Source: Piscinibacter sp. (GTDB lineage Bacteria; Pseudomonadota; Gammaproteobacteria; Burkholderiales; Burkholderiaceae_C). From it: a DNA stretch of 64,000 bases. The stretch lies in NCBI RefSeq assembly GCF_036377015.1, contig NZ_DASUZE010000116.1; one strand, given 5' to 3'. The position numbers and the translations under genes are program-made. The notes under the pieces were generated by a model. The model worked only from the letters and a program-made list of their open reading frames with translations, ran no database searches and was not told where the DNA came from. Shown one piece after another: positions 1-64,000 of this stretch (position 1 is its first letter; the number at the start of each line of letters is the position of its first letter).

Positions 1-522
1 GGCGGCCGTGGCTTCGATGATGCGCGCGGGAATGCCCACCGCCGTCGCCCCCGCCGGAACCGGCTTGAGCAGCACTGCGTTGGCGCCGACGCGCGCACCG
101 TCGCCGACGGTGAAGCCGCCCAGCACCTTGGCGCCCGCGCTCACCACCACGCCTCGCCCCAGGGTGGGATGCCGCTTGGTGCCCTTGTACAGCGAGGTGC
201 CGCCCAGGGTCACGCCCTGGTAGATGGTGCATTCGTCGCCGATCTCGGCCGTCTCGCCGATCACGATGCCCATGCCGTGGTCGATGAACACGCGCCGGCC
301 GATGGTCGCGCCCGGATGGATCTCGATGCCGGTGAACCAGCGTGCGAGGTTGGAGACGAAGCGCGCGGTGACGTGCCAGCCGTGCGTCCAGCAGCTGTGG
401 GCCCAGCGGTGAAGCAGCAGCGCATGCAGGCCGGGGTAACAGGTCAGCACCTCCCACGTGCTGCGCGCGGCGGGGTCGCGCTCCAGGATGCAGGCGATGT
501 CTTCTCGTAGGCGCTGGAACAT
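1..522 (-). CDS. cysE: Serine O-acetyltransferase (3' end runs off the window)
   Basis: Manual minus-strand translation from 522: [34 protein letters not shown]...; later hexapeptide-repeat segments ([29 protein letters not shown]); suhB-trmJ-cysE synteny. Confidence 0.95.
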
Positions 523-638
523 GGAAAGGCCCTCGGTGGGTCGCGGGCCAGTTTAGCCTCAGCCCCCGGAACGCGCCGGAGGCGGCGCGAAAGTGCGCAC
601 CCTCGGCAAACCCTTTGGCGGCGCGGCCCGCGCCGCCC

Positions 639-974
639 TCAGCCCTGGCGACAGAGGACCAGGCCCAGCACGCCCACGCCGATCAGCATGAGCCAGCCCG
701 TCTGCGGCTCGGGCACGGGCGTGACCCGCGCGTCGTCTTCCGGCTCGAAGGCCTGGACGCCGGGGTGGAAGCTGCTGGCCGCGCCCGCACCGGCCGAGAA
801 GGTGGGATCGCCGCCGAAGAACGCGAGGTCGGCGTAGGCATCGGCCGATGCATAACTCGGCGTCCGGGTGCCCGCCGCGAAGGTGTGGTCCAGCGGGGCC
901 GAGGTGGCCGCCACCGGCCAGGCCGCAGCCCACAGGGCGATGGCGCCGAAGAGCGCCCGTTGCGAGGCATTCAT
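639..974 (-). CDS. Small exported PEP-CTERM sorting-domain protein
   Basis: N-terminal signal peptide ([23 protein letters not shown]) and C-terminal [23 protein letters not shown]; start moved from 1091 to ATG 974. Confidence 0.8.
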
Positions 975-1026
975 GGACCGACAGCGTAGCCACGCGCCGG
1001 CGGGCTCGCCATCCCCGGACCCAGGG

Positions 1027-1758
1027 TCATTCGCGGCCGCGCCGCCCCTGGATCGCCCGCGCGATGCCGCGCAGGATGTGAACTTCTTCACGTGTCAGCC
1101 CGGTGCGGTTGAGCAGCTGGTTCAGGCGCGGCATGAGCTTCTTCGGCGCCGCCGGATCCAGGAAGCCGATTTCCTGCAGCACGCCCTGCCAATGCGCCAG
1201 CAGGCCCTGCACGGCCGCCGCGTCGGCCAGCGCCGGCTCGGGCGTGCGTGCGCGCACCGGAAAGCCGCCCTGGGCCTCCCGCCAGTCGTAGGCGACGAGC
1301 TGCACGGCCTGCGCCAGGTTGAGCGAGCCGTAGTCGGGATGGGTGGGAATGCTCAGGCAGGCGTGGCAGCGGTAGACCTCGTCGTTGCTCATGCCGAAGC
1401 GCTCGGAGCCGAAGACGAAGGCCACGCGCCGCGGCTCGCCGGCCAGGGTGGCGAACAGCGCGCGCGGCGCGTGGGTGGGCGGACCGAAGTCGCGCGGCGT
1501 CATGGCCGTCGCGCAGGCGAAGGTGATGCCGTCCAGCGCATCGTCGAGGCGATCGACGATGCGCGCGCGCGCCAGCACGTCGGTGGCGCCGCTGGCCAGG
1601 GCCAGCGTGTCGGGCTGCGCCAGCACGTCGGCATGGCGCGGTGCGACCAGCACCAGGTCGGTGAATCCCATCACCTTCATCGCCCGCGCCGTCGCGCCGA
1701 CGTTGCCGGGATGGCTGGTGTTCAAGAGGATGAAGCGCGTCGGGTCCGAGTCCTGCAT
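1027..1758 (-). CDS. trmJ: tRNA/rRNA methyltransferase, SpoU/TrmJ family
   Basis: [43 protein letters not shown] motifs; divergent from suhB. Confidence 0.92.
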
Positions 1759-1848
1759 GGGGAGCGCCGGGTAAAATCGCGATTATCCGCAGCGGTCCTC
1801 GCTGCCCGCTCTTTCCCTCTGCCGGTCCACGATTCACAAGGTTGCCCC

Positions 1849-2814
1849 ATGTCGCAAGCGCTCCATCCCATGCTCAACATCGCCATCAAGGCGGCACGTG
1901 CGGCGGGGGCCATCATCAACCGTGCATCGCTGGACCTCGACCTGCTCAAGGTCAACACCAAGTCGCCCAACGACTTCGTCACCGAGGTCGACCAGGCCGC
2001 CGAGCAGGCCATCATCGAAACCCTGCTCACCGCCTATCCCGGCCACGGCATCCTGGCCGAGGAATCGGGCCGCGCGCACGGCGCGCGCGACAGCGACTAC
2101 GTCTGGATCATCGACCCGCTGGACGGCACCACCAACTTCATCCACGGCTTCCCGGTCTATGCCGTGTCGATCGCGCTCACCTTCAAGGGCCAGGTGCAGC
2201 AGGCGGTGGTCTACGACCCCTCGCGCAACGACCTGTTCTATGCCTCCCGCGGCCGCGGCGCCTTCCTCAACGACAAGCGGCTGCGCGTGTCCAAGCGCAC
2301 CCGCATGCAGGAGTCGCTGGTCGGCACCGGCTTTCCCTTCCGCAAGGGCGACAACTTCAAGCGCTACGTGCAGATGTTCGAGGCGGTGATGCAGAACTGC
2401 GCCGGCCTGCGCCGCCCGGGCGCTGCCGCGCTCGACCTGTGCTACGTGGCGGCCGGCTACTACGACGGCTTCTTCGAGACCGGCCTGAACGCCTGGGACG
2501 TGGCCGCCGGCTCGCTGCTGATCACCGAGGCGGGCGGCCTCATCGGCAACTTCACCGGCGAGGCCGACTACCTCTACCAGCGCGAGGTGGTGGCCGGCAA
2601 CCCGCGCATCTACGGCCAGCTGGTGCAGATCCTCGGGCCCTACACGCGGGTGATCAAGCAGGACGGGCACGCCGCCCATCCCGAGGCCCCGGTGCTCACG
2701 CCCGAGGCGGCACTGGCCGAGACGATGGCCAAGGCCGCCGACACGGCGAAGAAGAAGGGACCGGTTCGCATCCGCAAGGCCGACATGCCGGACAAGGACG
2801 ATGCGTCCCTCTGA
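1849..2814 (+). CDS. suhB: Inositol monophosphatase family protein SuhB
   Basis: [17 protein letters not shown] start, [29 protein letters not shown] motifs. Confidence 0.95.
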
Positions 2815-2827
2815 GCGGGCCGGCGCA

Positions 2828-5437
2828 ATGACCACCTTGCCGCCGGCGGACGCTGACCTCAGCGCCCACACGCCGATGATGCAGCAGTACCTGCGCATCA
2901 AGGCGCAGCACCCCGACACGCTCGTCTTCTACCGGATGGGCGACTTCTACGAGCTGTTCTTCGACGACGCCCGGCGCGGCAACAAGCTGCTCGACATCAC
3001 CCTCACCACCCGCGGCCAGAGCGCCGGCGAGCCCGTGGTGATGGCCGGCGTGCCGGTGCACGCGGTGGAAAGCTACCTGGCCAAGCTGATCAAGCTCGGC
3101 GAGGCGGTCGCGATCTGCGAGCAGGTCGGCGACGTCGCCACCGCCAAGGGCCCGGTGGAGCGCAAGGTGGTGCGCATCGTCACGCCCGGCACCGTCACCG
3201 ACACCGAGCTGCTGGCCGACAAGAGCGACGCGCTGCTTCTGGCACTGGCCGCGCAGACCCATCGCGGCGTCACCACCTACGGCCTGGCCTGGCTGGGCCT
3301 GACCAACGGCCAGCTCGGCCTCACCGAATGCGACGAGCGCCAGCTCGCCGGCTGGCTGGCGCGCCTGAATGCCGCCGAGGTGCTGGTCGCGCGCGACGCC
3401 GAGCCGGCCGCGCTGCGCGCCGCGCGGGTTGCCATCACCCACCGCCCCGCCTGGCAGTTCGATGCCGCGCTGGGCCAGCGCAAGCTGTGCGAACAGCTGC
3501 GCGTGACCATGCTCGCCGGCTTCAACGCCCAGGACCTGCCGTGCGCCCACGCCGCGGCGGCAGCGCTGCTGACCTATGCCGAGCACACCCAGGGCCAGGC
3601 CCTGACCCATGTGCGCAGCCTCAAGGTCGAGCGCGCCAGCGCCCTGCTCGACCTGCCGCCGCTCACCCATCGCAACCTCGAGCTCACGCAAACGTTGCGC
3701 GGCGAGGATTCGCCCACCCTGCTGTCGCTGCTGGACACCTGCCGGACCGGCATGGGCAGCCGCGCCTTGCGCCAGTGGCTCACCCATCCGCTGCGCGAGC
3801 GCAGCGTCGCCAGCCAGCGTCACGACGCGCTCGAGGTGCTGATCGAGCAAAGCCCCGAGCGCCTGCGAGAAGCCTTGCGCGGCGTGTGCGACGTGGAGCG
3901 CATCACCGCCCGCATCGCCTTGCGCCAGGTCCGCCCGCGCGAGCTCACCGGCTTGCGCGCCACGCTGCAGGGCCTGCCTTCGATCCGCGCGCTGGTGCCG
4001 GTCGACGCGACCACCTTGCTCGACATGCTGGCCGAGGCGCTCAACCCGTCGGCCGACGTGCAGGCGCTGCTGGCCGCGTCGATCGCCGACGAGCCGGCCG
4101 TGCTGCTGCGCGACGGCGGGGTCATCGCCACCGGCTTCGACGCCCAGCTCGACGAGCTGCGCGCCATCAGCGAGAACTGCGACGCCTTCCTGCTCGACCT
4201 CGAGACCCGCGAACGCGCACGCACCGGCATCGCCAACCTGCGCGTTCAATACAACAAGGTCCACGGCTTCTACATCGAGATCACGCAAGGCCAGCTCGAC
4301 AAGGTGCCGATGGACTACCTGCGGCGCCAGACCCTGAAGAACGCCGAGCGCTTCATCACGCCGGAGCTGAAGGCCTTCGAGGACAAGGCGCTGTCGGCGC
4401 AGGAGCGCGCGCTGGCGCGCGAGAAGCTGCTCTACGACCAGGTGATCGACCAGCTGCTGACCCACCTGGAGGCGCTGTCGGGCCTGGCGCGGGCGCTGGC
4501 CGCGCTGGACGCGCTCGCCGCCCTGGCCGAGCGGGCGACCACGCTGAACTGGAGTCGGCCGCAGTTCGTCAAGGAGCCCTGCATCGCGATCGAGGCCGGC
4601 CGCCACCCGGTGGTCGAGGCCCGCCTGCTCGAGACCGGCGCCGGCAGCTTCATGCCCAACGATTGCCGCCTCGACGCGACCCGCAAGATGCTGGTCATCA
4701 CCGGCCCCAACATGGGCGGCAAGAGCACCTTCATGCGCCAGGTCGCCCTGATCGCGCTGCTCGCCGCCATCGGCTCCTTCGTGCCGGCGCGCGCCTGCCG
4801 GCTCGGGCCCATCGACGCCATCCACACCCGCATCGGCGCGGCCGACGACCTGGCCAACGCGCAGTCGACGTTCATGGTCGAGATGACCGAGGCCGCCGCC
4901 ATCCTGCACGGCGCCACCGAGCACACGCTGGTGCTGATGGACGAGATCGGGCGCGGCACGTCCACCTTCGACGGCCTGGCGCTGGCCGGCGCCATCGCCA
5001 GCCACCTGCACGACAAGAACCGCTCCTTCACGCTGTTCGCCACCCACTACTTCGAGCTGACGCACTTCCCGCTCAAGCACGAGCGCGCGCTCAACGTCCA
5101 CGTGTCGGCCGCCGAGAGCGGCGACGACATCGTGTTCCTGCACGACATCCAGCCGGGTCCGGCCAGCCGCAGCTACGGCGTGCAGGTGGCCCGCCTGGCG
5201 GGCATGCCCGGCGCGCTCGTGCGCCAGGCCCGCGCGACGCTGGAGGCGCTGGAGAACCAGCAGCGCGCCGCGGATGCGCAGATCGACCTGTTCGCCCCGC
5301 CGGCGCCGCTGCCCGAGCGGGAGCTGTCGGCGGTGGAGCGGGCAGTGGCCGCGGTCAACCCCGATATCCTTTCGCCCAAGGAAGCGCTGGACGCGCTCTA
5401 CCGGCTCAAGACCCTCCAGGAAGAAGGCAAGCCATGA
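2828..5437 (+). CDS. mutS: DNA mismatch repair protein MutS
   Basis: [27 protein letters not shown] Walker [10 protein letters not shown]. Confidence 0.98.
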
Positions 5438-6257
5438 CCTACTGCGTCGGCATCAAGTTGAACGCCGGGCTGGTGTTCCTCTCCGACTCCCGCACCAACG
5501 CGGGCCTCGACCAGATCAGCACCTACCGCAAGATGATGGTCTACGAGCGGCCGGGCGACCGCTTCATGGTGCTGCTGTCGGCCGGCAACCTGTCGATCAG
5601 CCAATCGGTGCGCGAGATCCTGCAGGTCGAGAAGCTCGACAGCGGCACCGGCGTGCCGACGACCATCTGGAACGCGACCAGCATGTTCGATGCCGTGCGC
5701 GTGCTCGGCAGCGCGGTGCGCCGGGTCTACGACCAGGACGGGCCCTCGCTCAAGCAATCGGGCATCGAGTTCAACGCCTCGTTCATCTTCGGCGGCCAGA
5801 TCGGCAAGGAAGCGATGCGCCTGTTCCTCGTGTATTCGGCCGGCAACTTCATCGAGGCGACGCGCGAGACCTGCTACTTCCAGATCGGCGAGTCGAAATA
5901 CGGCAAGCCGGTGCTCGACCGCATGATCACGCCGCTCACGCCGCTGGACGAAGCGGCCAAGTGCGCGCTGGTGTCGATGGACTCCACGCTCAAGTCCAAC
6001 CTCACGGTGGGCCTGCCGCTGGACCTGGTCGTCTACGACGCCCATGCGCTGCACAGCAACCAGATCGTGTGCATCGACGAGCACAACCCGTACTTCCAGA
6101 TGATCCGCGGCATGTGGGGCCAGAAGCTGCGGCAGGTGTTCGAGTCGATCGACGACCCGCAGTGGAAGGGCGGCGAGACGCAGTACCCGCTGCGGGCCGA
6201 GTCGGCGCGCTACGAGCCGATGAAGAAGATCACGCATCCCAGCGAGAAGATCATCTG

Positions 6258-6258
<1 letters not shown>
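5434..6258 (+). CDS. Proteasome-type (Anbu) Ntn peptidase
   Basis: MTYCVG...[19 protein letters not shown] with N-terminal Thr nucleophile; [28 protein letters not shown]; ATGA overlap with mutS stop. Confidence 0.92.
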
Positions 6259-10274
<4,016 letters not shown>

Positions 10275-10318
10275 GGTGACGGACTCGGAACCTGCGCGTA
10301 ACCGATTCGGCGGCATGA

Positions 10319-11656
<1,338 letters not shown>

Positions 11657-11674
11657 CAATGTCGGCCCCCACGT

Positions 11675-11730
11675 CGCTTCGCTCCTGCCCCCCGAGGGGG
11701 CGCTCAGCCGCCATGAGGCGGCTCGGCGCC
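11675..11730. repeat. REP-like double hairpin between eno and ftsB
   Basis: GCCCCCCGAGGGGGC and GCCGCCATGAGGCGGC stems. Confidence 0.45.
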
Positions 11731-11742
11731 GGCTGAGTCACC

Positions 11743-12021
11743 GTGCGCTTCATCACCCTCGCGTTGCTCGCCCTGATCGGCCTTGTGCATGTCGAACTCT
11801 GGTTCGGCAAGGGTGGCGTTCCACGGGTGATGGAGTTGCAGTCCAAGCTGTCCGAGCAGAAGACCGCCAACGAGGCGGCCCGCGCGCGCAACGAGCAGCT
11901 CGACGCGGAGGTGCGCGACCTCAAGGAAGGCCTGGAGATGGTCGAGGAGAAGGCGCGCTCCGAGCTCGGCATGGTCAAGCCGGACGAGATCCTGATCCAG
12001 ATCTCGACGCCCAAAAACTAG
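11743..12021 (+). CDS. ftsB: Septum formation initiator FtsB
   Basis: N-terminal TM, LWFGKGG, coiled coil, EKARSELGMVKPDE; follows eno. Confidence 0.93.
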   Translation: MRFITLALLALIGLVHVELWFGKGGVPRVMELQSKLSEQKTANEAARARNEQLDAEVRDLKEGLEMVEEKARSELGMVKPDEILIQISTPKN

Positions 12022-12022
12022 C

Positions 12023-12637
12023 GTGGACGCCCTGCAGCCCCTCATGGCTGCGGCCTTCACGCTGTGGGGCTCGCCGGTGACCTGGCTCGAGATCGTGGCC
12101 TTCGTGCTGGCGATCGCCATGGTGGTGTTCAACATCCGCGTCAACCCTGCCGGCTGGCCGCTGGCCATGATCAGCTCGCTGCTGTACTTCACGCTCTTCT
12201 GGAACAGCCGCCTGTACGGCGACGCCAGCCTGCAGGTCTTCTTCGCGCTGATCGCCTTGTGGGGCTGGTGGCAGTGGCTGCGCGGCACCGAGGCCGACGG
12301 CTCGGTCCTGCATGTGCGCAGCCTCGGCACCCGCGGCCGGCTGGTCGCGCTGCTGCTGCTCGCGCTGGCCTGGCCCGCCACCGGCCTTTTCCTGCGCCGC
12401 TACACCGACACCGACGTGCCCTGGTGGGACGCCTTCCCCACCGCCGCCAGCGTGCTGGGGCAGTGGCTGCTGGGCCGCAAGTACATCGAGAACTGGCCGA
12501 CCTGGGTGGTGGTCAATCTCGCGAGCATCGGCCTGTTCGCCTACAAGGGCCTGTGGCTCACGGTGATCCTGTACACGATCTTCGTCGCGATGTCCTTCGC
12601 CGGCTGGCGGGCATGGAACAGGCTGGCGCAGGCATGA
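12023..12637 (+). CDS. pnuC: Nicotinamide riboside transporter PnuC
   Basis: Polytopic membrane protein, LYGDASLQ, PWWDAFPT, RKYIENW. Confidence 0.9.
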   Translation: MDALQPLMAAAFTLWGSPVTWLEIVAFVLAIAMVVFNIRVNPAGWPLAMISSLLYFTLFWNSRLYGDASLQVFFALIALWGWWQWLRGTEADGSVLHVRSLGTRGRLVALLLLALAWPATGLFLRRYTDTDVPWWDAFPTAASVLGQWLLGRKYIENWPTWVVVNLASIGLFAYKGLWLTVILYTIFVAMSFAGWRAWNRLAQA

Positions 12638-13245
12638 TCGTCGCGATCGTCGGCGCCGAGAGCACCGGCAAGACCACCCTGGCCGCCGGACTGCGCGATG
12701 CGCTCGCGGCAGAAGGCCGGCGCGCCGCCCTGGTGAGCGAATACCTGCGCGAGTTCTGCGATCGCCTGCATCGCACGCCGGTGCAGGCCGAGCAGGCCCA
12801 CATCGCGTTCGAGCAGACGCGCCGCATCGCCGCCGCGGCGGCGACGCACGACGTGGTGATCGCCGACACCAGCGCCCTGATGATCGCCGTCTACAGCGAG
12901 CTCGTGTTCGCCGACACCTCGCTGTATGCCGAGGCCGAAGCGGCGCACCGCCACGTCGACCTGACCCTGCTCACTGCGCTGGACCTGCCCTGGCAGGCCG
13001 ACGGACACCAGCGCGACGGCGAGCAGGTGCGCGAGCCGGTGGATGCGCTGGTGCGCGCGTCGCTGCAGCGTGCGGGCGCGGCGTTTTCGGTGGTGTCGGG
13101 ACAGGGCGACGACCGGCTGTCCATGGCCATCAAGGCGGTGCAGCGGGCACTCGATCCGCCGTCGCCGGATGGCCCGCGGTGGCAATGGGTCTGCGAGCGT
13201 TGCGGCGACATCGCCTGCGAACGTCACCTGCTCCCACGGTCGTAG
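12634..13245 (+). CDS. NadR-like nucleoside/nucleotide kinase (AAA_28) protein
   Basis: GAESTGKTTL Walker A, SEYLRE, LPWQADGHQRD; overlaps pnuC. Confidence 0.88.
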   Translation: MIVAIVGAESTGKTTLAAGLRDALAAEGRRAALVSEYLREFCDRLHRTPVQAEQAHIAFEQTRRIAAAAATHDVVIADTSALMIAVYSELVFADTSLYAEAEAAHRHVDLTLLTALDLPWQADGHQRDGEQVREPVDALVRASLQRAGAAFSVVSGQGDDRLSMAIKAVQRALDPPSPDGPRWQWVCERCGDIACERHLLPRS

Positions 13246-13282
13246 CCCGGGTGCAACCCGGGACCCCGGGTCCCACCCGGGC
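13242..13282 (+). repeat. GTAG-type REP plus degenerate second copy
   Basis: GTAGCCCGGGTGCAACCCGGG at 13242-13262 followed by CCCGGGTCCCACCCGGG. Confidence 0.85.
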
Positions 13283-13292
13283 GACGAGGCCC

Positions 13293-14252
13293 TCAGTGCA
13301 CCCCACCCGACCCCGGCGCCTGGTTCAACGCCTGCGTGAACAGCTCCCCCACATCCACCACGTCGAAGTGATAGCGCGTGCCGCAGAACTCGCAGGCGAT
13401 CTCCACCCGCCCCTGCTCCACCACGATGCCGTCGATCTCGTCGCGACCCAGGCTCTTGAGCATCTGCCCGACCCGCTCGCGCGAGCAGGTGCACGCGAAG
13501 CGCGGCGCGAGGGGCTCGAAGCGGCGCACGGTCTCTTCCCAGAACAGCCGGCGCAGCACGGTGGCGGCGTCCAGCCCGAGCAGCTCTTCGCGGGTCAGCG
13601 TGGACGCCAGGTGCGCAATGCGGTTGTAGGCCTCGTTGCGGCCGATCTCGTCCTCGTTGCGTGCCGATCCCAGGTTGCCGGCACCTTCCACCGGCAGGCG
13701 CTGGATCAGCAGGCCGGCCGCGACCTGGTCGTCGGCGGCGAGGATGAGCCGGGTGTCGAGCTGCTCCGACTGCAGCATGTAGTGCTCCAGCACCTCGGAC
13801 AGGTTCTGCAGCGGCTCGCGGCGGTCGCCGTACAGCGGCACCACGCCCTGGTAGGCCTGCTGGCCGGGCAGCTTGTCCTTGGGGTCGAGCGTGATGGCGC
13901 AACGGCCATGACCGTGCACGTTGAGCATGGCCTCCAGGCGGGCGTCGGCGGGGACCGGGCCGACCACCTTGGCGGTCACGCGGAACGCCAGGTCCGGCTG
14001 CACCTCCGCCACCGCGACCTTCACCGGCCCGTCGCCGAACATCTGCAGGATCAGCGCACCGTTGAACTTGATGTTGGCCTGCATCAGCGTGCCCGCCGCC
14101 GCCATCTCGCCCACCAGGCGGCGCACCGGCTCGGAAAAGGGGTCGTGGGCCGCGGCGCGGCGGCGCAGGACTTCCTGCCAGCTGTCGGTCAGCCGCACCA
14201 GCATGCCGCGCACCGGCAGGCCCTCGAAGATGAACTTGTGCAGCTCGCTCAC
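13293..14252 (-). CDS. hslO: Hsp33 redox-regulated chaperone
   Basis: GTG start VSELHKFIFEGLPVRG; CTCS...CEFC zinc motif. Confidence 0.93.
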   Translation of the reverse strand: MSELHKFIFEGLPVRGMLVRLTDSWQEVLRRRAAAHDPFSEPVRRLVGEMAAAGTLMQANIKFNGALILQMFGDGPVKVAVAEVQPDLAFRVTAKVVGPVPADARLEAMLNVHGHGRCAITLDPKDKLPGQQAYQGVVPLYGDRREPLQNLSEVLEHYMLQSEQLDTRLILAADDQVAAGLLIQRLPVEGAGNLGSARNEDEIGRNEAYNRIAHLASTLTREELLGLDAATVLRRLFWEETVRRFEPLAPRFACTCSRERVGQMLKSLGRDEIDGIVVEQGRVEIACEFCGTRYHFDVVDVGELFTQALNQAPGSGGVH

Positions 14253-14773
14253 GCCAGTTTCTTCAATCCGGCCCGGTAGCGTCGGGCGTTCTCGACGTAG
14301 TGCGCCGCGGCGCGCCTCACGCCCTCGATCTGCTCGGGCGTGAGCTGGCGCACGGCCTTGGCGGGCGCGCCGACGATCAGCGACCCGTCGGGAAACTCCT
14401 TGCCTTCGGTGACCAGCGCGCCCGCGCCGACCAGGCAGTTGCGGCCGATGCGTGCGCCGTTGAGGACCACGGCCTGGATGCCGACGAGCGTACCGTCGCC
14501 GATGGTGCAGCCGTGCAGCATGACCTGGTGGCCGATGGTGACGCCGTCGCCGATCACGCAGGGGAAGCCGGGATCGGCATGCACCACGCTGCCGTCCTGG
14601 ACGTTGCTGCCGCGACCGACATGCAGCCGCTCGGTGTCGCCGCGCAGGACCACGCCGAACCACACGCTCGCATCGTCTTCCAGCACCACGCGGCCCACCA
14701 CCTCGGCGCTGTCGGCCACCCAAGCCCCAACGCCCAGTTGCGGCACGTGTTCGTCGAGCTGGTAGATGGCCAT
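14249..14773 (-). CDS. Gamma carbonic anhydrase family protein
   Basis: SVWFGVVLRGD, NVQDGSVVH, GHQVMLHGC hexapeptide repeats. Confidence 0.93.
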   Translation of the reverse strand: MAIYQLDEHVPQLGVGAWVADSAEVVGRVVLEDDASVWFGVVLRGDTERLHVGRGSNVQDGSVVHADPGFPCVIGDGVTIGHQVMLHGCTIGDGTLVGIQAVVLNGARIGRNCLVGAGALVTEGKEFPDGSLIVGAPAKAVRQLTPEQIEGVRRAAAHYVENARRYRAGLKKLA

Positions 14774-14809
14774 CGCTTCACCTGAAGGGAGAGACCGATA
14801 ATTCTACGG

Positions 14810-15616
14810 ATGGCCCCGTTGTCCCTACGCGAAGCTGCGCTGCAGGTCTTGTGCACGGCCGATCCCTCGGTCAAGGCCAGCGCCGCGCGAGAGCTGTTCG
14901 CGCAGGCCGACACGCTGGCGCTGGACGTGCACGCGGCGCTGGCCGAGCCGCCCGGGGTGCCCGGTCGCCCGGAGCGTCCGCGCCTGGTGGCGCCCAAGGA
15001 GGTCCCGACACGCTCGCCCTTCACTCCCGAGGGCCGGTCCGCGCTGCTGCACTCGATCGCGCACATCGAGTTCAACGCGATCAACCTCGCGCTCGATGCG
15101 GTCTGGCGCTTCACCGGCATGCCCGCCGGCTTCTACCGCGACTGGCTGCAGGTCGCGAGCGAAGAGGCGCTGCACTTCACGCTGCTGCGCGAGCACCTGC
15201 GCAGCCTCGGCGCCGACTACGGCGACTTCGACGCCCACGACGGCCTGTGGCTCATGACGCAGCGCACCTCGCACGACATCGTCGCCCGCATGGCGCTGGT
15301 GCCGCGCACATTGGAGGCGCGCGGGCTCGACGCCACGCCGCCGCTGCAGGCCAAGCTGGCCCGCGCCGGCGATGCGCGCGCGGTCGAGATCCTGGACGTG
15401 ATCCTGCGCGACGAGGTCGGCCACGTGGCCATCGGCAACCGCTGGTACCGCTGGCTGTGCGAGCGCGACGGTCTGGACCCGGTGCGCCTGTACGGCGAGC
15501 TCGTGCGGCGCTACCAGGCGCCGCGACTGCGTCCGCCCTTCAACGAAGGCGCGCGCCGCGCCGCCGGATTCACCGATGCGGAGCTCGCCTTCCTCCACCA
15601 GATCCCGCCGGAATGA
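14810..15616 (+). CDS. Ferritin-like DUF455 protein
   Basis: LLHSIAHIEFNAINLALDA, EEALHF, LEARGLD, DEVGHV diiron-type motifs. Confidence 0.9.
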   Translation: MAPLSLREAALQVLCTADPSVKASAARELFAQADTLALDVHAALAEPPGVPGRPERPRLVAPKEVPTRSPFTPEGRSALLHSIAHIEFNAINLALDAVWRFTGMPAGFYRDWLQVASEEALHFTLLREHLRSLGADYGDFDAHDGLWLMTQRTSHDIVARMALVPRTLEARGLDATPPLQAKLARAGDARAVEILDVILRDEVGHVAIGNRWYRWLCERDGLDPVRLYGELVRRYQAPRLRPPFNEGARRAAGFTDAELAFLHQIPPE

Positions 15617-15700
15617 CCCTGGCAGCCGCCGTACACTTCACGGCGCCCACGAGGCGCGACATTCAAGTCGCCACACAAGCAGACAACTCTCGAGGAACCC

Positions 15701-16564
15701 ATGACCGCACTGACCACCCGTCGCTTCCTGCAAACCGCCGGCCTGTTGATCGCCGGCGTCGTTCTTTCCGCCTGCGGCAAGAAGGAGCCCCCTGCCGCCG
15801 CGCCGGCCGCCAGCGCGGTCGCCTCGGCCCCCGCCCCGGCCGTCAAGGTGTACGTGGTCGGCACCGACGCCGCCTACGCGCCGTTCGAGTCGCAGAACGA
15901 GAAGGCCGAGATCGTCGGCTTCGACATCGACGTCGTGAAGGCCGTCGCCCAGAAGGCCGGCATGGAGGTCAAGTTCGTCAACACGCCCTGGGAAGGGATC
16001 TTCAACACGCTGCAGCAAGGCGACCGCGACTTCCTCGTCTCGGCGATCACCATCACGCCCGAGCGCAAGCAGACGATGGACTTCACCGAGCCCTACTTCG
16101 ACGCGCAGCAGCTCATCGCGGTGAAGCAGAACTCCAAGATCGGCAAGTTCGATGACCTGAAGAAGCTGAAGGTCGGCGTGCAGACCGGCACCACCGGCGA
16201 CGAGGTCGTCACCAAGCTGCAGGGCAAGACCAGCACGAACATCAAGCGCTTCGAGTCGACACCGCTCGCGCTGAAGGAGCTGGAGTCGGGCGGCATCGAC
16301 GCGGTCGTGGCCGACAACGGCGTGGTCATCAACTACGTCACCAACAACCCGGGCTCGAAGTTCAAGTCCATCGCCGACAAGGCCTTCCAGCCCGAGCAGT
16401 ACGGCCTTGCCGTCAAGAAGGGCAACGCCGACCTGCTGGCCAAGCTGAACAAGGGCCTGGCCGACATCAAGGCCGACGGCACCTACGACAAGCTGTACAC
16501 GCAGTACTTCGGCGCGCCTGCCCCCAAGGGCGCGGCCGCACCCGCCTCCGCCGCATCGAAGTAA
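15701..16564 (+). CDS. Basic amino acid ABC transporter substrate-binding lipoprotein
   Basis: Lipobox LSAC; VGTDAAYAPFE, GFDIDV, VGVQTGTTG. Confidence 0.92.
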   Translation: MTALTTRRFLQTAGLLIAGVVLSACGKKEPPAAAPAASAVASAPAPAVKVYVVGTDAAYAPFESQNEKAEIVGFDIDVVKAVAQKAGMEVKFVNTPWEGIFNTLQQGDRDFLVSAITITPERKQTMDFTEPYFDAQQLIAVKQNSKIGKFDDLKKLKVGVQTGTTGDEVVTKLQGKTSTNIKRFESTPLALKELESGGIDAVVADNGVVINYVTNNPGSKFKSIADKAFQPEQYGLAVKKGNADLLAKLNKGLADIKADGTYDKLYTQYFGAPAPKGAAAPASAASK

Positions 16565-16576
16565 CACGCGGCGACC

Positions 16577-17329
16577 ATGGATCTGCGCTGGGAGATCCTT
16601 GCCGGCTACGGGCCGCTCTTCGCCGACGGCCTGTGGGGGACCATCCAGCTGACGGTGGTCGCCATCGGCGCAGGCCTGGTGCTGGGCGTGCTGCTGGGCC
16701 TGATCAGCAGCTCGGCCGATGCGCCGCGTCCCAAGACGCAGCCGCTGGCCTGGCTGATGCGCGGGCTGCGCCTGGTGACGCTGGGCTACGTCACCTTCTT
16801 CCGCGGCACCCCGCTGTTCGTGCAGATCCTGCTCGTGCACTTCGCCGTCATGCCGACCTTGATCCACCCGGACAACGGTCTGCTCCTCGCAGGCGATGCG
16901 GCGCGCGAGTTTCGGCAATCGCACGGCGCGTTCTTCTCCGGCGCACTGGCATTGACGCTCAATGCCGGTGCGTACATCTCCGAGATCTTTCGCGCCGGCA
17001 TCCAGAGCATCCACCTGGGCCAGACCCAGGCCGCCTACAGCCTGGGCCTGACCCACGGCCAGGCGATGCGCTTCGTGGTGCTGCCGCAGGCCTTCCGCCG
17101 GATGATGCCGGCGCTGGTGAATGAAGGCATCACGCTCATCAAGGACTCCTCGCTGGTCTCGGCCATCGGCTTTGCCGAGCTGGCCCTGGCCGCACGCACT
17201 GTCGCCGGCGCGTACTCCCGCTACTGGGAGCCCTACCTCGCGATCTCGGCGCTGTACCTCGTCCTGACCCTGCTCCTGTCCTCGCTGGCCCGCCGGCTCG
17301 AGGCGCCCGCGCACCTGCGTGGACGCTGA
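16577..17329 (+). CDS. Amino acid ABC transporter permease
   Basis: FFRGTPLFVQI, AYISEIFRAGI, LIKDSSL. Confidence 0.92.
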   Translation: MDLRWEILAGYGPLFADGLWGTIQLTVVAIGAGLVLGVLLGLISSSADAPRPKTQPLAWLMRGLRLVTLGYVTFFRGTPLFVQILLVHFAVMPTLIHPDNGLLLAGDAAREFRQSHGAFFSGALALTLNAGAYISEIFRAGIQSIHLGQTQAAYSLGLTHGQAMRFVVLPQAFRRMMPALVNEGITLIKDSSLVSAIGFAELALAARTVAGAYSRYWEPYLAISALYLVLTLLLSSLARRLEAPAHLRGR

Positions 17330-17496
17330 CGCGCCCCGCGCGGGGGCGCGCTTGTTACGCGCGGATGTAGCGCCGGCGCGACAGTCCGCCGATCGGCAGT
17401 CATAGACTCTCACCCTGCGTTCCGCGTGGCCTAGACCACCTGGACCCACCGCTCTCTCTACCGCGAGTCAACCAACACCCAAGAAGGGGATCCCTC

Positions 17497-18462
17497 ATGA
17501 AACGCTCCATCTACTTGGCCGCCCTGGCCGCTCTCGCCTCCACCAGCGCCTTCGCCCAAAGCAGCGTCACCGTCTACGGCCGCCTCAACGCCACCGTCGA
17601 GCGCCAGAAGACCGGCAGCAACTCGATCTACGCCCTGCAGAACAACGCCTCGCGCATCGGCTTCAAGGGCCTCGAGGACCTCGGCGGCGGCCTCAAGGCC
17701 GGCTTCCTGATCGAGCACGGCTTCAACGTCGACACCGGCGCGCAATCGCAGACCGCGTTCTGGGCTCGTGAGAGCAACGTGTACCTGCAAGGCACCTTCG
17801 GCAAGGTGCGCCTGGGCAACATGGGCCCGACCGCGGCCTACTTCGCCCTCGCCGACTACATCAGCATGCACAACCACGACACGGGCACGTCGTCGGATGC
17901 GTTCTACCTGTACCCCGGCGATGCCCGCAACATGATCGCCTACACCTCGCCGACCTTCAGCGGCCTGCAGGTCGAAGCGCAAGTCGGCCTGGGTGAAAAC
18001 CAGCGCCCGCGCACCAATGTGCTGGCCGCCAACTACGACGCCGGCCCGCTGCACCTGGGTGCCGGCTGGGTCAAGCAGGACAAGACCAAGGAACTGGGCG
18101 TGCGTGGCCTGTACGAGCTGGGCGCGTTCACGGTCGGCGCGTACTTCATCCGCAACGAGTTCGACGTGCTGGGCGTGACCAACAAGCGCAACTCCTACCG
18201 CGTGTCGGGCATGTACGCCATCGGCGAAGGCGAGATCCACGCCAACGTCGGCTGGGCCGGCAAGATCAAGTCGGGCGGCACGACCATCGCCAACAGCGAC
18301 GCCATGCAGTACACCATCGGCTACAACCACAACCTGAGCAAGCGCACCAAGGTGTACGGCTTCTACACCGCCGTGAACAACAAGGCCGCTGCCGCCTACA
18401 ACGTGGGCACCCCGGGCGCCGACTTCTCGTCGCTCGCCGTGGGCATCCGCCACAACTTCTGA
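17497..18462 (+). CDS. Gram-negative trimeric porin
   Basis: Signal peptide, QSSVTVYG, SRIGFKGLEDLGGGL, C-terminal GIRHNF. Confidence 0.93.
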   Translation: MKRSIYLAALAALASTSAFAQSSVTVYGRLNATVERQKTGSNSIYALQNNASRIGFKGLEDLGGGLKAGFLIEHGFNVDTGAQSQTAFWARESNVYLQGTFGKVRLGNMGPTAAYFALADYISMHNHDTGTSSDAFYLYPGDARNMIAYTSPTFSGLQVEAQVGLGENQRPRTNVLAANYDAGPLHLGAGWVKQDKTKELGVRGLYELGAFTVGAYFIRNEFDVLGVTNKRNSYRVSGMYAIGEGEIHANVGWAGKIKSGGTTIANSDAMQYTIGYNHNLSKRTKVYGFYTAVNNKAAAAYNVGTPGADFSSLAVGIRHNF

Positions 18463-18481
18463 TCGCGTTTCACGCGCATGC

Positions 18482-18510
18482 AAAGGCCGGTCGCGAGACC
18501 GGCCTTTTTT
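18482..18510 (+). terminator. Rho-independent terminator, probably bidirectional (porin / marC)
   Basis: AAAGGCCGGTC-GCGA-GACCGGCCTTTTTT. Confidence 0.85.
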
Positions 18511-18520
18511 CTTGGCTGCG

Positions 18521-19114
18521 TCAGCTGAAGAAGTAGCGCTTCAGGCCGGCCAGCACCATCTCGACGGCGATCGCCGTCAGCACCAGGCCCATCAGCTTCT
18601 CGAGCGCCGAGACCACCGAGTCGCCGAGCAGCTTGCGGATGCGGTCGCACAGCAGCAGCACGGCCCCCGAGACCGCCATGGCGCAGGTCAGCGCCGCCAC
18701 CCACTCCATCAGCCGGTCGGGCTGGCGCGATGCGAGCAGCAGCACCGTGGCCATCGCCGACGGGCCGGCCAGCAGCGGCACGGCGAGCGGAAAGATCAGC
18801 GGCTCGCGGCCTTCCGGCATGCCGTACACGCCGCCCTCGTGGCTGAAGATCATGCGGATCGCGACCATCAGCAGGATCACGCCGCCGGCCACCTCCAGCG
18901 AGCGCTCCGACAGGTGCATCACGCGCAGGAAGGCGTCGCCGAAGAACATGAAGCCGAACAGCACGGCGAAGGCGATCACCACCTCGCGCACCGCCACGCG
19001 GCTGCGCCGCTCGCGCGGCACGCTGCGCATGATGGGGATGAAGATCGGCAGGCTGCCGAGCGGGTCGAGGACCAGCAGCAGCAGGATGAATGCGGAGAGG
19101 AAGCTGTGGTCCAT
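18521..19114 (-). CDS. MarC family membrane protein
   Basis: LDPLGSLPIF, IFPLAVPLLAGPSAM, KLMGLVLTAIAVEM. Confidence 0.92.
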   Translation of the reverse strand: MDHSFLSAFILLLLVLDPLGSLPIFIPIMRSVPRERRSRVAVREVVIAFAVLFGFMFFGDAFLRVMHLSERSLEVAGGVILLMVAIRMIFSHEGGVYGMPEGREPLIFPLAVPLLAGPSAMATVLLLASRQPDRLMEWVAALTCAMAVSGAVLLLCDRIRKLLGDSVVSALEKLMGLVLTAIAVEMVLAGLKRYFFS

Positions 19115-19150
19115 GGCCGGCGCATTGTGCGCGATGGCCGCGGCGCGGGC

Positions 19151-20836
19151 TCAGCGCGTGAACGACCAGTCGAGCCGGACGCTTCCCTCGACGCGGCTGC
19201 CCTGGATCGTGCTGCCGTCGCCGCTCAGCGTGCCCTGCACGTCCCAGCCCCAGCCCACCAGCGCAGGACGCGTGGCGCTGGCCTTCGGGCAGACGGCCGT
19301 CAGGCTCGCGTTCCAGAACGTGATCAGCCGCGCCTTGTACGTCGGCGGACTCACGCTGTCGTCGATCTCCAGCATGGCCAGCTGCGGGTCGGCCGACACC
19401 GGCTGCTGCGAGGGCGTGACCGTGGTCGTGCAGCCGTCGTCGAGCACCTCCACGTCCATGGTGCCGGTGGCCCGGTAGCGGGTGATGGTGCCGCTGCTCG
19501 CGGCCGGGTCGCGGTTCCAGTTCAGCGGCACCGCGACCTTGATCGTCGTGCCCGCGTCCGACGGACCGTCGACCGCCGACATGGTGCCGGTCCAGGTGTC
19601 GCCGACGATGGTCACGGCCGACGACAGGACGAGCGTGCGGCCGGTCTTCGCGCTGGTGCTCTGGAAGCTCACGATGACGGTGCGCGGATCGGGCACCTCG
19701 CGCGGCGCGGTGTAGGTGGCGCCGACGCTGCCGCTCGCCGCCACGCGGCCGTAGGTCGCGTCGCCGCCCTCCTGGAGGAACACCAGCCACTTGCGCGCGA
19801 AGCCGGCCTTCTCGTTGAGGAAGGGAATCTCCTTGGTGTCCAGGATGGGAGACGCCAGGCACAGCTCGAGGCCGTCGTCGTCGGTCTCGCACTGGCTCAT
19901 CACGCTGCCGATGGCCACGCGGGTGCGCGCGTAGGGCACCAGCGCGAGCGTGCGGCCGACCGGCACCGAGGCCTTCTTCGGCGCGAGATGGAAGGCCAGG
20001 TACTTGACCGCGCGGAACTCGATCGCCACCGACGCACCCCGGCCTGCCGCGGCGGCCTGCGCCGATCGCAGCGGCGCGAGCATGTCGGGCAGGAGGGTCG
20101 AGCTCAGCGTGCGTGTCGCCTTGTCCGCTTGCGCCAACGGCAGCGACAGCCAGCTGCCGTCGTTGCGCTGCATCGCGATGCGCAGGCCATCGGCCTGCGG
20201 CATCAGCGCGTCGCCGTAGCCGAAGCGCAGCGTGAGCGGCTTGGCCGGCGCGGCAGCGAGCCGGACTCGCAGGCCGTCGTCGCGACCGTCGGGCGCGGTG
20301 TTGGTCACGCCTTGCAGCGTGATCTCGGTGTCGGCCGCGAACGCGCCGGCGGGGACGTCGATGCTCACCGCGCCGTCGGGCGATACCAGCCGCCCGCCGG
20401 CCGCGCCGACGGTGTGCACGGCGCCGGCCCCTTGCTCCGTGCCGACCGCGGTGATCACCGCATCGTCGTCGCCGGTCGTGGCGCTGCGCTCGGCCACCAC
20501 ATCCTGGCTGGCGCCCAAGGCGACAAGGCGATAGGCATACGTGGTGTGGCGGGCGAGGCCGGTGTCGAGGTAGTAGCTCGCGCCGGCGTCCAGCGTGGCG
20601 ATGGCTTCATAGGCACCGGCGCCACTCTTGCGCTCGATGACGACGCCCGCCGCGCCCGCCTTCCAGCCCAGGCTCACGGTGCTCGCCGAGTTCCCGATCG
20701 CGACGAGCTGCAGGTCGGTCGTCGGCGCTGACGGATCGTCGGCCGCGGCCGTGCTGCCGCCTCCTGCGCCTCCGCAGCCGGCGATGATCACGGCCGCGGC
20801 GATGGCCAGCAGCACGATGCGGATGAATGAGCCCAT
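19151..20836 (-). CDS. Large lipoprotein with FN3-like and ZU5-like beta-rich domains
   Basis: Start MGSFIRIVLLAIAAAVIIAGC (lipobox); FN3-like VSLGW...YYLDTGL...YAYRLVA; ZU5-like GAAGGRLVSPDGAVSIDVPAGAF; Ser/Thr-rich. Confidence 0.75.
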   Translation of the reverse strand: MGSFIRIVLLAIAAAVIIAGCGGAGGGSTAAADDPSAPTTDLQLVAIGNSASTVSLGWKAGAAGVVIERKSGAGAYEAIATLDAGASYYLDTGLARHTTYAYRLVALGASQDVVAERSATTGDDDAVITAVGTEQGAGAVHTVGAAGGRLVSPDGAVSIDVPAGAFAADTEITLQGVTNTAPDGRDDGLRVRLAAAPAKPLTLRFGYGDALMPQADGLRIAMQRNDGSWLSLPLAQADKATRTLSSTLLPDMLAPLRSAQAAAAGRGASVAIEFRAVKYLAFHLAPKKASVPVGRTLALVPYARTRVAIGSVMSQCETDDDGLELCLASPILDTKEIPFLNEKAGFARKWLVFLQEGGDATYGRVAASGSVGATYTAPREVPDPRTVIVSFQSTSAKTGRTLVLSSAVTIVGDTWTGTMSAVDGPSDAGTTIKVAVPLNWNRDPAASSGTITRYRATGTMDVEVLDDGCTTTVTPSQQPVSADPQLAMLEIDDSVSPPTYKARLITFWNASLTAVCPKASATRPALVGWGWDVQGTLSGDGSTIQGSRVEGSVRLDWSFTR

Positions 20837-20875
20837 GGTGTTCCCTCGGATGTCGGACGTTGGCGATGGGGCGCG

Positions 20876-20922
20876 AGTCTGATCGGAGGGCCCTGCAGCC
20901 ACATCGCCCGTTGGAGCCATGG
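20876..20922 (-). promoter_or_regulatory. CGATG box copy 1 plus -10 (CAGACT) upstream of lipoprotein
   Basis: Sense CCATGGCTCCAACGGGCGATGTG (20900-20922), 18 nt, CAGACT (20876-20881). Confidence 0.7.
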
Positions 20923-20943
20923 CCCGTTCGGGCGAGCGCGGCG

Positions 20944-22338
20944 TCAACGGTCGACCCGCGCGCACCCGCCGTCCGGCAGCTCGCCTTCGCGCATCAGCCG
21001 CAGACGAACGGCCGGCTGGACCAGCGCCGGATCCAGCGCCAGTGCAACCTCGAAGGCCCGTCGCGCCTGCGCGCTGCGGCAATCGAGGGCCAGCGCGTGG
21101 CCCAGGTTGGCGAAGGCGCGCGCGTTGTGCGGCGACTTGCGAGCCACGTCGCCCCAGTAGGCGATCTCGTCGGCATAGACGCGGTTGCGCTCCCAGGTGG
21201 CGCAGCCCAGCACGAGCAGGATCATGGGCACCAGCCAGGCCTGCACGCCGCGCGGCACGCATCGAACGAGCGCCCACGCCGCGAGAAAGGCCGGACCGAC
21301 CAAGGCGAGGTAGAGCTGGCGCTCGTTGGCCAGGTCCAGTCGCGGCAACAGCGAGTTCGTCGGGGCGAGCCACAGCAGGAACCACAGCAGTGCGAAGGCA
21401 GCGACGCGATGGCGCCGCAGGCCCCACGCGCCGGCCACGAGCAGTGCGATCCAGACCGCGGCGTGCGCCATCGAAAGCAGTCCAGGCGCGGTCTCGACGA
21501 TCAGCGCCGGATCGGCATTGAGCCCGTCCAGCCGCACCAGCTGGCCGGCGAGATAGGACACGGCCTGGGCCTGCGCCAGCAGGTTGTCGCCCAGCTCGCG
21601 CGCCGCCAGGCTGGCTGCCAGCAGCTCCCGGTAGCGCGGCACGGCGCACGCCGCGATCAACGCGGCCGCGACCAGCAGCAGGTGCAGCCGGCTGTCGCGC
21701 CATGCGCTGCGCCACCACGCGCCATCGCCGGCCAGCACGCCGGCGCACAGCCACAGCGCGGCCGGCACGACGAGCGCGAACTCCTTGCAGGCCAGGGCCG
21801 CCCCCAGCGCCAGCGGCGACGCGACGAAGACGAGGGCCCGGCTGCCTCGATCGCGCCCCTGCAGCCACAGCGCGATGCTCGCGAGCGCGAAGAACGCCGC
21901 CAGCGAGGTCGAGCGCCCCGACACGTAGGTCACCGCCTCGGTCTGCACCGGGTGCAAGGCGAACACCGCCGTTGCGAGCCAGGCCGTGCGACGGCGACCT
22001 TCCTCGTCGAGCGCCAGCCGCGAGGCCAGGCGCCGCAGCAGCCAGGCCACCCACAAGGTGTTGCCGGCGTGCACGGCGAGGTTGACGGCATGGAAGCCCG
22101 CCAGCCCCCAGCCGGACACATGGTTCAGCGCGACGCTCAGCTTGAGCAGCGGCCGGATGCCCGGCTGCGCACGCCACCAGGCCGACACCGACTGCACGCT
22201 GGATTCGCGCACGATGACGTTGAAGTCGTCGAACTGGAAGCCACCCGCGAAGGCATTGGCATACGCCAGCGCGACGGCGACGAGCAAGGCCAGGCCGAAC
22301 CAGGCCACCGGCACCGGCAGTGGGGCCGCGTCACGCAT
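20944..22338 (-). CDS. TMTC-like GT-C membrane glycosyltransferase with C-terminal TPR
   Basis: DD motif after first TM (GGFQFDDFNVI), HPVQTEAVTYVSGR, ERQLYL, multiple TM helices, TPR-like tail (ARAFANLGHAL). Confidence 0.7.
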   Translation of the reverse strand: MRDAAPLPVPVAWFGLALLVAVALAYANAFAGGFQFDDFNVIVRESSVQSVSAWWRAQPGIRPLLKLSVALNHVSGWGLAGFHAVNLAVHAGNTLWVAWLLRRLASRLALDEEGRRRTAWLATAVFALHPVQTEAVTYVSGRSTSLAAFFALASIALWLQGRDRGSRALVFVASPLALGAALACKEFALVVPAALWLCAGVLAGDGAWWRSAWRDSRLHLLLVAAALIAACAVPRYRELLAASLAARELGDNLLAQAQAVSYLAGQLVRLDGLNADPALIVETAPGLLSMAHAAVWIALLVAGAWGLRRHRVAAFALLWFLLWLAPTNSLLPRLDLANERQLYLALVGPAFLAAWALVRCVPRGVQAWLVPMILLVLGCATWERNRVYADEIAYWGDVARKSPHNARAFANLGHALALDCRSAQARRAFEVALALDPALVQPAVRLRLMREGELPDGGCARVDR

Positions 22339-22352
22339 GTGCCACTCGCCCT

Positions 22353-23363
22353 TCAGCGCCCGAACAGGCCCTTGAGCAGCTGCCTGCCCTTCTCGATCGC
22401 CTCCTGGCGCGGGCTGCCCTCGGACGCTGCCGGTGCAGGCTCGGCGCCGGCGGTGCTCGAGACCTTGCGGATGCGCGTGCCGCCCCCGGCCAGGGTGGGA
22501 TCGTCCGACGCCACCGCGCCGCAGAACTCGCGGTACTTCTCCGCCGGCGGCGAGCTGAAGTTGCGGCCCGCGCATTCGCGCACCACCAAGGCACGCGCAT
22601 AGCCGCGCGAGACGCACCCGTTGACCAGCACGCCCAGCGCTTCCTGCTGCTCGGCGAGCCGGCACACGCTGGTGCTGATCGCCTCGTCGCTGGTGCCGCA
22701 GAGCTCGGCGCCTTCCTTCAGGTCGCCGCTGCTGATGCCGGCGACCATCGACGGGCGGCGGTTGCCGACGAGCGCGAAGCCCTCGGCCGATTGCAGGCGC
22801 CGGCAGAAGTCGGCCTTGTACTTCGGCTCGCACTGCCAGGGCGAGTCGGCGCGCAGGTTCTGCGGCATCAGGTTGTCGACCGCCGACTTGCACTGCATGA
22901 CCCGGACGTCGTCGGCCTGGCGCTGCGCCGAGGCGGCCTGCTGCTTCACCGCGGCCAGCTGGCGCCTGGCCTCGCCGGCGTCGCACTCGCCCACGCGGCG
23001 GCCGCTCATCTTCATGGTCATGCTGCGACCGGCCATGTCCATCGTCCAGGCGCCCTGGTAGCGGTCGCGGCCCTCGTAGCGGATCTCGCCCGAGCCGCTC
23101 AGGTTGCCCTCGCAGCGCATCTTCCAGGCCATGCCGCTCGCGCTGCGACGCACATCCAGCATCTCGCAGTGGCCGCTGGGGTCCGACAGGGGCGCGCTCT
23201 CGTTGCCCTTGGGGCTGCAGCGGCGATGCGTCTGGGGCCGCGCCGGCATGCCGCTCATCTGCGCCTCGACGGTGTCTTCCCAGAGATCACCGGGTTCGGT
23301 GGGCGGCTGCGCCCAGGACACGCTGGCGCCCCAAAGGCACAGCAGGACAAGCGTTCGGATCAT
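22353..23363 (-). CDS. Secreted DUF3617-like protein with Cys-rich C-terminal extension
   Basis: Signal peptide; PGDLWEDT, C...CEM...WKMRCEG, SGRRVGEC; 8 further Cys in the extension. Confidence 0.72.
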   Translation of the reverse strand: MIRTLVLLCLWGASVSWAQPPTEPGDLWEDTVEAQMSGMPARPQTHRRCSPKGNESAPLSDPSGHCEMLDVRRSASGMAWKMRCEGNLSGSGEIRYEGRDRYQGAWTMDMAGRSMTMKMSGRRVGECDAGEARRQLAAVKQQAASAQRQADDVRVMQCKSAVDNLMPQNLRADSPWQCEPKYKADFCRRLQSAEGFALVGNRRPSMVAGISSGDLKEGAELCGTSDEAISTSVCRLAEQQEALGVLVNGCVSRGYARALVVRECAGRNFSSPPAEKYREFCGAVASDDPTLAGGGTRIRKVSSTAGAEPAPAASEGSPRQEAIEKGRQLLKGLFGR

Positions 23364-23391
23364 GCAAGGCTCCTCGATGAAGAAGGCCCGC

Positions 23392-23438
23392 ACTCTAGGC
23401 AGCCGGCGCGCCGGCGGCATCGGTCAAAGGAGCCATCG
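23392..23438 (-). promoter_or_regulatory. CGATG box copy 2 plus -10 (TAGAGT) upstream of DUF3617-TMTC operon
   Basis: Sense CGATGGCTCCTTTGACCGATGCC (23416-23438), 18 nt, TAGAGT (23392-23397). Confidence 0.75.
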
Positions 23439-23479
23439 GGGCGAGCCACGAAGCCCTCAAGTTAGGGACAATCGGACAG

Positions 23480-26152
23480 ATGATCACGCCTGCCATCGCT
23501 GCGCAGAGCTTTGCGCTCACCAAGATCCAGGCCCCGCGGCCGCGCTCGCGGCTGATCGAGCGCGACGCGCTCGAGCAGCGCCTCGCCGAGGCGCTCGCGC
23601 ACAAGCCGCTGGTGCTGATCAGCGCACCCGCGGGCTTCGGCAAGACCGCCGCCATCACGCGCCAGCTCAACCTGCTGCCGGCAGGCACGGCGCTGGCCTG
23701 GGTGGCAGCCGACGAAGACGACGACCTCGGCCGTCTGGCGGCCTGCCTGATCGCCGCGCTGGAGCCCTTCGACCTGCCTTGGCGCACCTCGCCCGACGCG
23801 CTGGTGGCCGCCCAGGACGGCCAGCGCACGACCCGCCAGGCGCTGGCCAGCGAGCTGCTCAACGCGCTGGCCGCCACCGAAGTGCCGCGCGGGCTCATCG
23901 TGCTCGACGACGCACATCGCATCTCGGATCCCGCGGTGTTCGACTTCCTCGACACGCTGCTCGAGCGCATGCCGCCGCACTGGAGCCTGCTCATCGCCAG
24001 CCGCGTCGATCCGCCCCTGGCCCTCGCCAGGCGGCGCGCGCGCGGCGAGCTGGCGGAGTTCCGCCAGCAGGACCTGGGCTTCTCCGGCGAGGAGGTGCGC
24101 GACCTGGTCCACGAACGCGGCCTGCGCTGGACGCAGGAGCAGATCGACCAACTGGCCGAGCGCACCCAGGGTTGGCCGGCCGGCCTGGGGCTGGCCCTGA
24201 ACCACGGCGGCGCCACGCCGGCGGGCAACTTGCGCGACCGCCACGTGTTCGACTACCTCGCCACCGAGGTGCTCGACGGCCTGGAGCCCTCCCTGCGTGC
24301 GTTCCTGCTGCGCTGCTCGGTGCTGCCCGAGCTGACGGCGGCGCGCTGTGCGATGGTCAGCGGCGATCCCCTCGCGCCGCGCCGCCTCGAAGAGATCGAG
24401 CGGCGCGGCCTGTTCGTCTCGGTGCGCGGCGAGGAGCGCGGCGAGCCCATCCTGTGCCTGCACGACCTGTTCCGCGATTGCCTCGACGAGCGCCTGCGCA
24501 GCGAGCTCGGGCCGGAGCTGCCGGTGCTGCTCCAGCGCGCGGCCGACACCGAGCCCGACCTGGTCCGCCGCATCGGCTACCTGGCCCGCGCCGGCGCGTG
24601 GCGGACCGCCGAGGAAACGCTGTACGAGCTCGGCCCGGGCTTGCTCGCCCGCGGCGCGGTCGTGCCCATGCTGCGACTGCTGGAGCAATTCCCGGCCGCG
24701 CAGCGCGAGGAGTCTCCGCTGCTCGCTCACCTGCGCGGCCTGTGCGCCTGGGCCCACTGGGACCTGCTCACCATGTGCCGCTCGCTCGAGCGCGCCGCCC
24801 GCGCCTTCGCGGAACGCGGCATGCCCGGCGCCGCACAGCGCGCCCAGGTGCTGGTGGTGCTCGGCCTGGCCGCCGGTGGGCAGGTGCTGCGCTCGATGGA
24901 GCTGCTCGAAGCGCTGCGCCGCCAGCCCCTCGACAGCGCCACCGAGACCACCTGCTGGCAGGCCAGCAGCTGGCATGCGCTGGCGGCCTCTCACTTCGAC
25001 CAAGTGGCCGTACCCTTCACCCGCACCCTGGACCTGCTCGAGCGCAGCGAGGACCCCTTGCTGTGGCTGCAGTGCGTCCCGCTGACCTCGTTCGTCGGCC
25101 TGCCCCACACCCGTGCTCCGCTGCGGCGCTACATCGACGGCGCCCTGCGCCGCTCGCCCGAGGAGCCGCCCTCGCCGATGCGGGTGCTGGCGCATGCCCT
25201 GCAGGCCGGCTCGTGGCTATGGGAAGGCCGGGTCGAGGAAGCGGCCGAGCTGCTGGCGCGCGCCGACAAGGACTGCCGCTGGCTGAACCGGCCGCCCAAC
25301 CTGAGCGGCTACATCCATCTCTTCACCGGCCTGACGCAGGCCGTGCTCGGACATCGCGAGGCGGCGCTGGCGGCGGCCCAGTCGCGCCTGGACGGCCTGG
25401 AAGACGAGCGCACCAGCGGGCGCCGCGCGACCTGGCTGAGCCACTTCCTGTACGCCAAGGCCCGCGTCGCGCTGATCCTCGACGACGACGCCACGGTGCG
25501 CGAGATGGCCGCGCGCATCGCCGAGCGACACACGCCGGACGAAGTGCCGTTCTTCGTGCGCGAGCGGGGCCCGCTGCCGGGCCACCTGGCCGCGCTCGAC
25601 GAACGTTGGGACGAGGCTGCGGCGCGCTACGCGGCGGCACTCAACGATGCGCGCGGCATCGACATCTACGGCCAGGCGATCGAGACCCGGGTGCGCCTGG
25701 CCCACGCGCTGGTGATGCTGGGGCGCTTGCCCGAGGGGGCGCAGGCCCTCGCGCCGGTGTTCGCGGACGCACGCGCCGGCGGCGAGACCGGGCCGGTGCT
25801 GTTCGCCGGCGCCCGGGTGTGGCGCGCGCTCGGCGCGGCGCACTGGCGCGACCACCTGTCCGCCGGCGATCGCAGCCTGCTGGCCGGCTGGGCCCGGCGC
25901 ATGGAGGCCTTGCGCAGCGAGCCGGACGAGCCGGCCGCCGCGCCGGCCGCCGGCACCGGCGCCGTCGCGCTCAGCGCCCGCGAGCGCGACGTGCTCGCGC
26001 GCATCGCCTCCGGCGACAGCAACAAGCTCATCGCCCGCGCCTTCGACCTCAGCCCGCACACCGTGAAGCGTCACGTGGCGAACATCCTCGACAAGCTCGC
26101 CGTGCAGTCGCGCGGCCAGGCCGCGTCGTGGTACCGGGCGCACTCCCGGTAG
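23480..26152 (+). CDS. MalT-like STAND ATPase / LuxR HTH transcriptional activator 1
   Basis: APAGFGKT Walker A, LIVLDDAH Walker B, TQGWPAG, helical sensor region, C-terminal LuxR HTH. Confidence 0.92.
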   Translation: MITPAIAAQSFALTKIQAPRPRSRLIERDALEQRLAEALAHKPLVLISAPAGFGKTAAITRQLNLLPAGTALAWVAADEDDDLGRLAACLIAALEPFDLPWRTSPDALVAAQDGQRTTRQALASELLNALAATEVPRGLIVLDDAHRISDPAVFDFLDTLLERMPPHWSLLIASRVDPPLALARRRARGELAEFRQQDLGFSGEEVRDLVHERGLRWTQEQIDQLAERTQGWPAGLGLALNHGGATPAGNLRDRHVFDYLATEVLDGLEPSLRAFLLRCSVLPELTAARCAMVSGDPLAPRRLEEIERRGLFVSVRGEERGEPILCLHDLFRDCLDERLRSELGPELPVLLQRAADTEPDLVRRIGYLARAGAWRTAEETLYELGPGLLARGAVVPMLRLLEQFPAAQREESPLLAHLRGLCAWAHWDLLTMCRSLERAARAFAERGMPGAAQRAQVLVVLGLAAGGQVLRSMELLEALRRQPLDSATETTCWQASSWHALAASHFDQVAVPFTRTLDLLERSEDPLLWLQCVPLTSFVGLPHTRAPLRRYIDGALRRSPEEPPSPMRVLAHALQAGSWLWEGRVEEAAELLARADKDCRWLNRPPNLSGYIHLFTGLTQAVLGHREAALAAAQSRLDGLEDERTSGRRATWLSHFLYAKARVALILDDDATVREMAARIAERHTPDEVPFFVRERGPLPGHLAALDERWDEAAARYAAALNDARGIDIYGQAIETRVRLAHALVMLGRLPEGAQALAPVFADARAGGETGPVLFAGARVWRALGAAHWRDHLSAGDRSLLAGWARRMEALRSEPDEPAAAPAAGTGAVALSARERDVLARIASGDSNKLIARAFDLSPHTVKRHVANILDKLAVQSRGQAASWYRAHSR

Positions 26153-26165
26153 CGCCGGTGCGGGG

Positions 26166-27140
26166 TCAGGCCGTGACGGCCTGCGCGCCCACCAGGCCCA
26201 GCGCCGCGTCGCGGATCGCCTCCATCTGCGGCACCCCGGCCTGCTCCAGCACCCACGATCCCGCTGCCGGCGCATCGGGGCCTGTCAGGCGGCGCACCGG
26301 TGCGGTGAGCGCGTCGAAGGCTTTCTCGCTCACGAACGCGGCAACTTCGGCACCGACGCCGCACAGACCGTTGGCCTCGTGGACCACGATGAGCCGGCCG
26401 GTCTTGCGCACCGACGCCAGCACCGTGGCCTCGTCGATGGGCTTGAGCGTGCGCAGGTCGATCAGCTCGGCGTCGACGCCGCTGTCGGCCAGCGACTGCG
26501 CTGCGGCGAGGCACGCACCGACGGTCTTGGCGTAAGACACCAGCGTCACGTCGCGGCCTTCGCGCAGCACCGCCGCCTTGCCGATGGGCACGACGTGATC
26601 GCCTTCGGGCACCGGCCCCGGCGCGTGCGCCAGCGCCAGGTCCATGAAGAACATGACCGGGTTGTCGTCGCGAATGGCGGCCTTCATCAGGCCCTTGAAG
26701 TCCGCTGCATTGGAGGGCATCACCACCTTCAGGCCGGGCGCGTGGACGAACATCGCCTCGAGGTTGTGGTTGTGCTGCCCGCCGACGCTCCAGCCCGCGC
26801 CGGTCATGGTGAGCACGACCATCGGGAACTCGAACTGCCCGCCCGAAAGGTAGCGCAGCTTGCCGGCGCTGTTGATGATCGCGTCCATCGACAGCGTGAG
26901 GAAGGGCGCGAAGAGCAGGTCGACGACCGGGCGCAGGCCGGTCGCGGCAGCGCCCGCGGCGGTGCCGGCGATGATGCCCTCGGCCAGCGGCGTGTTGCGC
27001 ACGCGCTCGGGTCCGAACTCGGCGAGGAGGTCGTGGCGCTTGGTGGCCACGCCCTCGCCGAACATCAGCACGCGCGGGTCGCGGCGCATCTCTTCGGCCA
27101 GGGCCTGGCCGACGGCATCGGAAACGGTGATGGTTTGCAT
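26166..27140 (-). CDS. 2-oxoacid/acetoin dehydrogenase-like E1 beta subunit
   Basis: RVRNTPLAEG, PGLKVVMPS, DNPVMF, ELIDLRTLKP, VRKTGRLIVVHE. Confidence 0.9.
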   Translation of the reverse strand: MQTITVSDAVGQALAEEMRRDPRVLMFGEGVATKRHDLLAEFGPERVRNTPLAEGIIAGTAAGAAATGLRPVVDLLFAPFLTLSMDAIINSAGKLRYLSGGQFEFPMVVLTMTGAGWSVGGQHNHNLEAMFVHAPGLKVVMPSNAADFKGLMKAAIRDDNPVMFFMDLALAHAPGPVPEGDHVVPIGKAAVLREGRDVTLVSYAKTVGACLAAAQSLADSGVDAELIDLRTLKPIDEATVLASVRKTGRLIVVHEANGLCGVGAEVAAFVSEKAFDALTAPVRRLTGPDAPAAGSWVLEQAGVPQMEAIRDAALGLVGAQAVTA

Positions 27141-27160
27141 GGTGCGAAGACTCCGGGAGT

Positions 27161-28126
27161 TCAGGCGTAGACGTCGGTGGCGAGCTCGCGCAGGTCGGGC
27201 CAGGCCGAGGCTTGCGCGAAGGCCAGGGCGGCCTCGACGGTGTCGGACACGCGCTGGCGCAGATGGGCCAGCTCGCCGGGCAGCAGCACGCCATCGTCCA
27301 GCAGGCGCTGGCTCATCAGCGCGATCGGGTCGCGCGCCTTCCAGGCCGCGAGCTCCTTCGCGTCGACATAGGCCTGGTCGTCCGGCTCGAAGTGGCCGCG
27401 CTGGCGATAGGTGGTCAGCTCGAGGAACTGCGGCTGGCCGGTGGCCCGAATCGCGGCCACGGCCTCGCTCGCGGCCGCGTGCACCGCCTCGACGTCGTTG
27501 CCGTCGACGGTGCGCACCCCGATGCGGTGGCCGCGCACCCAGTCGGCGACGTGCTCGACCGGCATGGTCTCGTCGCGCCGCACGTAGGCCTGCCACTGGT
27601 TGTTCTCGCACACGTAGAGCAAGGGCAGCTGCCAGGTCACGGCGAGGTTGATCGACTCATGGAAGATGCCCTCGCAGGCCGCTCCGTCGCCGAAGAACAC
27701 GGTGGTGATGCCGCCCGGCTCCTGGTGCCCCATCTTCTGCGACAGGGCGACGCCGGGCGCGAGCGACAGCTCGCCGCCGACGATGGTCGAGGTGAGCACC
27801 ACGCCCAGTTCCTTGGCCGAGACGTGCAGCGAGCCGCTCTTGCCCTTGCAGTAGCCGTCGGCGCGCCCCATCACCTCGGCCATCAGCCGCCCGGGATCGG
27901 CGCCGCGCGCCAGCAGGTGACCGGCGCTGCGGTGGTTGGTGAGGATGCGGTCGCGCGACTGCAGGGCGTGCACCACGCCGACGGCGGCGGCTTCCTGGCC
28001 GACCGACGTGCAGGTGCCGGGCGAGGTGGGCGTGGCCAGCGACGCGAGCCGCTCCTCGTGGGCGCGGATCAGCATCATGGTCTCCAGCATGGAGATGCGG
28101 GCGAGTGGATCGGGAATGGATGGCAT
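27161..28126 (-). CDS. ThDP-dependent E1 alpha subunit (AcoA/PdhA-like)
   Basis: GQEAAAVG, TNHR, GKSGSLH, FFGDGA...ENNQW ThDP motif, TYRQRGHFEPD. Confidence 0.9.
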   Translation of the reverse strand: MPSIPDPLARISMLETMMLIRAHEERLASLATPTSPGTCTSVGQEAAAVGVVHALQSRDRILTNHRSAGHLLARGADPGRLMAEVMGRADGYCKGKSGSLHVSAKELGVVLTSTIVGGELSLAPGVALSQKMGHQEPGGITTVFFGDGAACEGIFHESINLAVTWQLPLLYVCENNQWQAYVRRDETMPVEHVADWVRGHRIGVRTVDGNDVEAVHAAASEAVAAIRATGQPQFLELTTYRQRGHFEPDDQAYVDAKELAAWKARDPIALMSQRLLDDGVLLPGELAHLRQRVSDTVEAALAFAQASAWPDLRELATDVYA

Positions 28127-28156
28127 GGCGGGCTCGCGGTGTGGATCGGAGCCGGG

Positions 28157-28203
28157 ACTGTAGGAAGCGGGGCGCGCCGCCACATCGTCCGAAGGAGCCA
28201 TCG
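28157..28203 (-). promoter_or_regulatory. CGATG box copy 3 plus -10 (TACAGT) upstream of E1 alpha/beta
   Basis: Sense CGATGGCTCCTTCGGACGATGTG (28181-28203), 18 nt, TACAGT (28157-28162). Confidence 0.78.
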
Positions 28204-28233
28204 CGCCGATGGCGGCGGGCCATGGCCCGCGAT

Positions 28234-30930
28234 TCAGCCCTTCAGGTCGCGCCAGCGAGCCGCGGCCTGACCACGCGTGGCCACGCCCAGCTTGTCGAGG
28301 ATGTTGGCGACGTGGCGCTTCACGGTGTGCGGGCTGAGGTCGAAGGCGCGAGCGATCAGCTTGTTGCTGTCGCCGGCCGCCATGCGTTGCAGGACCTCGC
28401 GTTCGCGCTCGCTGAGCACGGCCAGCGCATCGCCAGCCTCGGGCCGGCGCGCGGCCCGGGCTGCGGCAGGGACCGGCTCGACCGGCACGGCCGGCACGGT
28501 GATCGGCGCAGCCGGGAACAGGCCCGGCAGGCGCCGCAGCAGCGCGGACTCGGCCGGCCCCAGGCGGCCTCCCCAGTCCGCTGCGGCCAGCCGCTGCAGT
28601 GCCGGGCGACCGGCCAGCAGCGCTCCGCCCACCTCGCCGTCGTGCACGACCCGCGAGAGCCACGGCGCGAGCGTGGCCGCCGCCGCGTCCAGCGCGCCCA
28701 GGCGCAGCTCGACGTCGGCCAGCATCATCGTCATCTGCGTCGACGGGAAGAAGCACGACGCATCGGGCTTCCCCGCCAGCGGCTGCAGCAGCTCGCGCGC
28801 TTCGTCGAGCCGATCGTCGAGCAGCGCGAGCATGGCGCGCGTGGCGCGCCGGTCGTCGTCGGCCGCTGCCCACTCGTACGCATTGCCGGTGCGCGCGATG
28901 GCGCCGGCGAGCGAGCGCAGCACGGCGGAGTCGCCGATCAGCCAGGCCGCCCGCACGTAGGTGAACAGCTCCTCGTACTCATGGGTGAGCCGGTTGCTAC
29001 GCAGCGAGTTCTCCTCGAGGTCGCGCTTGTTCTCCTCGGCAGCGGCGAAGCTCGCCTCGCGGTCGCCGCGCACGGCGTCGATCAGCGTGTGCGCCATCCA
29101 GTTCTCGGTCATGAGGCTGCGCGGGCGACCCAGCCAGCGTACGTCTTCGTCGGCGCGCGCCAGCCATTGCGCAGCCTCGTCGACGCGGCCCTGGGAGAAG
29201 GCCAGCCAGGCGCGGATGTGCATCACGCCGGCACGCAGCTGGGTCGGCGAGTCGCTCAGCACGCGCATCGCGCCGGCGGCGAAGCGCTCGAGCAGCGGCC
29301 GCATGCCCGGCAGGCCGGTGAGCAGGCTCACGAAGAAGCAGCGGTCCCAGACCTGCGGGTCGTGCGAGCGCTCCAGCGCCTGCAGCATCTCGGTGACCCG
29401 GGGCGCGACGTCGTCGGCGCGCATCTGCGCGTAGGCGGCCCAGGCGCTGCCGAAGCACACGAAGGGACGCACCGTGTCGTCCAGCGACAAGGCACGCAGG
29501 CGGTCGAGCTCGGCACTGGCCGACGGCAACTGCCCGGTGTTCTGCATGGCGACACAGGCATAGGCTTGCGCCAAGGCCGCCTCCTGCGGGCGGCCGTCGC
29601 GCTCGTAGCCCTCGGCCGCCCGCCGCATGGCGGCGCACATGCCGTCGAAGTCGAAGCGCGGGAAGGTGGTGAGGCCGTGCAGCAGGTGCAGGCCCGGCCG
29701 GCGCACGAACTCGGACAGCGGAAACTGCGCGAGCATCTGCTCCAGCGCGGGTCCGCCGCCCATGGCGACCAGCGCCGGGCCGCGCTCCATGAGGACGCGG
29801 CTGGCGGCGTCCCAGTCGGCGGCGCGGGTGAGGTAGCCCACCGCCCGCACCGGGTCGGTCTCGTCGTCGGCGGCGCGGCGCAGCAGGTAGGGCACCTCCT
29901 GCGGGTACTCGCGCTGCAGCCGGTCCTCGAGGAAGTCGCGGAACAGGTCGTGCAGGCGCAGGGTGAGCTCGTCGGCGTCGAGGGTGACGACGAACAGGCC
30001 GCGCCGCTCCACCTCTTCGAGCAGGCGCGCGGTCCGCGGGATGCGGCTCACGTGCTCGCAGCGCGTGGCGGTGAGCTCGGGCAGCACCGAGCAGCGCAGC
30101 AGGAACCAGCGCAGGTCCGCCGGCATGTCGTCGAGCACCTCGCTGGCGAGGTAGTCGAACAGGTGGCGCTGGGTGGGCGAGCCCACCCCCAGGGGCGCAC
30201 CGCCGGGGCGGGCCGACAGGCTCAGGCGCAGGCCGGCGGCCCAGCCGTCGGTGCGGGCCAGCAGCTCGCGCGAGGCGGACGGCGCGGGCGTCGCGCCGTT
30301 GTCGGCCAGCAAGGCGGCGACTTCCGATTCGTTGAAGCGCAGGTCGTACTGGCGGAACTCCGCCAGCTCGCCGCCGGCCCGCCAGCGGGCCAGGGTCAGC
30401 GGCGGCTCGACCCGGCTGGCGATGGCCACGCCCCACTGCTCGGGCAGCCGGTCGAGCATCGCCTGGAGCAGGTCGAACACCTGCGGGTCGGCGATGCGGT
30501 GGGCGTCGTCGATGACGATGACGCCGCGCTGGACCTCGGCCGAGGCGAGCGCGTTGACCAGCTCGCTGGCAACGTCGCGCAGGCCGCGCTCGGCCTGGGC
30601 CAGCGTGGCCAGCGCCTCGGGCGAGACCCGCCAGGGCAGGTCGTGCGGCTCCAGCGCCGTGGTCAGGCAGGCCAGGAAGCGCTGCAGCTGGTCGTCCTCG
30701 TCGGCCGACACCCAGGCCAGCGCACAACCGGGCGGCAGGCGGCGGATCTGGCGGGTGAGCGCGGCCGTCTTGCCGTAGCCGGCCGGGGCGACCAGCAGGG
30801 TCAGGCGGTGCTGCTGCAAGGCGGCGTCGAGGGCCTGCTCCAGGGCGGGGCGCTCGACCAGCCCGGTGCGCGGCCGGGGGGGCTGGATCTTCGCGAGCGC
30901 AAAGGCGGGAAGCGAGGCCGTCGACTGCAT
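28234..30930 (-). CDS. MalT-like STAND ATPase / LuxR HTH transcriptional activator 2
   Basis: APAGYGKT, IVIDDAH, TDGWAAG, C-terminal HTH nearly identical to activator 1. Confidence 0.92.
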   Translation of the reverse strand: MQSTASLPAFALAKIQPPRPRTGLVERPALEQALDAALQQHRLTLLVAPAGYGKTAALTRQIRRLPPGCALAWVSADEDDQLQRFLACLTTALEPHDLPWRVSPEALATLAQAERGLRDVASELVNALASAEVQRGVIVIDDAHRIADPQVFDLLQAMLDRLPEQWGVAIASRVEPPLTLARWRAGGELAEFRQYDLRFNESEVAALLADNGATPAPSASRELLARTDGWAAGLRLSLSARPGGAPLGVGSPTQRHLFDYLASEVLDDMPADLRWFLLRCSVLPELTATRCEHVSRIPRTARLLEEVERRGLFVVTLDADELTLRLHDLFRDFLEDRLQREYPQEVPYLLRRAADDETDPVRAVGYLTRAADWDAASRVLMERGPALVAMGGGPALEQMLAQFPLSEFVRRPGLHLLHGLTTFPRFDFDGMCAAMRRAAEGYERDGRPQEAALAQAYACVAMQNTGQLPSASAELDRLRALSLDDTVRPFVCFGSAWAAYAQMRADDVAPRVTEMLQALERSHDPQVWDRCFFVSLLTGLPGMRPLLERFAAGAMRVLSDSPTQLRAGVMHIRAWLAFSQGRVDEAAQWLARADEDVRWLGRPRSLMTENWMAHTLIDAVRGDREASFAAAEENKRDLEENSLRSNRLTHEYEELFTYVRAAWLIGDSAVLRSLAGAIARTGNAYEWAAADDDRRATRAMLALLDDRLDEARELLQPLAGKPDASCFFPSTQMTMMLADVELRLGALDAAAATLAPWLSRVVHDGEVGGALLAGRPALQRLAAADWGGRLGPAESALLRRLPGLFPAAPITVPAVPVEPVPAAARAARRPEAGDALAVLSEREREVLQRMAAGDSNKLIARAFDLSPHTVKRHVANILDKLGVATRGQAAARWRDLKG

Positions 30931-30992
30931 GCGTGAATTTTGCCGCAGCGCTTCTCGACTGCAGCACTCGCGGGCCACGCGCAAACCCCAAC

Positions 30993-31039
30993 CGATGGCT
31001 CTTTCGGGCGATGTGCGTTCACCATCGCCTCCGGACACT
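30993..31039 (+). promoter_or_regulatory. CGATG box copy 4 plus -10 (GACACT) upstream of cupin
   Basis: CGATGGCTCTTTCGGGCGATGTG (30993-31015), 18 nt, GACACT (31034-31039). Confidence 0.75.
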
Positions 31040-31046
31040 CGCCGCC

Positions 31047-31379
31047 ATGCACGTCGTCCACCATGCCCACCTGCCCCACCTGCACCTCGGCGACGAACTG
31101 TGCATTGCCGTCGCCGACCGCAGCCGCGGCATCACGGGCTTCGAGGTCTGGCTGCGCACGCTCGCCCCCGGCGCCCACACCGAGGCGCTGCGCCACGCCG
31201 GCGAGCTGGTGGTGCTGGCCCTGGCCGGCGGCGGCAAGCTGCTGATCGACGGCGGGCCGCAGCGCTTCAGCGGGCCCTGCACCTTGCTGATCCCGGCCGG
31301 CGCGCAGTTCCAGCTGGTCAATCAAGGGACTGAGCCGCTGCAGCTGGTCTGGGTGTTCACGAGTCCGCCGACCGTGTAA
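31047..31379 (+). CDS. Small cupin-fold protein (degenerate metal site)
   Basis: FEVWLRTLAPG...RHAGELVVLALAGGG and LLIPAGAQFQLVNQGTEPL cupin pattern. Confidence 0.72.
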   Translation: MHVVHHAHLPHLHLGDELCIAVADRSRGITGFEVWLRTLAPGAHTEALRHAGELVVLALAGGGKLLIDGGPQRFSGPCTLLIPAGAQFQLVNQGTEPLQLVWVFTSPPTV

Positions 31380-31414
31380 CCCCCCGGAAGGGGTGGCCCG
31401 TCGCCGTGGTCCTC

Positions 31415-31461
31415 CGATGGCTCCTTCGACCGATGTGCGATCGGCCGCCGATCCAGACACT
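31415..31461 (+). promoter_or_regulatory. CGATG box copy 5 plus -10 (GACACT) upstream of hemerythrin-like pair
   Basis: CGATGGCTCCTTCGACCGATGTG (31415-31437), 18 nt, GACACT (31456-31461). Confidence 0.78.
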
Positions 31462-31492
31462 GGCGGCCTTCGACAACGCCACGGACACCGCC

Positions 31493-32059
31493 ATGCCCAC
31501 CCTCCCCATCGACATCGTCGTCGCGGCCCACAAGGCCACCCGCCGCTTCATGTTCGAGACCCTGGTCGCGATCGGCGCGCTGGACGTCACCGACGGCCAC
31601 GACATCGACCGCAGCCTGAACCTGCTCGAGCGCCTGCTCGAGGTGCTGGGCGAGACCCGGGACGACTGGCGCGACACGATCCACGGCCTGCGCCACGGCG
31701 CCGCCAGCCAGCGCCGCGGCCTGGCCGCCCGGCTCTATCGCGACCTCGCCGAGCTGGTCAGCCGCGAGCTGGCGCGCCTGCAGCGGCGCGAGGCCCAGGC
31801 CGGCGCGCAACCGGCCGCCGTGGCGCTCGAACGCCTCGACGACGACGAGCTGCGCGGCGCGCTGCACTGGATGGAAGGCGCCCTGACCCCGCAGGAGCTG
31901 GCGGGCCTCCTGGACCAGCTGCACACGCATGCGAACGCACCCCGCTTCAACCTCGCGCTGGCCGTGCTCGCCGAACGCATGGACAACCGGCGCTGGCACC
32001 AGCTCGCCCGCGCCCTCGACCTCCATCGCGACACGGCCCCCGTGGCCCTGGCCGCCTGA
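31493..32059 (+). CDS. Degenerate hemerythrin-like protein, paralogue of the next gene
   Basis: Shares HKAxRxFM, GxLDVTD, LYRxLA, WxxxALTPxExAGxL and WxxLA blocks with 32087-32809. Confidence 0.7.
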   Translation: MPTLPIDIVVAAHKATRRFMFETLVAIGALDVTDGHDIDRSLNLLERLLEVLGETRDDWRDTIHGLRHGAASQRRGLAARLYRDLAELVSRELARLQRREAQAGAQPAAVALERLDDDELRGALHWMEGALTPQELAGLLDQLHTHANAPRFNLALAVLAERMDNRRWHQLARALDLHRDTAPVALAA

Positions 32060-32086
32060 TCCCTTTCCTTCACACGGAGCCTGTTC

Positions 32087-32809
32087 ATGATTGCCGACAC
32101 CCTCGCCCCCCGCCACGCGCCGCGCTACGACCTGTACGCGGGCATCCACAAGGCGGCGCGGGCCTTCATGACCGACACCCTGGGTCGCATCGGCCGCCTC
32201 GATGTCACCGACGACGCGGACACGCGGGCTGCCTTGACGCAGCTCGAGGCGCTGCTCGCCTTCTGCGAGAAGCACCTGCAGCACGAGAACGAGTTCGTGC
32301 ACCCGGCGATCGAGGCCCGCGAGCCCGGCAGCGCCGGCCGCATCGCCGCCGAGCATCGTGAGCACCTCGAGGCCATCGCGGCGCTGCGCGAGGACGCACG
32401 CCAGCTGCTGGTCGCCGCGCTGCCGCAGCGCGCATCGCTGGCCCTGCGCCTGTACCGCCACCTGGCCCTGTTCGTCGCCGAGAACTTCGAGCACATGCAC
32501 GTCGAGGAGACGCTGCACAACGCGACACTCTGGACCCACTACAGCGACGAGGAGCTGCACGCGCTGCACGGCCGCCTCAAGGCGAGCATCGCCCCCCCGG
32601 ACATGCTGGAGGTCCTGCGCTGGCTGGTCCCGGCGCTCACCCCGGCCGAGCGCGCCGGCATGCTCAACGGCGCCAAGGCCGAGATGCCGGCAACGGCTTT
32701 CCAGGCGATGGTCGGCTACGTGCGGCCGCACCTCGACGCGACGGCCTGGAACAAGCTCGCGCCGGCCATCGGGGTCGAGCGCGACCCGCGCTTCGCGCAC
32801 GTCGGCTGA
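32087..32809 (+). CDS. Hemerythrin/HHE-domain protein
   Basis: IHKAAR, HLQHENEFVHP, AEHREH, EHMHVEE His/Glu metal-ligand pattern. Confidence 0.8.
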   Translation: MIADTLAPRHAPRYDLYAGIHKAARAFMTDTLGRIGRLDVTDDADTRAALTQLEALLAFCEKHLQHENEFVHPAIEAREPGSAGRIAAEHREHLEAIAALREDARQLLVAALPQRASLALRLYRHLALFVAENFEHMHVEETLHNATLWTHYSDEELHALHGRLKASIAPPDMLEVLRWLVPALTPAERAGMLNGAKAEMPATAFQAMVGYVRPHLDATAWNKLAPAIGVERDPRFAHVG

Positions 32810-32813
32810 ATCC

Positions 32814-32853
32814 GGCTGCGCGCTTGCTGCGTAGACGCAGCAAGCGCGCAGCC
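32814..32853. repeat. Perfect 18-bp inverted repeat (hairpin) after the hemerythrin gene
   Basis: GGCTGCGCGCTTGCTGCG-TAGA-CGCAGCAAGCGCGCAGCC. Confidence 0.85.
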
Positions 32854-32870
32854 TGACGGCGCAATGCACT

Positions 32871-33106
32871 GCTCCCCCTGCCCCCCTCCGCGAGGGGGTT
32901 CCAGCTTGTTCGACGACACCCACCAGCCTCCCTCCGAGAGGGAGGCTCCGGCATGCATGAAAGGCCGGCCTACGGCCGGCACCCTGCTCAACGTGATGAC
33001 GTCGCCAAGGTGTTGCGTCAAACGCGCTGGAGCCTCCCTCTCGGAGGGAGGCTGGAGGGAGCAGTCGAACAAGCTGGAACCCCCTCTCGGAGGGGGCCTG
33101 GGGAGC
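32871..33106. repeat. REPIN/MITE-like element: two about 78-bp inverted arms around an about 80-bp spacer
   Basis: 32871-32949 is a near reverse complement of 33029-33106; each arm holds CCCCCTCCG(A/C)GAGGGGG and GCCTCCCTCCGAGAGGGAGGC palindromes. Confidence 0.8.
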
Positions 33107-33159
33107 GGTGCGTTAAGTCATGCCGGCCAAAGGCCGGCTTCAACCAAGGTGATAAACCA

Positions 33160-34065
33160 ATGAACAAGTGGATCAAGCGCTCGCTGATCGCCGTCGCGGG
33201 CTTGGCCACGCTGGGCGCGGCTGGGCTGTCGCTGGGCGCTTACTTGGGCGACCGCAAGGCAACTCGGCATGTGGACGTGGCGGTGCGCGCCGTCGCCATC
33301 CCCGCCGACGCCGCCGGCCTGGAGCGCGGCCGCTATCTCTTCGCCACCCGCGGCTGTGTCGACTGCCACGGCGCCGACGGCGCGGGGCATGCCTTCATCG
33401 ACGACAAGGGCGGCTTCTATGCCAAGGCGCCCAACATCAGCACGGGCGACGGCAGCGTGGTCGCCGCCTACCGGCCGGAAGACTGGGTGCGCACCATCCG
33501 CCATGGCGTCAAGCCCGATGGCCGGCCGGCCTTCATCATGCCCAGCGAGGACTACAACCGCCTCACCGACACCGACCTCGGCGCGCTGGTCGCCTACGTG
33601 AAGCAGCTGCCGCCGGCGCGCGGCGAAGGCCTGGTGGCACGCGTGCCGGCGCTGGTCAAGACGCTGTACGCCGCGGGCGTGATCCGCGACGCCGCCGAGA
33701 AGATCGACCACGCCCTGCCGCCGGCGGCCCCGGTTCCCGAGGACGGATCGCCGGCGCACGGCGCCTACGTCGCCAACATGTGCCAGGGCTGCCACGGGCC
33801 GCACCTGTCGGGCGGCAAGATCCCCGGCGGTCCGCCCGACTGGCCGGCGGCGGCCAACCTGACGCCGGGCGAAGGCAGCGCGCTGGGGCGCTACGAGAAC
33901 GCCGACCAGTTCATCGCCATGCTGCACACGGGCAAGCGGCCGGATGGCTCGCCGGTGAGCTCGGTGATGCCGTTCACGTCGTTGCGCGAGCTGAGCGACA
34001 ACGACGCGAAGGCGCTGTATGCGCACTTGAAGCAGCTCGCACCGGTCGCCTTCGGCAACCGGTAG
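33160..34065 (+). CDS. Membrane-anchored diheme c-type cytochrome
   Basis: N-terminal TM; CVDCH and CQGCH heme motifs; APNIS/AANLTP, distal MP motifs. Confidence 0.9.
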   Translation: MNKWIKRSLIAVAGLATLGAAGLSLGAYLGDRKATRHVDVAVRAVAIPADAAGLERGRYLFATRGCVDCHGADGAGHAFIDDKGGFYAKAPNISTGDGSVVAAYRPEDWVRTIRHGVKPDGRPAFIMPSEDYNRLTDTDLGALVAYVKQLPPARGEGLVARVPALVKTLYAAGVIRDAAEKIDHALPPAAPVPEDGSPAHGAYVANMCQGCHGPHLSGGKIPGGPPDWPAAANLTPGEGSALGRYENADQFIAMLHTGKRPDGSPVSSVMPFTSLRELSDNDAKALYAHLKQLAPVAFGNR

Positions 34066-34082
34066 CCCGGGTGCAACCCGGG
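34062..34082 (+). repeat. GTAG-type REP
   Basis: GTAGCCCGGGTGCAACCCGGG; its TAG is the cytochrome c stop. Confidence 0.88.
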
Positions 34083-35903
34083 TCACTCGCCCATCACGAT
34101 GCCTTCGCGGCGGGGATCGGCCCCGCCGAACCACGTCGGACGTCCCTCCTTCACCACCCGCTGGATGCCCTGCAGCCCGCTGGTCTGGACCATGAGCTTC
34201 ACGTCATGGCCACGCGCCTTCAACGCATCGACCAGCGCCGGCGTGGCTCGCCCCTCCTCCAGCTCGGTCGGTCCGTTGCGCGACCCGAAGTTCGGCAGCG
34301 AGATCGCCTGCTGCACGTCCAGGCCCCAGTCCAGCGTCGCGAACAGCACCTTGGCGGTGTAGTTGATGATGGCCGAGCCGCCCGGCGAGCCCACGCTCAT
34401 CACCAGCGCCCCGCTGCTGCGATCGAAGACCAGGATGGGCGACATCGACGAGCGCGGCCGCTTGCCGCCCTGCACGCGGTTGGCCACCGGCGCGCCGTTC
34501 TCGCTGGGCACGAAGGAGAAGTCGGTGAGCTCGTTGTTGAGCATGAATCCGCGCACCATGATCTGCGAGCCGAACACGTTCTCGATGGTGGTCGTCATGG
34601 CGATGGCGTTGCCGAAGCCGTCGACCACCGAGACGTGCGAGGTCGACATCAGCTCGGGGCTGCGGTCGTCGGCCCGGCTCAGCGCCGGCGCGCTCGGCAC
34701 GCCGGGCTGCGCCTTGCCCATGCTGCGCTCGGCAATGAGCGCGCCGCGCTGCTGCAGGTAGGGTGCGTTCAGCAAGGCGGCAGCGCTGCCGCCCGGCAGC
34801 GGCGCGAAGTCGGGGTCGGCCACGTAGCGGGCGCGATCGGCATAGGCCAGCCGGCCCGCCTCGCTGATCAGGTGGACCGCGTCGGCGCTGGGTTCCAGGC
34901 CGAACGGCGCCGGCACCGGGCGCAGCGCCTCGATGCCGCGCGGGGCCAGCATGCCCAGCATCTGCCCCAGGGCCAGCGGGCCCGACGACGGCGGCGGCAT
35001 GCCGCACAGCCGCCACGCCTTGTACTCGAAGCACAGCGGCTCGCGCGCCTTGGCCTGGTAGCCCGCCAGGTCGGCCTCGGTCATCAGGCCGGGATTGGTG
35101 GGGTGCTGACGCACCTTGGCGACGATGTCGCGCGCGATCGGTCCTTCGTGCAGCGCCACCGGGCCGCGCTCGGCGATGTCGCGCAGCACGGCCGCGTACT
35201 CGGGGTTGCGCAGGATCGTGCCGATCGGCTTGGGACTGCCGTCGGGCTGCAGGAAATAGGCCGCGGCGGCCGGGTCGTTGCGCAAGGTCTTCGAGGCGTC
35301 GTCCATCAGGTTGGCGTGCAGCCGCGGGCTGAGCGCGAAGCCCTGCTCGGCCAGCAGGATGGCCGGCTGGAACAGCGCCTTCCAGGGCAGCTTGCCGTGC
35401 TCGCGGTGCGCCAGCTCGAGCGCGCGCAGCGCACCGGGCACCCCCACCGAGCGCCCGCCGACCACGCCTTCGAGGAAGGCCATGGGCTTGCCGTCCTTCA
35501 TGAACAGCTCGGGCGTGGCCGCGGCCGGCGCGGTCTCGCGCCCGTCGTAGGCCTGGGTGCGGCGGCCGTCGTGGTGCACGAGGAACAGGCCCCCGCCGAT
35601 GCCCGAGGACTGCGGTTCCACCAGGCCCAGCACCGCCTGCACGGCGATGGCCGCATCGACGGCGCTGCCGCCTGCCTTGAGCACCTGGTGGCCGGCATCG
35701 GTGGCCAGCGGATTGGCCGCGGCGACCATGAACTTCTGCGCCGACCAGCCCGGCTTCTCGGTGTAGCCGCTGGCCGCCTCGGGCGCGCGCTGCGCGACCT
35801 CGGGGATGCGGTAGGCCAGCCCCGGGGCGGGCCGGCCCGCGCATGCGGCCAGCGCCAGCGAGGCCGCGAGCAGCGCCAGCTGGCGCAGCATTCGAGATGT
35901 CAT
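34083..35903 (-). CDS. ggt: Gamma-glutamyltransferase (lipoprotein-like leader)
   Basis: EPQSSGIGGG, YDGRETAP, STSHVSVVD autoproteolysis Thr, FMLNNELTDF, RPRSSMSP, GADPRREG. Confidence 0.95.
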   Translation of the reverse strand: MTSRMLRQLALLAASLALAACAGRPAPGLAYRIPEVAQRAPEAASGYTEKPGWSAQKFMVAAANPLATDAGHQVLKAGGSAVDAAIAVQAVLGLVEPQSSGIGGGLFLVHHDGRRTQAYDGRETAPAAATPELFMKDGKPMAFLEGVVGGRSVGVPGALRALELAHREHGKLPWKALFQPAILLAEQGFALSPRLHANLMDDASKTLRNDPAAAAYFLQPDGSPKPIGTILRNPEYAAVLRDIAERGPVALHEGPIARDIVAKVRQHPTNPGLMTEADLAGYQAKAREPLCFEYKAWRLCGMPPPSSGPLALGQMLGMLAPRGIEALRPVPAPFGLEPSADAVHLISEAGRLAYADRARYVADPDFAPLPGGSAAALLNAPYLQQRGALIAERSMGKAQPGVPSAPALSRADDRSPELMSTSHVSVVDGFGNAIAMTTTIENVFGSQIMVRGFMLNNELTDFSFVPSENGAPVANRVQGGKRPRSSMSPILVFDRSSGALVMSVGSPGGSAIINYTAKVLFATLDWGLDVQQAISLPNFGSRNGPTELEEGRATPALVDALKARGHDVKLMVQTSGLQGIQRVVKEGRPTWFGGADPRREGIVMGE

Positions 35904-37183
35904 GAGCTTTCCTTCTGCGGCGCCATGACCGTGTGCACCACCCGTTGCGGGAACGGGATCTGCACCCCCTGCGCATTCAGCACATCGAGCACGGCGAGGT
36001 TGACTTCCGACTTCACGTTGCCTTGCCCGTTTTCCGGGTCTCGTATCCAGAAATTCAGGACCAGGTCCATGCCGTCGGCGGCGAAGGCGCCGAGCTGGGC
36101 GCTGGGCACGGGGTCGGCCAGCACGCGCGGCACCGCGCGCATCGCCGCTTCGAGCAGGGGCTGCAGCCGCCGCACGTCGGTGCCGTAGGCCACCTGCACC
36201 GTCGAGGCCACGACCACCCGCGGGTCGGCGAGCGAGGAGTTCTCGACCCGCTGCGTGATCAGGATCTCGTTGGGCACGATGGCCTCCTTGCCGCCCAGCG
36301 AGCGGATCACGGTGTAGCGGGTGCGGATGTCGGTGATGCGGCCCTCGAAGTTGTCGACCTTCACCATGTCGCCGATGCGCAGGCTGCGCTCGGCCAGGAC
36401 CACGAAGCCGCTGATGTAGTTGGCGGCGATCTTCTGCAGGCCGAAGCCCAGGCCCACCCCGACCGCGCCACCCAGCACGCTGAGCGCGGTGAGGTCGATG
36501 CCCGCGGCCGACAGCGCCAGCAGCAGGCCGACCAGCAGCAGCAGCGCGCGAACCGCGCTCGCGGCGATCTTGCGCAGCGACAGGTTGGTCGCGGTGGCGC
36601 CCTTGATCAGCTGCGCCTCGATGGCGGCCGAGGCCCATAGCGCGAGCACCAGCACCACGATGGCTGACAAGGTGCCCTCGACCACGTTGCGCATCGAGAT
36701 GTCGGTGCTGCCCAGCTTCCAGCGGATGGTCTCGAGCTCCTGCATCAGCATCGGAAGCAGGCCGGTGATCCACAGCACCACGCCGATCCAGGCCAGCCAC
36801 GACACCGTGCGCTCGATGGCGCGGATCGCGCTCGACGACGGGAAGGCGGCGCCCAGCACGCGCACGGTCAGGCGGATGACCACCAGCGACACCAGCACCG
36901 GCAGCGCCACCCGGAACACCGCCGGCGGCACGCCCAGGCTGGGCAGCAGGCCCCGCGCCGCGAACGCCAGCGCCAGCGCGAGCACGGGAAACAGCGCGCC
37001 GTCGACCACCCGCCGGCCGAACAGCACCGAGGCGGCACGGACCGTGGTGCCGCGAAGCATGCGCACGACCACCCAGGCGATCGCCAGGCAGCCGGCCACC
37101 AGGGCGAGCTCGGTCAGGGCACTGGGCTGCAGCAGCGAGCCGCCGAGCTCGCGCAGCTCGTCGGTGGTGATGGGTCTGGACAT
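35900..37183 (-). CDS. Small-conductance mechanosensitive channel (MscS family)
   Basis: GVGLGFGLQKIAANYISG, IGDMVKV, RYTVIR, IVPNE. Confidence 0.92.
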   Translation of the reverse strand: MSRPITTDELRELGGSLLQPSALTELALVAGCLAIAWVVVRMLRGTTVRAASVLFGRRVVDGALFPVLALALAFAARGLLPSLGVPPAVFRVALPVLVSLVVIRLTVRVLGAAFPSSSAIRAIERTVSWLAWIGVVLWITGLLPMLMQELETIRWKLGSTDISMRNVVEGTLSAIVVLVLALWASAAIEAQLIKGATATNLSLRKIAASAVRALLLLVGLLLALSAAGIDLTALSVLGGAVGVGLGFGLQKIAANYISGFVVLAERSLRIGDMVKVDNFEGRITDIRTRYTVIRSLGGKEAIVPNEILITQRVENSSLADPRVVVASTVQVAYGTDVRRLQPLLEAAMRAVPRVLADPVPSAQLGAFAADGMDLVLNFWIRDPENGQGNVKSEVNLAVLDVLNAQGVQIPFPQRVVHTVMAPQKESS

Positions 37184-37258
37184 GGTCGGCCGGTGGCGGT
37201 GGGGACAGCCTGCAACCATAGCAGGGCGCGTGGCAGTTCCTACAATGCGCCCTGCACC

Positions 37259-37957
37259 ATGTCACCGTTCGACGCGCACCTCACGCGGCACATCGGGTCC
37301 TCCTTTGCCCGGCAGCTCGCCTTCGCCGATTTCCTGGGCGACGGCCACTGGGGCGCCGACCTCGACGAGGGCGTCTTCACCTACACGCCCGACAAGCGCC
37401 TGCCCCTGCAGGTGCTGGGCAGCGAGTCGGAGGTGAGCGGCACCTGGCTGTGGGCCTGGGGCAACGAACAGGCCGGCTTGTCGCCTTCGGTGCTGCAGGC
37501 CGCCCACGCCGTGCGCGAGTTCGGGGAGGCGAACGACATCGCCCCGCTCACCACCCGCTCGTTCGCGCTCGACGACATCTCCGGCCATGCCATCGCGATG
37601 CTGTGCGCCGGGCTGGCCGGCGGCAAGTGCTACTACCGCGGGCCCTACGACGGCGGCGCGGCCTTCTTCCTCGTCGACGGCGTCCCGGCGCAGGTGCTCG
37701 CGTCGGTCGCGCCGGCACGGGCGGTCACGGTGATCCAGCAAGTCATCAGCCAGTTCGACGTCGACCACCGGGCGATGGTGCGCAGCTTCATGCAGCAGCA
37801 GGGTTATGCGATCGAGGAAGACGGATCCACGCTGCGCGCCGCGGCGGCGTCGGGGGGTGCGCTGCGCCTGTCGTTCGACACGCTGGGGCGGCTCGCGAGC
37901 ATCGAAGGCACGCTGACGCCAGCGCCGAAGAAGCGGGGGTGGCAGTTCTGGAAGTAG
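37259..37957 (+). CDS. DUF6882-like hypothetical protein
   Basis: WGADLDEG, QVLGS..SGTWLWAWGN, YYRGPY; basic/aromatic tail KKRGWQFWK. Confidence 0.65.
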   Translation: MSPFDAHLTRHIGSSFARQLAFADFLGDGHWGADLDEGVFTYTPDKRLPLQVLGSESEVSGTWLWAWGNEQAGLSPSVLQAAHAVREFGEANDIAPLTTRSFALDDISGHAIAMLCAGLAGGKCYYRGPYDGGAAFFLVDGVPAQVLASVAPARAVTVIQQVISQFDVDHRAMVRSFMQQQGYAIEEDGSTLRAAAASGGALRLSFDTLGRLASIEGTLTPAPKKRGWQFWK

Positions 37958-37989
37958 CCCGGGTGCAACCCGGGTTGCCCCCGGGCTAC
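37954..37989. repeat. Two overlapping inverted GTAG REPs between convergent genes
   Basis: GTAGCCCGGGTGCAACCCGGGTTGCCCCCGGGCTAC; shared central CCCGGG arm. Confidence 0.85.
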
Positions 37990-38921
37990 AAGTCGGCCAG
38001 CACGCGCAAGTGCGCAGCGACGCTGCGGCCCAGTGCCCCCAGCGCATAGCCGCCTTCCAGGCACGACACGATGCGCCCCTTGGCGTGGCGATCGGCCACG
38101 TCCTTGATGCGGCGCGTGATCCATTCGTAGTCCGCCTCGACCAGGCCGAGCTGCCCCAGCTCGTCCTCGCGGTGGGCGTCGAAGCCGGCCGACACGAAGA
38201 TCATCTCGGGACGGAATGCCTCGAGCCGCGGCATCCACATCGCCTCGATCATGTCGCGCACCTCGGGGCCGCGGGTGTAGGGCGGCACCGGCACGTTGAC
38301 CATGTTGGTGCCCTTGGGGATGGCGCCGCTGAACGGGTACAGCGGGTGCTGGAAGATGCTCACCATGAGCACGCGCTCGTCGCCGGCGATGATGTCTTCG
38401 GTGCCGTTGCCGTGGTGAACGTCGAAGTCGACGATGGCCACTCGCTGCAGGCCGTGCACGTCGAGTGCGTGGCGCGCGGCGATCGCCACGTTGTTGAAGA
38501 AGCAGAACCCCATGGCCTGGTCGCGGGTGGCGTGGTGGCCCGGCGGACGCACGGCGCAGAAGGCGCTGTCGATCTCGCCGGCGATCACCGCGTCTGTGGC
38601 CGCCACCGCGGCGCCGGCGGCGCGCAGCACCGCCTGCCAGGTGGCGGGACAGGCGGTCGTGTCGGGGTCGATGGCGCGCGGCTCGCCGCTGGCGGACACC
38701 GCCTCCAGGAAGTGCTTGAGCTCGGCGACATAGCCGCTTGCGTGAGCGAGCTCCACGTCGGACAGCGCGACCGGCGGCGCCTCGCGCATCTGCAGGGCGA
38801 TGTCCAGGCCGGTGGCGCGCAGGTGGTCGGTGATGGCGTCCAGCCGCTGCGGACACTCCGGATGGCCCCGTCCCATGTCGTGGCCGCGGCAGTCGGAGTG
38901 GCTGTAGAAGGCGGTGGACAT
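37986..38921 (-). CDS. Histone deacetylase family (zinc-dependent amidohydrolase)
   Basis: HPECPQRL, RPPGHHA, GFCFFNN, DFDVHHGNGT, SAGFDAH, LEGGY. Confidence 0.95.
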   Translation of the reverse strand: MSTAFYSHSDCRGHDMGRGHPECPQRLDAITDHLRATGLDIALQMREAPPVALSDVELAHASGYVAELKHFLEAVSASGEPRAIDPDTTACPATWQAVLRAAGAAVAATDAVIAGEIDSAFCAVRPPGHHATRDQAMGFCFFNNVAIAARHALDVHGLQRVAIVDFDVHHGNGTEDIIAGDERVLMVSIFQHPLYPFSGAIPKGTNMVNVPVPPYTRGPEVRDMIEAMWMPRLEAFRPEMIFVSAGFDAHREDELGQLGLVEADYEWITRRIKDVADRHAKGRIVSCLEGGYALGALGRSVAAHLRVLADL

Positions 38922-38961
38922 CTCGATTTCTGCCTCGGGTTTTTCGGTTAAGGTGAGCCGC

Positions 38962-39884
<923 letters not shown>

Positions 39885-39888
<4 letters not shown>

Positions 39889-40949
39889 GCACGCCCGCCG
39901 CCGCCGGGTCTTCGCGGGCCGAGCGCCGGGCCGCTCCCAAGCCGGCCCGCATCCCCTCCGGGGATCGGCCGACGTACCCGTCGGCCGAGGGGTCGTCATT
40001 CCTTGGTCGGCATGTGCGCGCTTGGTGGCAGGCGCGGCTGCGTCGCAGCGACACGCTGCTGCTCACCCAGCGCAACATCTACATCCTTCCCACGCGCGCC
40101 GGCGTGCTGTTCGCCGCCACCCTGCTCACGCTGCTGATCGCGTCGATCAACTACCAGCTCAACCTCGGCTACGTGCTCACCTTCCTGCTGGCGGGCAGCG
40201 GCGCCATCTCGATGCAGCTGACCCACAACACCCTGCGCGGCCTCACCTTGCACCTGAAGCCGCCCGGGCCGGTGTTCGCGGGCGACGCCGCCGTGGTCGA
40301 GGTCGTGCTGTCCAGCCCGGCGCGCTCGCGCTATGGCATCGGCTTGCGCATCGCGGACGGCGGCGCACTGAGCTGGGTCGACGTGCCCGGCGGCGGCCAG
40401 GCGAGCGCGCACGTGAGCTTCGTGCCGCCGCGCCGCGGTCGGCACGAGGTGCCCACGCTGCGTGCCGAGACGCGCTTTCCGCTCGGCCTGTTCCGCGCCT
40501 GGACGGTGTGGCGCCCGGCCGGCGAGGTGCTCGCCTATCCGCGCCCGGAGCGGCCGGCGGCGGCCTTGCCGGTGCCGCGTCCGGTGCCGGGCGGGCCGGT
40601 GCAGGCGCGCCATGCGCAAGGCAGCGAGATCGAGGGCATCCGCGCCTATCGCCGCGGCGATCCGATGCGCATGGTGTTCTGGAAGAAGGCCGCCAAGGCC
40701 ATGCAGACCGGCGGCGAGCTGGTGAGCCGCGACACCAGCGCCTCGGCCCACCATGAGCTGTGGCTGGATTGGCGCGGCTGCACCACCCTGCCGCCGGAGG
40801 AGCGCCTGTCGCGCCTGGCCGCCTGGGTGCTCGCCGCCGAGCGCGCCGGGGTGAGCTACGGCCTGCGCCTGCCCGGCGTGGATCTGCCGCGCGGCCATGG
40901 CAGCGGCCATCGGCGCGCCTGCCTGGAGGCGCTGGCGCTGTGGCACTGA
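39885..40949 (+). CDS. DUF58 domain protein
   Basis: RNIYILPT, INYQLNLGY, RAYRRGDP...WKK; moxR-DUF58-transglutaminase synteny. Confidence 0.9.
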
Positions 40950-42979
40950 CCCTGGCGCGCCGCTGGCGCCACCTGCCGCGCGACTCGCGCGACACGCTGT
41001 TCCTGCTCGGCGTGATCGCCTGGACGGTGCTGCCGCACGTCTCCCACCTGCCGCTGTGGTGCACCATGCTGACGGCGGTGATGCTGCTGTGGCGCATGCA
41101 GCTGGCGGTGGTGAACGGGCCGCTGCCGGGGCGGTGGTGGCTGATCGTGATCCTGCTGATGGCCGCCGGCCTCACGCTCTGGACCTACCGCACGCTGCTC
41201 GGCAAGGAGCCCGGCGTGACCATGGCTGTCGCGCTGATGGCGATGAAGACGCTGGAGCTGCGCGCGCGTCGCGACGCCTTCGTCGTGTTCTTCCTCGGCT
41301 TCTTCATCGTCCTCACCCACTTCCTGTATTCGCAGTCGCTGTTCGTTGCCGCGGCGATGCTGGTGTCGGTGTGGGGGCTGCTGACGGCGCTGGTGCTGGC
41401 GCACATGCCGGTGGGGCAGCCCGGACTGCGCCAGGCGGGCGCACTGGCCATGCGGACGGCGCTGCTGGGCGCGCCCATCATGGTGCTGCTGTTCGCGCTG
41501 TTCCCACGCGTCGGGCCGCTGTGGGGCATGCCTCGCGACAGCGGTCCGACCACCGGCCTGTCCAACCTCATGCGCATGGGCTCGATCACCGAGGTGGCGC
41601 AGGACGACGCGGTCGCGCTGCGAGTCCGGTTTCGCGACCGCGTGCCGGCGCCGCAGGCCCAGTACTTCCGTGGACCGGTGCTGAGCATCTTCGACGGACG
41701 CGAATGGCGGCAGTCCCGCCCCTGGTCGCCGCGGGGCGGGCAGGCCGCGGACCTGCGGGTGCAGGGGCGGCCGCTGCACTACGAGATGACGCTGGAGCCG
41801 CAGCGCCTGTCCATGCTGCCCTTGCTCGAAACCAGCGTCGTCGCGCCCTTGGCCGACGACTACCGCGTGCTGATGCGCGCCGACCTGCAATGGGTCACCG
41901 ACCGGGCGGTGCTCGAGCGGCTTCGCTTCGAGGCCGAGGCGTTCACCGACTTCCGGCATGGCATCGCCGAGCCCGAGTCGGTCCTGCGCGAGGCGCTTGC
42001 GCTGCCGCCCGGCTTCAACCCCGGCACCGTCGCCTGGGCAACGGCTCTGCGCCAGCGCCAACCGAGCGCCGACGCGCAGGCATTGGCCCAGGCCGTGATG
42101 GCGCACATCCGCACCGGTGGCTACACCTACACGCTGGCGCCCGGCCCCTACGGCGAGACGGATCCCGGCACGACCGTCGACGAGTTCTGGCTCGACCGCA
42201 AGCTCGGCTTCTGCGAGCACTTCGCGGCCGCTTTCGTCGTCGTGATGCGCTCCATGGGCGTGCCGGCGCGCGTCGTGACCGGCTACCAGGGCACCGACCC
42301 GCAGCCGGTGGACGGCTACTACATCGTGCGCCAGAGCCATGCCCACGCCTGGGCGGAGTTCTGGCAGGCCGGCATCGGCTGGACGCGCGCCGACCCCACT
42401 GCCGCGGTCGCGCCCGACCGCATCCTGCGCAGCCGCCACCTTGCCCCGCCGCCGGGCCTGATGGCGACGGCCATCGGCAACGTCAGCCCGGCGCTGCTGG
42501 CGCAATGGCGCGGGATGTGGGAAGCGCTCAACAACCGCTGGAACCAGTGGGTGCTCAACTACTCGCGCGGCCAGCAGCTCGACCTGCTGAAGAACATCGG
42601 CTTCAGCGCCCCGAGCTGGGAGGACCTGTCGCTGCTGCTGATCGGCGCGCTCAGCTCGATGGCGCTGGCCGGCGCGGGCTGGGCCTGGTGGGACCGCCGG
42701 CGGGTCGACCCGTGGGTCCGTCAGATGGAGCACATCCGCCGTGCGCTGGTCTCGGTCGGTGTCGACGCCCGGGCACACGAGCCGCCGCGCCTGCTCGCCC
42801 AGCGGGTCGCCCAGCAATTGGGCGCCGCCGGCGCGGCGCTGGCCGGCATGCTGCAGGTGCTGGACCTGCAGCGCTACGGCCGCACCGCGGCACCCCGGCC
42901 CGACACCGCCCTCACCCGCCGCTTCGCCGCCGCCGCCCGGCAGTTGCGACGGAACCGATCCGGTCCGCCCGGTCTCTGA
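40940..42979 (+). CDS. TgpA-like membrane transglutaminase (DUF3488)
   Basis: N-terminal TM block; GFCEHFA, AHAWAE, ADPT catalytic triad. Confidence 0.9.
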   Translation: MALTLARRWRHLPRDSRDTLFLLGVIAWTVLPHVSHLPLWCTMLTAVMLLWRMQLAVVNGPLPGRWWLIVILLMAAGLTLWTYRTLLGKEPGVTMAVALMAMKTLELRARRDAFVVFFLGFFIVLTHFLYSQSLFVAAAMLVSVWGLLTALVLAHMPVGQPGLRQAGALAMRTALLGAPIMVLLFALFPRVGPLWGMPRDSGPTTGLSNLMRMGSITEVAQDDAVALRVRFRDRVPAPQAQYFRGPVLSIFDGREWRQSRPWSPRGGQAADLRVQGRPLHYEMTLEPQRLSMLPLLETSVVAPLADDYRVLMRADLQWVTDRAVLERLRFEAEAFTDFRHGIAEPESVLREALALPPGFNPGTVAWATALRQRQPSADAQALAQAVMAHIRTGGYTYTLAPGPYGETDPGTTVDEFWLDRKLGFCEHFAAAFVVVMRSMGVPARVVTGYQGTDPQPVDGYYIVRQSHAHAWAEFWQAGIGWTRADPTAAVAPDRILRSRHLAPPPGLMATAIGNVSPALLAQWRGMWEALNNRWNQWVLNYSRGQQLDLLKNIGFSAPSWEDLSLLLIGALSSMALAGAGWAWWDRRRVDPWVRQMEHIRRALVSVGVDARAHEPPRLLAQRVAQQLGAAGAALAGMLQVLDLQRYGRTAAPRPDTALTRRFAAAARQLRRNRSGPPGL

Positions 42980-42986
42980 GTCCCCC

Positions 42987-44066
42987 ATGCCCTTGCGCCG
43001 CGCCCGCATCACCCTGCCCGTCGTCGCCACCCTGGCCCTCGGCCTGTCGCTGGCGGCGGCGCCCGCACTCGCCAAGAAGAAGCGGCCGGTGGCCTCGCGC
43101 ACCGAGCGCGCCGACGCCGGCGTGCCCTATGGCCGGCGCGACGACGTGCTGCGCTTCGCCGAGGAGCTGGCCGAGCGGCAGGGACTGGATGCCGCCTGGG
43201 TGCAGGACGCGCTGGCGCAGTCGCGCCGGCTGCCGGTGGTCGAGCGGCTCATCATGCCGCCGCCGGCCGGCACGGCGAAGAGCTGGGCCGCCTACCGGGC
43301 GCGCTTCGTCGAGCCGGTCCGCCTGGGTGCGGGGCTGGCGTTCTGGAATGCCAACGAGGCCTGGCTGCGCCTGGCCGAGGAGCGTTACGGCGTGCCGCCG
43401 GAGATCGTTGTCGGCATCGTCGGCGTGGAAACGATCTACGGCCAGCAGATGGGCAGCTTCCGGGTGATCGACTCGCTGGCGACCCTCAGCTTCGACTTCC
43501 CGGTCGGCCGGCGCGACCGCAGCGCGTTCTTCCGCGCCGAGCTGGAGAGCTACCTCGCGCTGTGCCGGCAGCAGGGCGTGGAGCCGCTTGCATGGCGCGG
43601 CAGCTATGCCGGCGCGATCGGCATGCCGCAGTTCATGCCCTCGAGCATCCTGGCGCATGCGGTCGACTTCGACGGCGACGGCCACATCGACCTGCACGGC
43701 AACAGCGCCGACGTGATCGGCAGCGTGGCCAACTTCCTGGCCAAGGCGGGCTGGCAGCGCGGGCTGCCGACGCATTTCGAGGTGGCGGTGCCGGTGGAGA
43801 CGAGCGAGCGGGCGGCGCTGCTGGCACCGGACATCCTGCCCTTGTTCAGCCCGGAGGAATTCGTCGAGCACGGCGCCTTGCTGCCGGATGCGGCGATGGC
43901 GCTGGAGACCAGCAAGCTGGCGCTGATCGAGCTGCAGAACGGCGACGCGGCGCCGAGCTATGTGGCGGGGACGAGCAACTTCTATGCGATCACGCGCTAC
44001 AACTGGTCGAGCTACTACGCGATGGCGGTGATCTCGGTGGGCGAAGCCGTCAAGCGGCTTCGCTGA
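42987..44066 (+). CDS. mltB: Lytic murein transglycosylase B
   Basis: IVGVETIYG, GSYAGAIGMPQFMPSS, DFDGDG EF-hand, ITRYNWSSYYA. Confidence 0.92.
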   Translation: MPLRRARITLPVVATLALGLSLAAAPALAKKKRPVASRTERADAGVPYGRRDDVLRFAEELAERQGLDAAWVQDALAQSRRLPVVERLIMPPPAGTAKSWAAYRARFVEPVRLGAGLAFWNANEAWLRLAEERYGVPPEIVVGIVGVETIYGQQMGSFRVIDSLATLSFDFPVGRRDRSAFFRAELESYLALCRQQGVEPLAWRGSYAGAIGMPQFMPSSILAHAVDFDGDGHIDLHGNSADVIGSVANFLAKAGWQRGLPTHFEVAVPVETSERAALLAPDILPLFSPEEFVEHGALLPDAAMALETSKLALIELQNGDAAPSYVAGTSNFYAITRYNWSSYYAMAVISVGEAVKRLR

Positions 44067-44189
44067 TCAGGGCAGCGGCGCGAGCAGGAAGGCGGTGATC
44101 GTGACCGCCGCGGCCAGGACGATCCAGGCCAGCGCCGGCCACGGGTTGTCCAGTGCGTCGTTGTCGAAGAGCGGTTCTTGCGAGGTCAT
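44067..44189 (-). CDS. Putative 40-aa single-TM small protein (not in ORF track)
   Basis: Manual translation MTSQEPLFDNDALDNPWPALAWIVLAAAVTITAFLLAPLP; GGGAG RBS; candidate ECF promoter about 50 nt upstream. Confidence 0.6.
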   Translation of the reverse strand: MTSQEPLFDNDALDNPWPALAWIVLAAAVTITAFLLAPLP

Positions 44190-44238
44190 GGCGTACTCCC
44201 GATGCGCACCCATCGAAAATCAGGTGCTCAACCGGGAA

Positions 44239-44265
44239 TACGAAGGCCCGGGCCCGAAACGGACA
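44239..44265 (-). promoter_or_regulatory. Candidate ECF promoter TGTCCG-N17-CGTA
   Basis: Sense TGTCCG tttcgggcccgggcctt CGTA. Confidence 0.6.
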
Positions 44266-44290
44266 CCGCGCCGACGAAAAGTGCCGGGCC

Positions 44291-44479
44291 CTATTGCACC
44301 GGCCGGTCGTCCTTCCGGTGCTTGCGGCAGCGCCACCAGCAGATCAGGAGACCCGTTCCCAAGCCGGTGCCGAAGCCCAGAGCGAACAAGACCCCGCCTC
44401 CCGATGCTGTCTCGGCATGCGCGCTCATGGGAACTGCCAGCAATGCGGCATAGGCCGCGATCTTCTCTTTCGTCGTCAT
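44291..44479 (-). CDS. 62-aa protein: signal peptide, TM helix and basic tail
   Basis: AGGAGAG RBS, 12 nt after kinase stop; AHA-E cleavage site, hydrophobic GVLFALGFGTGLGTGLLICWW, RCRKHRK. Confidence 0.65.
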   Translation of the reverse strand: MTTKEKIAAYAALLAVPMSAHAETASGGGVLFALGFGTGLGTGLLICWWRCRKHRKDDRPVQ

Positions 44480-44491
44480 TGGCTCTCCTCG

Positions 44492-47278
<2,787 letters not shown>

Positions 47279-47371
47279 CGTGTTCCCGGGACTTGGTGCG
47301 GCAAGATCTTAGGGACGGGTCCGCAGGGGCGGAATCCCGACCTTGTAGGAGCGCGTCTCCACAAGTCGAAC

Positions 47372-47398
47372 TACGGAACGGGCCTGCGAAAGCGGACA
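47372..47398 (-). promoter_or_regulatory. Candidate ECF promoter TGTCCG-N17-CGTA upstream of kinase 1
   Basis: Sense TGTCCG ctttcgcaggcccgttc CGTA. Confidence 0.6.
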
Positions 47399-47407
47399 AT
47401 GCGCCCC

Positions 47408-48010
47408 ATGCCGTTGGACACCGCCCCCGACCTGCCGCCGATCACGCTGCTGCTGCGCCGCGCCACCGAAGGCGACCGGGCCGCCCTGGACCAGGTCTTC
47501 GAGTCGCTCTACCCCGAGCTGCGGCGCGTCGCCCGCGCCCGATTGCACAGCCAGGGCCGGGCCAACGCGATGAACACCACCATGCTGGTCCACGAGAGCT
47601 TCATGCGGCTGGTCAACGCCAGCGGGCTGCGCCTCGAGGATCGCCAGCACTTCTTCGCCTACGCGGCCAAGACCATGCGCAACGTCATCATCGACGCCGC
47701 GCGCGAGCACCACGCCGAGCGCCGCGGCGGCGGCGCCGAGCACCTCACGCTGGGCGGCGACGACGCCCTGCAGGTGCCCGACACCAGCGCCAGCGCCGAG
47801 CTGCTGCGCGTCAACGACGCCCTGCTCGAGCTCGAGACCCTGGACCCCGACCTGGTCCAGGTGGTCGAGATGCGCTACTTCGGCGGCTACAGCGAGCAGG
47901 AGATCGCCGAGATGCAGGGCGTGACCGAGCGCACCGTGCGCCGCCGCTGGGACAAGGCCCGAGCCTGGCTGTACGTCGCCCTCGGCGGCACGGGCGGCGC
48001 GTCGGCCTGA
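47408..48010 (+). CDS. ECF sigma factor (TIGR02999-like, kinase-associated) 1
   Basis: LYPELRRVAR, MNTTMLVHESFMRL, FFAYAAKTMRNVIID, VEMRYFGG, TVRRRWDKARAWL. Confidence 0.92.
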   Translation: MPLDTAPDLPPITLLLRRATEGDRAALDQVFESLYPELRRVARARLHSQGRANAMNTTMLVHESFMRLVNASGLRLEDRQHFFAYAAKTMRNVIIDAAREHHAERRGGGAEHLTLGGDDALQVPDTSASAELLRVNDALLELETLDPDLVQVVEMRYFGGYSEQEIAEMQGVTERTVRRRWDKARAWLYVALGGTGGASA

Positions 48011-48013
48011 GTT

Positions 48014-48349
48014 TCAGCCGCGCTCCTGCGCCGCGAGCGACTGCTCGCGCCAACGCTGCAGCTGATCGGCGGTGGCCTCGAAGCGCATCCCATACACCCA
48101 GGGCCCCTGCTGCCGCATCTCCAGCGCAAGGCGCGCGGCCTCCGCATCGCCCAGATCGGCCCGCCGGACCAGCGACGCATAGCTGCTGAGCCACAGGTGC
48201 CGCTCCGGCTCGCCGGGCAGCAGCGTCCCGGCGTCGGGCGGCTCGGTCCCGGCACAGGCCAGCAGCAGCAGGCAGGACGCCAGGGCGGCGAGCATCACGA
48301 GCAGGACGCAGGCCGGCCGGACCTGCGCCCTCGGCAGTCGGCCACTCAT
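48014..48349 (-). CDS. Hypothetical exported protein, probably a lipoprotein
   Basis: Basic N-terminus, hydrophobic stretch ending LLLAC; starts 1 nt after the DUF4148-like stop. Confidence 0.6.
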   Translation of the reverse strand: MSGRLPRAQVRPACVLLVMLAALASCLLLLACAGTEPPDAGTLLPGEPERHLWLSSYASLVRRADLGDAEAARLALEMRQQGPWVYGMRFEATADQLQRWREQSLAAQERG

Positions 48350-48350
48350 C

Positions 48351-48635
48351 TCAGCCGCCGGTGTGAAGCGGGTCGACGCGATGCGCATGCGCGGCCGCTA
48401 CCGCCTCCGCCCGCACCTCCTCGCGCGTGCGCACGGCAACGAACGGCGGGTCGGCGCGCAGACTGGCCTCGCCGCGCACGATCTCGCCATCGGCGCGCGC
48501 CTGCGCCAGTGCCGATTTCACGGCCTCGCGGGTCAGGACCGAGGGCTCGATCGGAAATTCGGTGGCCTCCATGGCGATGCTCGCGCCGCCCACCAGCGCG
48601 AGTACCGGAACGAGAATCAACTGCCGGCTGTTCAT
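48351..48635 (-). CDS. DUF4148-like small periplasmic protein
   Basis: Signal peptide; LTREAVKSALAQARADGEI..GE and TREEVRAEA repeats; AAGGAAG RBS. Confidence 0.8.
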   Translation of the reverse strand: MNSRQLILVPVLALVGGASIAMEATEFPIEPSVLTREAVKSALAQARADGEIVRGEASLRADPPFVAVRTREEVRAEAVAAAHAHRVDPLHTGG

Positions 48636-48697
48636 GACGCTTCCTTTGACAATGAGGTTGACGAGACCCCGACCCCTCTCGGCGTCTCGGCCCCATG

Positions 48698-48724
48698 TAC
48701 GTGAACGGCCCGCCGGAGCGGACG
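48698..48724 (-). promoter_or_regulatory. Candidate ECF promoter CGTCCG-N17-CGTA upstream of DUF4148-like gene
   Basis: Sense CGTCCG ctccggcgggccgttca CGTA. Confidence 0.58.
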
Positions 48725-48750
48725 CGGCGGGTCCACAAGCCGAGGGACGC

Positions 48751-51501
48751 TCAGACCAGCGACAGCACCATCGGCAGCCGCGTGACGGCGACGTGCGACG
48801 GCGCCGCCATGTCGGCCCGCATCGACTCGATGCGGTGCAGCAGCGGCGCCGCGTCGCCCAGGCTCTCGCGCAGGGCGGGCAGGGCCGCGTCGATCAGCGC
48901 CAGCGCCTGGGCCGACTCGCCCAGGACATGCCGCGACGCCGCCGCATGCACACCGGCCAGCAGTGCCAGCACATGACCGCTGCCGTAGTCCTGCGCAAAG
49001 CTGCGCCGCGCTTCCTCCAGCGCCTCCAGGGCCTGCGGATGCAGGCGCTGCGCCTGCAGGGCGACGCCCAGCAGCAGGTGGGCCCGGGCCAGGTCGCTGC
49101 CCGACATCGACGGCTGGCGGGCGATCAGCCGCTGCACCCGCACCGCCGCCCGGGCCGGCTCGTCGTCGAAGAGTGCGGCCTCGGCCAGTGCCAGCGTGGC
49201 CGCCACCTCGGTCGCCCTCGGCAAGCGCATGGACGCCGGCGGATCCGCCAGCAGCACCAGGCGGCGGCGCAAGTCGTGGCCCGGCGGCAGCTCGCGATGG
49301 GCGGCGAGCACTCGGCACGCGACGATCAGGGCGCCGTCGTCGCTGGACCCCTGGAGCAGTTGCGGCACGAGCTGCCGGGCGGCCTCGAGCTCGCCGAGGC
49401 GAAGCAGCACCTGCGCCTGGGTCTCGCGCAGCGCGGCGCACGGCGGCGCCCGCGTGCCGCCAGGTCCGCTGCAGCGCGCCAGCGCCGCCTCGATCCCGCG
49501 CAGCGCGCTCGAGTGGCGCCCCTCGTCGACGTGGATCCGCGCACGCTGCAGGTCGATGGCCAGCAGCTCGCCCGCATCGATCCCGGGAATTCGGGTGGCC
49601 CGCGCCGCCGCCCGCTCGATGTGCTCGCGGGCCTGCCGGTGCTGGTGCCGCTCGCCCTCGACCTGCGCCAGGGCGCGCAGGGCGCGCACGGCGCGATCGT
49701 CATCGCCGCGCCCGGCCTCGCCGGCTGCGAGGGCGCGCCGCATCGCGGCCTCGGCGCCTGCCAGGTCGCCGTCGTCGAGCGCCAGCCAGCCACGCGCCTC
49801 GGCGACCCGCGCCTGCAGCATGGCGTCATCGGGGTGCCGCCGCGCCACGGCCTCGGCCTCGTCGAGCAAGGCGCCTGCGCGATCGCGCTGACCCATGCGG
49901 CGGGCGTTCTCGGCCTGACTGGCCTGGGTGCGCGCCAGCGGCCGGGTCAGGCCCAGGCGGCGGTAGAGCGCAGTCGCCTGGCGGAAGCTCGCGTCCGCCT
50001 GGACGTGCTCGCCGCGAAAGGACTGGACCTCGGCGATGCCCTCCAGCACCTCGCCCATCAGCGCCGGCTGCCGTCCCAGGGTGCTGGCGGCCCGGCGCTG
50101 TCCAGCTTCGAGCATGTCGCGCGCGGTGAGGTCGGCGCCGCGCGAGCCGTCGGGATCGGCCATGCGGAACAGGTCGAGCACGAAGTCGCGGGCGGCGCTG
50201 GCGCGCGCCGCTTCCTGGCGCGCCTGCAGGCCCAGCAGCAGCGCGGACGTCGCCGCGGTCGCCAGCATGACCGCCACCGCAAGGCCCGCCGCGACGCCGA
50301 AGCGATGGCGGGCGGCGAGCTTGACCGCGCGGGTCCAGTGCCCCGGCGCGCGGGCGAGCACCGGCTGGCCGGCCAGCCAGCGACCGAGGTCGGCGTCGAG
50401 CGCCTCGACGGAGGGGTAGCGCGACCAGGGCCGCTTGGCCAGGGCACGCAGCGCGACCGCGTCCAGCTCGGGGTTGAGTTGGCGGCGCAGCGCCTTGGCC
50501 GTCGCGCCGCGTGCGGCTGCCACGGCCTCGCCCGCCACGCGCCGGCTGGGCGGCCTCGGGTCCTCCTCGAGGATGCAGTGCTCGAGCTGCGCCGCCGAGC
50601 CGGACGTCGGCTCGTAGGGCGACTCGCCGCACAGCAGCTCGTACAGCACCACGCCCAGCGAGTAGACGTCGCTCGCGGTGGTCAGCGGCAGGCCGCGCAG
50701 CTGCTCGGGGCTGGCATAGGCGGGCGTGAGCAGCCGACCGGCCTGGCACGTGAGATCGCTGTCGATGGAGGCGCCGTCCTCCGACTCCACCAGCTTGGCG
50801 ATCCCGAAGTCCAGCAGCCGGACTTCGCCCTGGGTGGTGACGAAGATGTTGTCCGGCTTGAGGTCGCGGTGGATGACAAGGTTGGCGTGGGCGTAGCGCA
50901 CGGCATCGAGCACCTGCCGGAACAGGCCGATGCGCTGGCGCAGGTCCAGCCCTTCCCGGTCGCAGTAGTCGGTGACGGGCTCGCCCTGCACGTGCTGCAG
51001 CGCCAGCCAGTGCTGGCCCTGGCCGGTCACCCCGGCGTCGTGCAGCGCGGCGATGCGCGGGTGGTCGAGGGTGGCGAGGATGTCGCGCTCGCGCGCGAAG
51101 CGAGCGCTGCTCGCGTCGGCGCCCGGGCCCTGGCTGTCGGGATGCTGGAACAGGAGCTTGATGGCGACCTCGCGATGAAAGGCGCCATCGACCCGCTCGC
51201 CCAGCCACACCTGCGCCATGCCGCCGGTGCCCAGGTGCCGCAGCAACCGGTACGGACCGACGCGCGCGCCGGGCGCCCAGCGGGGCGTGCCACCGAGGTC
51301 GAGCACCGCGATGCCGTCGAGGAAGCCGAGCGCATCCATGCGCTCCCCCGCCGACAGCATGCGCTGCAGCGGCGCGAGCAGCGTGCTGCGCTCGGCGGCC
51401 AGTCGCTCGAGCAACTCGGCCCGGGCGAAGGGGTCGAGCTCGATGGCCTGCTCGTAGATCGACGACAGCGCCTCCCAGTCCGACTCCACACCACCGTCCA
51501 C
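48751..51501 (-). CDS. Membrane Hanks-type Ser/Thr kinase with TPR-like C-terminal sensor (module 2)
   Basis: GTGGMAQV, VAIK, HRDLKPDN, DFGIAK, YASPEQ; start tentatively GTG 51501 (GGAGG RBS; aligns with kinase 1 N-terminus). Confidence 0.9.
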   Translation of the reverse strand: MDGGVESDWEALSSIYEQAIELDPFARAELLERLAAERSTLLAPLQRMLSAGERMDALGFLDGIAVLDLGGTPRWAPGARVGPYRLLRHLGTGGMAQVWLGERVDGAFHREVAIKLLFQHPDSQGPGADASSARFARERDILATLDHPRIAALHDAGVTGQGQHWLALQHVQGEPVTDYCDREGLDLRQRIGLFRQVLDAVRYAHANLVIHRDLKPDNIFVTTQGEVRLLDFGIAKLVESEDGASIDSDLTCQAGRLLTPAYASPEQLRGLPLTTASDVYSLGVVLYELLCGESPYEPTSGSAAQLEHCILEEDPRPPSRRVAGEAVAAARGATAKALRRQLNPELDAVALRALAKRPWSRYPSVEALDADLGRWLAGQPVLARAPGHWTRAVKLAARHRFGVAAGLAVAVMLATAATSALLLGLQARQEAARASAARDFVLDLFRMADPDGSRGADLTARDMLEAGQRRAASTLGRQPALMGEVLEGIAEVQSFRGEHVQADASFRQATALYRRLGLTRPLARTQASQAENARRMGQRDRAGALLDEAEAVARRHPDDAMLQARVAEARGWLALDDGDLAGAEAAMRRALAAGEAGRGDDDRAVRALRALAQVEGERHQHRQAREHIERAAARATRIPGIDAGELLAIDLQRARIHVDEGRHSSALRGIEAALARCSGPGGTRAPPCAALRETQAQVLLRLGELEAARQLVPQLLQGSSDDGALIVACRVLAAHRELPPGHDLRRRLVLLADPPASMRLPRATEVAATLALAEAALFDDEPARAAVRVQRLIARQPSMSGSDLARAHLLLGVALQAQRLHPQALEALEEARRSFAQDYGSGHVLALLAGVHAAASRHVLGESAQALALIDAALPALRESLGDAAPLLHRIESMRADMAAPSHVAVTRLPMVLSLV

Positions 51502-51611
51502 GCGCCCTCCCCCCGGTGCCGTGAATGATGGGTGCGACACCGGCCGGCCGCGTCCTCCCGTTGTAGGAGGCGCGCCGGCCGCCATGCCGGCCCGGCGCCT
51601 ACCCTGACGGG

Positions 51612-52190
51612 ATGGACACGGTCCTCGACCAGAACCCGCTGCCGCGCATCACCGTGCTGCTGCGGCACGCCGCCGGCGGCGACCGCGCGGCGCTGGATGC
51701 GGTCTTCGCCTCGCTCTATCCGGAGCTGAAGCGCATCGCCCGCTCGCGCCTGCGGCAGCATCGCCGCAACGAGGCGATGGACACGACCACCCTGGTGCAC
51801 GAGAGCTTTCTGCGGCTGGTCCGGGCGCAGGACCTGGACCTGGCGGACCGGCGCCACTTCTTCGCCTACGCCGCCAAGGCGATGCGCAACGTGATCATCG
51901 ACAGCGCCCGCAACCAGCAGGCCGCGCGCCGCGGCGGCGGGCTGCACCACGTGACCCTGGCCGACGACGCAGCCCCCGCGCCGCCGGCGAGCGACGACCT
52001 GCTGCGCATCAACGATGCGATGCAGCAGCTCGAGGCGGTCGATCCGCTCCTGGCCGAGGTGGTGGACATGCGCTACTTCGGTGGCTACAGCGAGCGCGAG
52101 ATCGCGGCGCTGCAGGGTGTGGACGAGCGCACCGTGAGGCGGCGTTGGGACAAGGCCAGGGCGTGGCTGTTCGTGGCGCTGGAAGAGTGA
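51612..52190 (+). CDS. ECF sigma factor (TIGR02999-like, kinase-associated) 2
   Basis: LYPELKRIAR, MDTTTLVHESFLRL, FFAYAAKAMRNVIID, TVRRRWDKARAWL. Confidence 0.92.
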   Translation: MDTVLDQNPLPRITVLLRHAAGGDRAALDAVFASLYPELKRIARSRLRQHRRNEAMDTTTLVHESFLRLVRAQDLDLADRRHFFAYAAKAMRNVIIDSARNQQAARRGGGLHHVTLADDAAPAPPASDDLLRINDAMQQLEAVDPLLAEVVDMRYFGGYSEREIAALQGVDERTVRRRWDKARAWLFVALEE

Positions 52191-52198
52191 GGCACGGC

Positions 52199-52257
52199 CC
52201 CGGGTTGCACCCGGGCTACCTGGACGGGATCTACCCGTAGCCCGGGTGCAACCCGGG
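52199..52257. repeat. Inverted pair of GTAG REPs
   Basis: CCCGGGTTGCACCCGGGCTAC (52199-52219) and GTAGCCCGGGTGCAACCCGGG (52237-52257), 17-nt spacer. Confidence 0.88.
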
Positions 52258-52417
52258 AATCGTCCATCACTTCCTGGACCACCAGCCCCTGCCGCAGCTC
52301 CCAGCTCGATTCGTACCAACCGTTCATGCCACTTTCTCCGCTCGTTGAGTGCGGCGCAGTGTTCCAGCGCGGTTGACCGTTGCCCATCGCCCCGTGGGCC
52401 CACCCCGAGGGGCTCGC

Positions 52418-53302
52418 TCAATCGGTCGGCGTGACGCTGACCGACACCTCCATCTCCTGCTGCCCACCGCCGAGGATCACGCCGCGCAGCGGCACGACGT
52501 CGGCGAAGTCGGCGCCCCAGGCGAGCGTGATGTAGCGGTGGTCGGCCGGCTGGTCGTTGGTGGGATCGAACTCCACCCAGCCGCGCAGCGGCGAATACGC
52601 CGCGACCCAGGCGTGCGACGCGTCGACGCCCATCAGCCGCGGCTGGCCGGGCGGCGGCTCGGTGAGCAGGTAACCCGACACGTAGCGCGCCGGCAGCCCG
52701 TGGCCGCGCAGGCAGGCCAGCAGCAGGTGGGCGAAGTCCTGGCAGACGCCGCGCTTCTGGTGCAGCACCTCGTCGACCGACGTGCTGACCGTGGTGGCGC
52801 CCGGCTCGAATTCGAAGTCGCGGTGGATGCGGTGCATCAGGTCGGCGACCGCTTCGTGCCAGTCGCGGCCGGGCTCGAGCGACGGCAAGGCGTACATGCG
52901 CGCGCCTTCGGACAAGGGCACCAGCGGCGTGGGCTCGCACATGCGCGCCGGCACGAGATCGTCCTGCTGCGCGTCGCGCCGGACCGCGTCGCGCACGGCC
53001 TCCCAGGGCTCGCCCTCGGGATGGCGCTCGGGCTGCGGACGGTCGGCCACCTCGACCACGCAGTGCATGCGCACGCGCAGCAGGCGATGCGCCCCGTGCA
53101 GGCCGAAGTGCGTCACCGTATTGCCGAAGCTGTCGGGCGCATCGTGTCGCTCGTCGGGCGGCGGATCGATGGCCAGCGAATGCGACAGCAGCCGCTGCCA
53201 GGGCAACGCACGCGGCGTGAGGCGGGCAAGCTGCCACGACTGCGACACCGGCGCGGTGTACGAATAGTCGGTCTCGTGCTCGACCGTGTAGCGTGGGGTC
53301 AT
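52418..53302 (-). CDS. Transglutaminase-like protein with N-terminal Bact_transglu_N domain
   Basis: YTVEHETDYSY; GVCQDFAH, SHAWV, EFDPTN triad. Confidence 0.92.
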   Translation of the reverse strand: MTPRYTVEHETDYSYTAPVSQSWQLARLTPRALPWQRLLSHSLAIDPPPDERHDAPDSFGNTVTHFGLHGAHRLLRVRMHCVVEVADRPQPERHPEGEPWEAVRDAVRRDAQQDDLVPARMCEPTPLVPLSEGARMYALPSLEPGRDWHEAVADLMHRIHRDFEFEPGATTVSTSVDEVLHQKRGVCQDFAHLLLACLRGHGLPARYVSGYLLTEPPPGQPRLMGVDASHAWVAAYSPLRGWVEFDPTNDQPADHRYITLAWGADFADVVPLRGVILGGGQQEMEVSVSVTPTD

Positions 53303-53304
53303 CT

Positions 53305-55761
53305 TCAGGCGACGAGCGACAGCACGCTGCGCGAAGCGGCATGCGAGAAGAACTTCAGGCTCAACTCGTCCGAGCACGCCAGCGCCGCGCGATGCAGCTG
53401 CTCCAGCACATGCGCCACCGCCTCGCTCTCGGGATGCAGGTCCTGGGGCATCAGGTTGGCCAGGGCGATCCGCCCCGGCGCGAGGACGTCGCTGGCGACG
53501 CGGCCGTGGCTCAGCTCCAGCTTGGCGATGTACTCCGACAGGCCCTTCACCTGGAAGGCCACCGAGCGGGGGTTGGCCTCGTCGCGCAGCAGCAGGTCGA
53601 GCACCGGCAGCCATTCGGGCGCGACGAGGTAGCGCGAGCGGTAGGTCACGCTGGAGTCGGCGAGCTCGAGCAGCCAGTCCAGGCCGTGGTTGCGGCCTTC
53701 ATGGATGGCCACCTGCAGCATGGTGCACAGGTTGGACAGCCGCTCCACCCGCCGCCCGAGCGAGAGGAAGCGCCAGCCCAGCCCGCGCGTCATGCCGTCG
53801 AGGACGAAGCCCGACAGCGTCATCATCGACGTGACCGCGCGATCGAGCCAGGCCAGCGCCAGCGGCAGCGAGGCGCCGTGGCGGAACACCGGATCGCCGA
53901 TCAGCTTGTTGAGCGTGCGCCAGTTGTCGGCCGACATGCGGTCGCGCAGGTTGAAGGCCACGCGTGAGAGCTGGCGCAGCCGCTCGGCCAGCGCGTCATC
54001 CGGGTGGGTGGCGGCGCGCAGCAGGTCGGGCCCGGGGTTCTCGGTGCCGGGCACCAGGCCCATCCGCTCGGCCAGCGCCAGCACGGGCGCCACGCCGTCG
54101 GTCTCGTCGGCGCTGTCGTCGAGCACGCCCGCGATCGCGACGCGCAGCAGGCGCACGCTGGCCTCGCAGCGCTCGCCGTAGCGGCCGAACCAGAACAGGT
54201 TCTCGGCCGCGCGCGACGGCAGGTTGGCGCGCGCGGTCACCAGGTCATCGGGCTCGACGGTGCGCGACAGCAGCGAGAACGCGGCGTTGATGGGCGCGTC
54301 GGAGAGGACCCAGGTGTCCTTCGAGCGGCCGCCGCGCTGCATCCCGATGCCGCGGGTGTCGCCCTCGGCGGCGACGCGCGTCAGGCCGCCGGGCATCACG
54401 CGCCAGCCGTCGGGCGTGGCCACGGCGAACACCCGCAGGCCGACGTTGCGCGCGCGCAGCTGCTCGGCCAGCGCGCCCGGCCCGCGCTCGAGCACCGGCG
54501 CCTGCGAGCCGTGCACCCACTCCTGTGCGACGTAGCGTTGCGGCCGCGAGGCGACGCGGGCGCGCAGGCTCAGCCGCTCGTCGGTGTCGAAGTCGGACGC
54601 AAAGACGCCGCGCTCGCCGCTGGAGCGGTCGAGCGGCTTGATGAGGACCTGGTCCAGCCGCTTCCAGGCATCGATGAAGGCGGCCGGCTCGCCCAGCCAC
54701 CAGGTCGCGATCGAGGGCAGCTTCAGCGGCTCGCCCAGCAGGCGCTCCGACAGCGCGGGGAGGTAGCCCAGCAAGGCGCCCGACTCGAGCACGCCGGAGC
54801 CGAGCGCGTTGGCCAGCATCACCGTGCCGCGGCGCGCGCAATCGGTGAGGCCCGGCACACCCAAAGCGGAGTCGGTGCGCAGCTCCAGCGGGTCGCAGTA
54901 GTCATCGTCCTGGCGGCGCAGGATGGCGTGCACCCGCTTGAGGCCTTCGACCGTCTTCATCCACACGCGGCCGTCGCGCACGGTGAGGTCGTTGCCTTCC
55001 ACGAGCGGAAAGCCGAGGTAGCGCGCCAGCAGCGCATGCTCGAAGTAGGTCTCGTTGTACGGACCGGGGGTGAGCAGCACCACCAGGGGCGCGCCGTCGC
55101 CCTTGGGCGCCCAGCGCATCAGCGACTCGCGCAGCGCGGCGAAGAACGACGCGAGCCGCTCCACGTGCAGCTCGCGGAACATGCGCGGGAAGACGCGCGA
55201 CACGACCAGCCGGTTCTCCAGCGCATAGCCCGCGCCCGATGGCGCCTGCGTGCGATCGCCGACCACCCACCAGTGGCCGTCGGGCGAGCGCGCGAGGTCG
55301 GCCGCGTACTGGAACAGGTGGATCCCGCCGGGCGGACGGATGCCCTGCACCTGATGCAGGAAGCCGCTGTGGCCGAAGACGACCGAGGGCGGAATGGCGC
55401 CCGATCGCATCAGCTCCTGCGGCCCGTAGATGTCGGCCAGCACGCGATTGAGCAGGTCGGCGCGCTGCGCGATGCCGGCCTCGATGGTCTCCCACTCGGC
55501 GGGCGACAGCAGCAGCGGCAGCGGGTCGACCTCCCAGGGGCGGTCGGCGCCCTTGGGGTCGGCATAGACGTTGTAGGTGATGCCGTGCTCGCGGATCCCG
55601 CGCTCCATCAGCGACAGCGTGTCGTTGACCTCCGGCCCCTCACGCTCGGCCAGCGCGCGCAGGAACGCATCCCAGTGCGCCCGCGGCCGGCCGGGAGCCG
55701 AGAGCAGTTCGTCGTAGCGGCCCTCGAGGGCGGCGTAGTCGGCGAGGAGCTGTCGAAGCAT
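53305..55761 (-). CDS. Circularly permuted ATP-grasp fused to alpha-E domain
   Basis: DRTQAPSGAGYALENR, YFEHALLARYLG, NALGSG, MPGGLTRV, SKDTWV, then RAAENLFWFGRYGER alpha-E block; start uncertain (55761 or 55794). Confidence 0.9.
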   Translation of the reverse strand: MLRQLLADYAALEGRYDELLSAPGRPRAHWDAFLRALAEREGPEVNDTLSLMERGIREHGITYNVYADPKGADRPWEVDPLPLLLSPAEWETIEAGIAQRADLLNRVLADIYGPQELMRSGAIPPSVVFGHSGFLHQVQGIRPPGGIHLFQYAADLARSPDGHWWVVGDRTQAPSGAGYALENRLVVSRVFPRMFRELHVERLASFFAALRESLMRWAPKGDGAPLVVLLTPGPYNETYFEHALLARYLGFPLVEGNDLTVRDGRVWMKTVEGLKRVHAILRRQDDDYCDPLELRTDSALGVPGLTDCARRGTVMLANALGSGVLESGALLGYLPALSERLLGEPLKLPSIATWWLGEPAAFIDAWKRLDQVLIKPLDRSSGERGVFASDFDTDERLSLRARVASRPQRYVAQEWVHGSQAPVLERGPGALAEQLRARNVGLRVFAVATPDGWRVMPGGLTRVAAEGDTRGIGMQRGGRSKDTWVLSDAPINAAFSLLSRTVEPDDLVTARANLPSRAAENLFWFGRYGERCEASVRLLRVAIAGVLDDSADETDGVAPVLALAERMGLVPGTENPGPDLLRAATHPDDALAERLRQLSRVAFNLRDRMSADNWRTLNKLIGDPVFRHGASLPLALAWLDRAVTSMMTLSGFVLDGMTRGLGWRFLSLGRRVERLSNLCTMLQVAIHEGRNHGLDWLLELADSSVTYRSRYLVAPEWLPVLDLLLRDEANPRSVAFQVKGLSEYIAKLELSHGRVASDVLAPGRIALANLMPQDLHPESEAVAHVLEQLHRAALACSDELSLKFFSHAASRSVLSLVA

Positions 55762-55810
55762 GGACCGGATTGTCGAGGGTGCGTCGCCGGCCATTGCTCG
55801 GTGTTTTTTC

Positions 55811-55832
55811 GTAGCCCGGGTGGCAACCCGGG
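55811..55832 (+). repeat. GTAG-type REP (variant)
   Basis: GTAGCCCGGGTGGCAACCCGGG. Confidence 0.8.
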
Positions 55833-55837
55833 ACACG

Positions 55838-59230
<3,393 letters not shown>

Positions 59231-59256
59231 GGGATCTCCCCGGGGGAAATGGAAGG

Positions 59257-60057
59257 TCAGGGTGCGGCGGGACGGATCTGCACGCTGACCCGCATCGCCT
59301 CCTCGCCGCCGCCGTGGCGCACGCCCCGGATGGGCAGGCAGGCCGCATAGTCGGGGCCCACCGCGAGGCGCACATGGCGATCATCCATCACGCAGCCGTG
59401 GGTGACGTCGACGCTCAGCCACAGCCGGCCGGGGATGTCGATGCACACGTCGGCCCAGGCATGGCTGGCCAGCGCCGGCGAGTCGGGCGCGTAGAAATAG
59501 CCGCTGACATAGCGCGCCGGCACGCCGCGCGCGCGGCAGGCGGCGATGAACACATGGGCCTGGTCCTGGCAGACGCCGGCGCCGATGTCGAGCGCGTCGA
59601 CCGCGCTGGTCATCACGTCGGTGACGCCGTGCCGGTAGGCCACGCGTTCGCGCACCAGGCGCGCCAGGGCCAGCAGGTTGCGCTCGGCCGGGGCGCCGTC
59701 CAGGGCCTGGGCGCCGATGTTGAGCAGCTGCCGGTCGAAGGGCGTGAGCGCGGTGGGCCGCAGGTACAGCAGTGGCGACGGCAGCGCGGGCGCATCGACC
59801 AGCCATGGCGAGGCATGCGTCTCGACCAGGCCGGCGGCATGGATGGCGCCGCGCCACAAGCGCCGCGCGAGCGTCCAGGTGTGGGCTTCGTTGCCGTAGC
59901 CGTCGCGCTGCGCGAACAGCTTGCCCGGGACCTGCAACGCCCAGCGCAGCACCGTCTGGTGCGCGCTCGGCTGCGGCGTCAGACGCAGCGACTGCGTGCT
60001 GTAGCGCAGCGGGGCGCTGTACTCGTAGTGCGTTTCGTGCTGGATGTCGAGCTTCAT
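59257..60057 (-). CDS. Transglutaminase-like protein
   Basis: IQHETHYEY; GVCQDQAH, SHAWA, VDVT. Confidence 0.92.
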   Translation of the reverse strand: MKLDIQHETHYEYSAPLRYSTQSLRLTPQPSAHQTVLRWALQVPGKLFAQRDGYGNEAHTWTLARRLWRGAIHAAGLVETHASPWLVDAPALPSPLLYLRPTALTPFDRQLLNIGAQALDGAPAERNLLALARLVRERVAYRHGVTDVMTSAVDALDIGAGVCQDQAHVFIAACRARGVPARYVSGYFYAPDSPALASHAWADVCIDIPGRLWLSVDVTHGCVMDDRHVRLAVGPDYAACLPIRGVRHGGGEEAMRVSVQIRPAAP

Positions 60058-61034
60058 GCCTCGACAGGAACGAGGAAGTCGCGACTGATGCCGATGCCCA
60101 GCGTGTTCACACGATCCAGGAACTGCGTGAGGAAGGCATGCAGCCCGGTCGCGAGGATCTCGTCGATGCGGCCGTACTGCAGGTCGGCCCGCAGGCGCCC
60201 TGCGCGGCGCAGCGTCTCGTCGGATTGCTCGTTGGACACCATGCGCAGGTTGGAGACCACCTCGTTCATGCACGCCGCCAGCGAGCGCGGCATGTCAGGC
60301 CGCAGGATCAGCAGCTCGGCCACCTTCTCGGGGCGGATCACGTTGCGGTAGGCCTTGCGATAGACCTCGAACCCGGACACCGAGCGCAGGATGGCCGACC
60401 AGTGATAGAAGTCGTACTCGACGTTCTCGCGCCCGTTGCCGTTGCCGTTGCCGTTGAACGCGCCGAAGAACTCGCTGTCGACCGCATGGAACTTCACGTC
60501 GAGCAGGCGCGCGGTGTTGTCGGCGCGCTCGAGGAAGCTGCCGATGCGCAGGAAGTGGAAGGCCTCGTCCTGCAGCATGGTGCCCACGGTCACGCCGCGC
60601 GACAGGTGCGAGCGGAACTTGACCCACTCGAACGCCGTGCCGGGGTCCTTCTGGAAGGCGCCGGTGGCGACCATGCGCTGGAACTCCAGCCAGGTCTGGT
60701 TCTGCGTCTCCCACACCTCGGTGGTGAGGGTGCCCCGCACCGCCCGCGCGTTCTCGCGCGCGGCCATGAGGCAGCTGCGGATGCTCGACGGGTTGTTGGC
60801 GTCGGACACCATGTAATCCATGACGGTGCGCGCAGTGATCGCGCCGTAGCGCTTGGCGAAGTCGCCCGACAGCTCCGAGATGCTGAGCAGCCCCTTCCAC
60901 CCCTTCTCGGCCGCGTCGGCCGACTGCGGCAGCAGCGAGGTCTGGTAGTTCACGTCGAGCATGCGCGCGGTGTTCTCGGCGCGCTCCATGTAGCGCGCCA
61001 TCCAGAACAGGTGGTCAGCGGTTCGCGACAGCAT
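60054..61034 (-). CDS. Alpha-E domain protein (DUF403)
   Basis: MLSRTADHLFWMARYMERAEN, GSFLERADNTARLLD, MPRSL. Confidence 0.93.
   Translation of the reverse strand: MLSRTADHLFWMARYMERAENTARMLDVNYQTSLLPQSADAAEKGWKGLLSISELSGDFAKRYGAITARTVMDYMVSDANNPSSIRSCLMAARENARAVRGTLTTEVWETQNQTWLEFQRMVATGAFQKDPGTAFEWVKFRSHLSRGVTVGTMLQDEAFHFLRIGSFLERADNTARLLDVKFHAVDSEFFGAFNGNGNGNGRENVEYDFYHWSAILRSVSGFEVYRKAYRNVIRPEKVAELLILRPDMPRSLAACMNEVVSNLRMVSNEQSDETLRRAGRLRADLQYGRIDEILATGLHAFLTQFLDRVNTLGIGISRDFLVPVEA
60433..60456. repeat. (CCGTTG)4 hexamer repeat encoding NGNGNGNG in alpha-E
   Basis: Four exact tandem copies. Confidence 0.8.
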
Positions 61035-61049
61035 TCTTGTGTCTCCCGG

Positions 61050-62486
61050 TCAGGCTTCGAGCACCCAGGTGTCCTTGGTCCCGCCGCCTTGCGACGAGTT
61101 GACCACCAGCGAACCTTCCTTCAGCGCGACCCGCGTGAGTCCGCCCGGCACCATCTGCACCGTCTTGCCCGACAGCACGAACGGCCGCAGGTCGATGTGC
61201 CGCGGCGCGATCCCCGACTCGACGAAGGTCGGGCAGGTCGACAGCGACAGCGTCGGCTGCGCGATGTAGCCGGCGGGATTGGCCTCGAGCGCCTTGCGGA
61301 AGTCGGCGATCTCCGCCTTGCTCGCGGCCGGCCCCACCAGCATGCCGTAGCCCCCCGCCCCGTGGACCTCCTTCACGACCAGGTCGGGCAGGTGGTCCAG
61401 CACGTACTTGAGGTCGTCGGCCTCGCGGCACAGGTAGGTCGGCACGTTGTTGAGGATCGGCTTCTCGCCCAGGTAGAACTCGATCATCTTGGGCACGAAG
61501 GGATAGATCGACTTGTCGTCGGCCACGCCCGTGCCGATGGCGTTGGACAGCGTCACGTTGCCGGCCCGGTACACGCTCAGCAGCCCGGCGCAGCCCAGGG
61601 TCGAATCGGGACGGAAGGCCAGCGGATCGAGGAAGTCGTCGTCGAGGCGGCGGTAGATCACGTCGACCCGCTTGGGCCCCTGGGTGGTGCGCATGTAGAC
61701 GAAGTTGTCGCGCACGAAGAGATCCTGGCCCTCGACCAGCTCCACGCCCATCTGCTGCGCGAGGAAGGCGTGCTCGAAGTAGGCGCTGTTGTACATGCCC
61801 GGCGTGAGCAGCACGACAGTGGGATCGTTGACCGCCGCGGGCGCCACCGCGCGCAGCGTCTCGAGCAGCAGGTCGGGATAGTGCGCGACCGGCTCGACGC
61901 GGTGCTGGCTGAACAGCTCCGGGAACAGCCGCATCATCATCTTGCGGTTCTCGAGCATGTAGCTCACGCCGCTGGGCACGCGCAGGTTGTCTTCGAGCAC
62001 GTAGTAGTTGCCGCTGCCGTCGGCGTTGGCGGCGCGCACGATGTCGATGCCGGCGATGTGCGAGTAGACGCCCGCCGGCACGTCGACGCCCATCATCTCG
62101 GGCCGGAACTGGGCGTTCTTGAAGACCTGCTCGGCGGGGACCAGGCCGGCGCGGATGATCTCCTGGCCGTGGTAGACGTCGTGGATGAACCGGTTGAGCG
62201 CCGTCACGCGCTGGCTCAGCCCCTTTTCCATCTCGACCCACTCATGGGCCGGAATGACGCGCGGGATCAGGTCGAAGGGGATCAGGCGCTCCGTGCCCGA
62301 GCCGTCTTCGTCCTTGGCGCCGTAGACCGCGAAGGTGATGCCGACGCGGCGGAAGATCATCTCCGCCTCTTCGCGGCGCGAGCGCATCACGTCGGGCGGC
62401 TGCTCGGCGAGCCAGCGCTGGTAGCCCCTGTAGTGCTCCCGCACCGCAGCGGGAGTCGCTTGCATCTCGTCGAAGCTGGGTCTCAT
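61050..62486 (-). CDS. Circularly permuted type 2 ATP-grasp protein (DUF404/DUF407)
   Basis: [62 protein letters not shown]; GGAGGAG RBS before ATG 62486. Confidence 0.94.
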
Positions 62487-62512
62487 CGGCACATCTCCTC
62501 CGGCGGCGATTT

Positions 62513-62530
62513 AGCAATATCCAGGCCACG
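62513..62530 (-). promoter_or_regulatory. Sigma54-type -24/-12 promoter
   Basis: Sense cgTGGCctggataTTGCt: GG-N10-GC spacing, 26 nt before the ATG. Confidence 0.72.
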
Positions 62531-62536
62531 CGCCTC

Positions 62537-64000
62537 TCATCGTGCGGCCTGCGAGCCATGGTGCCAGTAGCGCATGGCAACGTCACGTTGGCAAACACCC
62601 TGCCCCCGCGCGCCGCCCGGCCATTGCCAGGCGCCGCAGGCGGGGCTCGCGACGGTGATGATGCTCCGTTCGCGGTAGCGTGACAGAACTTCCGGCGCGG
62701 GATGCCCGAAGCGGTTGCGATAGCCGGACTGGAACACCGCCACGGACGGATGGACCGCATCGAGGAAACGCGCGGTCGACGACGTCTTACTGCCGTGGTG
62801 CGGCGCGACCAGCACGTCGGCGGCGAGCCGCTCGGCGTGCTCGTCCAGCAGCCAGCCCTCCTGCGGGCGCTCGATGTCACCCGTGAGCAGCGCGCGGCCG
62901 GTGGCCGGGCTGCTCACCTTCAGCACGCAGGACATGGCGTTCGACTTGAGGCCGCCGAGATAGGCCCAGGCCGGCGGCTGCAGCACCTCGAAGCGCACGC
63001 CGTCCCAGTCCCAGGACTGGCCGTCCTCGCAGCGTGCATGCGTGGGCGCCAGCGCGAGCAGCGGGTGGCCGGCTTCCAGCGAGCTCCAGAGATCGTCCAC
63101 CGGCAGCGCCTGCAGCAGCGCGCGGGCGCCGCCGACGTGGTCGATGTCGCGATGGCTCAGCATCAGCCGGTGGATGCGCGACTCGCCGCGCGAGCGCAGC
63201 AGCGGCAGCAGCACGCGCTGCCCGGCGTCGGCGTCGCGGCCGTACTGCGGGCCGGTGTCGTAGACCAGCAGGTGCTCGCGGGTGCGCACCAGCACCGCCG
63301 TGCCCTGCCCGACGTCGACCGCGAGCAGCTCGAAGCGGCCCTGCGCCGGCCGCGCCGGCACCGGCATGAGCAGCGGCAAGGCCAGCGGGAGCGCCAGCGC
63401 GCGCAGCCGCCAGGGCACCGGCAGGACCAGGAGGACGGCGCCGGCCAGCCCCGCCGCCTGCGCCCAGGCCGGCGCGACGGGCACGGTCCAGACGGCCCCG
63501 GGCAGGCCTGCCGCCCAGGCCAGCCCCAGGCACAGGCGCTGGACCACCCATGCTGCCAGGCCCCACAGGGGCGCGGCCACGATGCCCAGCAGCGCCAGCG
63601 GCGTGATGACCAGCGTGACCAGCGGAATGGCGACCAGGTTGGCCGCGAAGCCCACCAGCGACACCTGCTGGAAGAACACCAGCGTCAAGGGCGTGAGACC
63701 GAGCGTGGCGATCGCCTGGCCGCGCAGCTCGGCACGCAGCCGCGACAGCGCCGCGCGCGCACGTCCCTCGTCCGACGCGGGCCTGCCCGGCCCCGAGGCC
63801 ATCAGCAGGCCCACCGCGACGAAGGACAGCCAGAACCCGGGCTGGAGCAAGGCCCAGGGATCGAGCCCGGTGACCACCACCGCCGCGGCGAGCAGCACCA
63901 GCGGCCAGGGCCAGTGGCGCCCGCCGGCCTGCAGCGCCGTCACCGCGGCCAGCATCCAGACGGTGCGCTGCGACGGAACGCCCCAGCCGGAGAACAGCGC
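62537..64000 (-). CDS. comEC: DNA internalization competence protein ComEC/Rec2 (5' end off window)
   Basis: GFWLSF, DVGQG, DTG, SHRDIDHVGG, PHHGSKTSS, NRFGHP. Confidence 0.93.
   Translation of the reverse strand, partial: ALFSGWGVPSQRTVWMLAAVTALQAGGRHWPWPLVLLAAAVVVTGLDPWALLQPGFWLSFVAVGLLMASGPGRPASDEGRARAALSRLRAELRGQAIATLGLTPLTLVFFQQVSLVGFAANLVAIPLVTLVITPLALLGIVAAPLWGLAAWVVQRLCLGLAWAAGLPGAVWTVPVAPAWAQAAGLAGAVLLVLPVPWRLRALALPLALPLLMPVPARPAQGRFELLAVDVGQGTAVLVRTREHLLVYDTGPQYGRDADAGQRVLLPLLRSRGESRIHRLMLSHRDIDHVGGARALLQALPVDDLWSSLEAGHPLLALAPTHARCEDGQSWDWDGVRFEVLQPPAWAYLGGLKSNAMSCVLKVSSPATGRALLTGDIERPQEGWLLDEHAERLAADVLVAPHHGSKTSSTARFLDAVHPSVAVFQSGYRNRFGHPAPEVLSRYRERSIITVASPACGAWQWPGGARGQGVCQRDVAMRYWHHGSQAAR

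What the first reader, a model, noticed from the sequence alone, without database searches (positions are those of the whole stretch)
20876..31461. A readable five-promoter regulon: 23-bp CGATG box fixed 18 nt upstream of a -10, around twin MalT-like activators
Seen in sequence: five copies, each on the sense strand of the downstream gene. They are CCATGGCTCCAACGGGCGATGTG (20900-20922), CGATGGCTCCTTTGACCGATGCC (23416-23438), CGATGGCTCCTTCGGACGATGTG (28181-28203), CGATGGCTCTTTCGGGCGATGTG (30993-31015) and CGATGGCTCCTTCGACCGATGTG (31415-31437). The box is two CGATG direct repeats 16 nt apart. Every copy is followed after exactly 18 nt by a -10-like hexamer (CAGACT, TAGAGT, TACAGT, GACACT, GACACT), so the distal CGATG occupies the -35 position. 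I saw no copy outside 20.9-31.5 kb. Established: MalT-family activators bind direct-repeat boxes next to the -35 region. Inference: the two local STAND-LuxR proteins activate a single, apparently undescribed regulon. It joins a surface lipoprotein, DUF3617 plus a TMTC-like glycosyltransferase, an orphan E1 alpha/beta, a cupin and a hemerythrin pair.
Basis: partly seen in the sequence, partly recalled or inferred. Interest (0 to 1): 0.88.

Follow-up and report, generated by a model that had tools for sequence, protein, structure and literature searches.

The report
Conserved box of a MalT-like regulon
Five promoters in a 10.6-kb stretch share a conserved 23-bp box set exactly 18 bases upstream of a weak -10 element; the box occurs nowhere else in this genome, recurs in related bacteria beside the same MalT-like regulators, and so marks a small, undescribed but conventional activator-controlled gene set.

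Summary
The five boxes lie at the stated coordinates and are the only such sites in the 6.06-Mb genome. A PWM trained only on relatives scores them 35-47 bits, and nothing else reaches 12 bits.

The box is conserved across the Piscinibacter/Rhizobacter/Rubrivivax/Methylibium/Aquabacterium group of Burkholderiales. It always points toward a downstream gene. In a set chosen without regard to the hexamer, 34 of 45 hits have nAnAnT exactly 18 nt downstream (chance about 0.4% per position). A CAT peak 5-7 nt further on fits a C(-1)A(+1) start, and several cupin genes begin at that A, which implies leaderless mRNAs.

Box and regulator co-occur: 17 genomes have both, 3 only the box, 4 only the regulator and 177 neither, across 201 genera (Fisher p = 3e-18). 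They are often adjacent. In some genomes boxed cargo lies 0.1-1.2 Mb from the regulator.

Best reading: this is the operator of MalT-like STAND-LuxR activators acting at promoters that lack a -35 element. Three corrections apply. The conserved core is ATGGCTCYTTYG-nn-CGATG, not two equal CGATG repeats. A third paralogue with the same recognition helix exists on another contig. The glycosyltransferase label is unconfirmed.

The parts
20900..20922 (-). Box 1 (CCATGGCTCCAACGGGCGATGTG), upstream of the lipoprotein gene. It is the weakest copy.
   Evidence: PWM 35.4 bits. The orthologous box before the lipoprotein homologue in G003 reads CCATGGCTCCACCGAGCGATGCC.
20876..20881 (-). -10-like hexamer CAGACT, 18 nt after box 1. 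It is followed by cgcgccc-CATCG, so the predicted start is the A at about 20867.
23416..23438 (-). Box 2 (CGATGGCTCCTTTGACCGATGCC). It lies in the 116-bp divergent region between the DUF3617 gene and Reg1.
   Evidence: PWM 40.2 bits; orthologous boxes before DUF3617 in G003 and G008
23392..23397 (-). -10-like hexamer TAGAGT, 18 nt after box 2
28181..28203 (-). Box 3 (CGATGGCTCCTTCGGACGATGTG), between the Reg2 stop and the E1 alpha gene
   Evidence: PWM 42.7 bits; orthologous boxes before E1 alpha in 9 other loci (cluster 2)
28157..28162 (-). -10-like hexamer TACAGT, 18 nt after box 3. The E1 alpha promoters of relatives have TACAGT, TAAAGT or TACATT.
30993..31015 (+). Box 4 (CGATGGCTCTTTCGGGCGATGTG), in the 116-bp divergent region between Reg2 and the cupin gene
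   Evidence: PWM 47.0 bits; 22 orthologous cupin promoters carry it (cluster 1)
31034..31039 (+). -10-like hexamer GACACT. The cupin ATG (31047) starts 7 nt later, at the predicted start site, so the mRNA is predicted to be leaderless.
31415..31437 (+). Box 5 (CGATGGCTCCTTCGACCGATGTG), upstream of the hemerythrin-like pair
   Evidence: PWM 45.2 bits. Hemerythrin-like genes are the commonest boxed cargo in the clade, 42 promoters (cluster 0).
31456..31461 (+). -10-like hexamer GACACT, 18 nt after box 5
23480..26152 (+). Reg1: MalT-like STAND ATPase with a C-terminal LuxR/GerE HTH (890 aa)
   Evidence: Pfam GerE 7.9e-17, AAA_16 and AAA_22. NCBIfam MalT 205.7 bits, below the cut-off of 537. 45% identical to Reg2, with an identical stretch GDSNKLIARAFDLSPHTVKRHVANILDKL.
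28234..30930 (-). Reg2: MalT-like STAND ATPase with a C-terminal LuxR/GerE HTH (898 aa)
   Evidence: Pfam GerE 1.2e-17, AAA_22. NCBIfam MalT 231.9 bits, below the cut-off. Residues 32-413 match the solved MalT chain 8bob at E 1.8e-29.
19151..20836 (-). Cargo: 561-aa lipoprotein (lipobox ...IIAGC) with no family assignment
22353..23363 (-). Cargo: secreted DUF3617 protein (336 aa)
   Evidence: Pfam DUF3617 9.8e-10
20944..22338 (-). Cargo, second gene of the box-2 operon: 464-aa protein with a weak C-terminal TPR match. The glycosyltransferase assignment is not confirmed.
27161..28126 (-). Cargo: ThDP-dependent dehydrogenase E1 alpha subunit
   Evidence: Pfam E1_dh 7.9e-61; below the NCBIfam PDH E1 alpha cut-offs
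26166..27140 (-). Cargo: E1 beta subunit
   Evidence: Pfam Transket_pyr and Transketolase_C; NCBIfam NF006667 321.2 bits against a cut-off of 321
31047..31379 (+). Cargo: 110-aa cupin
   Evidence: Pfam Cupin_2 9.3e-09
31493..32059 (+). Cargo: degenerate paralogue of the hemerythrin-like protein (188 aa, no Pfam hit)
   Evidence: 27% identical to the next gene, E 8e-15; no family
32087..32809 (+). Cargo: hemerythrin HHE-domain protein (240 aa)
   Evidence: Pfam Hemerythrin 1.6e-06
32811..32856 (+). 22-bp-stem hairpin directly after the hemerythrin stop codon. It probably marks the end of the box-5 operon.
   Evidence: I2, 95% complementary

Best explanation
The 23-bp box is the operator of a clade of MalT-like (STAND ATPase + LuxR HTH) transcription activators, here Reg1 and Reg2. 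Each target promoter has a weak -10 (nAnAnT, mostly CACACT, GACACT or TACAGT) and no -35 element.

Taking the conserved CA about 7 nt after the hexamer as -1/+1, the box covers about -54 to -32. The proximal CGATG is then centred near -36, where sigma region 4 would normally bind. The distal 12-mer ATGGCTCYTTYG is centred near -46.

By analogy with MalT, an unknown inducer plus ATP would drive the regulators into head-to-tail multimers. Their HTH domains would occupy the asymmetric box and recruit RNA polymerase (class II activation).

In this genome that would switch on five transcription units:
- the lipoprotein gene
- DUF3617 plus the TPR protein
- E1 alpha/beta
- the cupin (leaderless mRNA)
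- the hemerythrin-like pair

Reg1 and Reg2 have identical recognition helices but only 45% identity overall. They probably feed two different signals into the same promoters. Boxes 2 and 4 lie in the regulators' own divergent promoter regions, so autoregulation is likely.

What is shown: the sequence anatomy, uniqueness in the genome, conservation, and co-occurrence and adjacency with the regulators. What is inferred: binding, the direction of regulation, the start sites and the inducer.
For: 1. Uniqueness. Only five sites exist in 6.06 Mb.

2. Phylogenetic footprint. Within a 135-nt alignment, information content is confined to box positions 3-15 and 17-23 and to the hexamer, and the spacer is unconserved. 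Of 45 box hits found without regard to the hexamer, 34 have nAnAnT exactly 18 nt downstream, against a chance of about 0.004 per position.

3. Start-site signature. CAT sits 5-7 nt after the hexamer in 52 of 122 sites. A start codon lies 6-8 nt after the hexamer in 17 of 112 sites. These include the conserved cupin N-terminus MHV/MYVIHHAHL.

4. Link to the regulator. In 9 of 9 relatives with clustered boxes a Reg homologue is present, usually adjacent. Across 201 genera the counts are 17 both, 3 box only, 4 regulator only and 177 neither, p = 3e-18. Two apparent regulator-only genomes carry degenerate divergent boxes with the same 18-nt geometry.

5. Action in trans. In G008 the boxed E1 operon lies 1.25 Mb from the regulator locus, and in G025 the boxed hemerythrin gene lies 120 kb away.

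6. Conserved recognition helix. Regulators beside boxes carry SPHTVKRHVANILDKL almost invariantly.

7. Family fit. The regulators match MalT over the NOD and carry a GerE HTH. MalT multimers bind MalT boxes cooperatively and recruit RNA polymerase (PMC4381067).

8. No canonical sigma-70 promoter exists in 20.7-31.7 kb.
Against: There is no experimental evidence of binding, activation or start sites.

Co-occurrence is partly phylogenetic, because box and regulator are both restricted to one clade.

Paralogues with the same recognition helix have no box nearby (G000 C57, two in G008, and one each in G025 and G001). The helix alone therefore does not predict a local box.

The two conserved blocks are about 1.5 helical turns apart start to start and are not convincing repeats of each other. 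How many HTH domains bind, and in what arrangement, is unclear.

The hexamer is a poor match to TATAAT, 3 of 6 in most copies.

The cargo (hemerythrin-like, cupin, E1, cytochrome c, NmrA, PLD, lipoproteins, PEP-CTERM proteins) suggests no coherent pathway or inducer.
Confidence: 0.75

Rival explanations
1. The box is bound by a different transcription factor encoded elsewhere. The MalT-like regulators would then be co-inherited neighbours or members of the regulon, not its masters.
For: Binding was not tested. Some boxes lie directly upstream of regulator genes (cluster 11), so the regulators could be targets. Paralogues with the same helix lack local boxes.
Against: No other regulator gene is conserved next to the boxes in more than 100 loci. 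The only recurrent neighbour with a DNA-binding domain is the MalT-like protein. Box and regulator co-occur at p = 3e-18.
Confidence: 0.1
2. The regulators do bind the box, but as repressors or dual regulators. The box would act as an operator that blocks RNA polymerase until the inducer releases the protein.
For: The box overlaps the -35 position, which is also a typical repressor location. In the two divergent regions it must overlap the regulators' own promoters.
Against: The promoters have no recognisable -35 element and a weak -10, which argues for dependence on an activator. Characterised MalT-type STAND-LuxR proteins are activators (PMC4381067). The strictly conserved orientation and 18-nt register relative to the -10 are what class II activation requires and what repression does not.
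Confidence: 0.08
3. Box plus hexamer is the promoter of an alternative sigma factor, for example one of the ECF sigmas at 47-52 kb of the window, rather than an activator site.
For: The motif is bipartite, strictly oriented and at fixed spacing, like a sigma promoter. The LuxR HTH resembles sigma region 4 (weak Pfam Sigma70_r4 hits).
Against: The geometry does not fit. The conserved blocks are 11 nt apart, and 18-20 nt then follow before the hexamer, giving three elements over 47 bp. No homologue of the window's ECF sigmas occurs in any of the relatives' box-bearing loci. The hexamer follows the sigma-70 pattern of A2 and T6. The motif is not a sigma-54 TGGCAC-N5-TTGC promoter (inspection).
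Confidence: 0.04
4. The copies are a locally duplicated sequence or repeat element with no regulatory role.
For: All five lie within 10.6 kb.
Against: Spacers and flanks are unrelated, while the box and hexamer are conserved across many genera and upstream of unlinked genes. The reversed-pattern control gave 1 hit in 201 genomes, whereas 20 genomes had real matches.
Confidence: 0.02

Closest known systems
MalT and the maltose regulon of Escherichia coli
   Same: The domain plan is the same: a P-loop NOD, a helical sensor and a C-terminal LuxR/GerE HTH. The NOD region aligns to solved MalT (8bob, E 1.8e-29) and to the NCBIfam MalT model. MalT multimers bind asymmetric 'MalT boxes' cooperatively and recruit RNA polymerase at promoters that depend on them (PMC4381067). 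From memory, each MalT-dependent promoter has a box centred at about -37.5/-38.5, close to the position near -36 inferred here for the proximal CGATG.
   Different: These regulators are not MalT orthologues: they score 206-232 bits against a cut-off of 537. From memory, the MalT box is GGGGA(T/G)GAGG, which is unrelated apart from a GATG core. The element here is one compact 23-bp bipartite box rather than several separate boxes. The cargo has nothing to do with maltodextrins. Two or three paralogous sensors share one recognition helix.
AcoK and acoABCD of Klebsiella pneumoniae
   Same: A MalT-like LuxR-family regulator lies next to ThDP-dependent E1 alpha/beta genes.
   Different: Here E1 alpha/beta stands alone, with no adjacent E2, E3 or AcoX genes. 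E1 is only one of five boxed units. Across the clade the most frequent cargo is hemerythrin-like and cupin genes, not E1. I know of no described AcoK operator to compare with.
AlkS of Pseudomonas putida and the LAL (large ATP-binding LuxR) pathway regulators of actinomycetes
   Same: These are large ATP-binding LuxR-family activators that control adjacent operons, often with autoregulation.
   Different: Those control alkane degradation or antibiotic clusters, and their operators are different sequences (from memory). None is known to use the ATGGCTCYTTYG-nn-CGATG box. Full-text searches for the box sequence and for regulator/cargo combinations found nothing relevant.

Membership tests
MalT-like / LAL regulators (STAND ATPase + LuxR HTH) | N-terminal P-loop NOD (STAND ATPase) module | tested here: met
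   Pfam AAA_16 and AAA_22. NCBIfam MalT model aligned over residues about 13-448. PDB MalT 8bob E 1.8e-29 over residues 32-413. GxxGxGKT is visible (APAGFGKT, APAGYGKT).
MalT-like / LAL regulators (STAND ATPase + LuxR HTH) | C-terminal LuxR/GerE-type helix-turn-helix | tested here: met
   Pfam GerE 7.9e-17 and 1.2e-17
MalT-like / LAL regulators (STAND ATPase + LuxR HTH) | Superhelical (SUPR/TPR-like) sensor domain between the NOD and the HTH | tested here: inconclusive
   Only a weak TPR_16 hit in Reg2 (E 0.001, below the cut-off). No structure was predicted.
MalT-like / LAL regulators (STAND ATPase + LuxR HTH) | Inducer- and ATP-dependent multimerisation | not testable with these tools
   Biochemical property (PMC4381067)
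MalT proper (equivalog, maltose regulon activator) | Full-length score above the NCBIfam NF003420 cut-off | tested here: not met
   205.7 and 231.9 bits against a cut-off of 537. The regulators are not filed as MalT.
MalT proper (equivalog, maltose regulon activator) | Targets carry MalT boxes (GGGGA(T/G)GAGG, from memory) upstream of mal genes | tested here: not met
   The box here is ATGGCTCYTTYG-nn-CGATG. The cargo is hemerythrin-like, cupin, E1 and lipoprotein genes.
Class II activator-dependent sigma-70 promoter | Recognisable -10 but no -35 element | tested here: met
   nAnAnT is conserved at a fixed position. The consensus scan found no sigma-70-type promoter in 20.7-31.7 kb.
Class II activator-dependent sigma-70 promoter | Activator site abutting or overlapping the -35 position at a fixed register | tested here: met
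   An invariant 18-nt gap between box and hexamer in 34 of 45 unbiased sites, plus one at 19 nt. This is geometry only, not occupancy.
Class II activator-dependent sigma-70 promoter | Transcription starts 6-8 nt after the -10, and only with the activator present | not testable with these tools
There is only indirect support, from the CAT peak and from start codons at +1.
Regulon (trans-acting factor with dispersed targets) | Same operator upstream of unlinked genes in genomes that carry the regulator | tested here: met
   In G008 the E1 operon lies 1.25 Mb from the regulator, and in G025 the hemerythrin gene lies 120 kb away. Co-occurrence is 17/3/4/177. In the window's own genome all targets are local.

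The most novel reading that the evidence does not exclude
Two or three paralogous STAND sensors (Reg1, Reg2 and the C57 paralogue) have identical DNA-recognition helices but divergent sensor domains. They may co-assemble into mixed head-to-tail multimers on one compact operator. Such an arrangement would integrate several chemical signals at the level of oligomerisation. It would drive a previously unrecognised redox or envelope stress response (hemerythrin-like, cupin, orphan E1, cytochrome c, secreted lipoproteins) in the Rubrivivax-Rhizobacter-Piscinibacter group. Some genomes have expanded this to four tandem sensors.
Probability: 0.15. Interest if true: 0.65.

Novelty: new member of a known kind. 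Interest (0 to 1): 0.45.

Why it matters
This gives a precise, experimentally ready regulon for a group of MalT-like STAND regulators with no known function. These regulators are common in environmental Burkholderiales. The operator, its register to the -10, the predicted start sites and the full target list per genome are all defined.

Cultured strains carry the box and could be used directly: Rhizobacter sp. Root404, Aquincola agrisoli, Pseudaquabacterium terrae and P. pictum, and Aquabacterium humicola.

The regulon links several protein families of unknown role into one co-regulated set, which is a lead to their function and to the inducer. These are a hemerythrin-like protein and its degenerate paralogue, a small cupin, an orphan E1 alpha/beta pair and DUF3617.

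Mechanistically it is an ordinary activator-operator system, not a new kind of regulation.

Tried and rejected
- Sigma-54 promoter: the TGGC in the box is not followed by TTGC at the required distance, and the positions where GC would fall are variable (inspection).
- RNA element or hairpin (a UUCG-loop look-alike in CTCC-TTCG-GGCG): the would-be pairing positions 15-16 vary freely, and there is no Rfam match in 18-35 kb.
- ECF sigma promoter: no homologue of the window's ECF sigmas lies near boxes in other genomes.
- Palindrome: the box has no dyad symmetry (inspection).
- A variant box near the third paralogue (C57) and near the extra paralogues of G008, G025 and G001: the best local scores were at most 4.4 bits, so none was found.
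- Covariation between HTH variants and box positions 22-23: only a hint. The GLPNK... clade tends to have AC or AG there, but there are too few sites.
- Literature: searches for the box string, for MalT/LuxR with hemerythrin or cupin, and for Rubrivivax with hemerythrin or LuxR returned nothing relevant. One search failed on syntax.
- The glycosyltransferase label for 20944-22338: neither Pfam nor PDB sequence search supports it. No structure prediction was run.

Full report
OBSERVATION

- 20900-20922(-)
- 23416-23438(-)
- 28181-28203(-)
- 30993-31015(+)
- 31415-31437(+)

Shuffled versions of the window never produced a match. Each box is followed after exactly 18 nt by CAGACT, TAGAGT, TACAGT, GACACT and GACACT respectively.

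The window is C116:14622-78621 of a 6.06-Mb, 69% G+C assembly of 118 contigs. In that whole genome only these five sites match the consensus with up to 3 mismatches.

I trained a position weight matrix for box plus hexamer on 115 non-redundant sites from other genomes only. It scores the five at 35-47 bits. No other position in the genome reaches 12 bits, and the reversed genome gives none.

GENES

Pfam and NCBIfam confirm two MalT-like STAND-LuxR proteins. They are Reg1 (23480-26152, +) and Reg2 (28234-30930, -). Both have a GerE HTH and AAA_16/AAA_22 matches. Both align to the MalT model over the NOD region but score far below its cut-off. Residues 32-413 of Reg2 match solved MalT 8bob at E 1.8e-29.

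The two are 45% identical overall. They share an identical stretch, GDSNKLIARAFDLSPHTVKRHVANILDKL, across the HTH.

The boxed units are:
- a 561-aa lipoprotein (19151-20836)
- DUF3617 (22353-23363) followed by a 464-aa protein with a weak TPR match (20944-22338)
- E1 alpha/beta (27161-28126 and 26166-27140)
- a 110-aa cupin (31047-31379)
- a hemerythrin HHE protein (32087-32809) preceded by a degenerate paralogue (31493-32059; 27% identity, E 8e-15)

Pfam and PDB sequence searches did not confirm the 'TMTC-like glycosyltransferase' label. The other large ORFs in the window are MutS, Ser/Thr kinases and ATP-grasp proteins, not further regulators of this type.

COMPARATIVE EVIDENCE

A pattern search in 60 relatives found clustered boxes in six same-genus genomes and in other genera of the family. 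In the fetched loci the boxes sit beside homologues of Reg1 or Reg2. They lie in front of orthologues of the same cargo: cupin, hemerythrin-like, E1 alpha, DUF3617 and the lipoprotein.

A scan of one genome for each of 185,579 species returned 108 stretches. Nearly all come from Rubrivivax, Rhizobacter, Piscinibacter, Methylibium, Aquabacterium, Caldimonas, Ideonella, Aquincola and Pseudaquabacterium. A few come from Steroidobacteraceae and Pseudomonadales MAGs, where a regulator homologue again lies next to the box in two loci (L067, L079).

The window is therefore most likely from a Piscinibacter.

Across all loci the genes behind boxes are:
- hemerythrin-like, 42
- cupin, 23
- E1 alpha, 10
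- an uncharacterised secreted protein, 6
- NmrA-like, 5
- dihaem cytochrome c, 4
- DUF5122 lipoprotein, 4
- DUF3617, 3
- PLD-like lipoprotein, 3
- PEP-CTERM protein, 3
- the regulators themselves, 3

ANATOMY

I used the set of hits found without any constraint on the hexamer. In that set, information content is confined to box positions 3-15 and 17-23 and to the hexamer. The 18-nt spacer and the flanks are unconserved.

Of 45 such hits, 34 have nAnAnT exactly 18 nt downstream, where chance is about 0.4% per position. One more has it at 19 nt. Most of the remainder are low-quality hits inside genes.

The distal 'CGATG' is not conserved as such. It reads CAATG, GAATG, CCATG, CAGTG or GCATG in relatives. 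The contiguous block ATGGCTCYTTYG and the proximal CGATG are conserved. The box is therefore bipartite and asymmetric rather than two equal direct repeats. Only 'ATG' is common to both halves.

Downstream of the hexamer, CAT peaks at offsets 5-7, in 52 of 122 sites. This is the expected C(-1)A(+1) start-site context.

In 17 of 112 promoters a start codon lies 6-8 nt after the hexamer. For the cupin this ATG opens a conserved N-terminus (MHVVHHAHL, MYVIHHAHL, MHIFQHAHL). That includes the window's own cupin, whose ATG at 31047 lies 7 nt after GACACT. This implies leaderless mRNAs and supports the hexamer as a true -10.

With that start, the box spans about -54 to -32 and the proximal CGATG is centred near -36. 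The consensus scan finds no sigma-70-type promoter anywhere in 20.7-31.7 kb, as expected if these promoters need an activator.

LINK TO THE REGULATORS

All nine relatives with clustered boxes have a Reg homologue.

In a sample of one genome per genus across 201 genera of the family, 20 have the box with its hexamer, at up to 1 mismatch. The reversed control pattern gave 1 hit. Twenty-one genomes have a regulator homologue at E <= 1e-60.

The cross-tabulation is 17 both, 3 box only, 4 regulator only and 177 neither. Fisher p = 3e-18, odds ratio 251. Shared ancestry inflates this figure. Adjacency does not depend on ancestry.

Two genomes that first looked regulator-only (G030, G021) have degenerate, divergently arranged boxes with the same 18-nt register beside the regulator.

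The system acts in trans in some genomes. In G008 the boxed E1 operon lies 1.25 Mb from the regulator locus. In G025 the boxed hemerythrin gene lies 120 kb away.

Regulators next to boxes carry an almost invariant SPHTVKRHVANILDKL helix.

Some paralogues with the same helix have no box nearby. One is on contig C57 of this genome (33378-36038, 43% identical to Reg2). There are two in G008 and one each in G025 and G001. They may be further sensors for the same boxes or may have lost or changed their targets. This remains open.

MECHANISM

MalT, the prototype, multimerises head to tail when inducer and ATP bind. It then binds its boxes cooperatively and recruits RNA polymerase (PMC4381067).

The same scheme fits here. 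An unknown signal would activate Reg1 and/or Reg2. Their HTH domains would occupy the asymmetric box over the -35 position. Sigma-70 RNA polymerase would then start 6-8 nt after the weak -10.

Boxes 2 and 4 lie in the 116-bp divergent regions shared with reg1 and reg2, so autoregulation is likely. Identical recognition helices with divergent sensor regions suggest that two inputs converge on one promoter set.

Everything beyond the sequence anatomy, conservation and co-occurrence is inference.

RIVALS

- An alternative sigma promoter is unlikely. The geometry is three elements over 47 bp. No homologue of the window's ECF sigmas occurs in the relatives' box loci. The motif does not fit sigma-54.
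- An RNA structure is excluded by free variation at the would-be pairing positions and by the absence of any Rfam match.
- A repressor role, or binding by an unlinked factor, cannot be excluded without experiments. Both fit the data less well.

NOVELTY AND VERDICT

I found no description of this box or regulon. It is a new, well-defined member of a known kind: a MalT/LAL-type activator with its operator.

It is solid and immediately testable, but mechanistically conventional.

Noticed in passing
window 32875-33103: A palindromic element of about 230 bp (78-nt arms, 90% complementary, 73-nt centre) lies between the hemerythrin gene and the dihaem cytochrome c ORF. At least 15 related copies are spread over other contigs of the genome, so it looks like a MITE/REP-like dispersed repeat. 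It produced spurious miRNA hits in Rfam and overlaps the nominal start (32953) of the cytochrome c ORF.
   Followed up: partly
genome contig C57:33378-36038 (outside the window): A third MalT-like paralogue, 43% identical to Reg2, has nearly the same recognition helix (DISPHTVKRHVANILDKL). There is no box within 14 kb. It may be an orphan sensor for the same boxes or may have unknown targets.
   Followed up: partly
window 31034-31049; also L029, L046, L048, L066, L069: The cupin ATG lies 6-8 nt after the -10 hexamer in several species, predicting a leaderless mRNA. In other species the orthologous promoter has a 25-49-nt leader. Leader length therefore varies between species within one regulon.
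   Followed up: partly
G218:C15:146634-165461 and G139 (relatives): Some genera carry four paralogues of this regulator. In G218 they lie in tandem, about 10 kb from a box. The sensor family has expanded by lineage.
   Followed up: no
L042 (Verrucomicrobiae MAG) and L120 (Burkholderiaceae MAG): The box, spacer, hexamer and downstream hemerythrin-like leader are nearly identical in a contig binned as Verrucomicrobiae and in a Burkholderiaceae MAG. This suggests a mis-binned contig or a recent transfer.
   Followed up: no
window 23418-23420: The first ATG of the long open frame for the DUF3617 gene lies inside box 2, within its CGATG. The likely true start is the in-frame ATG at 23363, which opens a signal peptide. 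Automatic annotation may over-extend this gene into its own operator.
   Followed up: yes
window 32811-32856: A 22-bp-stem hairpin lies immediately after the hemerythrin stop codon and has no T-run. It probably ends the box-5 operon.
   Followed up: no
window 44492-52190: Two Ser/Thr kinase-TPR genes are each paired with an ECF sigma (the two sigmas are 67% identical). They are unrelated to the box, and no homologues lie near boxes in other genomes.
   Followed up: partly

What the first reader, a model, noticed from the sequence alone, without database searches (positions are those of the whole stretch)
23480..30930. Two MalT-like STAND regulators with an identical recognition helix but divergent sensor regions
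Both carry the identical 29-aa HTH stretch GDSNKLIARAFDLSPHTVKRHVANILDKL and similar NTPase domains, while their central helical sensor regions are visibly unrelated at the sequence level. Each is divergent from a CGATG-box promoter, and together they bracket the E1 genes. Inference: two different ligands feed into one DNA output (OR logic), or the proteins hetero-oligomerise as MalT-type STANDs oligomerise on ligand.
Basis: partly seen in the sequence, partly recalled or inferred. Interest (0 to 1): 0.62.

Follow-up and report, generated by a model that had tools for sequence, protein, structure and literature searches.

The report
Paired MalT-like activators sharing one box
Two large ATP-dependent MalT-like regulators with the same DNA-reading helix but different sensor domains sit beside five promoters that share one 23-bp site, an ordinary kind of regulator in a tidy several-sensors, one-DNA-site layout that recurs in related freshwater betaproteobacteria.

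Summary
Reg1 (23480-26152, +) and Reg2 (28234-30930, -) are full-length MalT/LAL-type STAND-LuxR proteins. They share the exact 29-aa HTH stretch, bracket E1alpha/E1beta genes, and each diverges from a box promoter.

Two points need correcting:
- **The sensors are related.** They are 33% identical, colinear, E 5e-44.
- **The identical helix is not special to this pair.** 51 of 119 database homologues carry the same 29-mer and 91 of 119 the same 16-aa recognition helix. Six synonymous differences argue against gene conversion.

Reg1 and Reg2 belong to two old clades of a Sphaerotilaceae subfamily.
- **Divergence sits in the sensor.** The between/within-clade identity ratio is 0.53, against 0.80 for the NOD and 0.92 for the HTH. 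33 of 41 clade-specific conserved positions lie there.
- **One box.** The box (ATGGCTCCTTCGGnCGATGtG, 18 nt before a -10, centre about -42) occurs only five times in the genome, all in this locus.
- **Box and family go together.** Relatives carry it next to single regulators of either clade or to mixed adjacent pairs.

The most likely reading is several ligand-specific activators acting on one box. Mixed oligomers remain untested, and the ligands are unknown. This is a new member of a known kind. The scan had already noted the regulon on this same DNA.

The parts
23480..26152 (+). Reg1: MalT/LAL-type STAND-LuxR activator, 890 aa, clade R1. Walker A APAGFGKT, Walker B VLDDAH, all-helical sensor about residues 400-815, GerE HTH 830-884.
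   Evidence: AF2 model pLDDT 91.5. Best fold match is the MalT NOD 8BOB, TMt 0.81. Clade from the tree.
26012..26098 (+). Reg1 codons for the 29-aa stretch GDSNKLIARAFDLSPHTVKRHVANILDKL.
   Evidence: 6 synonymous differences from the Reg2 copy over 87 nt.
26166..27140 (-). E1 beta subunit (Transket_pyr + Transketolase_C), 324 aa. Its stop lies 13 bp from the Reg1 stop, with the two genes convergent.
27161..28126 (-). ThDP-dependent E1 alpha subunit (E1_dh), 321 aa.
28181..28203 (-). Box 3, CGATGGCTCCTTCGGACGATGTG. It lies 30 bp after the Reg2 stop and 18 nt before the -10 TACAGT (28162-28157). E1alpha promoter.
28234..30930 (-). Reg2: MalT/LAL-type STAND-LuxR activator, 898 aa, clade R2. Walker A APAGYGKT, Walker B VIDDAH, GerE HTH 838-890.
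28288..28374 (-). Reg2 codons for the same 29-aa stretch.
23416..23438 (-). Box 2, CGATGGCTCCTTTGACCGATGCC, with -10 TAGAGT 18 nt downstream. Promoter of the DUF3617 gene. It lies 42 bp from the Reg1 ATG on the other strand.
30993..31015 (+). Box 4, CGATGGCTCTTTCGGGCGATGTG, with -10 GACACT at 31034-31039. Cupin promoter. It lies 62 bp from the Reg2 ATG on the other strand.
31415..31437 (+). Box 5, CGATGGCTCCTTCGACCGATGTG, with -10 GACACT at 31456-31461. Promoter of the hemerythrin-like pair and the cytochrome c gene.
20900..20922 (-). Box 1, CCATGGCTCCAACGGGCGATGTG, with -10 CAGACT. Promoter of the 561-aa lipoprotein gene.
31047..34065 (+). Core regulated genes: cupin (31047-31379), hemerythrin-like paralogue (31493-32059), HHE hemerythrin (32087-32809), di-haem cytochrome c (32953-34065).
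   Evidence: The same genes carry boxes in relatives.
19151..23363 (-). Accessory regulated genes: DUF3617 protein (22353-23363), TPR-tailed membrane protein (20944-22338), lipoprotein (19151-20836).
   Evidence: Orthologues with boxes are present in G003 and G008.

Best explanation
Reg1 and Reg2 are two autonomous members of a MalT-like (LAL, STAND-LuxR) activator subfamily found in Sphaerotilaceae (Burkholderiales).

Shown:
- Both have an intact NOD, an arm, a helical-repeat sensor and a LuxR HTH whose recognition helix is invariant across the subfamily.
- They belong to two old clades that differ mainly in the sensor.
- A single 21-23-bp box sits at a fixed 18 nt before a sigma-70-type -10 hexamer at five local promoters. 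That puts its centre near -42.
- The box co-occurs with this regulator family across genera.

Inferred:
- Each protein, when its own ligand binds the arm-sensor, exchanges ADP for ATP and multimerises as MalT does.
- It then occupies the shared box as a class-II activator.
- The regulon therefore integrates at least two different signals. It comprises a core of cupin, hemerythrin and cytochrome c, plus E1alpha/beta and an envelope-protein operon.
- A third paralogue on another contig, with the same recognition helix and no box of its own, may be a further input.
- The boxes lie 42 and 62 bp from the regulators' own start codons, so occupancy probably also affects their own transcription.
- The ligands are unknown.
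For: Architecture:
- Pfam and NCBIfam domain hits.
- PDB sequence match to the MalT NOD, E 9e-34.
- AF2 model pLDDT 91.5 with an all-alpha sensor.
- Foldseek best hit 8BOB MalT, TMt 0.81, then the STAND-TPR structure 6MFV.

Shared DNA output:
- Identical 29-mer. The 16-aa recognition helix is identical in 91 of 119 homologues.
- Five boxes in the genome, all in this locus.
- 31 boxes from 18 loci give ATGGCTCCTTCGGnCGATGtG-N18-nACAcT.

Box and family go together:
- Across 121 genera, 11 of 14 genomes with the regulator have a strict box, against 5 of 107 without it. Fisher p 1e-9, although related genomes are not independent samples.

Either clade alone suffices:
- Only an R2-type regulator lies beside the boxes in G008, G001 and G002 (G008 and G001 hold further paralogues elsewhere).
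- Only an R1-type lies beside the box in L048.
- G007, 100% complete, has a single family member (clade R5) with three boxes, including one at E1alpha.

Sensor-specific divergence:
-.

Old, co-inherited pair:
- R1 and R2 subtrees are congruent for the window, L045, L046 and L047.
- R1 and R2 are convergent neighbours there.

MalT paradigm: PMC4381067.
Against: - No binding, expression or ligand data exist.
- Paralogues with the same recognition helix sit at loci without any box: own contig C57, and G008 loci L039 and L043. An identical helix therefore does not prove identical targets.
- MalT promoters use arrays of short boxes, whereas here there is one long asymmetric box per promoter.
- In several relatives the two regulator genes are 12-25 bp apart and probably co-transcribed. 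That would also suit a protein complex.
- The two geldanamycin LAL regulators are both required, which is AND rather than OR logic (PMC6784220).
Confidence: 0.55

Rival explanations
1. Reg1 and Reg2 co-assemble through their conserved NODs into mixed oligomers. This would give AND or sensor-plus-helper logic, as in NAIP/NLRC4 or paired plant NLRs. The active species at the box would then be a heteromer.
For: - The NOD and arm are the best-conserved large regions: 54-56% between clades, with 35-39% of positions invariant in both clades.
- About half of the surveyed loci carry two adjacent regulators from different clades: 11 pairs against 11 singles.
- Tandem pairs 12-25 bp apart look co-transcribed.
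- R1 and R2 have been co-inherited across genera.
- GdmRI and GdmRII are both strictly required for geldanamycin synthesis (PMC6784220).
Against: - Both proteins keep intact Walker A and B motifs and a full sensor, so neither looks like a degenerate helper.
- R1-type and R2-type regulators each occur alone next to boxes. One 100%-complete genome (G007) has a single family member with three boxes.
- In this window the two genes are transcribed separately.
Confidence: 0.2
2. Only one of the two (most likely Reg2, whose orthologues are the regulators next to the boxes in the same genus) drives the five promoters. Reg1 would then have another target or act upstream of Reg2, or be a redundant passenger that came with the locus.
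For: - Three congeners (G008, G001, G002) run the cupin, hemerythrin and DUF3617 boxes with only an R2 orthologue at the locus.
- Other paralogues with the same helix lie at box-free loci.
Against: - R1-type regulators are the ones directly upstream of the box operon in L048, L052 and L056.
- Reg1 shows purifying selection, with within-clade sensor identity of 54% and intact motifs.
- There is no other box-like motif in the genome for Reg1 to use.
Confidence: 0.15
3. One paralogue antagonises the other. It would compete for the same box, or poison the other's oligomers, and so set a threshold or veto.
For: An identical HTH would allow competition for the one box per promoter. The boxes overlap the regulators' own upstream regions.
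Against: Nothing marks either protein as activation-deficient. Both HTH domains are 71% identical and carry the family-invariant residues.
Confidence: 0.07

Closest known systems
MalT of Escherichia coli (STAND transcription activator; PMC4381067; PDB 8BOB)
   Same: - Same domain order: NOD with Walker A/B, arm, helical-repeat sensor, C-terminal LuxR HTH.
- The N-terminal 440 residues match the MalT model (E 1e-60 and 1e-68) and the MalT NOD structure (TMt 0.81).
- The site overlaps the -35 region of promoters that lack a -35 consensus.
   Different: - Scores of 206 and 232 bits are far below the MalT equivalog cutoff of 537.
- There are no maltose genes nearby.
- The sensor half does not match the MalT model.
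- Each promoter has one 21-23-bp asymmetric box instead of arrays of 10-bp MalT boxes.
- There are several paralogues per genome.
GdmRI/GdmRII (and other multi-LAL clusters) of Streptomyces (PMC6784220)
   Same: Two large ATP-binding LuxR-family regulators are encoded in one gene cluster. They are not simple duplicates and both act positively on the same cluster.
   Different: - GdmRI and GdmRII are only 26% identical and their binding sites are unknown.
- Here the pair is 45% identical, with an invariant recognition helix and a readable common box.
- The host is a proteobacterium and the targets are not a biosynthetic cluster.
AcoK of Klebsiella pneumoniae (MalT-like activator of the acetoin dehydrogenase operon; recalled from memory, cited within PMC4381067)
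   Same: A MalT-like regulator next to ThDP-dependent E1alpha/E1beta genes.
   Different: - No E2 or E3 genes lie in the locus.
- The conserved core of the regulon in relatives is hemerythrin plus cytochrome c. E1alpha/beta are present only in some genomes.
- Sequence similarity to AcoK was not tested.
Paired or helper NLRs (NAIP/NLRC4, plant NLR pairs)
   Same: STAND paralogues with diversified sensors and conserved oligomerisation modules, often encoded side by side.
   Different: There is no evidence of co-assembly here. Both partners are complete, and each clade also works alone in other genomes.

Membership tests
MalT/LAL-type STAND-LuxR transcription activators | N-terminal NOD (NBD-HD-WHD) with Walker A and B motifs | tested here: met
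   - AAA_22 and AAA_16 hits.
- GxGKT and hhhhDD are present in both proteins, and G52, G54, K55 and D144 are invariant in 118 homologues.
- PDB MalT NOD match, E 9e-34.
- Foldseek 8BOB, TMt 0.81.
MalT/LAL-type STAND-LuxR transcription activators | Arm plus helical-repeat (TPR/SUPR-like) sensor between the NOD and the DNA-binding domain | tested here: met
   - The AF2 model (pLDDT 91.5) shows an uninterrupted run of paired helices from about residue 361 to 812.
- The second fold hit is the STAND-TPR protein 6MFV.
- There is a weak TPR_16 hit in Reg2.
- A SUPR subtype was not specifically resolved.
MalT/LAL-type STAND-LuxR transcription activators | C-terminal LuxR/GerE-type HTH | tested here: met
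   GerE E 8e-17 and 1e-17. NarL DNA-binding domain hits.
MalT/LAL-type STAND-LuxR transcription activators | Inducer- and ATP-dependent multimerisation that enables promoter binding | not testable with these tools
   This needs biochemistry. It is inferred only from the MalT paradigm (PMC4381067).
MalT proper (NCBIfam NF003420 equivalog, maltose regulon activator) | Full-length score above the curated cutoff and a maltose or maltodextrin gene context | tested here: not met
   - Scores of 205.7 and 231.9 bits against a cutoff of 537, and only model positions 5-445 match.
- Neighbouring genes are E1alpha/beta, cupin, hemerythrin and cytochrome c.
AcoK-type acetoin-operon activators | Control of a complete acoABCD-type operon (E1alpha, E1beta, E2, E3) | tested here: not met
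   - Only E1alpha and E1beta are present. No lipoyl, E2 or E3 gene lies between 18.5 and 37 kb.
- E1alpha/beta are absent from most related box loci.
Obligate sensor/helper STAND pairs (NLR-pair type) | Partners always co-occur, and one partner is specialised or degenerate | tested here: not met
   - Single R1, R2, R4 or R5 regulators sit next to boxes in 11 of 22 surveyed loci.
- G007 has one family member in a complete genome.
- Both proteins keep all motifs.
Antiviral STAND (Avs-type) defence proteins | Match to defence-system models, or a nuclease or other effector domain | tested here: not met
   PADLOC gives only weak HTH-level hits. The effector is a LuxR HTH.

The most novel reading that the evidence does not exclude
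The Sphaerotilaceae MalT-like paralogues would form a mix-and-match set. Their near-invariant NODs and identical HTHs would let differently tuned sensors co-assemble into mixed oligomers on a single box. That would be a bacterial transcription-factor counterpart of NAIP/NLRC4-type combinatorial STAND signalling. Up to five such sensors occur per genome, and some act in trans from other loci.
Probability: 0.15. Interest if true: 0.75.

Novelty: new member of a known kind. Interest (0 to 1): 0.4.

Why it matters
How STAND sensors acquire new ligand specificity, and whether paralogues co-assemble, is mostly studied in eukaryotic NLRs. Among bacterial regulators only MalT is understood in depth.

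This subfamily is a natural series of sensor-diversified paralogues with a fixed DNA-binding domain. It also has a compact, readable target site at a fixed promoter geometry. That makes sensor-swap, ligand-screen and hetero-oligomer experiments simple to design.

It also defines a conserved but functionally unknown regulon of hemerythrin, cytochrome c and cupin genes in the Rubrivivax-Aquabacterium-Leptothrix group.

The regulators themselves are ordinary in kind.

Tried and rejected
- **Gene conversion as the cause of the identical 29-mer: rejected.** There are 6 synonymous differences in 29 codons, against 32% at other identical residues. The same 29-mer is also present in 51 of 119 homologues.
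- **Sigma-54 or ECF-type promoter reading of the box: rejected by inspection.** The spacing and bases do not fit GG-N10-GC. The conserved A and T of a sigma-70 -10 follow at a fixed 18 nt.
- **The box as an RNA element or leader ORF: rejected.** The box lies upstream of the -10, the N18 is not conserved, and there is no Rfam hit.
- **A sixth box on contig C79 (PWM 23 bits): rejected.** It is the Shine-Dalgarno sequence plus GTG start of a lipoprotein gene on the other strand.
- **Partition of promoters between the two regulators by box variants: not supported.** G008 serves the same variants with only an R2 regulator at the locus.
- **Defence-type STAND: rejected**.
- **Consensus sigma-70 promoters and terminators:** none were informative.
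Full report
**Observation**

The window has 71% G+C. Codon-position G+C and ORF listing give two large genes at exactly the stated limits:
- Reg1, 23480..26152 on the + strand, 890 aa.
- Reg2, 28234..30930 on the - strand, 898 aa.

A motif scan of all six frames finds the stretch GDSNKLIARAFDLSPHTVKRHVANILDKL in these two proteins only. It is encoded at 26012-26098 and 28288-28374.

Both proteins carry AAA_22/AAA_16 and GerE domains. Both match positions 5-445 of the NCBIfam MalT model, with E 1e-60 and 1e-68. The scores of 206 and 232 bits are well below the equivalog cutoff of 537.

Between the two genes, on the - strand, lie two ThDP-enzyme genes:
- an E1alpha gene (27161-28126, E1_dh)
- an E1beta gene (26166-27140, Transket_pyr + Transketolase_C)

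So the coordinates, the identical stretch, the similar NTPase domains and the bracketing of the E1 genes are all correct.

**The sensors are divergent but homologous**

BLASTP aligns the two proteins end to end at 45% identity with 4% gaps.

| Region (Reg1 numbering) | Identity between Reg1 and Reg2 |
|---|---|
| NBD-HD, 1-245 | 56% |
| WHD-arm, 246-400 | 54% |
| Sensor, 401-800 | 33% |
| HTH, 828-890 | 71% |

The sensors alone give E 5e-44 with 6 gap positions in 402 columns. 'Visibly unrelated' is therefore wrong. 'Markedly more divergent' is right.

**The box**

Reading the intergenic regions shows a 23-bp element, CGATGGCTCCTTCGRNCGATGTG. It has five matches in the window and none in 100 shuffles:
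- 20900-20922 (-)
- 23416-23438 (-)
- 28181-28203 (-)
- 30993-31015 (+)
- 31415-31437 (+)

A weight matrix run over the whole 6.06-Mb assembly finds only these five sites above 31 bits. The next hit, at 23 bits on contig C79, is the ribosome-binding site and GTG start of a lipoprotein gene on the other strand.

Each box is followed after exactly 18 nt by a hexamer that keeps the A and T of a sigma-70 -10. The hexamers are TACAGT, TAGAGT, GACACT (twice) and CAGACT. That places the box at about -53 to -31, with its centre near -42, which is the classical class-II activator position.

The boxes precede five transcription units:
- a 561-aa lipoprotein gene
- a DUF3617 gene followed by a TPR-tailed membrane protein
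- E1alpha/beta
- a 110-aa cupin
- a hemerythrin-like pair followed by a di-haem cytochrome c

Reg1 starts 42 bp from box 2 on the opposite strand. Reg2 starts 62 bp from box 4 on the opposite strand. Box 3 lies 30 bp after the Reg2 stop.

**The identical helix is a family trait**

The genome holds a third full-length paralogue on contig C57. It is 44% identical, its HTH is GDSNKVIARALDISPHTVKRHVANILDKL, and it has no box nearby.

Among the 119 best database homologues (46-76% identical to Reg1), 51 carry the exact 29-mer and 91 carry the exact 16-mer SPHTVKRHVANILDKL.

At the DNA level the two copies differ at 6 of 29 codons, all synonymous. Across all identical residues the figure is 32%. The identity therefore reflects purifying selection and not recent gene conversion.

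**Comparative genomics**

Named relatives place the organism in the Sphaerotilaceae. They include Pseudaquabacterium pictum, Aquabacterium, Rubrivivax, Leptothrix, Rhizobacter and Piscinibacter.

A maximum-likelihood tree of 31 regulators puts Reg1 in a clade R1 (10 rows, support 99/99) and Reg2 in a clade R2 (8 rows, support 100/100). There are at least four further clades. All have essentially the same HTH.

Synteny and box scans give the following picture.

| Arrangement at the locus | Where seen |
|---|---|
| Same as the window, including E1alpha/beta between R1 and R2 | G003 (= L053) |
| R1 and R2 as direct convergent neighbours next to box-hemerythrin-cytochrome c | L045, L046 (P. pictum), L047 |
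| R1 in tandem with R3, R4 or another clade, 12-25 bp apart | L049/G091, L051, L056, L052 |
| R2 plus R5 | G015 |
| Tandem pair, clades not assigned | G131 contig C23 |
| R2 alone | G008, G001, G002, plus G041 and G085 by identity to Reg2 |
| R1 alone | L048, L050 (no box found in L050) |
| R4 alone | L055 |
| R5 alone (the only family member in a 100%-complete genome) | G007 |
| Single regulator, clade not assigned | G121, and G131 contig C7 |

Further observations:
- Boxes sit in front of the orthologous genes in nearly all of these loci.
- In G091 the tandem regulator pair and the boxes are on different contigs.
- A compilation of 31 boxes gives ATGGCTCCTTCGGnCGATGtG-N18-nACAcT, with the 18-nt spacing kept in 29 of 31.
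- With one genome per genus across 121 genera of the family, a strict box pattern occurs in 11 of 14 genomes that have the regulator and in 5 of 107 that lack it. Fisher p is 1e-9, and related genomes are not independent samples.

Three conclusions follow. The box belongs to this regulator family. Either clade alone can accompany it. About half of the loci carry two adjacent regulators from different clades.

The R1 and R2 subtrees are congruent for the window, L045, L046 and L047. The pair is therefore old and co-inherited. In this genome E1alpha/beta and their own box appear to have been inserted between a previously convergent R1/R2 pair.

**Where the clades differ**

| Region | Within R1 | Within R2 | Between clades | Between/within ratio |
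|---|---|---|---|---|
| NBD-HD | 59% | 75% | 54% | 0.80 |
| WHD-arm | 63% | 78% | 56% | 0.80 |
| Sensor | 54% | 63% | 31% | 0.53 |
| HTH | 77% | 83% | 74% | 0.92 |

Positions conserved within each clade but different between them number 41. Of these, 33 lie in the sensor, which is 8.2% of sensor positions against 1.3-1.6% in the NOD, arm and HTH (Fisher p 3e-6).

The sensors are thus each under constraint and have diverged in a clade-specific way. This is the pattern expected for different inducers rather than for drift.

**Structure**

An AF2 model of Reg1, built on 118 homologues, has mean pLDDT 91.5 and pTM 0.85. It shows an alpha/beta NBD, a helical and winged-helix part, an unbroken run of paired helices from about residue 361 to 812, a disordered linker (818-827) and a four-helix HTH.

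The best PDB fold match is the MalT NOD (8BOB, TMt 0.81, 26% identity). It is followed by a STAND-TPR protein (6MFV), then Avs and Apaf-1. Defence-system models do not match beyond the HTH. No Rfam family matches in the region.

**Mechanism**

MalT multimerises when maltotriose binds its arm-sensor and ATP replaces ADP. It then binds its boxes cooperatively and recruits RNA polymerase (PMC4381067).

By analogy, which is inference, each paralogue here is a ligand-gated activator of the same box, so the regulon receives several inputs. I put this at about 0.55.

Mixed oligomers (about 0.2) are neither excluded nor supported directly.
- In favour: conserved NODs, frequent operonic tandem pairs, and the precedent that both geldanamycin LAL regulators are required (PMC6784220).
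- Against an obligate heteromer: single-regulator genomes, and complete motifs in both proteins.

Two further rivals are that only one of the two acts at these boxes (about 0.15) and that one antagonises the other (about 0.07).

The signal is unknown. The conserved core (hemerythrin-type di-iron protein, di-haem cytochrome c, cupin) hints at redox, oxygen or metal chemistry, but that is speculation.

**Novelty**

These are new members of the known MalT/LAL kind. They are not MalT orthologues and not an AcoK-type acetoin system, because there is no E2 or E3 gene and E1alpha/beta are accessory.

Clusters with several LAL regulators are known in actinomycetes. What is worth recording here is:
- the subfamily-wide invariant HTH
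- the readable box with fixed geometry
- the mix-and-match pairing of sensor clades

The scan had already noted the five-promoter regulon on this same DNA (e1-5246599). I re-derived it independently.

**Limits**

- There are no expression or binding data.
- No multimer prediction was available.
- Model coordinates could not be used to map the clade-specific residues.

Noticed in passing
window 26152-26166: The Reg1 and E1beta stop codons are convergent and only 13 bp apart. No terminator-like hairpin was found, so induced E1 transcription would run antisense into the Reg1 3' end. This could feed back on Reg1.
   Followed up: partly
own genome contig C57:33369-36050 (L011): A third full-length paralogue, 44% identical, clade R6 with a G008 orthologue. 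It has the same recognition helix but no box within reach. It is flanked by an unknown 348-aa ORF and an SMP-30/gluconolactonase-like gene. A more distant fourth MalT-like gene lies on C58.
   Followed up: partly
window 31034-31049: The cupin gene's first in-frame ATG (31047) lies 7 nt after the -10 hexamer GACACT (31034-31039). The mRNA would be leaderless or nearly so, unless the ATG at 31062 is used.
   Followed up: no
boxes 4 and 5 (30993-31015, 31415-31437) and their orthologues: The variable middle of the box is promoter-specific and conserved across genomes. Cupin boxes read CTCTTTCGGG and hemerythrin boxes in the same genus read CTCCTTCGAC. This may tune affinity.
   Followed up: partly
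window 19151-23363 and 26166-28126 against relatives: The regulon has a conserved core (cupin, hemerythrin, cytochrome c, next to GGT and MscS). It also has accessory units that each bring their own box: E1alpha/beta, the DUF3617 plus membrane-protein unit, and the lipoprotein gene. These are present or absent between congeners.
   Followed up: partly
window 31493-32059 and 32087-32809: The two genes after box 5 are paralogues of each other, 25-28% identical by tblastn cross-hits. Only the second matches the Hemerythrin HHE model.
   Followed up: no
L060 (G131:C7) 7478-7684: A short fragment matching residues 10-78 of the regulators lies just upstream of a complete regulator gene. It looks like the remnant of a lost second copy.
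   Followed up: no
L032/L033 (G003): Both regulator orthologues, the cytochrome c gene and the MscS gene are split across reading frames in this 20-contig MAG. Assembly indels are a more likely cause than pseudogenes.
   Followed up: no

Follow-up and report, generated by a model that had tools for sequence, protein, structure and literature searches.

Gene content and organization of the cluster

The window analysed in this study is a 64,000-nt stretch of contig NZ_DASUZE010000116.1 from Piscinibacter sp. Positions 52418-62492 of the window are occupied by six tightly packed minus-strand genes (G1 to G6), encoding in order a cpATP-grasp protein, an alpha-E protein, a transglutaminase-fold (TGase) protein, a TGase-DUF2126 fusion, a cpATP-grasp-alpha-E fusion and a further TGase protein. 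The features are as follows.

62513..62528, minus strand: candidate sigma-54 promoter, a -24/-12 element TGGCCTGGATATTGCT within the 44 nt that separate comEC from gene 1
61050..62492, minus strand: G1, cpATP-grasp ligase, 480 aa (Pfam CP_ATPgrasp_2, 1.8e-169)
60054..61034, minus strand: G2, alpha-E domain protein, 326 aa (Pfam Alpha-E, 2e-100, full length)
59257..60057, minus strand: G3, small TGase-fold cysteine enzyme, 266 aa (Pfam Bact_transglu_N and Transglut_core)
55838..59230, minus strand: G4, TGase-DUF2126 fusion, 1130 aa (Pfam Bact_transglu_N, Transglut_core and DUF2126)
53305..55836, minus strand: G5, natural cpATP-grasp-alpha-E fusion, 843 aa (Pfam CP_ATPgrasp_2, 4e-152, and Alpha-E, 8e-60)
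52418..53302, minus strand: G6, small TGase-fold cysteine enzyme, 294 aa (Pfam Bact_transglu_N and Transglut_core)

Pfam searches confirmed the domain inventory of the original prediction, namely two cpATP-grasp, two alpha-E and three TGase domains and one DUF2126 domain, the last covering residues 276-1127 of G4 with 1341 bits. The cluster had been taken to end at position 62486. This position is a possible ATG start of G1 (478 aa), but the GTG at 62492, two codons upstream, is possible too and gives the 480-aa product.

The junctions from G1 to G6 measure, in order, 15 nt, an ATGA overlap between the stop codon of G2 and the start codon of G3, 26 nt, 1 nt and 2 nt. Neither sigma-70-like promoters nor an excess of terminators were found inside the cluster. 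Together with the tight junctions this suggests that the six genes form a single transcription unit of ~10 kb read from the candidate sigma-54 promoter. Long ORFs also occur on the opposite strand and in other frames of this region, whose G+C content is ~71%; the two frames that were tested, both overlapping the 3' end of the cluster, had no family match.

Structural relatives and catalytic residues of the encoded enzymes

G1 matched PDB entry 3n6x, the solved member of the Anbu-type operon family, over its full or nearly full length (E=7e-226). The predicted model of G5 (pLDDT 84, pTM 0.84) matched 3n6x in its N-terminal half with a TM of 0.87, and the same half matched eukaryotic glutathione synthetases with a TM of 0.6-0.67 (E 1e-8 to 1e-11, identity 10-14%); the model-based structure search gave no PDB match for the alpha-E half. 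Judged from these models, the ATP-grasp fold is closest to those of glutathione synthetase and glutathionylspermidine synthetase. All of them share the circularly permuted ATP-grasp fold. The ATP-grasp of this system always comes paired with or fused to alpha-E, for which no solved counterpart exists. For a homologous ATP-grasp protein of the Yersinia Anbu operon, release of phosphate from ATP was reported (PMC6376114). Attempts made with proteins of Anbu operons revealed neither complexes nor peptidase activity (PMC6376114, PMC5666114), and in a 2026 preprint the M. tuberculosis homologues Rv2411c and Rv2567 were negative for GABA-trehalose synthesis, a result that is uninformative for function.

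All three TGase domains (G3, G4 and G6) retain Cys-His-Asp, as originally predicted. The triad is present as C163/H199/D217 in G3, is invariant among 40 homologues in G4 (C180/H229/D245) and is conserved at 95% or more among 70 homologues in G6 (C187/H230/D246). In the AlphaFold model of G4 (pLDDT 68.6) the N-terminal domain matched 3isr and TgpA.

The proposal that DUF2126 is a ligase found weak support in the fold and profile comparisons. Several glutamine synthetases recurred as Foldseek matches to the C-terminal part of the G4 model over ~290 columns, all of them weak (E 0.17-0.75, probability 0.2-0.6). The hhalign comparison of the DUF2126 profile against an alignment of 30 GlnA sequences gave a non-significant probability of 0.2%, in which the motif lines GVIEVN/GQxEI and GTGGGNH/NGSGMH of DUF2126 and GlnA align, again not significantly. 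Sequence and profile searches of G4 against PDB matched the TGase domain alone, and a central DUF2126 segment, searched against Pfam at E up to 10, hit no family besides DUF2126. A glutamine-synthetase-like nature of DUF2126 is weakly supported by model and profile comparison.

Two ancient modules that stay together

By sequence comparison, the cluster is composed of two ancient paralogous modules, G1-G2-G3 (module 1) and G4-G5-G6 (module 2). A local duplication as the source of the doubling was ruled out, because the two ATP-grasp genes share 35% identity and the two alpha-E domains 24%. The doubling, a word that implies something unusual, is the common state in genomes that carry DUF2126. 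This domain was found in 78 of 301 sampled Pseudomonadota genomes (26%). Two or more cpATP-grasp genes are present in 72 of those 78 (92%), and every one of the 78 has at least one, while 63 of the 223 DUF2126-negative genomes have one; overall, cpATP-grasp occurs in about half of the sampled Pseudomonadota genomes. Module 2 is an add-on, almost never present without module 1.

As to linkage, the modules lie within 10 kb of each other in 37 of 50 fully flanked relatives, in every one of the four relative orientations, and in the other 13 module 1 is not found within this distance of module 2. G3 is often absent from the relatives' loci, and in 11 loci G4 occupies its slot straight after G1-G2. 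Among 80 related loci the G4-G5-G6 order was kept wherever the flank was long enough. The colinear order of all six genes was seen also in four Burkholderia loci, and Piscinibacter and Rubrivivax relatives have the same order from gene 2 on, their contigs being cut before gene 1. The nested phyletic pattern, the linkage that persists through rearrangements and the placement of G4 instead of G3 argue that the two modules are functionally coupled and best studied together.

Neighbouring genes were considered as further components and rejected. In relatives with a gap between G4 and G5, the inserted genes differ from case to case (hybrid histidine kinase, TPR-GT9, trypsin-like, HAD, alpha/beta hydrolase), so that none of them counts as a component. 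The position of comEC reflects ancestral gene order, and in Comamonadaceae comEC sits between divergent modules.

Each module has counterparts among described systems. G1-G2-G3 agrees in its three families, and in their order, with the Anbu-type operon (COG2308, COG2307, COG1305, Anbu; Valas & Bourne 2008; Iyer et al. 2009), exemplified by P. putida PP_2685-2688, which is of module 1 type with Anbu, and by Yersinia bercovieri; homologues from such operons are induced by nitrogen limitation. In contrast, the triad in the window is devoid of Anbu, a frequent though not universal member of such operons, and is predicted to be co-transcribed with a second module. A PF00227 search found no Anbu in the locus or in the genome, only HslV and a BPH-like gene on other contigs, the latter located between aceF and lpdA. 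The Anbu mutants named in the original prediction are thus impossible in this genome.

G4-G5-G6 is identical in content and order to the DUF2126 module (TGase-DUF2126, cpATP-grasp-alpha-E, small TGase), with all genes on the same strand. Nothing substantive differs, the copy in the window lying downstream of module 1 without a sigma-54 promoter of its own. We take the M. tuberculosis genes Rv2566, Rv2567 and Rv2569c, annotated as 'transglutaminase family protein', to be of the same module type. The locus is intact but ordinary: clusters of this kind are very widespread among bacteria, and this copy adds no new type of system.

A conserved candidate sigma-54 promoter and probable nitrogen control

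The element TGGCCTGGATATTGCT (-24 GG / -12 GC) precedes the start codon of the first gene by 36 nt, and it is found at equal distance in the two closest relatives. Within the window alone the motif is not significant (2 matches vs. 0.94 expected), and its weight comes from conservation across relatives: such an element precedes 17 of 45 G1 genes and 32 of 77 G4 genes, with 0.02 expected per upstream region. Divergent modules each carry a sigma-54 element of their own, and in colinear arrangements it stands before the first gene alone. The upstream region in which an enhancer would lie falls inside the comEC coding sequence.

The genome contains two rpoN genes, a true ntrC adjoining glnA and roughly ten enhancer-binding proteins. 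Searches for TGCACC-N5-GGTGCA-like NtrC sites, strict and with up to 3 mismatches, gave none in the window, and relatives showed no excess of them. With no convincing NtrC-binding palindrome and roughly ten enhancer-binding proteins at hand, the activator could be one of the others rather than NtrC.

Published expression data point to nitrogen limitation. In nitrogen-limited B. cenocepacia, I35_5080-83 are among the genes most strongly dependent on NtrC and sigma-54, with a log2 drop of 6-9.4 in the ntrC mutant (PMC5491218). Their annotation (DUF404/407, DUF403, TGase, large TGase; PMC5491218) and gene order suggest that they correspond to the first four genes of the cluster. The annotated products of I35_5080-5083 of strain H111 (BCAM1233-1236) match these four genes in the Burkholderia order. 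The Burkholderia proteins are 28-68% identical to those of the window, and in their G3 orthologue Ser replaces the catalytic Cys and a long insertion is present. P. putida PP_2685-88 are induced on nitrate vs. ammonium and under nitrogen limitation (PMC8050072, PMC3325844). The conserved sigma-54 promoter and these reports on the NtrC regulon strengthen the originally proposed link with nitrogen limitation, and the cluster is probably induced by nitrogen starvation in this organism as well.

A large proportion of Proteobacteria have these genes, which are among the most strongly nitrogen-regulated in the species studied. Six genes behind one candidate promoter, with no Anbu, would make a compact construct for expression of the whole two-module system, if the organism or a close relative can be cultured.

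Proposed function and alternative explanations

The best explanation of the locus as a whole, to which we give about an even chance of being right, is a single operon induced through sigma-54 and NtrC, whose two modules perform amide ligation and cleavage under nitrogen scarcity. The literature account in the original prediction correctly described a predicted peptide or amide ligation system. Transcription from the sigma-54 promoter, via NtrC, would most likely be triggered by nitrogen starvation. Each ATP-grasp protein with its alpha-E partner would convert a carboxylate to an acyl-phosphate and then join it to an amine, with chemistry as in glutathione synthetase and glutathionylspermidine synthetase, the closest structural relatives. 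DUF2126 may add a third ATP-dependent carboxylate-amine ligation, probably of glutamine-synthetase type, and the three cytoplasmic TGase-fold enzymes would hydrolyse or transfer the amide bonds of the product, plausibly gamma-glutamyl ones. The net purpose would be the capture or remobilisation of nitrogen when it is scarce. As to the substrate, we lean towards a small molecule or short peptide and away from a protein tag.

Protein tagging is the published comparative-genomics proposal (Iyer, Abhiman, Burroughs, Aravind 2009), which, in the passages quoted in PMC5666114 and PMC6376114, has ligases adding amino-acid or peptide tags to proteins, as in RimK or pupylation, and TGase-fold peptidases removing them, so that tagged proteins are turned over and their amino acids recycled in nitrogen starvation. 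A co-regulated unit that combines three ligases with three hydrolases fits such a cycle. Recycling of amino acids through pupylation is important in mycobacterial nitrogen starvation, and PafA and Dop have a glutamine-synthetase-like fold, which also speaks for tagging. Yet inspection of the junctions showed no space for a tag-peptide gene in the operon, the genome has no Anbu and no other dedicated protease adjoins the cluster, the nearest structural relatives of the ATP-grasp proteins work on small peptides, and there is no report of a modified protein for any family member. We therefore regard tagging as rather unlikely. A more specific form of it, a proteobacterial, nitrogen-starvation-induced protein-modification cycle functionally analogous to pupylation but without a tag gene, also seems improbable; here the two modules would act together, with selected proteins receiving amino-acid or gamma-glutamyl tags from the ATP-grasp/alpha-E pairs and DUF2126, and the TGases would edit or remove them, steering turnover for nitrogen recycling. 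The clustering of several ligases with several hydrolases could likewise serve a nitrogen-storage polymer of the cyanophycin or poly-gamma-glutamate kind, made by the ligases and degraded by the TGases, and ATP-grasp ligases do make such polymers in other systems. This suggestion of the original prediction is poorly compatible with induction of the homologues by lack of nitrogen, not excess, and with a promoter of sigma-54 type; moreover, Pfam revealed no cyanophycin-synthetase-like second ligase domain, export function or membrane protein in the cluster, and we consider a storage polymer very unlikely.

The preferred single-operon explanation assumes coupled modules, and their adjacency might instead be inherited gene order between functionally independent units. 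Module 1 does occur alone in many genomes (the 63 DUF2126-negative ones with one cpATP-grasp gene), the modules are not within 10 kb in 13 of 50 loci, and the comEC-G1 neighbourhood is plainly mere conserved gene order. However, the adjacency has outlasted four or more different rearrangements, no sampled genome has module 2 without cpATP-grasp and 92% of those with the module have two copies, G4 can take the slot of G3, and the promoter type is common to both modules, which makes independence quite improbable. Another reading concerns the small TGase-fold proteins, which could be secreted and act as proteases of broad range, as was reported for M. tuberculosis Rv2569c, presumably a member of the same family. 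We find this barely credible, since direct reading of the N-termini of the cluster proteins, G3, G4 and G6 included, showed no signal peptides, and the genes lie within an operon of cytoplasmic, translationally coupled enzymes. Recombinant Rv2569c degrades casein, fibronectin and E-cadherin and its conserved domains predict a cysteine protease, yet it is blocked by serine- and not cysteine-protease inhibitors, a misfit for Cys-His-Asp (PMC11081392).

Gene content and predicted operon structure

The cluster at 52418-62492 comprises six genes, designated G1-G6 in order of transcription, with G1-G3 forming module 1 and G4-G6 module 2. G+C content of the region is about 71% and long spurious ORFs are plentiful there; the Pfam family matches are confined to one frame set, entirely on the minus strand, and none of the six genes has an NCBIfam model.

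Cluster genes, assigned by family match (TGase, transglutaminase-fold; cpATP-grasp, circularly permuted ATP-grasp)
61050-62492, minus: G1, cpATP-grasp, 480 aa
60054-61034, minus: G2, alpha-E, 326 aa
59257-60057, minus: G3, Bact_transglu_N and Transglut_core, 266 aa
55838-59230, minus: G4, Bact_transglu_N, Transglut_core and DUF2126 (1341 bits), 1130 aa
53305-55836, minus: G5, cpATP-grasp and alpha-E fusion, 843 aa
52418-53302, minus: G6, TGase, 294 aa

Successive junctions from G1 to G6 measure 15 nt, an ATGA overlap, 26 nt, 1 nt and 2 nt. Because these are tight, and because the cluster interior showed neither a sigma-70-like promoter nor terminator-like sites in excess, G1-G6 read, at the sequence level, as a single operon. 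The six-gene cluster of the original prediction, with Cys-His-Asp retained in all three TGase domains, was confirmed by the Pfam domains and residue checks: the triads are C163/H199/D217 in G3, C180/H229/D245 in G4 (unchanged across 40 homologues) and C187/H230/D246 in G6 (at least 95% conservation in 70 homologues). Burkholderia orthologues of G3 (L035:9530-10114, L064:7976-8887) carry Ser for the catalytic Cys (G-T-S-R-D vs. G-V-C-Q-D) and a Gln/Ala-rich insert of about 45 residues ahead of the His, and may be inactive or use Ser as nucleophile.

Predicted structures and enzyme classes

The whole length of G1 matched 3n6x, a structural-genomics entry (E=7e-226). The model of G5 was confident (pLDDT 84.4, pTM 0.84); its N-terminal half superposed on 3n6x with TM 0.87 and on eukaryotic-type glutathione and homoglutathione synthetases with TM 0.6-0.67 (E 1e-8 to 1e-11); its fit to E. 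coli glutathionylspermidine synthetase was weaker. The structure search returned no solved counterpart for the alpha-E half. In the mediocre G4 model (pLDDT 68.6) the TGase domain matched 3isr, a Cytophaga putative cysteine protease, and TgpA, and the sole coherent match set for DUF2126 was weak, consisting of glutamine synthetases (E 0.17-0.75, probability 0.2-0.6). This link was supported neither by hhalign against 30 GlnA sequences (probability 0.2%) nor by hmmsearch against the PDB; given such weak fold matches and unsupportive profile tests, DUF2126 as a third ligase stays a literature prediction.

Two anciently diverged modules

G1 is 35% identical to the N-terminal half of G5, and G2 24% identical to its C-terminal half. 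They belong to two paralogous modules of ancient divergence, not to a local doubling. A genome-wide search revealed no further cpATP-grasp or DUF2126 genes.

The search for G4 homologues in the 90%-identity protein set scored at least 8000 candidates, every one a match, and the named ones among the matches listed are annotated 'transglutaminase family protein' or 'DUF2126'; the scan of genome contigs gave at least 600 stretches with G4 relatives. In an evenly drawn sample of 301 Pseudomonadota genomes from 184 genera, DUF2126 was present in 78 genomes (46 genera) and cpATP-grasp in 148. All 78 DUF2126-positive genomes carry cpATP-grasp, 72 of them two or more copies, and among the 223 DUF2126-negative genomes 63 have one copy and seven have two. 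By this nested pattern, module 2 is an add-on to module 1. Three small genomes of one family (G037, G077 and G213; 2.2-2.4 Mb) combine DUF2126 with a single cpATP-grasp gene of standalone G1 size, 2-4 kb away, so the DUF2126 protein of this lineage seems to work with module 1 only, without a G5-type fusion.

The order G4-G5-G6 is kept in 80 related loci wherever flank length allows. Where at least 8 kb was available on each side, G1-G2 lay within reach of module 2 in 37 of 50 loci (17 divergent, 10 upstream colinear, 7 downstream colinear, 3 convergent). The colinear six-gene order of the window recurs in four Burkholderia genomes, and Piscinibacter and Rubrivivax relatives share it from G2 on, their contigs ending before G1. 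Related loci lack a separate G3 more often than they have one; in 11 of them G4 directly follows G1-G2, so that its TGase domain fills the G3 position. A PAS-containing hybrid histidine kinase lies between G4 and G5 in two Burkholderiales relatives (L055:13666-15657, L056:15225-17243), and other relatives have unrelated inserts there (HAD, alpha/beta hydrolase, trypsin-like, TPR-GT9).

Sigma-54 element and probable nitrogen control

The 44-nt gap that precedes G1 contains the element TGGCCTGGATATTGCT, 36 nt from the start codon and spaced like a sigma-54 promoter (GG-N10-GC). In the window alone the motif is not significant (2 matches vs. 0.94 expected). When relatives were scanned with the strict pattern TGGC-N7-TTGC (0.02 expected by chance per upstream region), it was found upstream of G1 in 17/45 and of G4 in 32/77, and before internal genes only three times for G5, twice for G6 and once for G3. 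Divergent modules have a copy each, and colinear modules have one before the first gene only.

G1 is immediately preceded on the same strand by comEC (62537-64000, minus), which places the candidate G1 promoter just beyond the comEC stop and any enhancer within the comEC coding sequence. As comEC lies between the two divergent modules in Comamonadaceae (L078:7417-9888, L044:7370-9847), its neighbourhood with G1 reflects inherited gene order and not function, and comEC was ruled out as a functional partner.

Two rpoN genes are present in this genome, and a single ntrC, adjoining glnA, scores above the equivalog cut-off; no convincing NtrC palindrome was found upstream in the window or in relatives. 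Under nitrogen limitation, an ntrC mutant of B. cenocepacia H111 expresses I35_5080-83 (annotated DUF404/407, DUF403, TGase and large TGase) at levels lower by log2 6.0-9.4, and these genes depend on sigma-54 as well (PMC5491218). Induction of P. putida PP_2685-2688 is seen both with nitrate vs. ammonium and when nitrogen is limiting (PMC8050072, PMC3325844), and in marine metagenomes the cluster's domains co-vary with urea-metabolism domains (PMC3597751).

Proposed function

The genome lacks an Anbu gene, its only proteasome-fold genes being HslV and a 193-aa gene (PF00227, weakly HslV-like; contig C65:54647-55150; L084:1426-2007, minus). The latter is flanked by lpdA and the gene for pyruvate dehydrogenase E2, a position typical of BPH, Valas and Bourne's betaproteobacterial proteasome homologue, and was ruled out as Anbu.

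The best-supported reading of the cluster is a nitrogen-starvation operon joining two interdependent amide-bond modules, in which three predicted ATP-dependent ligases would form amide bonds and three cytoplasmic Cys-His-Asp enzymes would cut or transfer them. We lean towards a small molecule or short peptide of gamma-glutamyl or peptide-amine type as substrate, since glutathione-type synthetases are the closest fold relatives of the ATP-grasp, the operon has no space for a tag gene and a protease partner is absent. Protein tagging, the model of Iyer and colleagues, is a less probable alternative. The original interpretation is supported in part; the storage polymer it also envisaged fits poorly, being ill-matched to induction by starvation.

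Experiments on relatives to date are negative or uninformative. For Anbu-operon proteins, complexes were undetected and peptidase activity absent, and the ATP-grasp protein released phosphate from ATP (PMC6376114, PMC5666114); Rv2411c and Rv2567 made no GABA-trehalose (2026 preprint), and the activity reported for Rv2569c, that of a serine-type protease (PMC11081392), conflicts with the protein's predicted fold. In sum, the cluster is intact and ordinary, belonging to a known, biochemically unsolved system.

Genes downstream of the cluster

Downstream, an ECF sigma gene converges on G6 and is paired with a Ser/Thr kinase-TPR gene. These genes are the second of two tandem pairs (44492-52190), in each of which the ECF sigma gene is divergent from the kinase gene.

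Downstream gene pairs
51612-52190: ECF sigma gene, second pair, convergent with G6
48751-51585: Ser/Thr kinase-TPR gene, second pair
about 47440-48010: ECF sigma gene, first pair
44492-47278: putative kinase gene, first pair, from ORF size and position only
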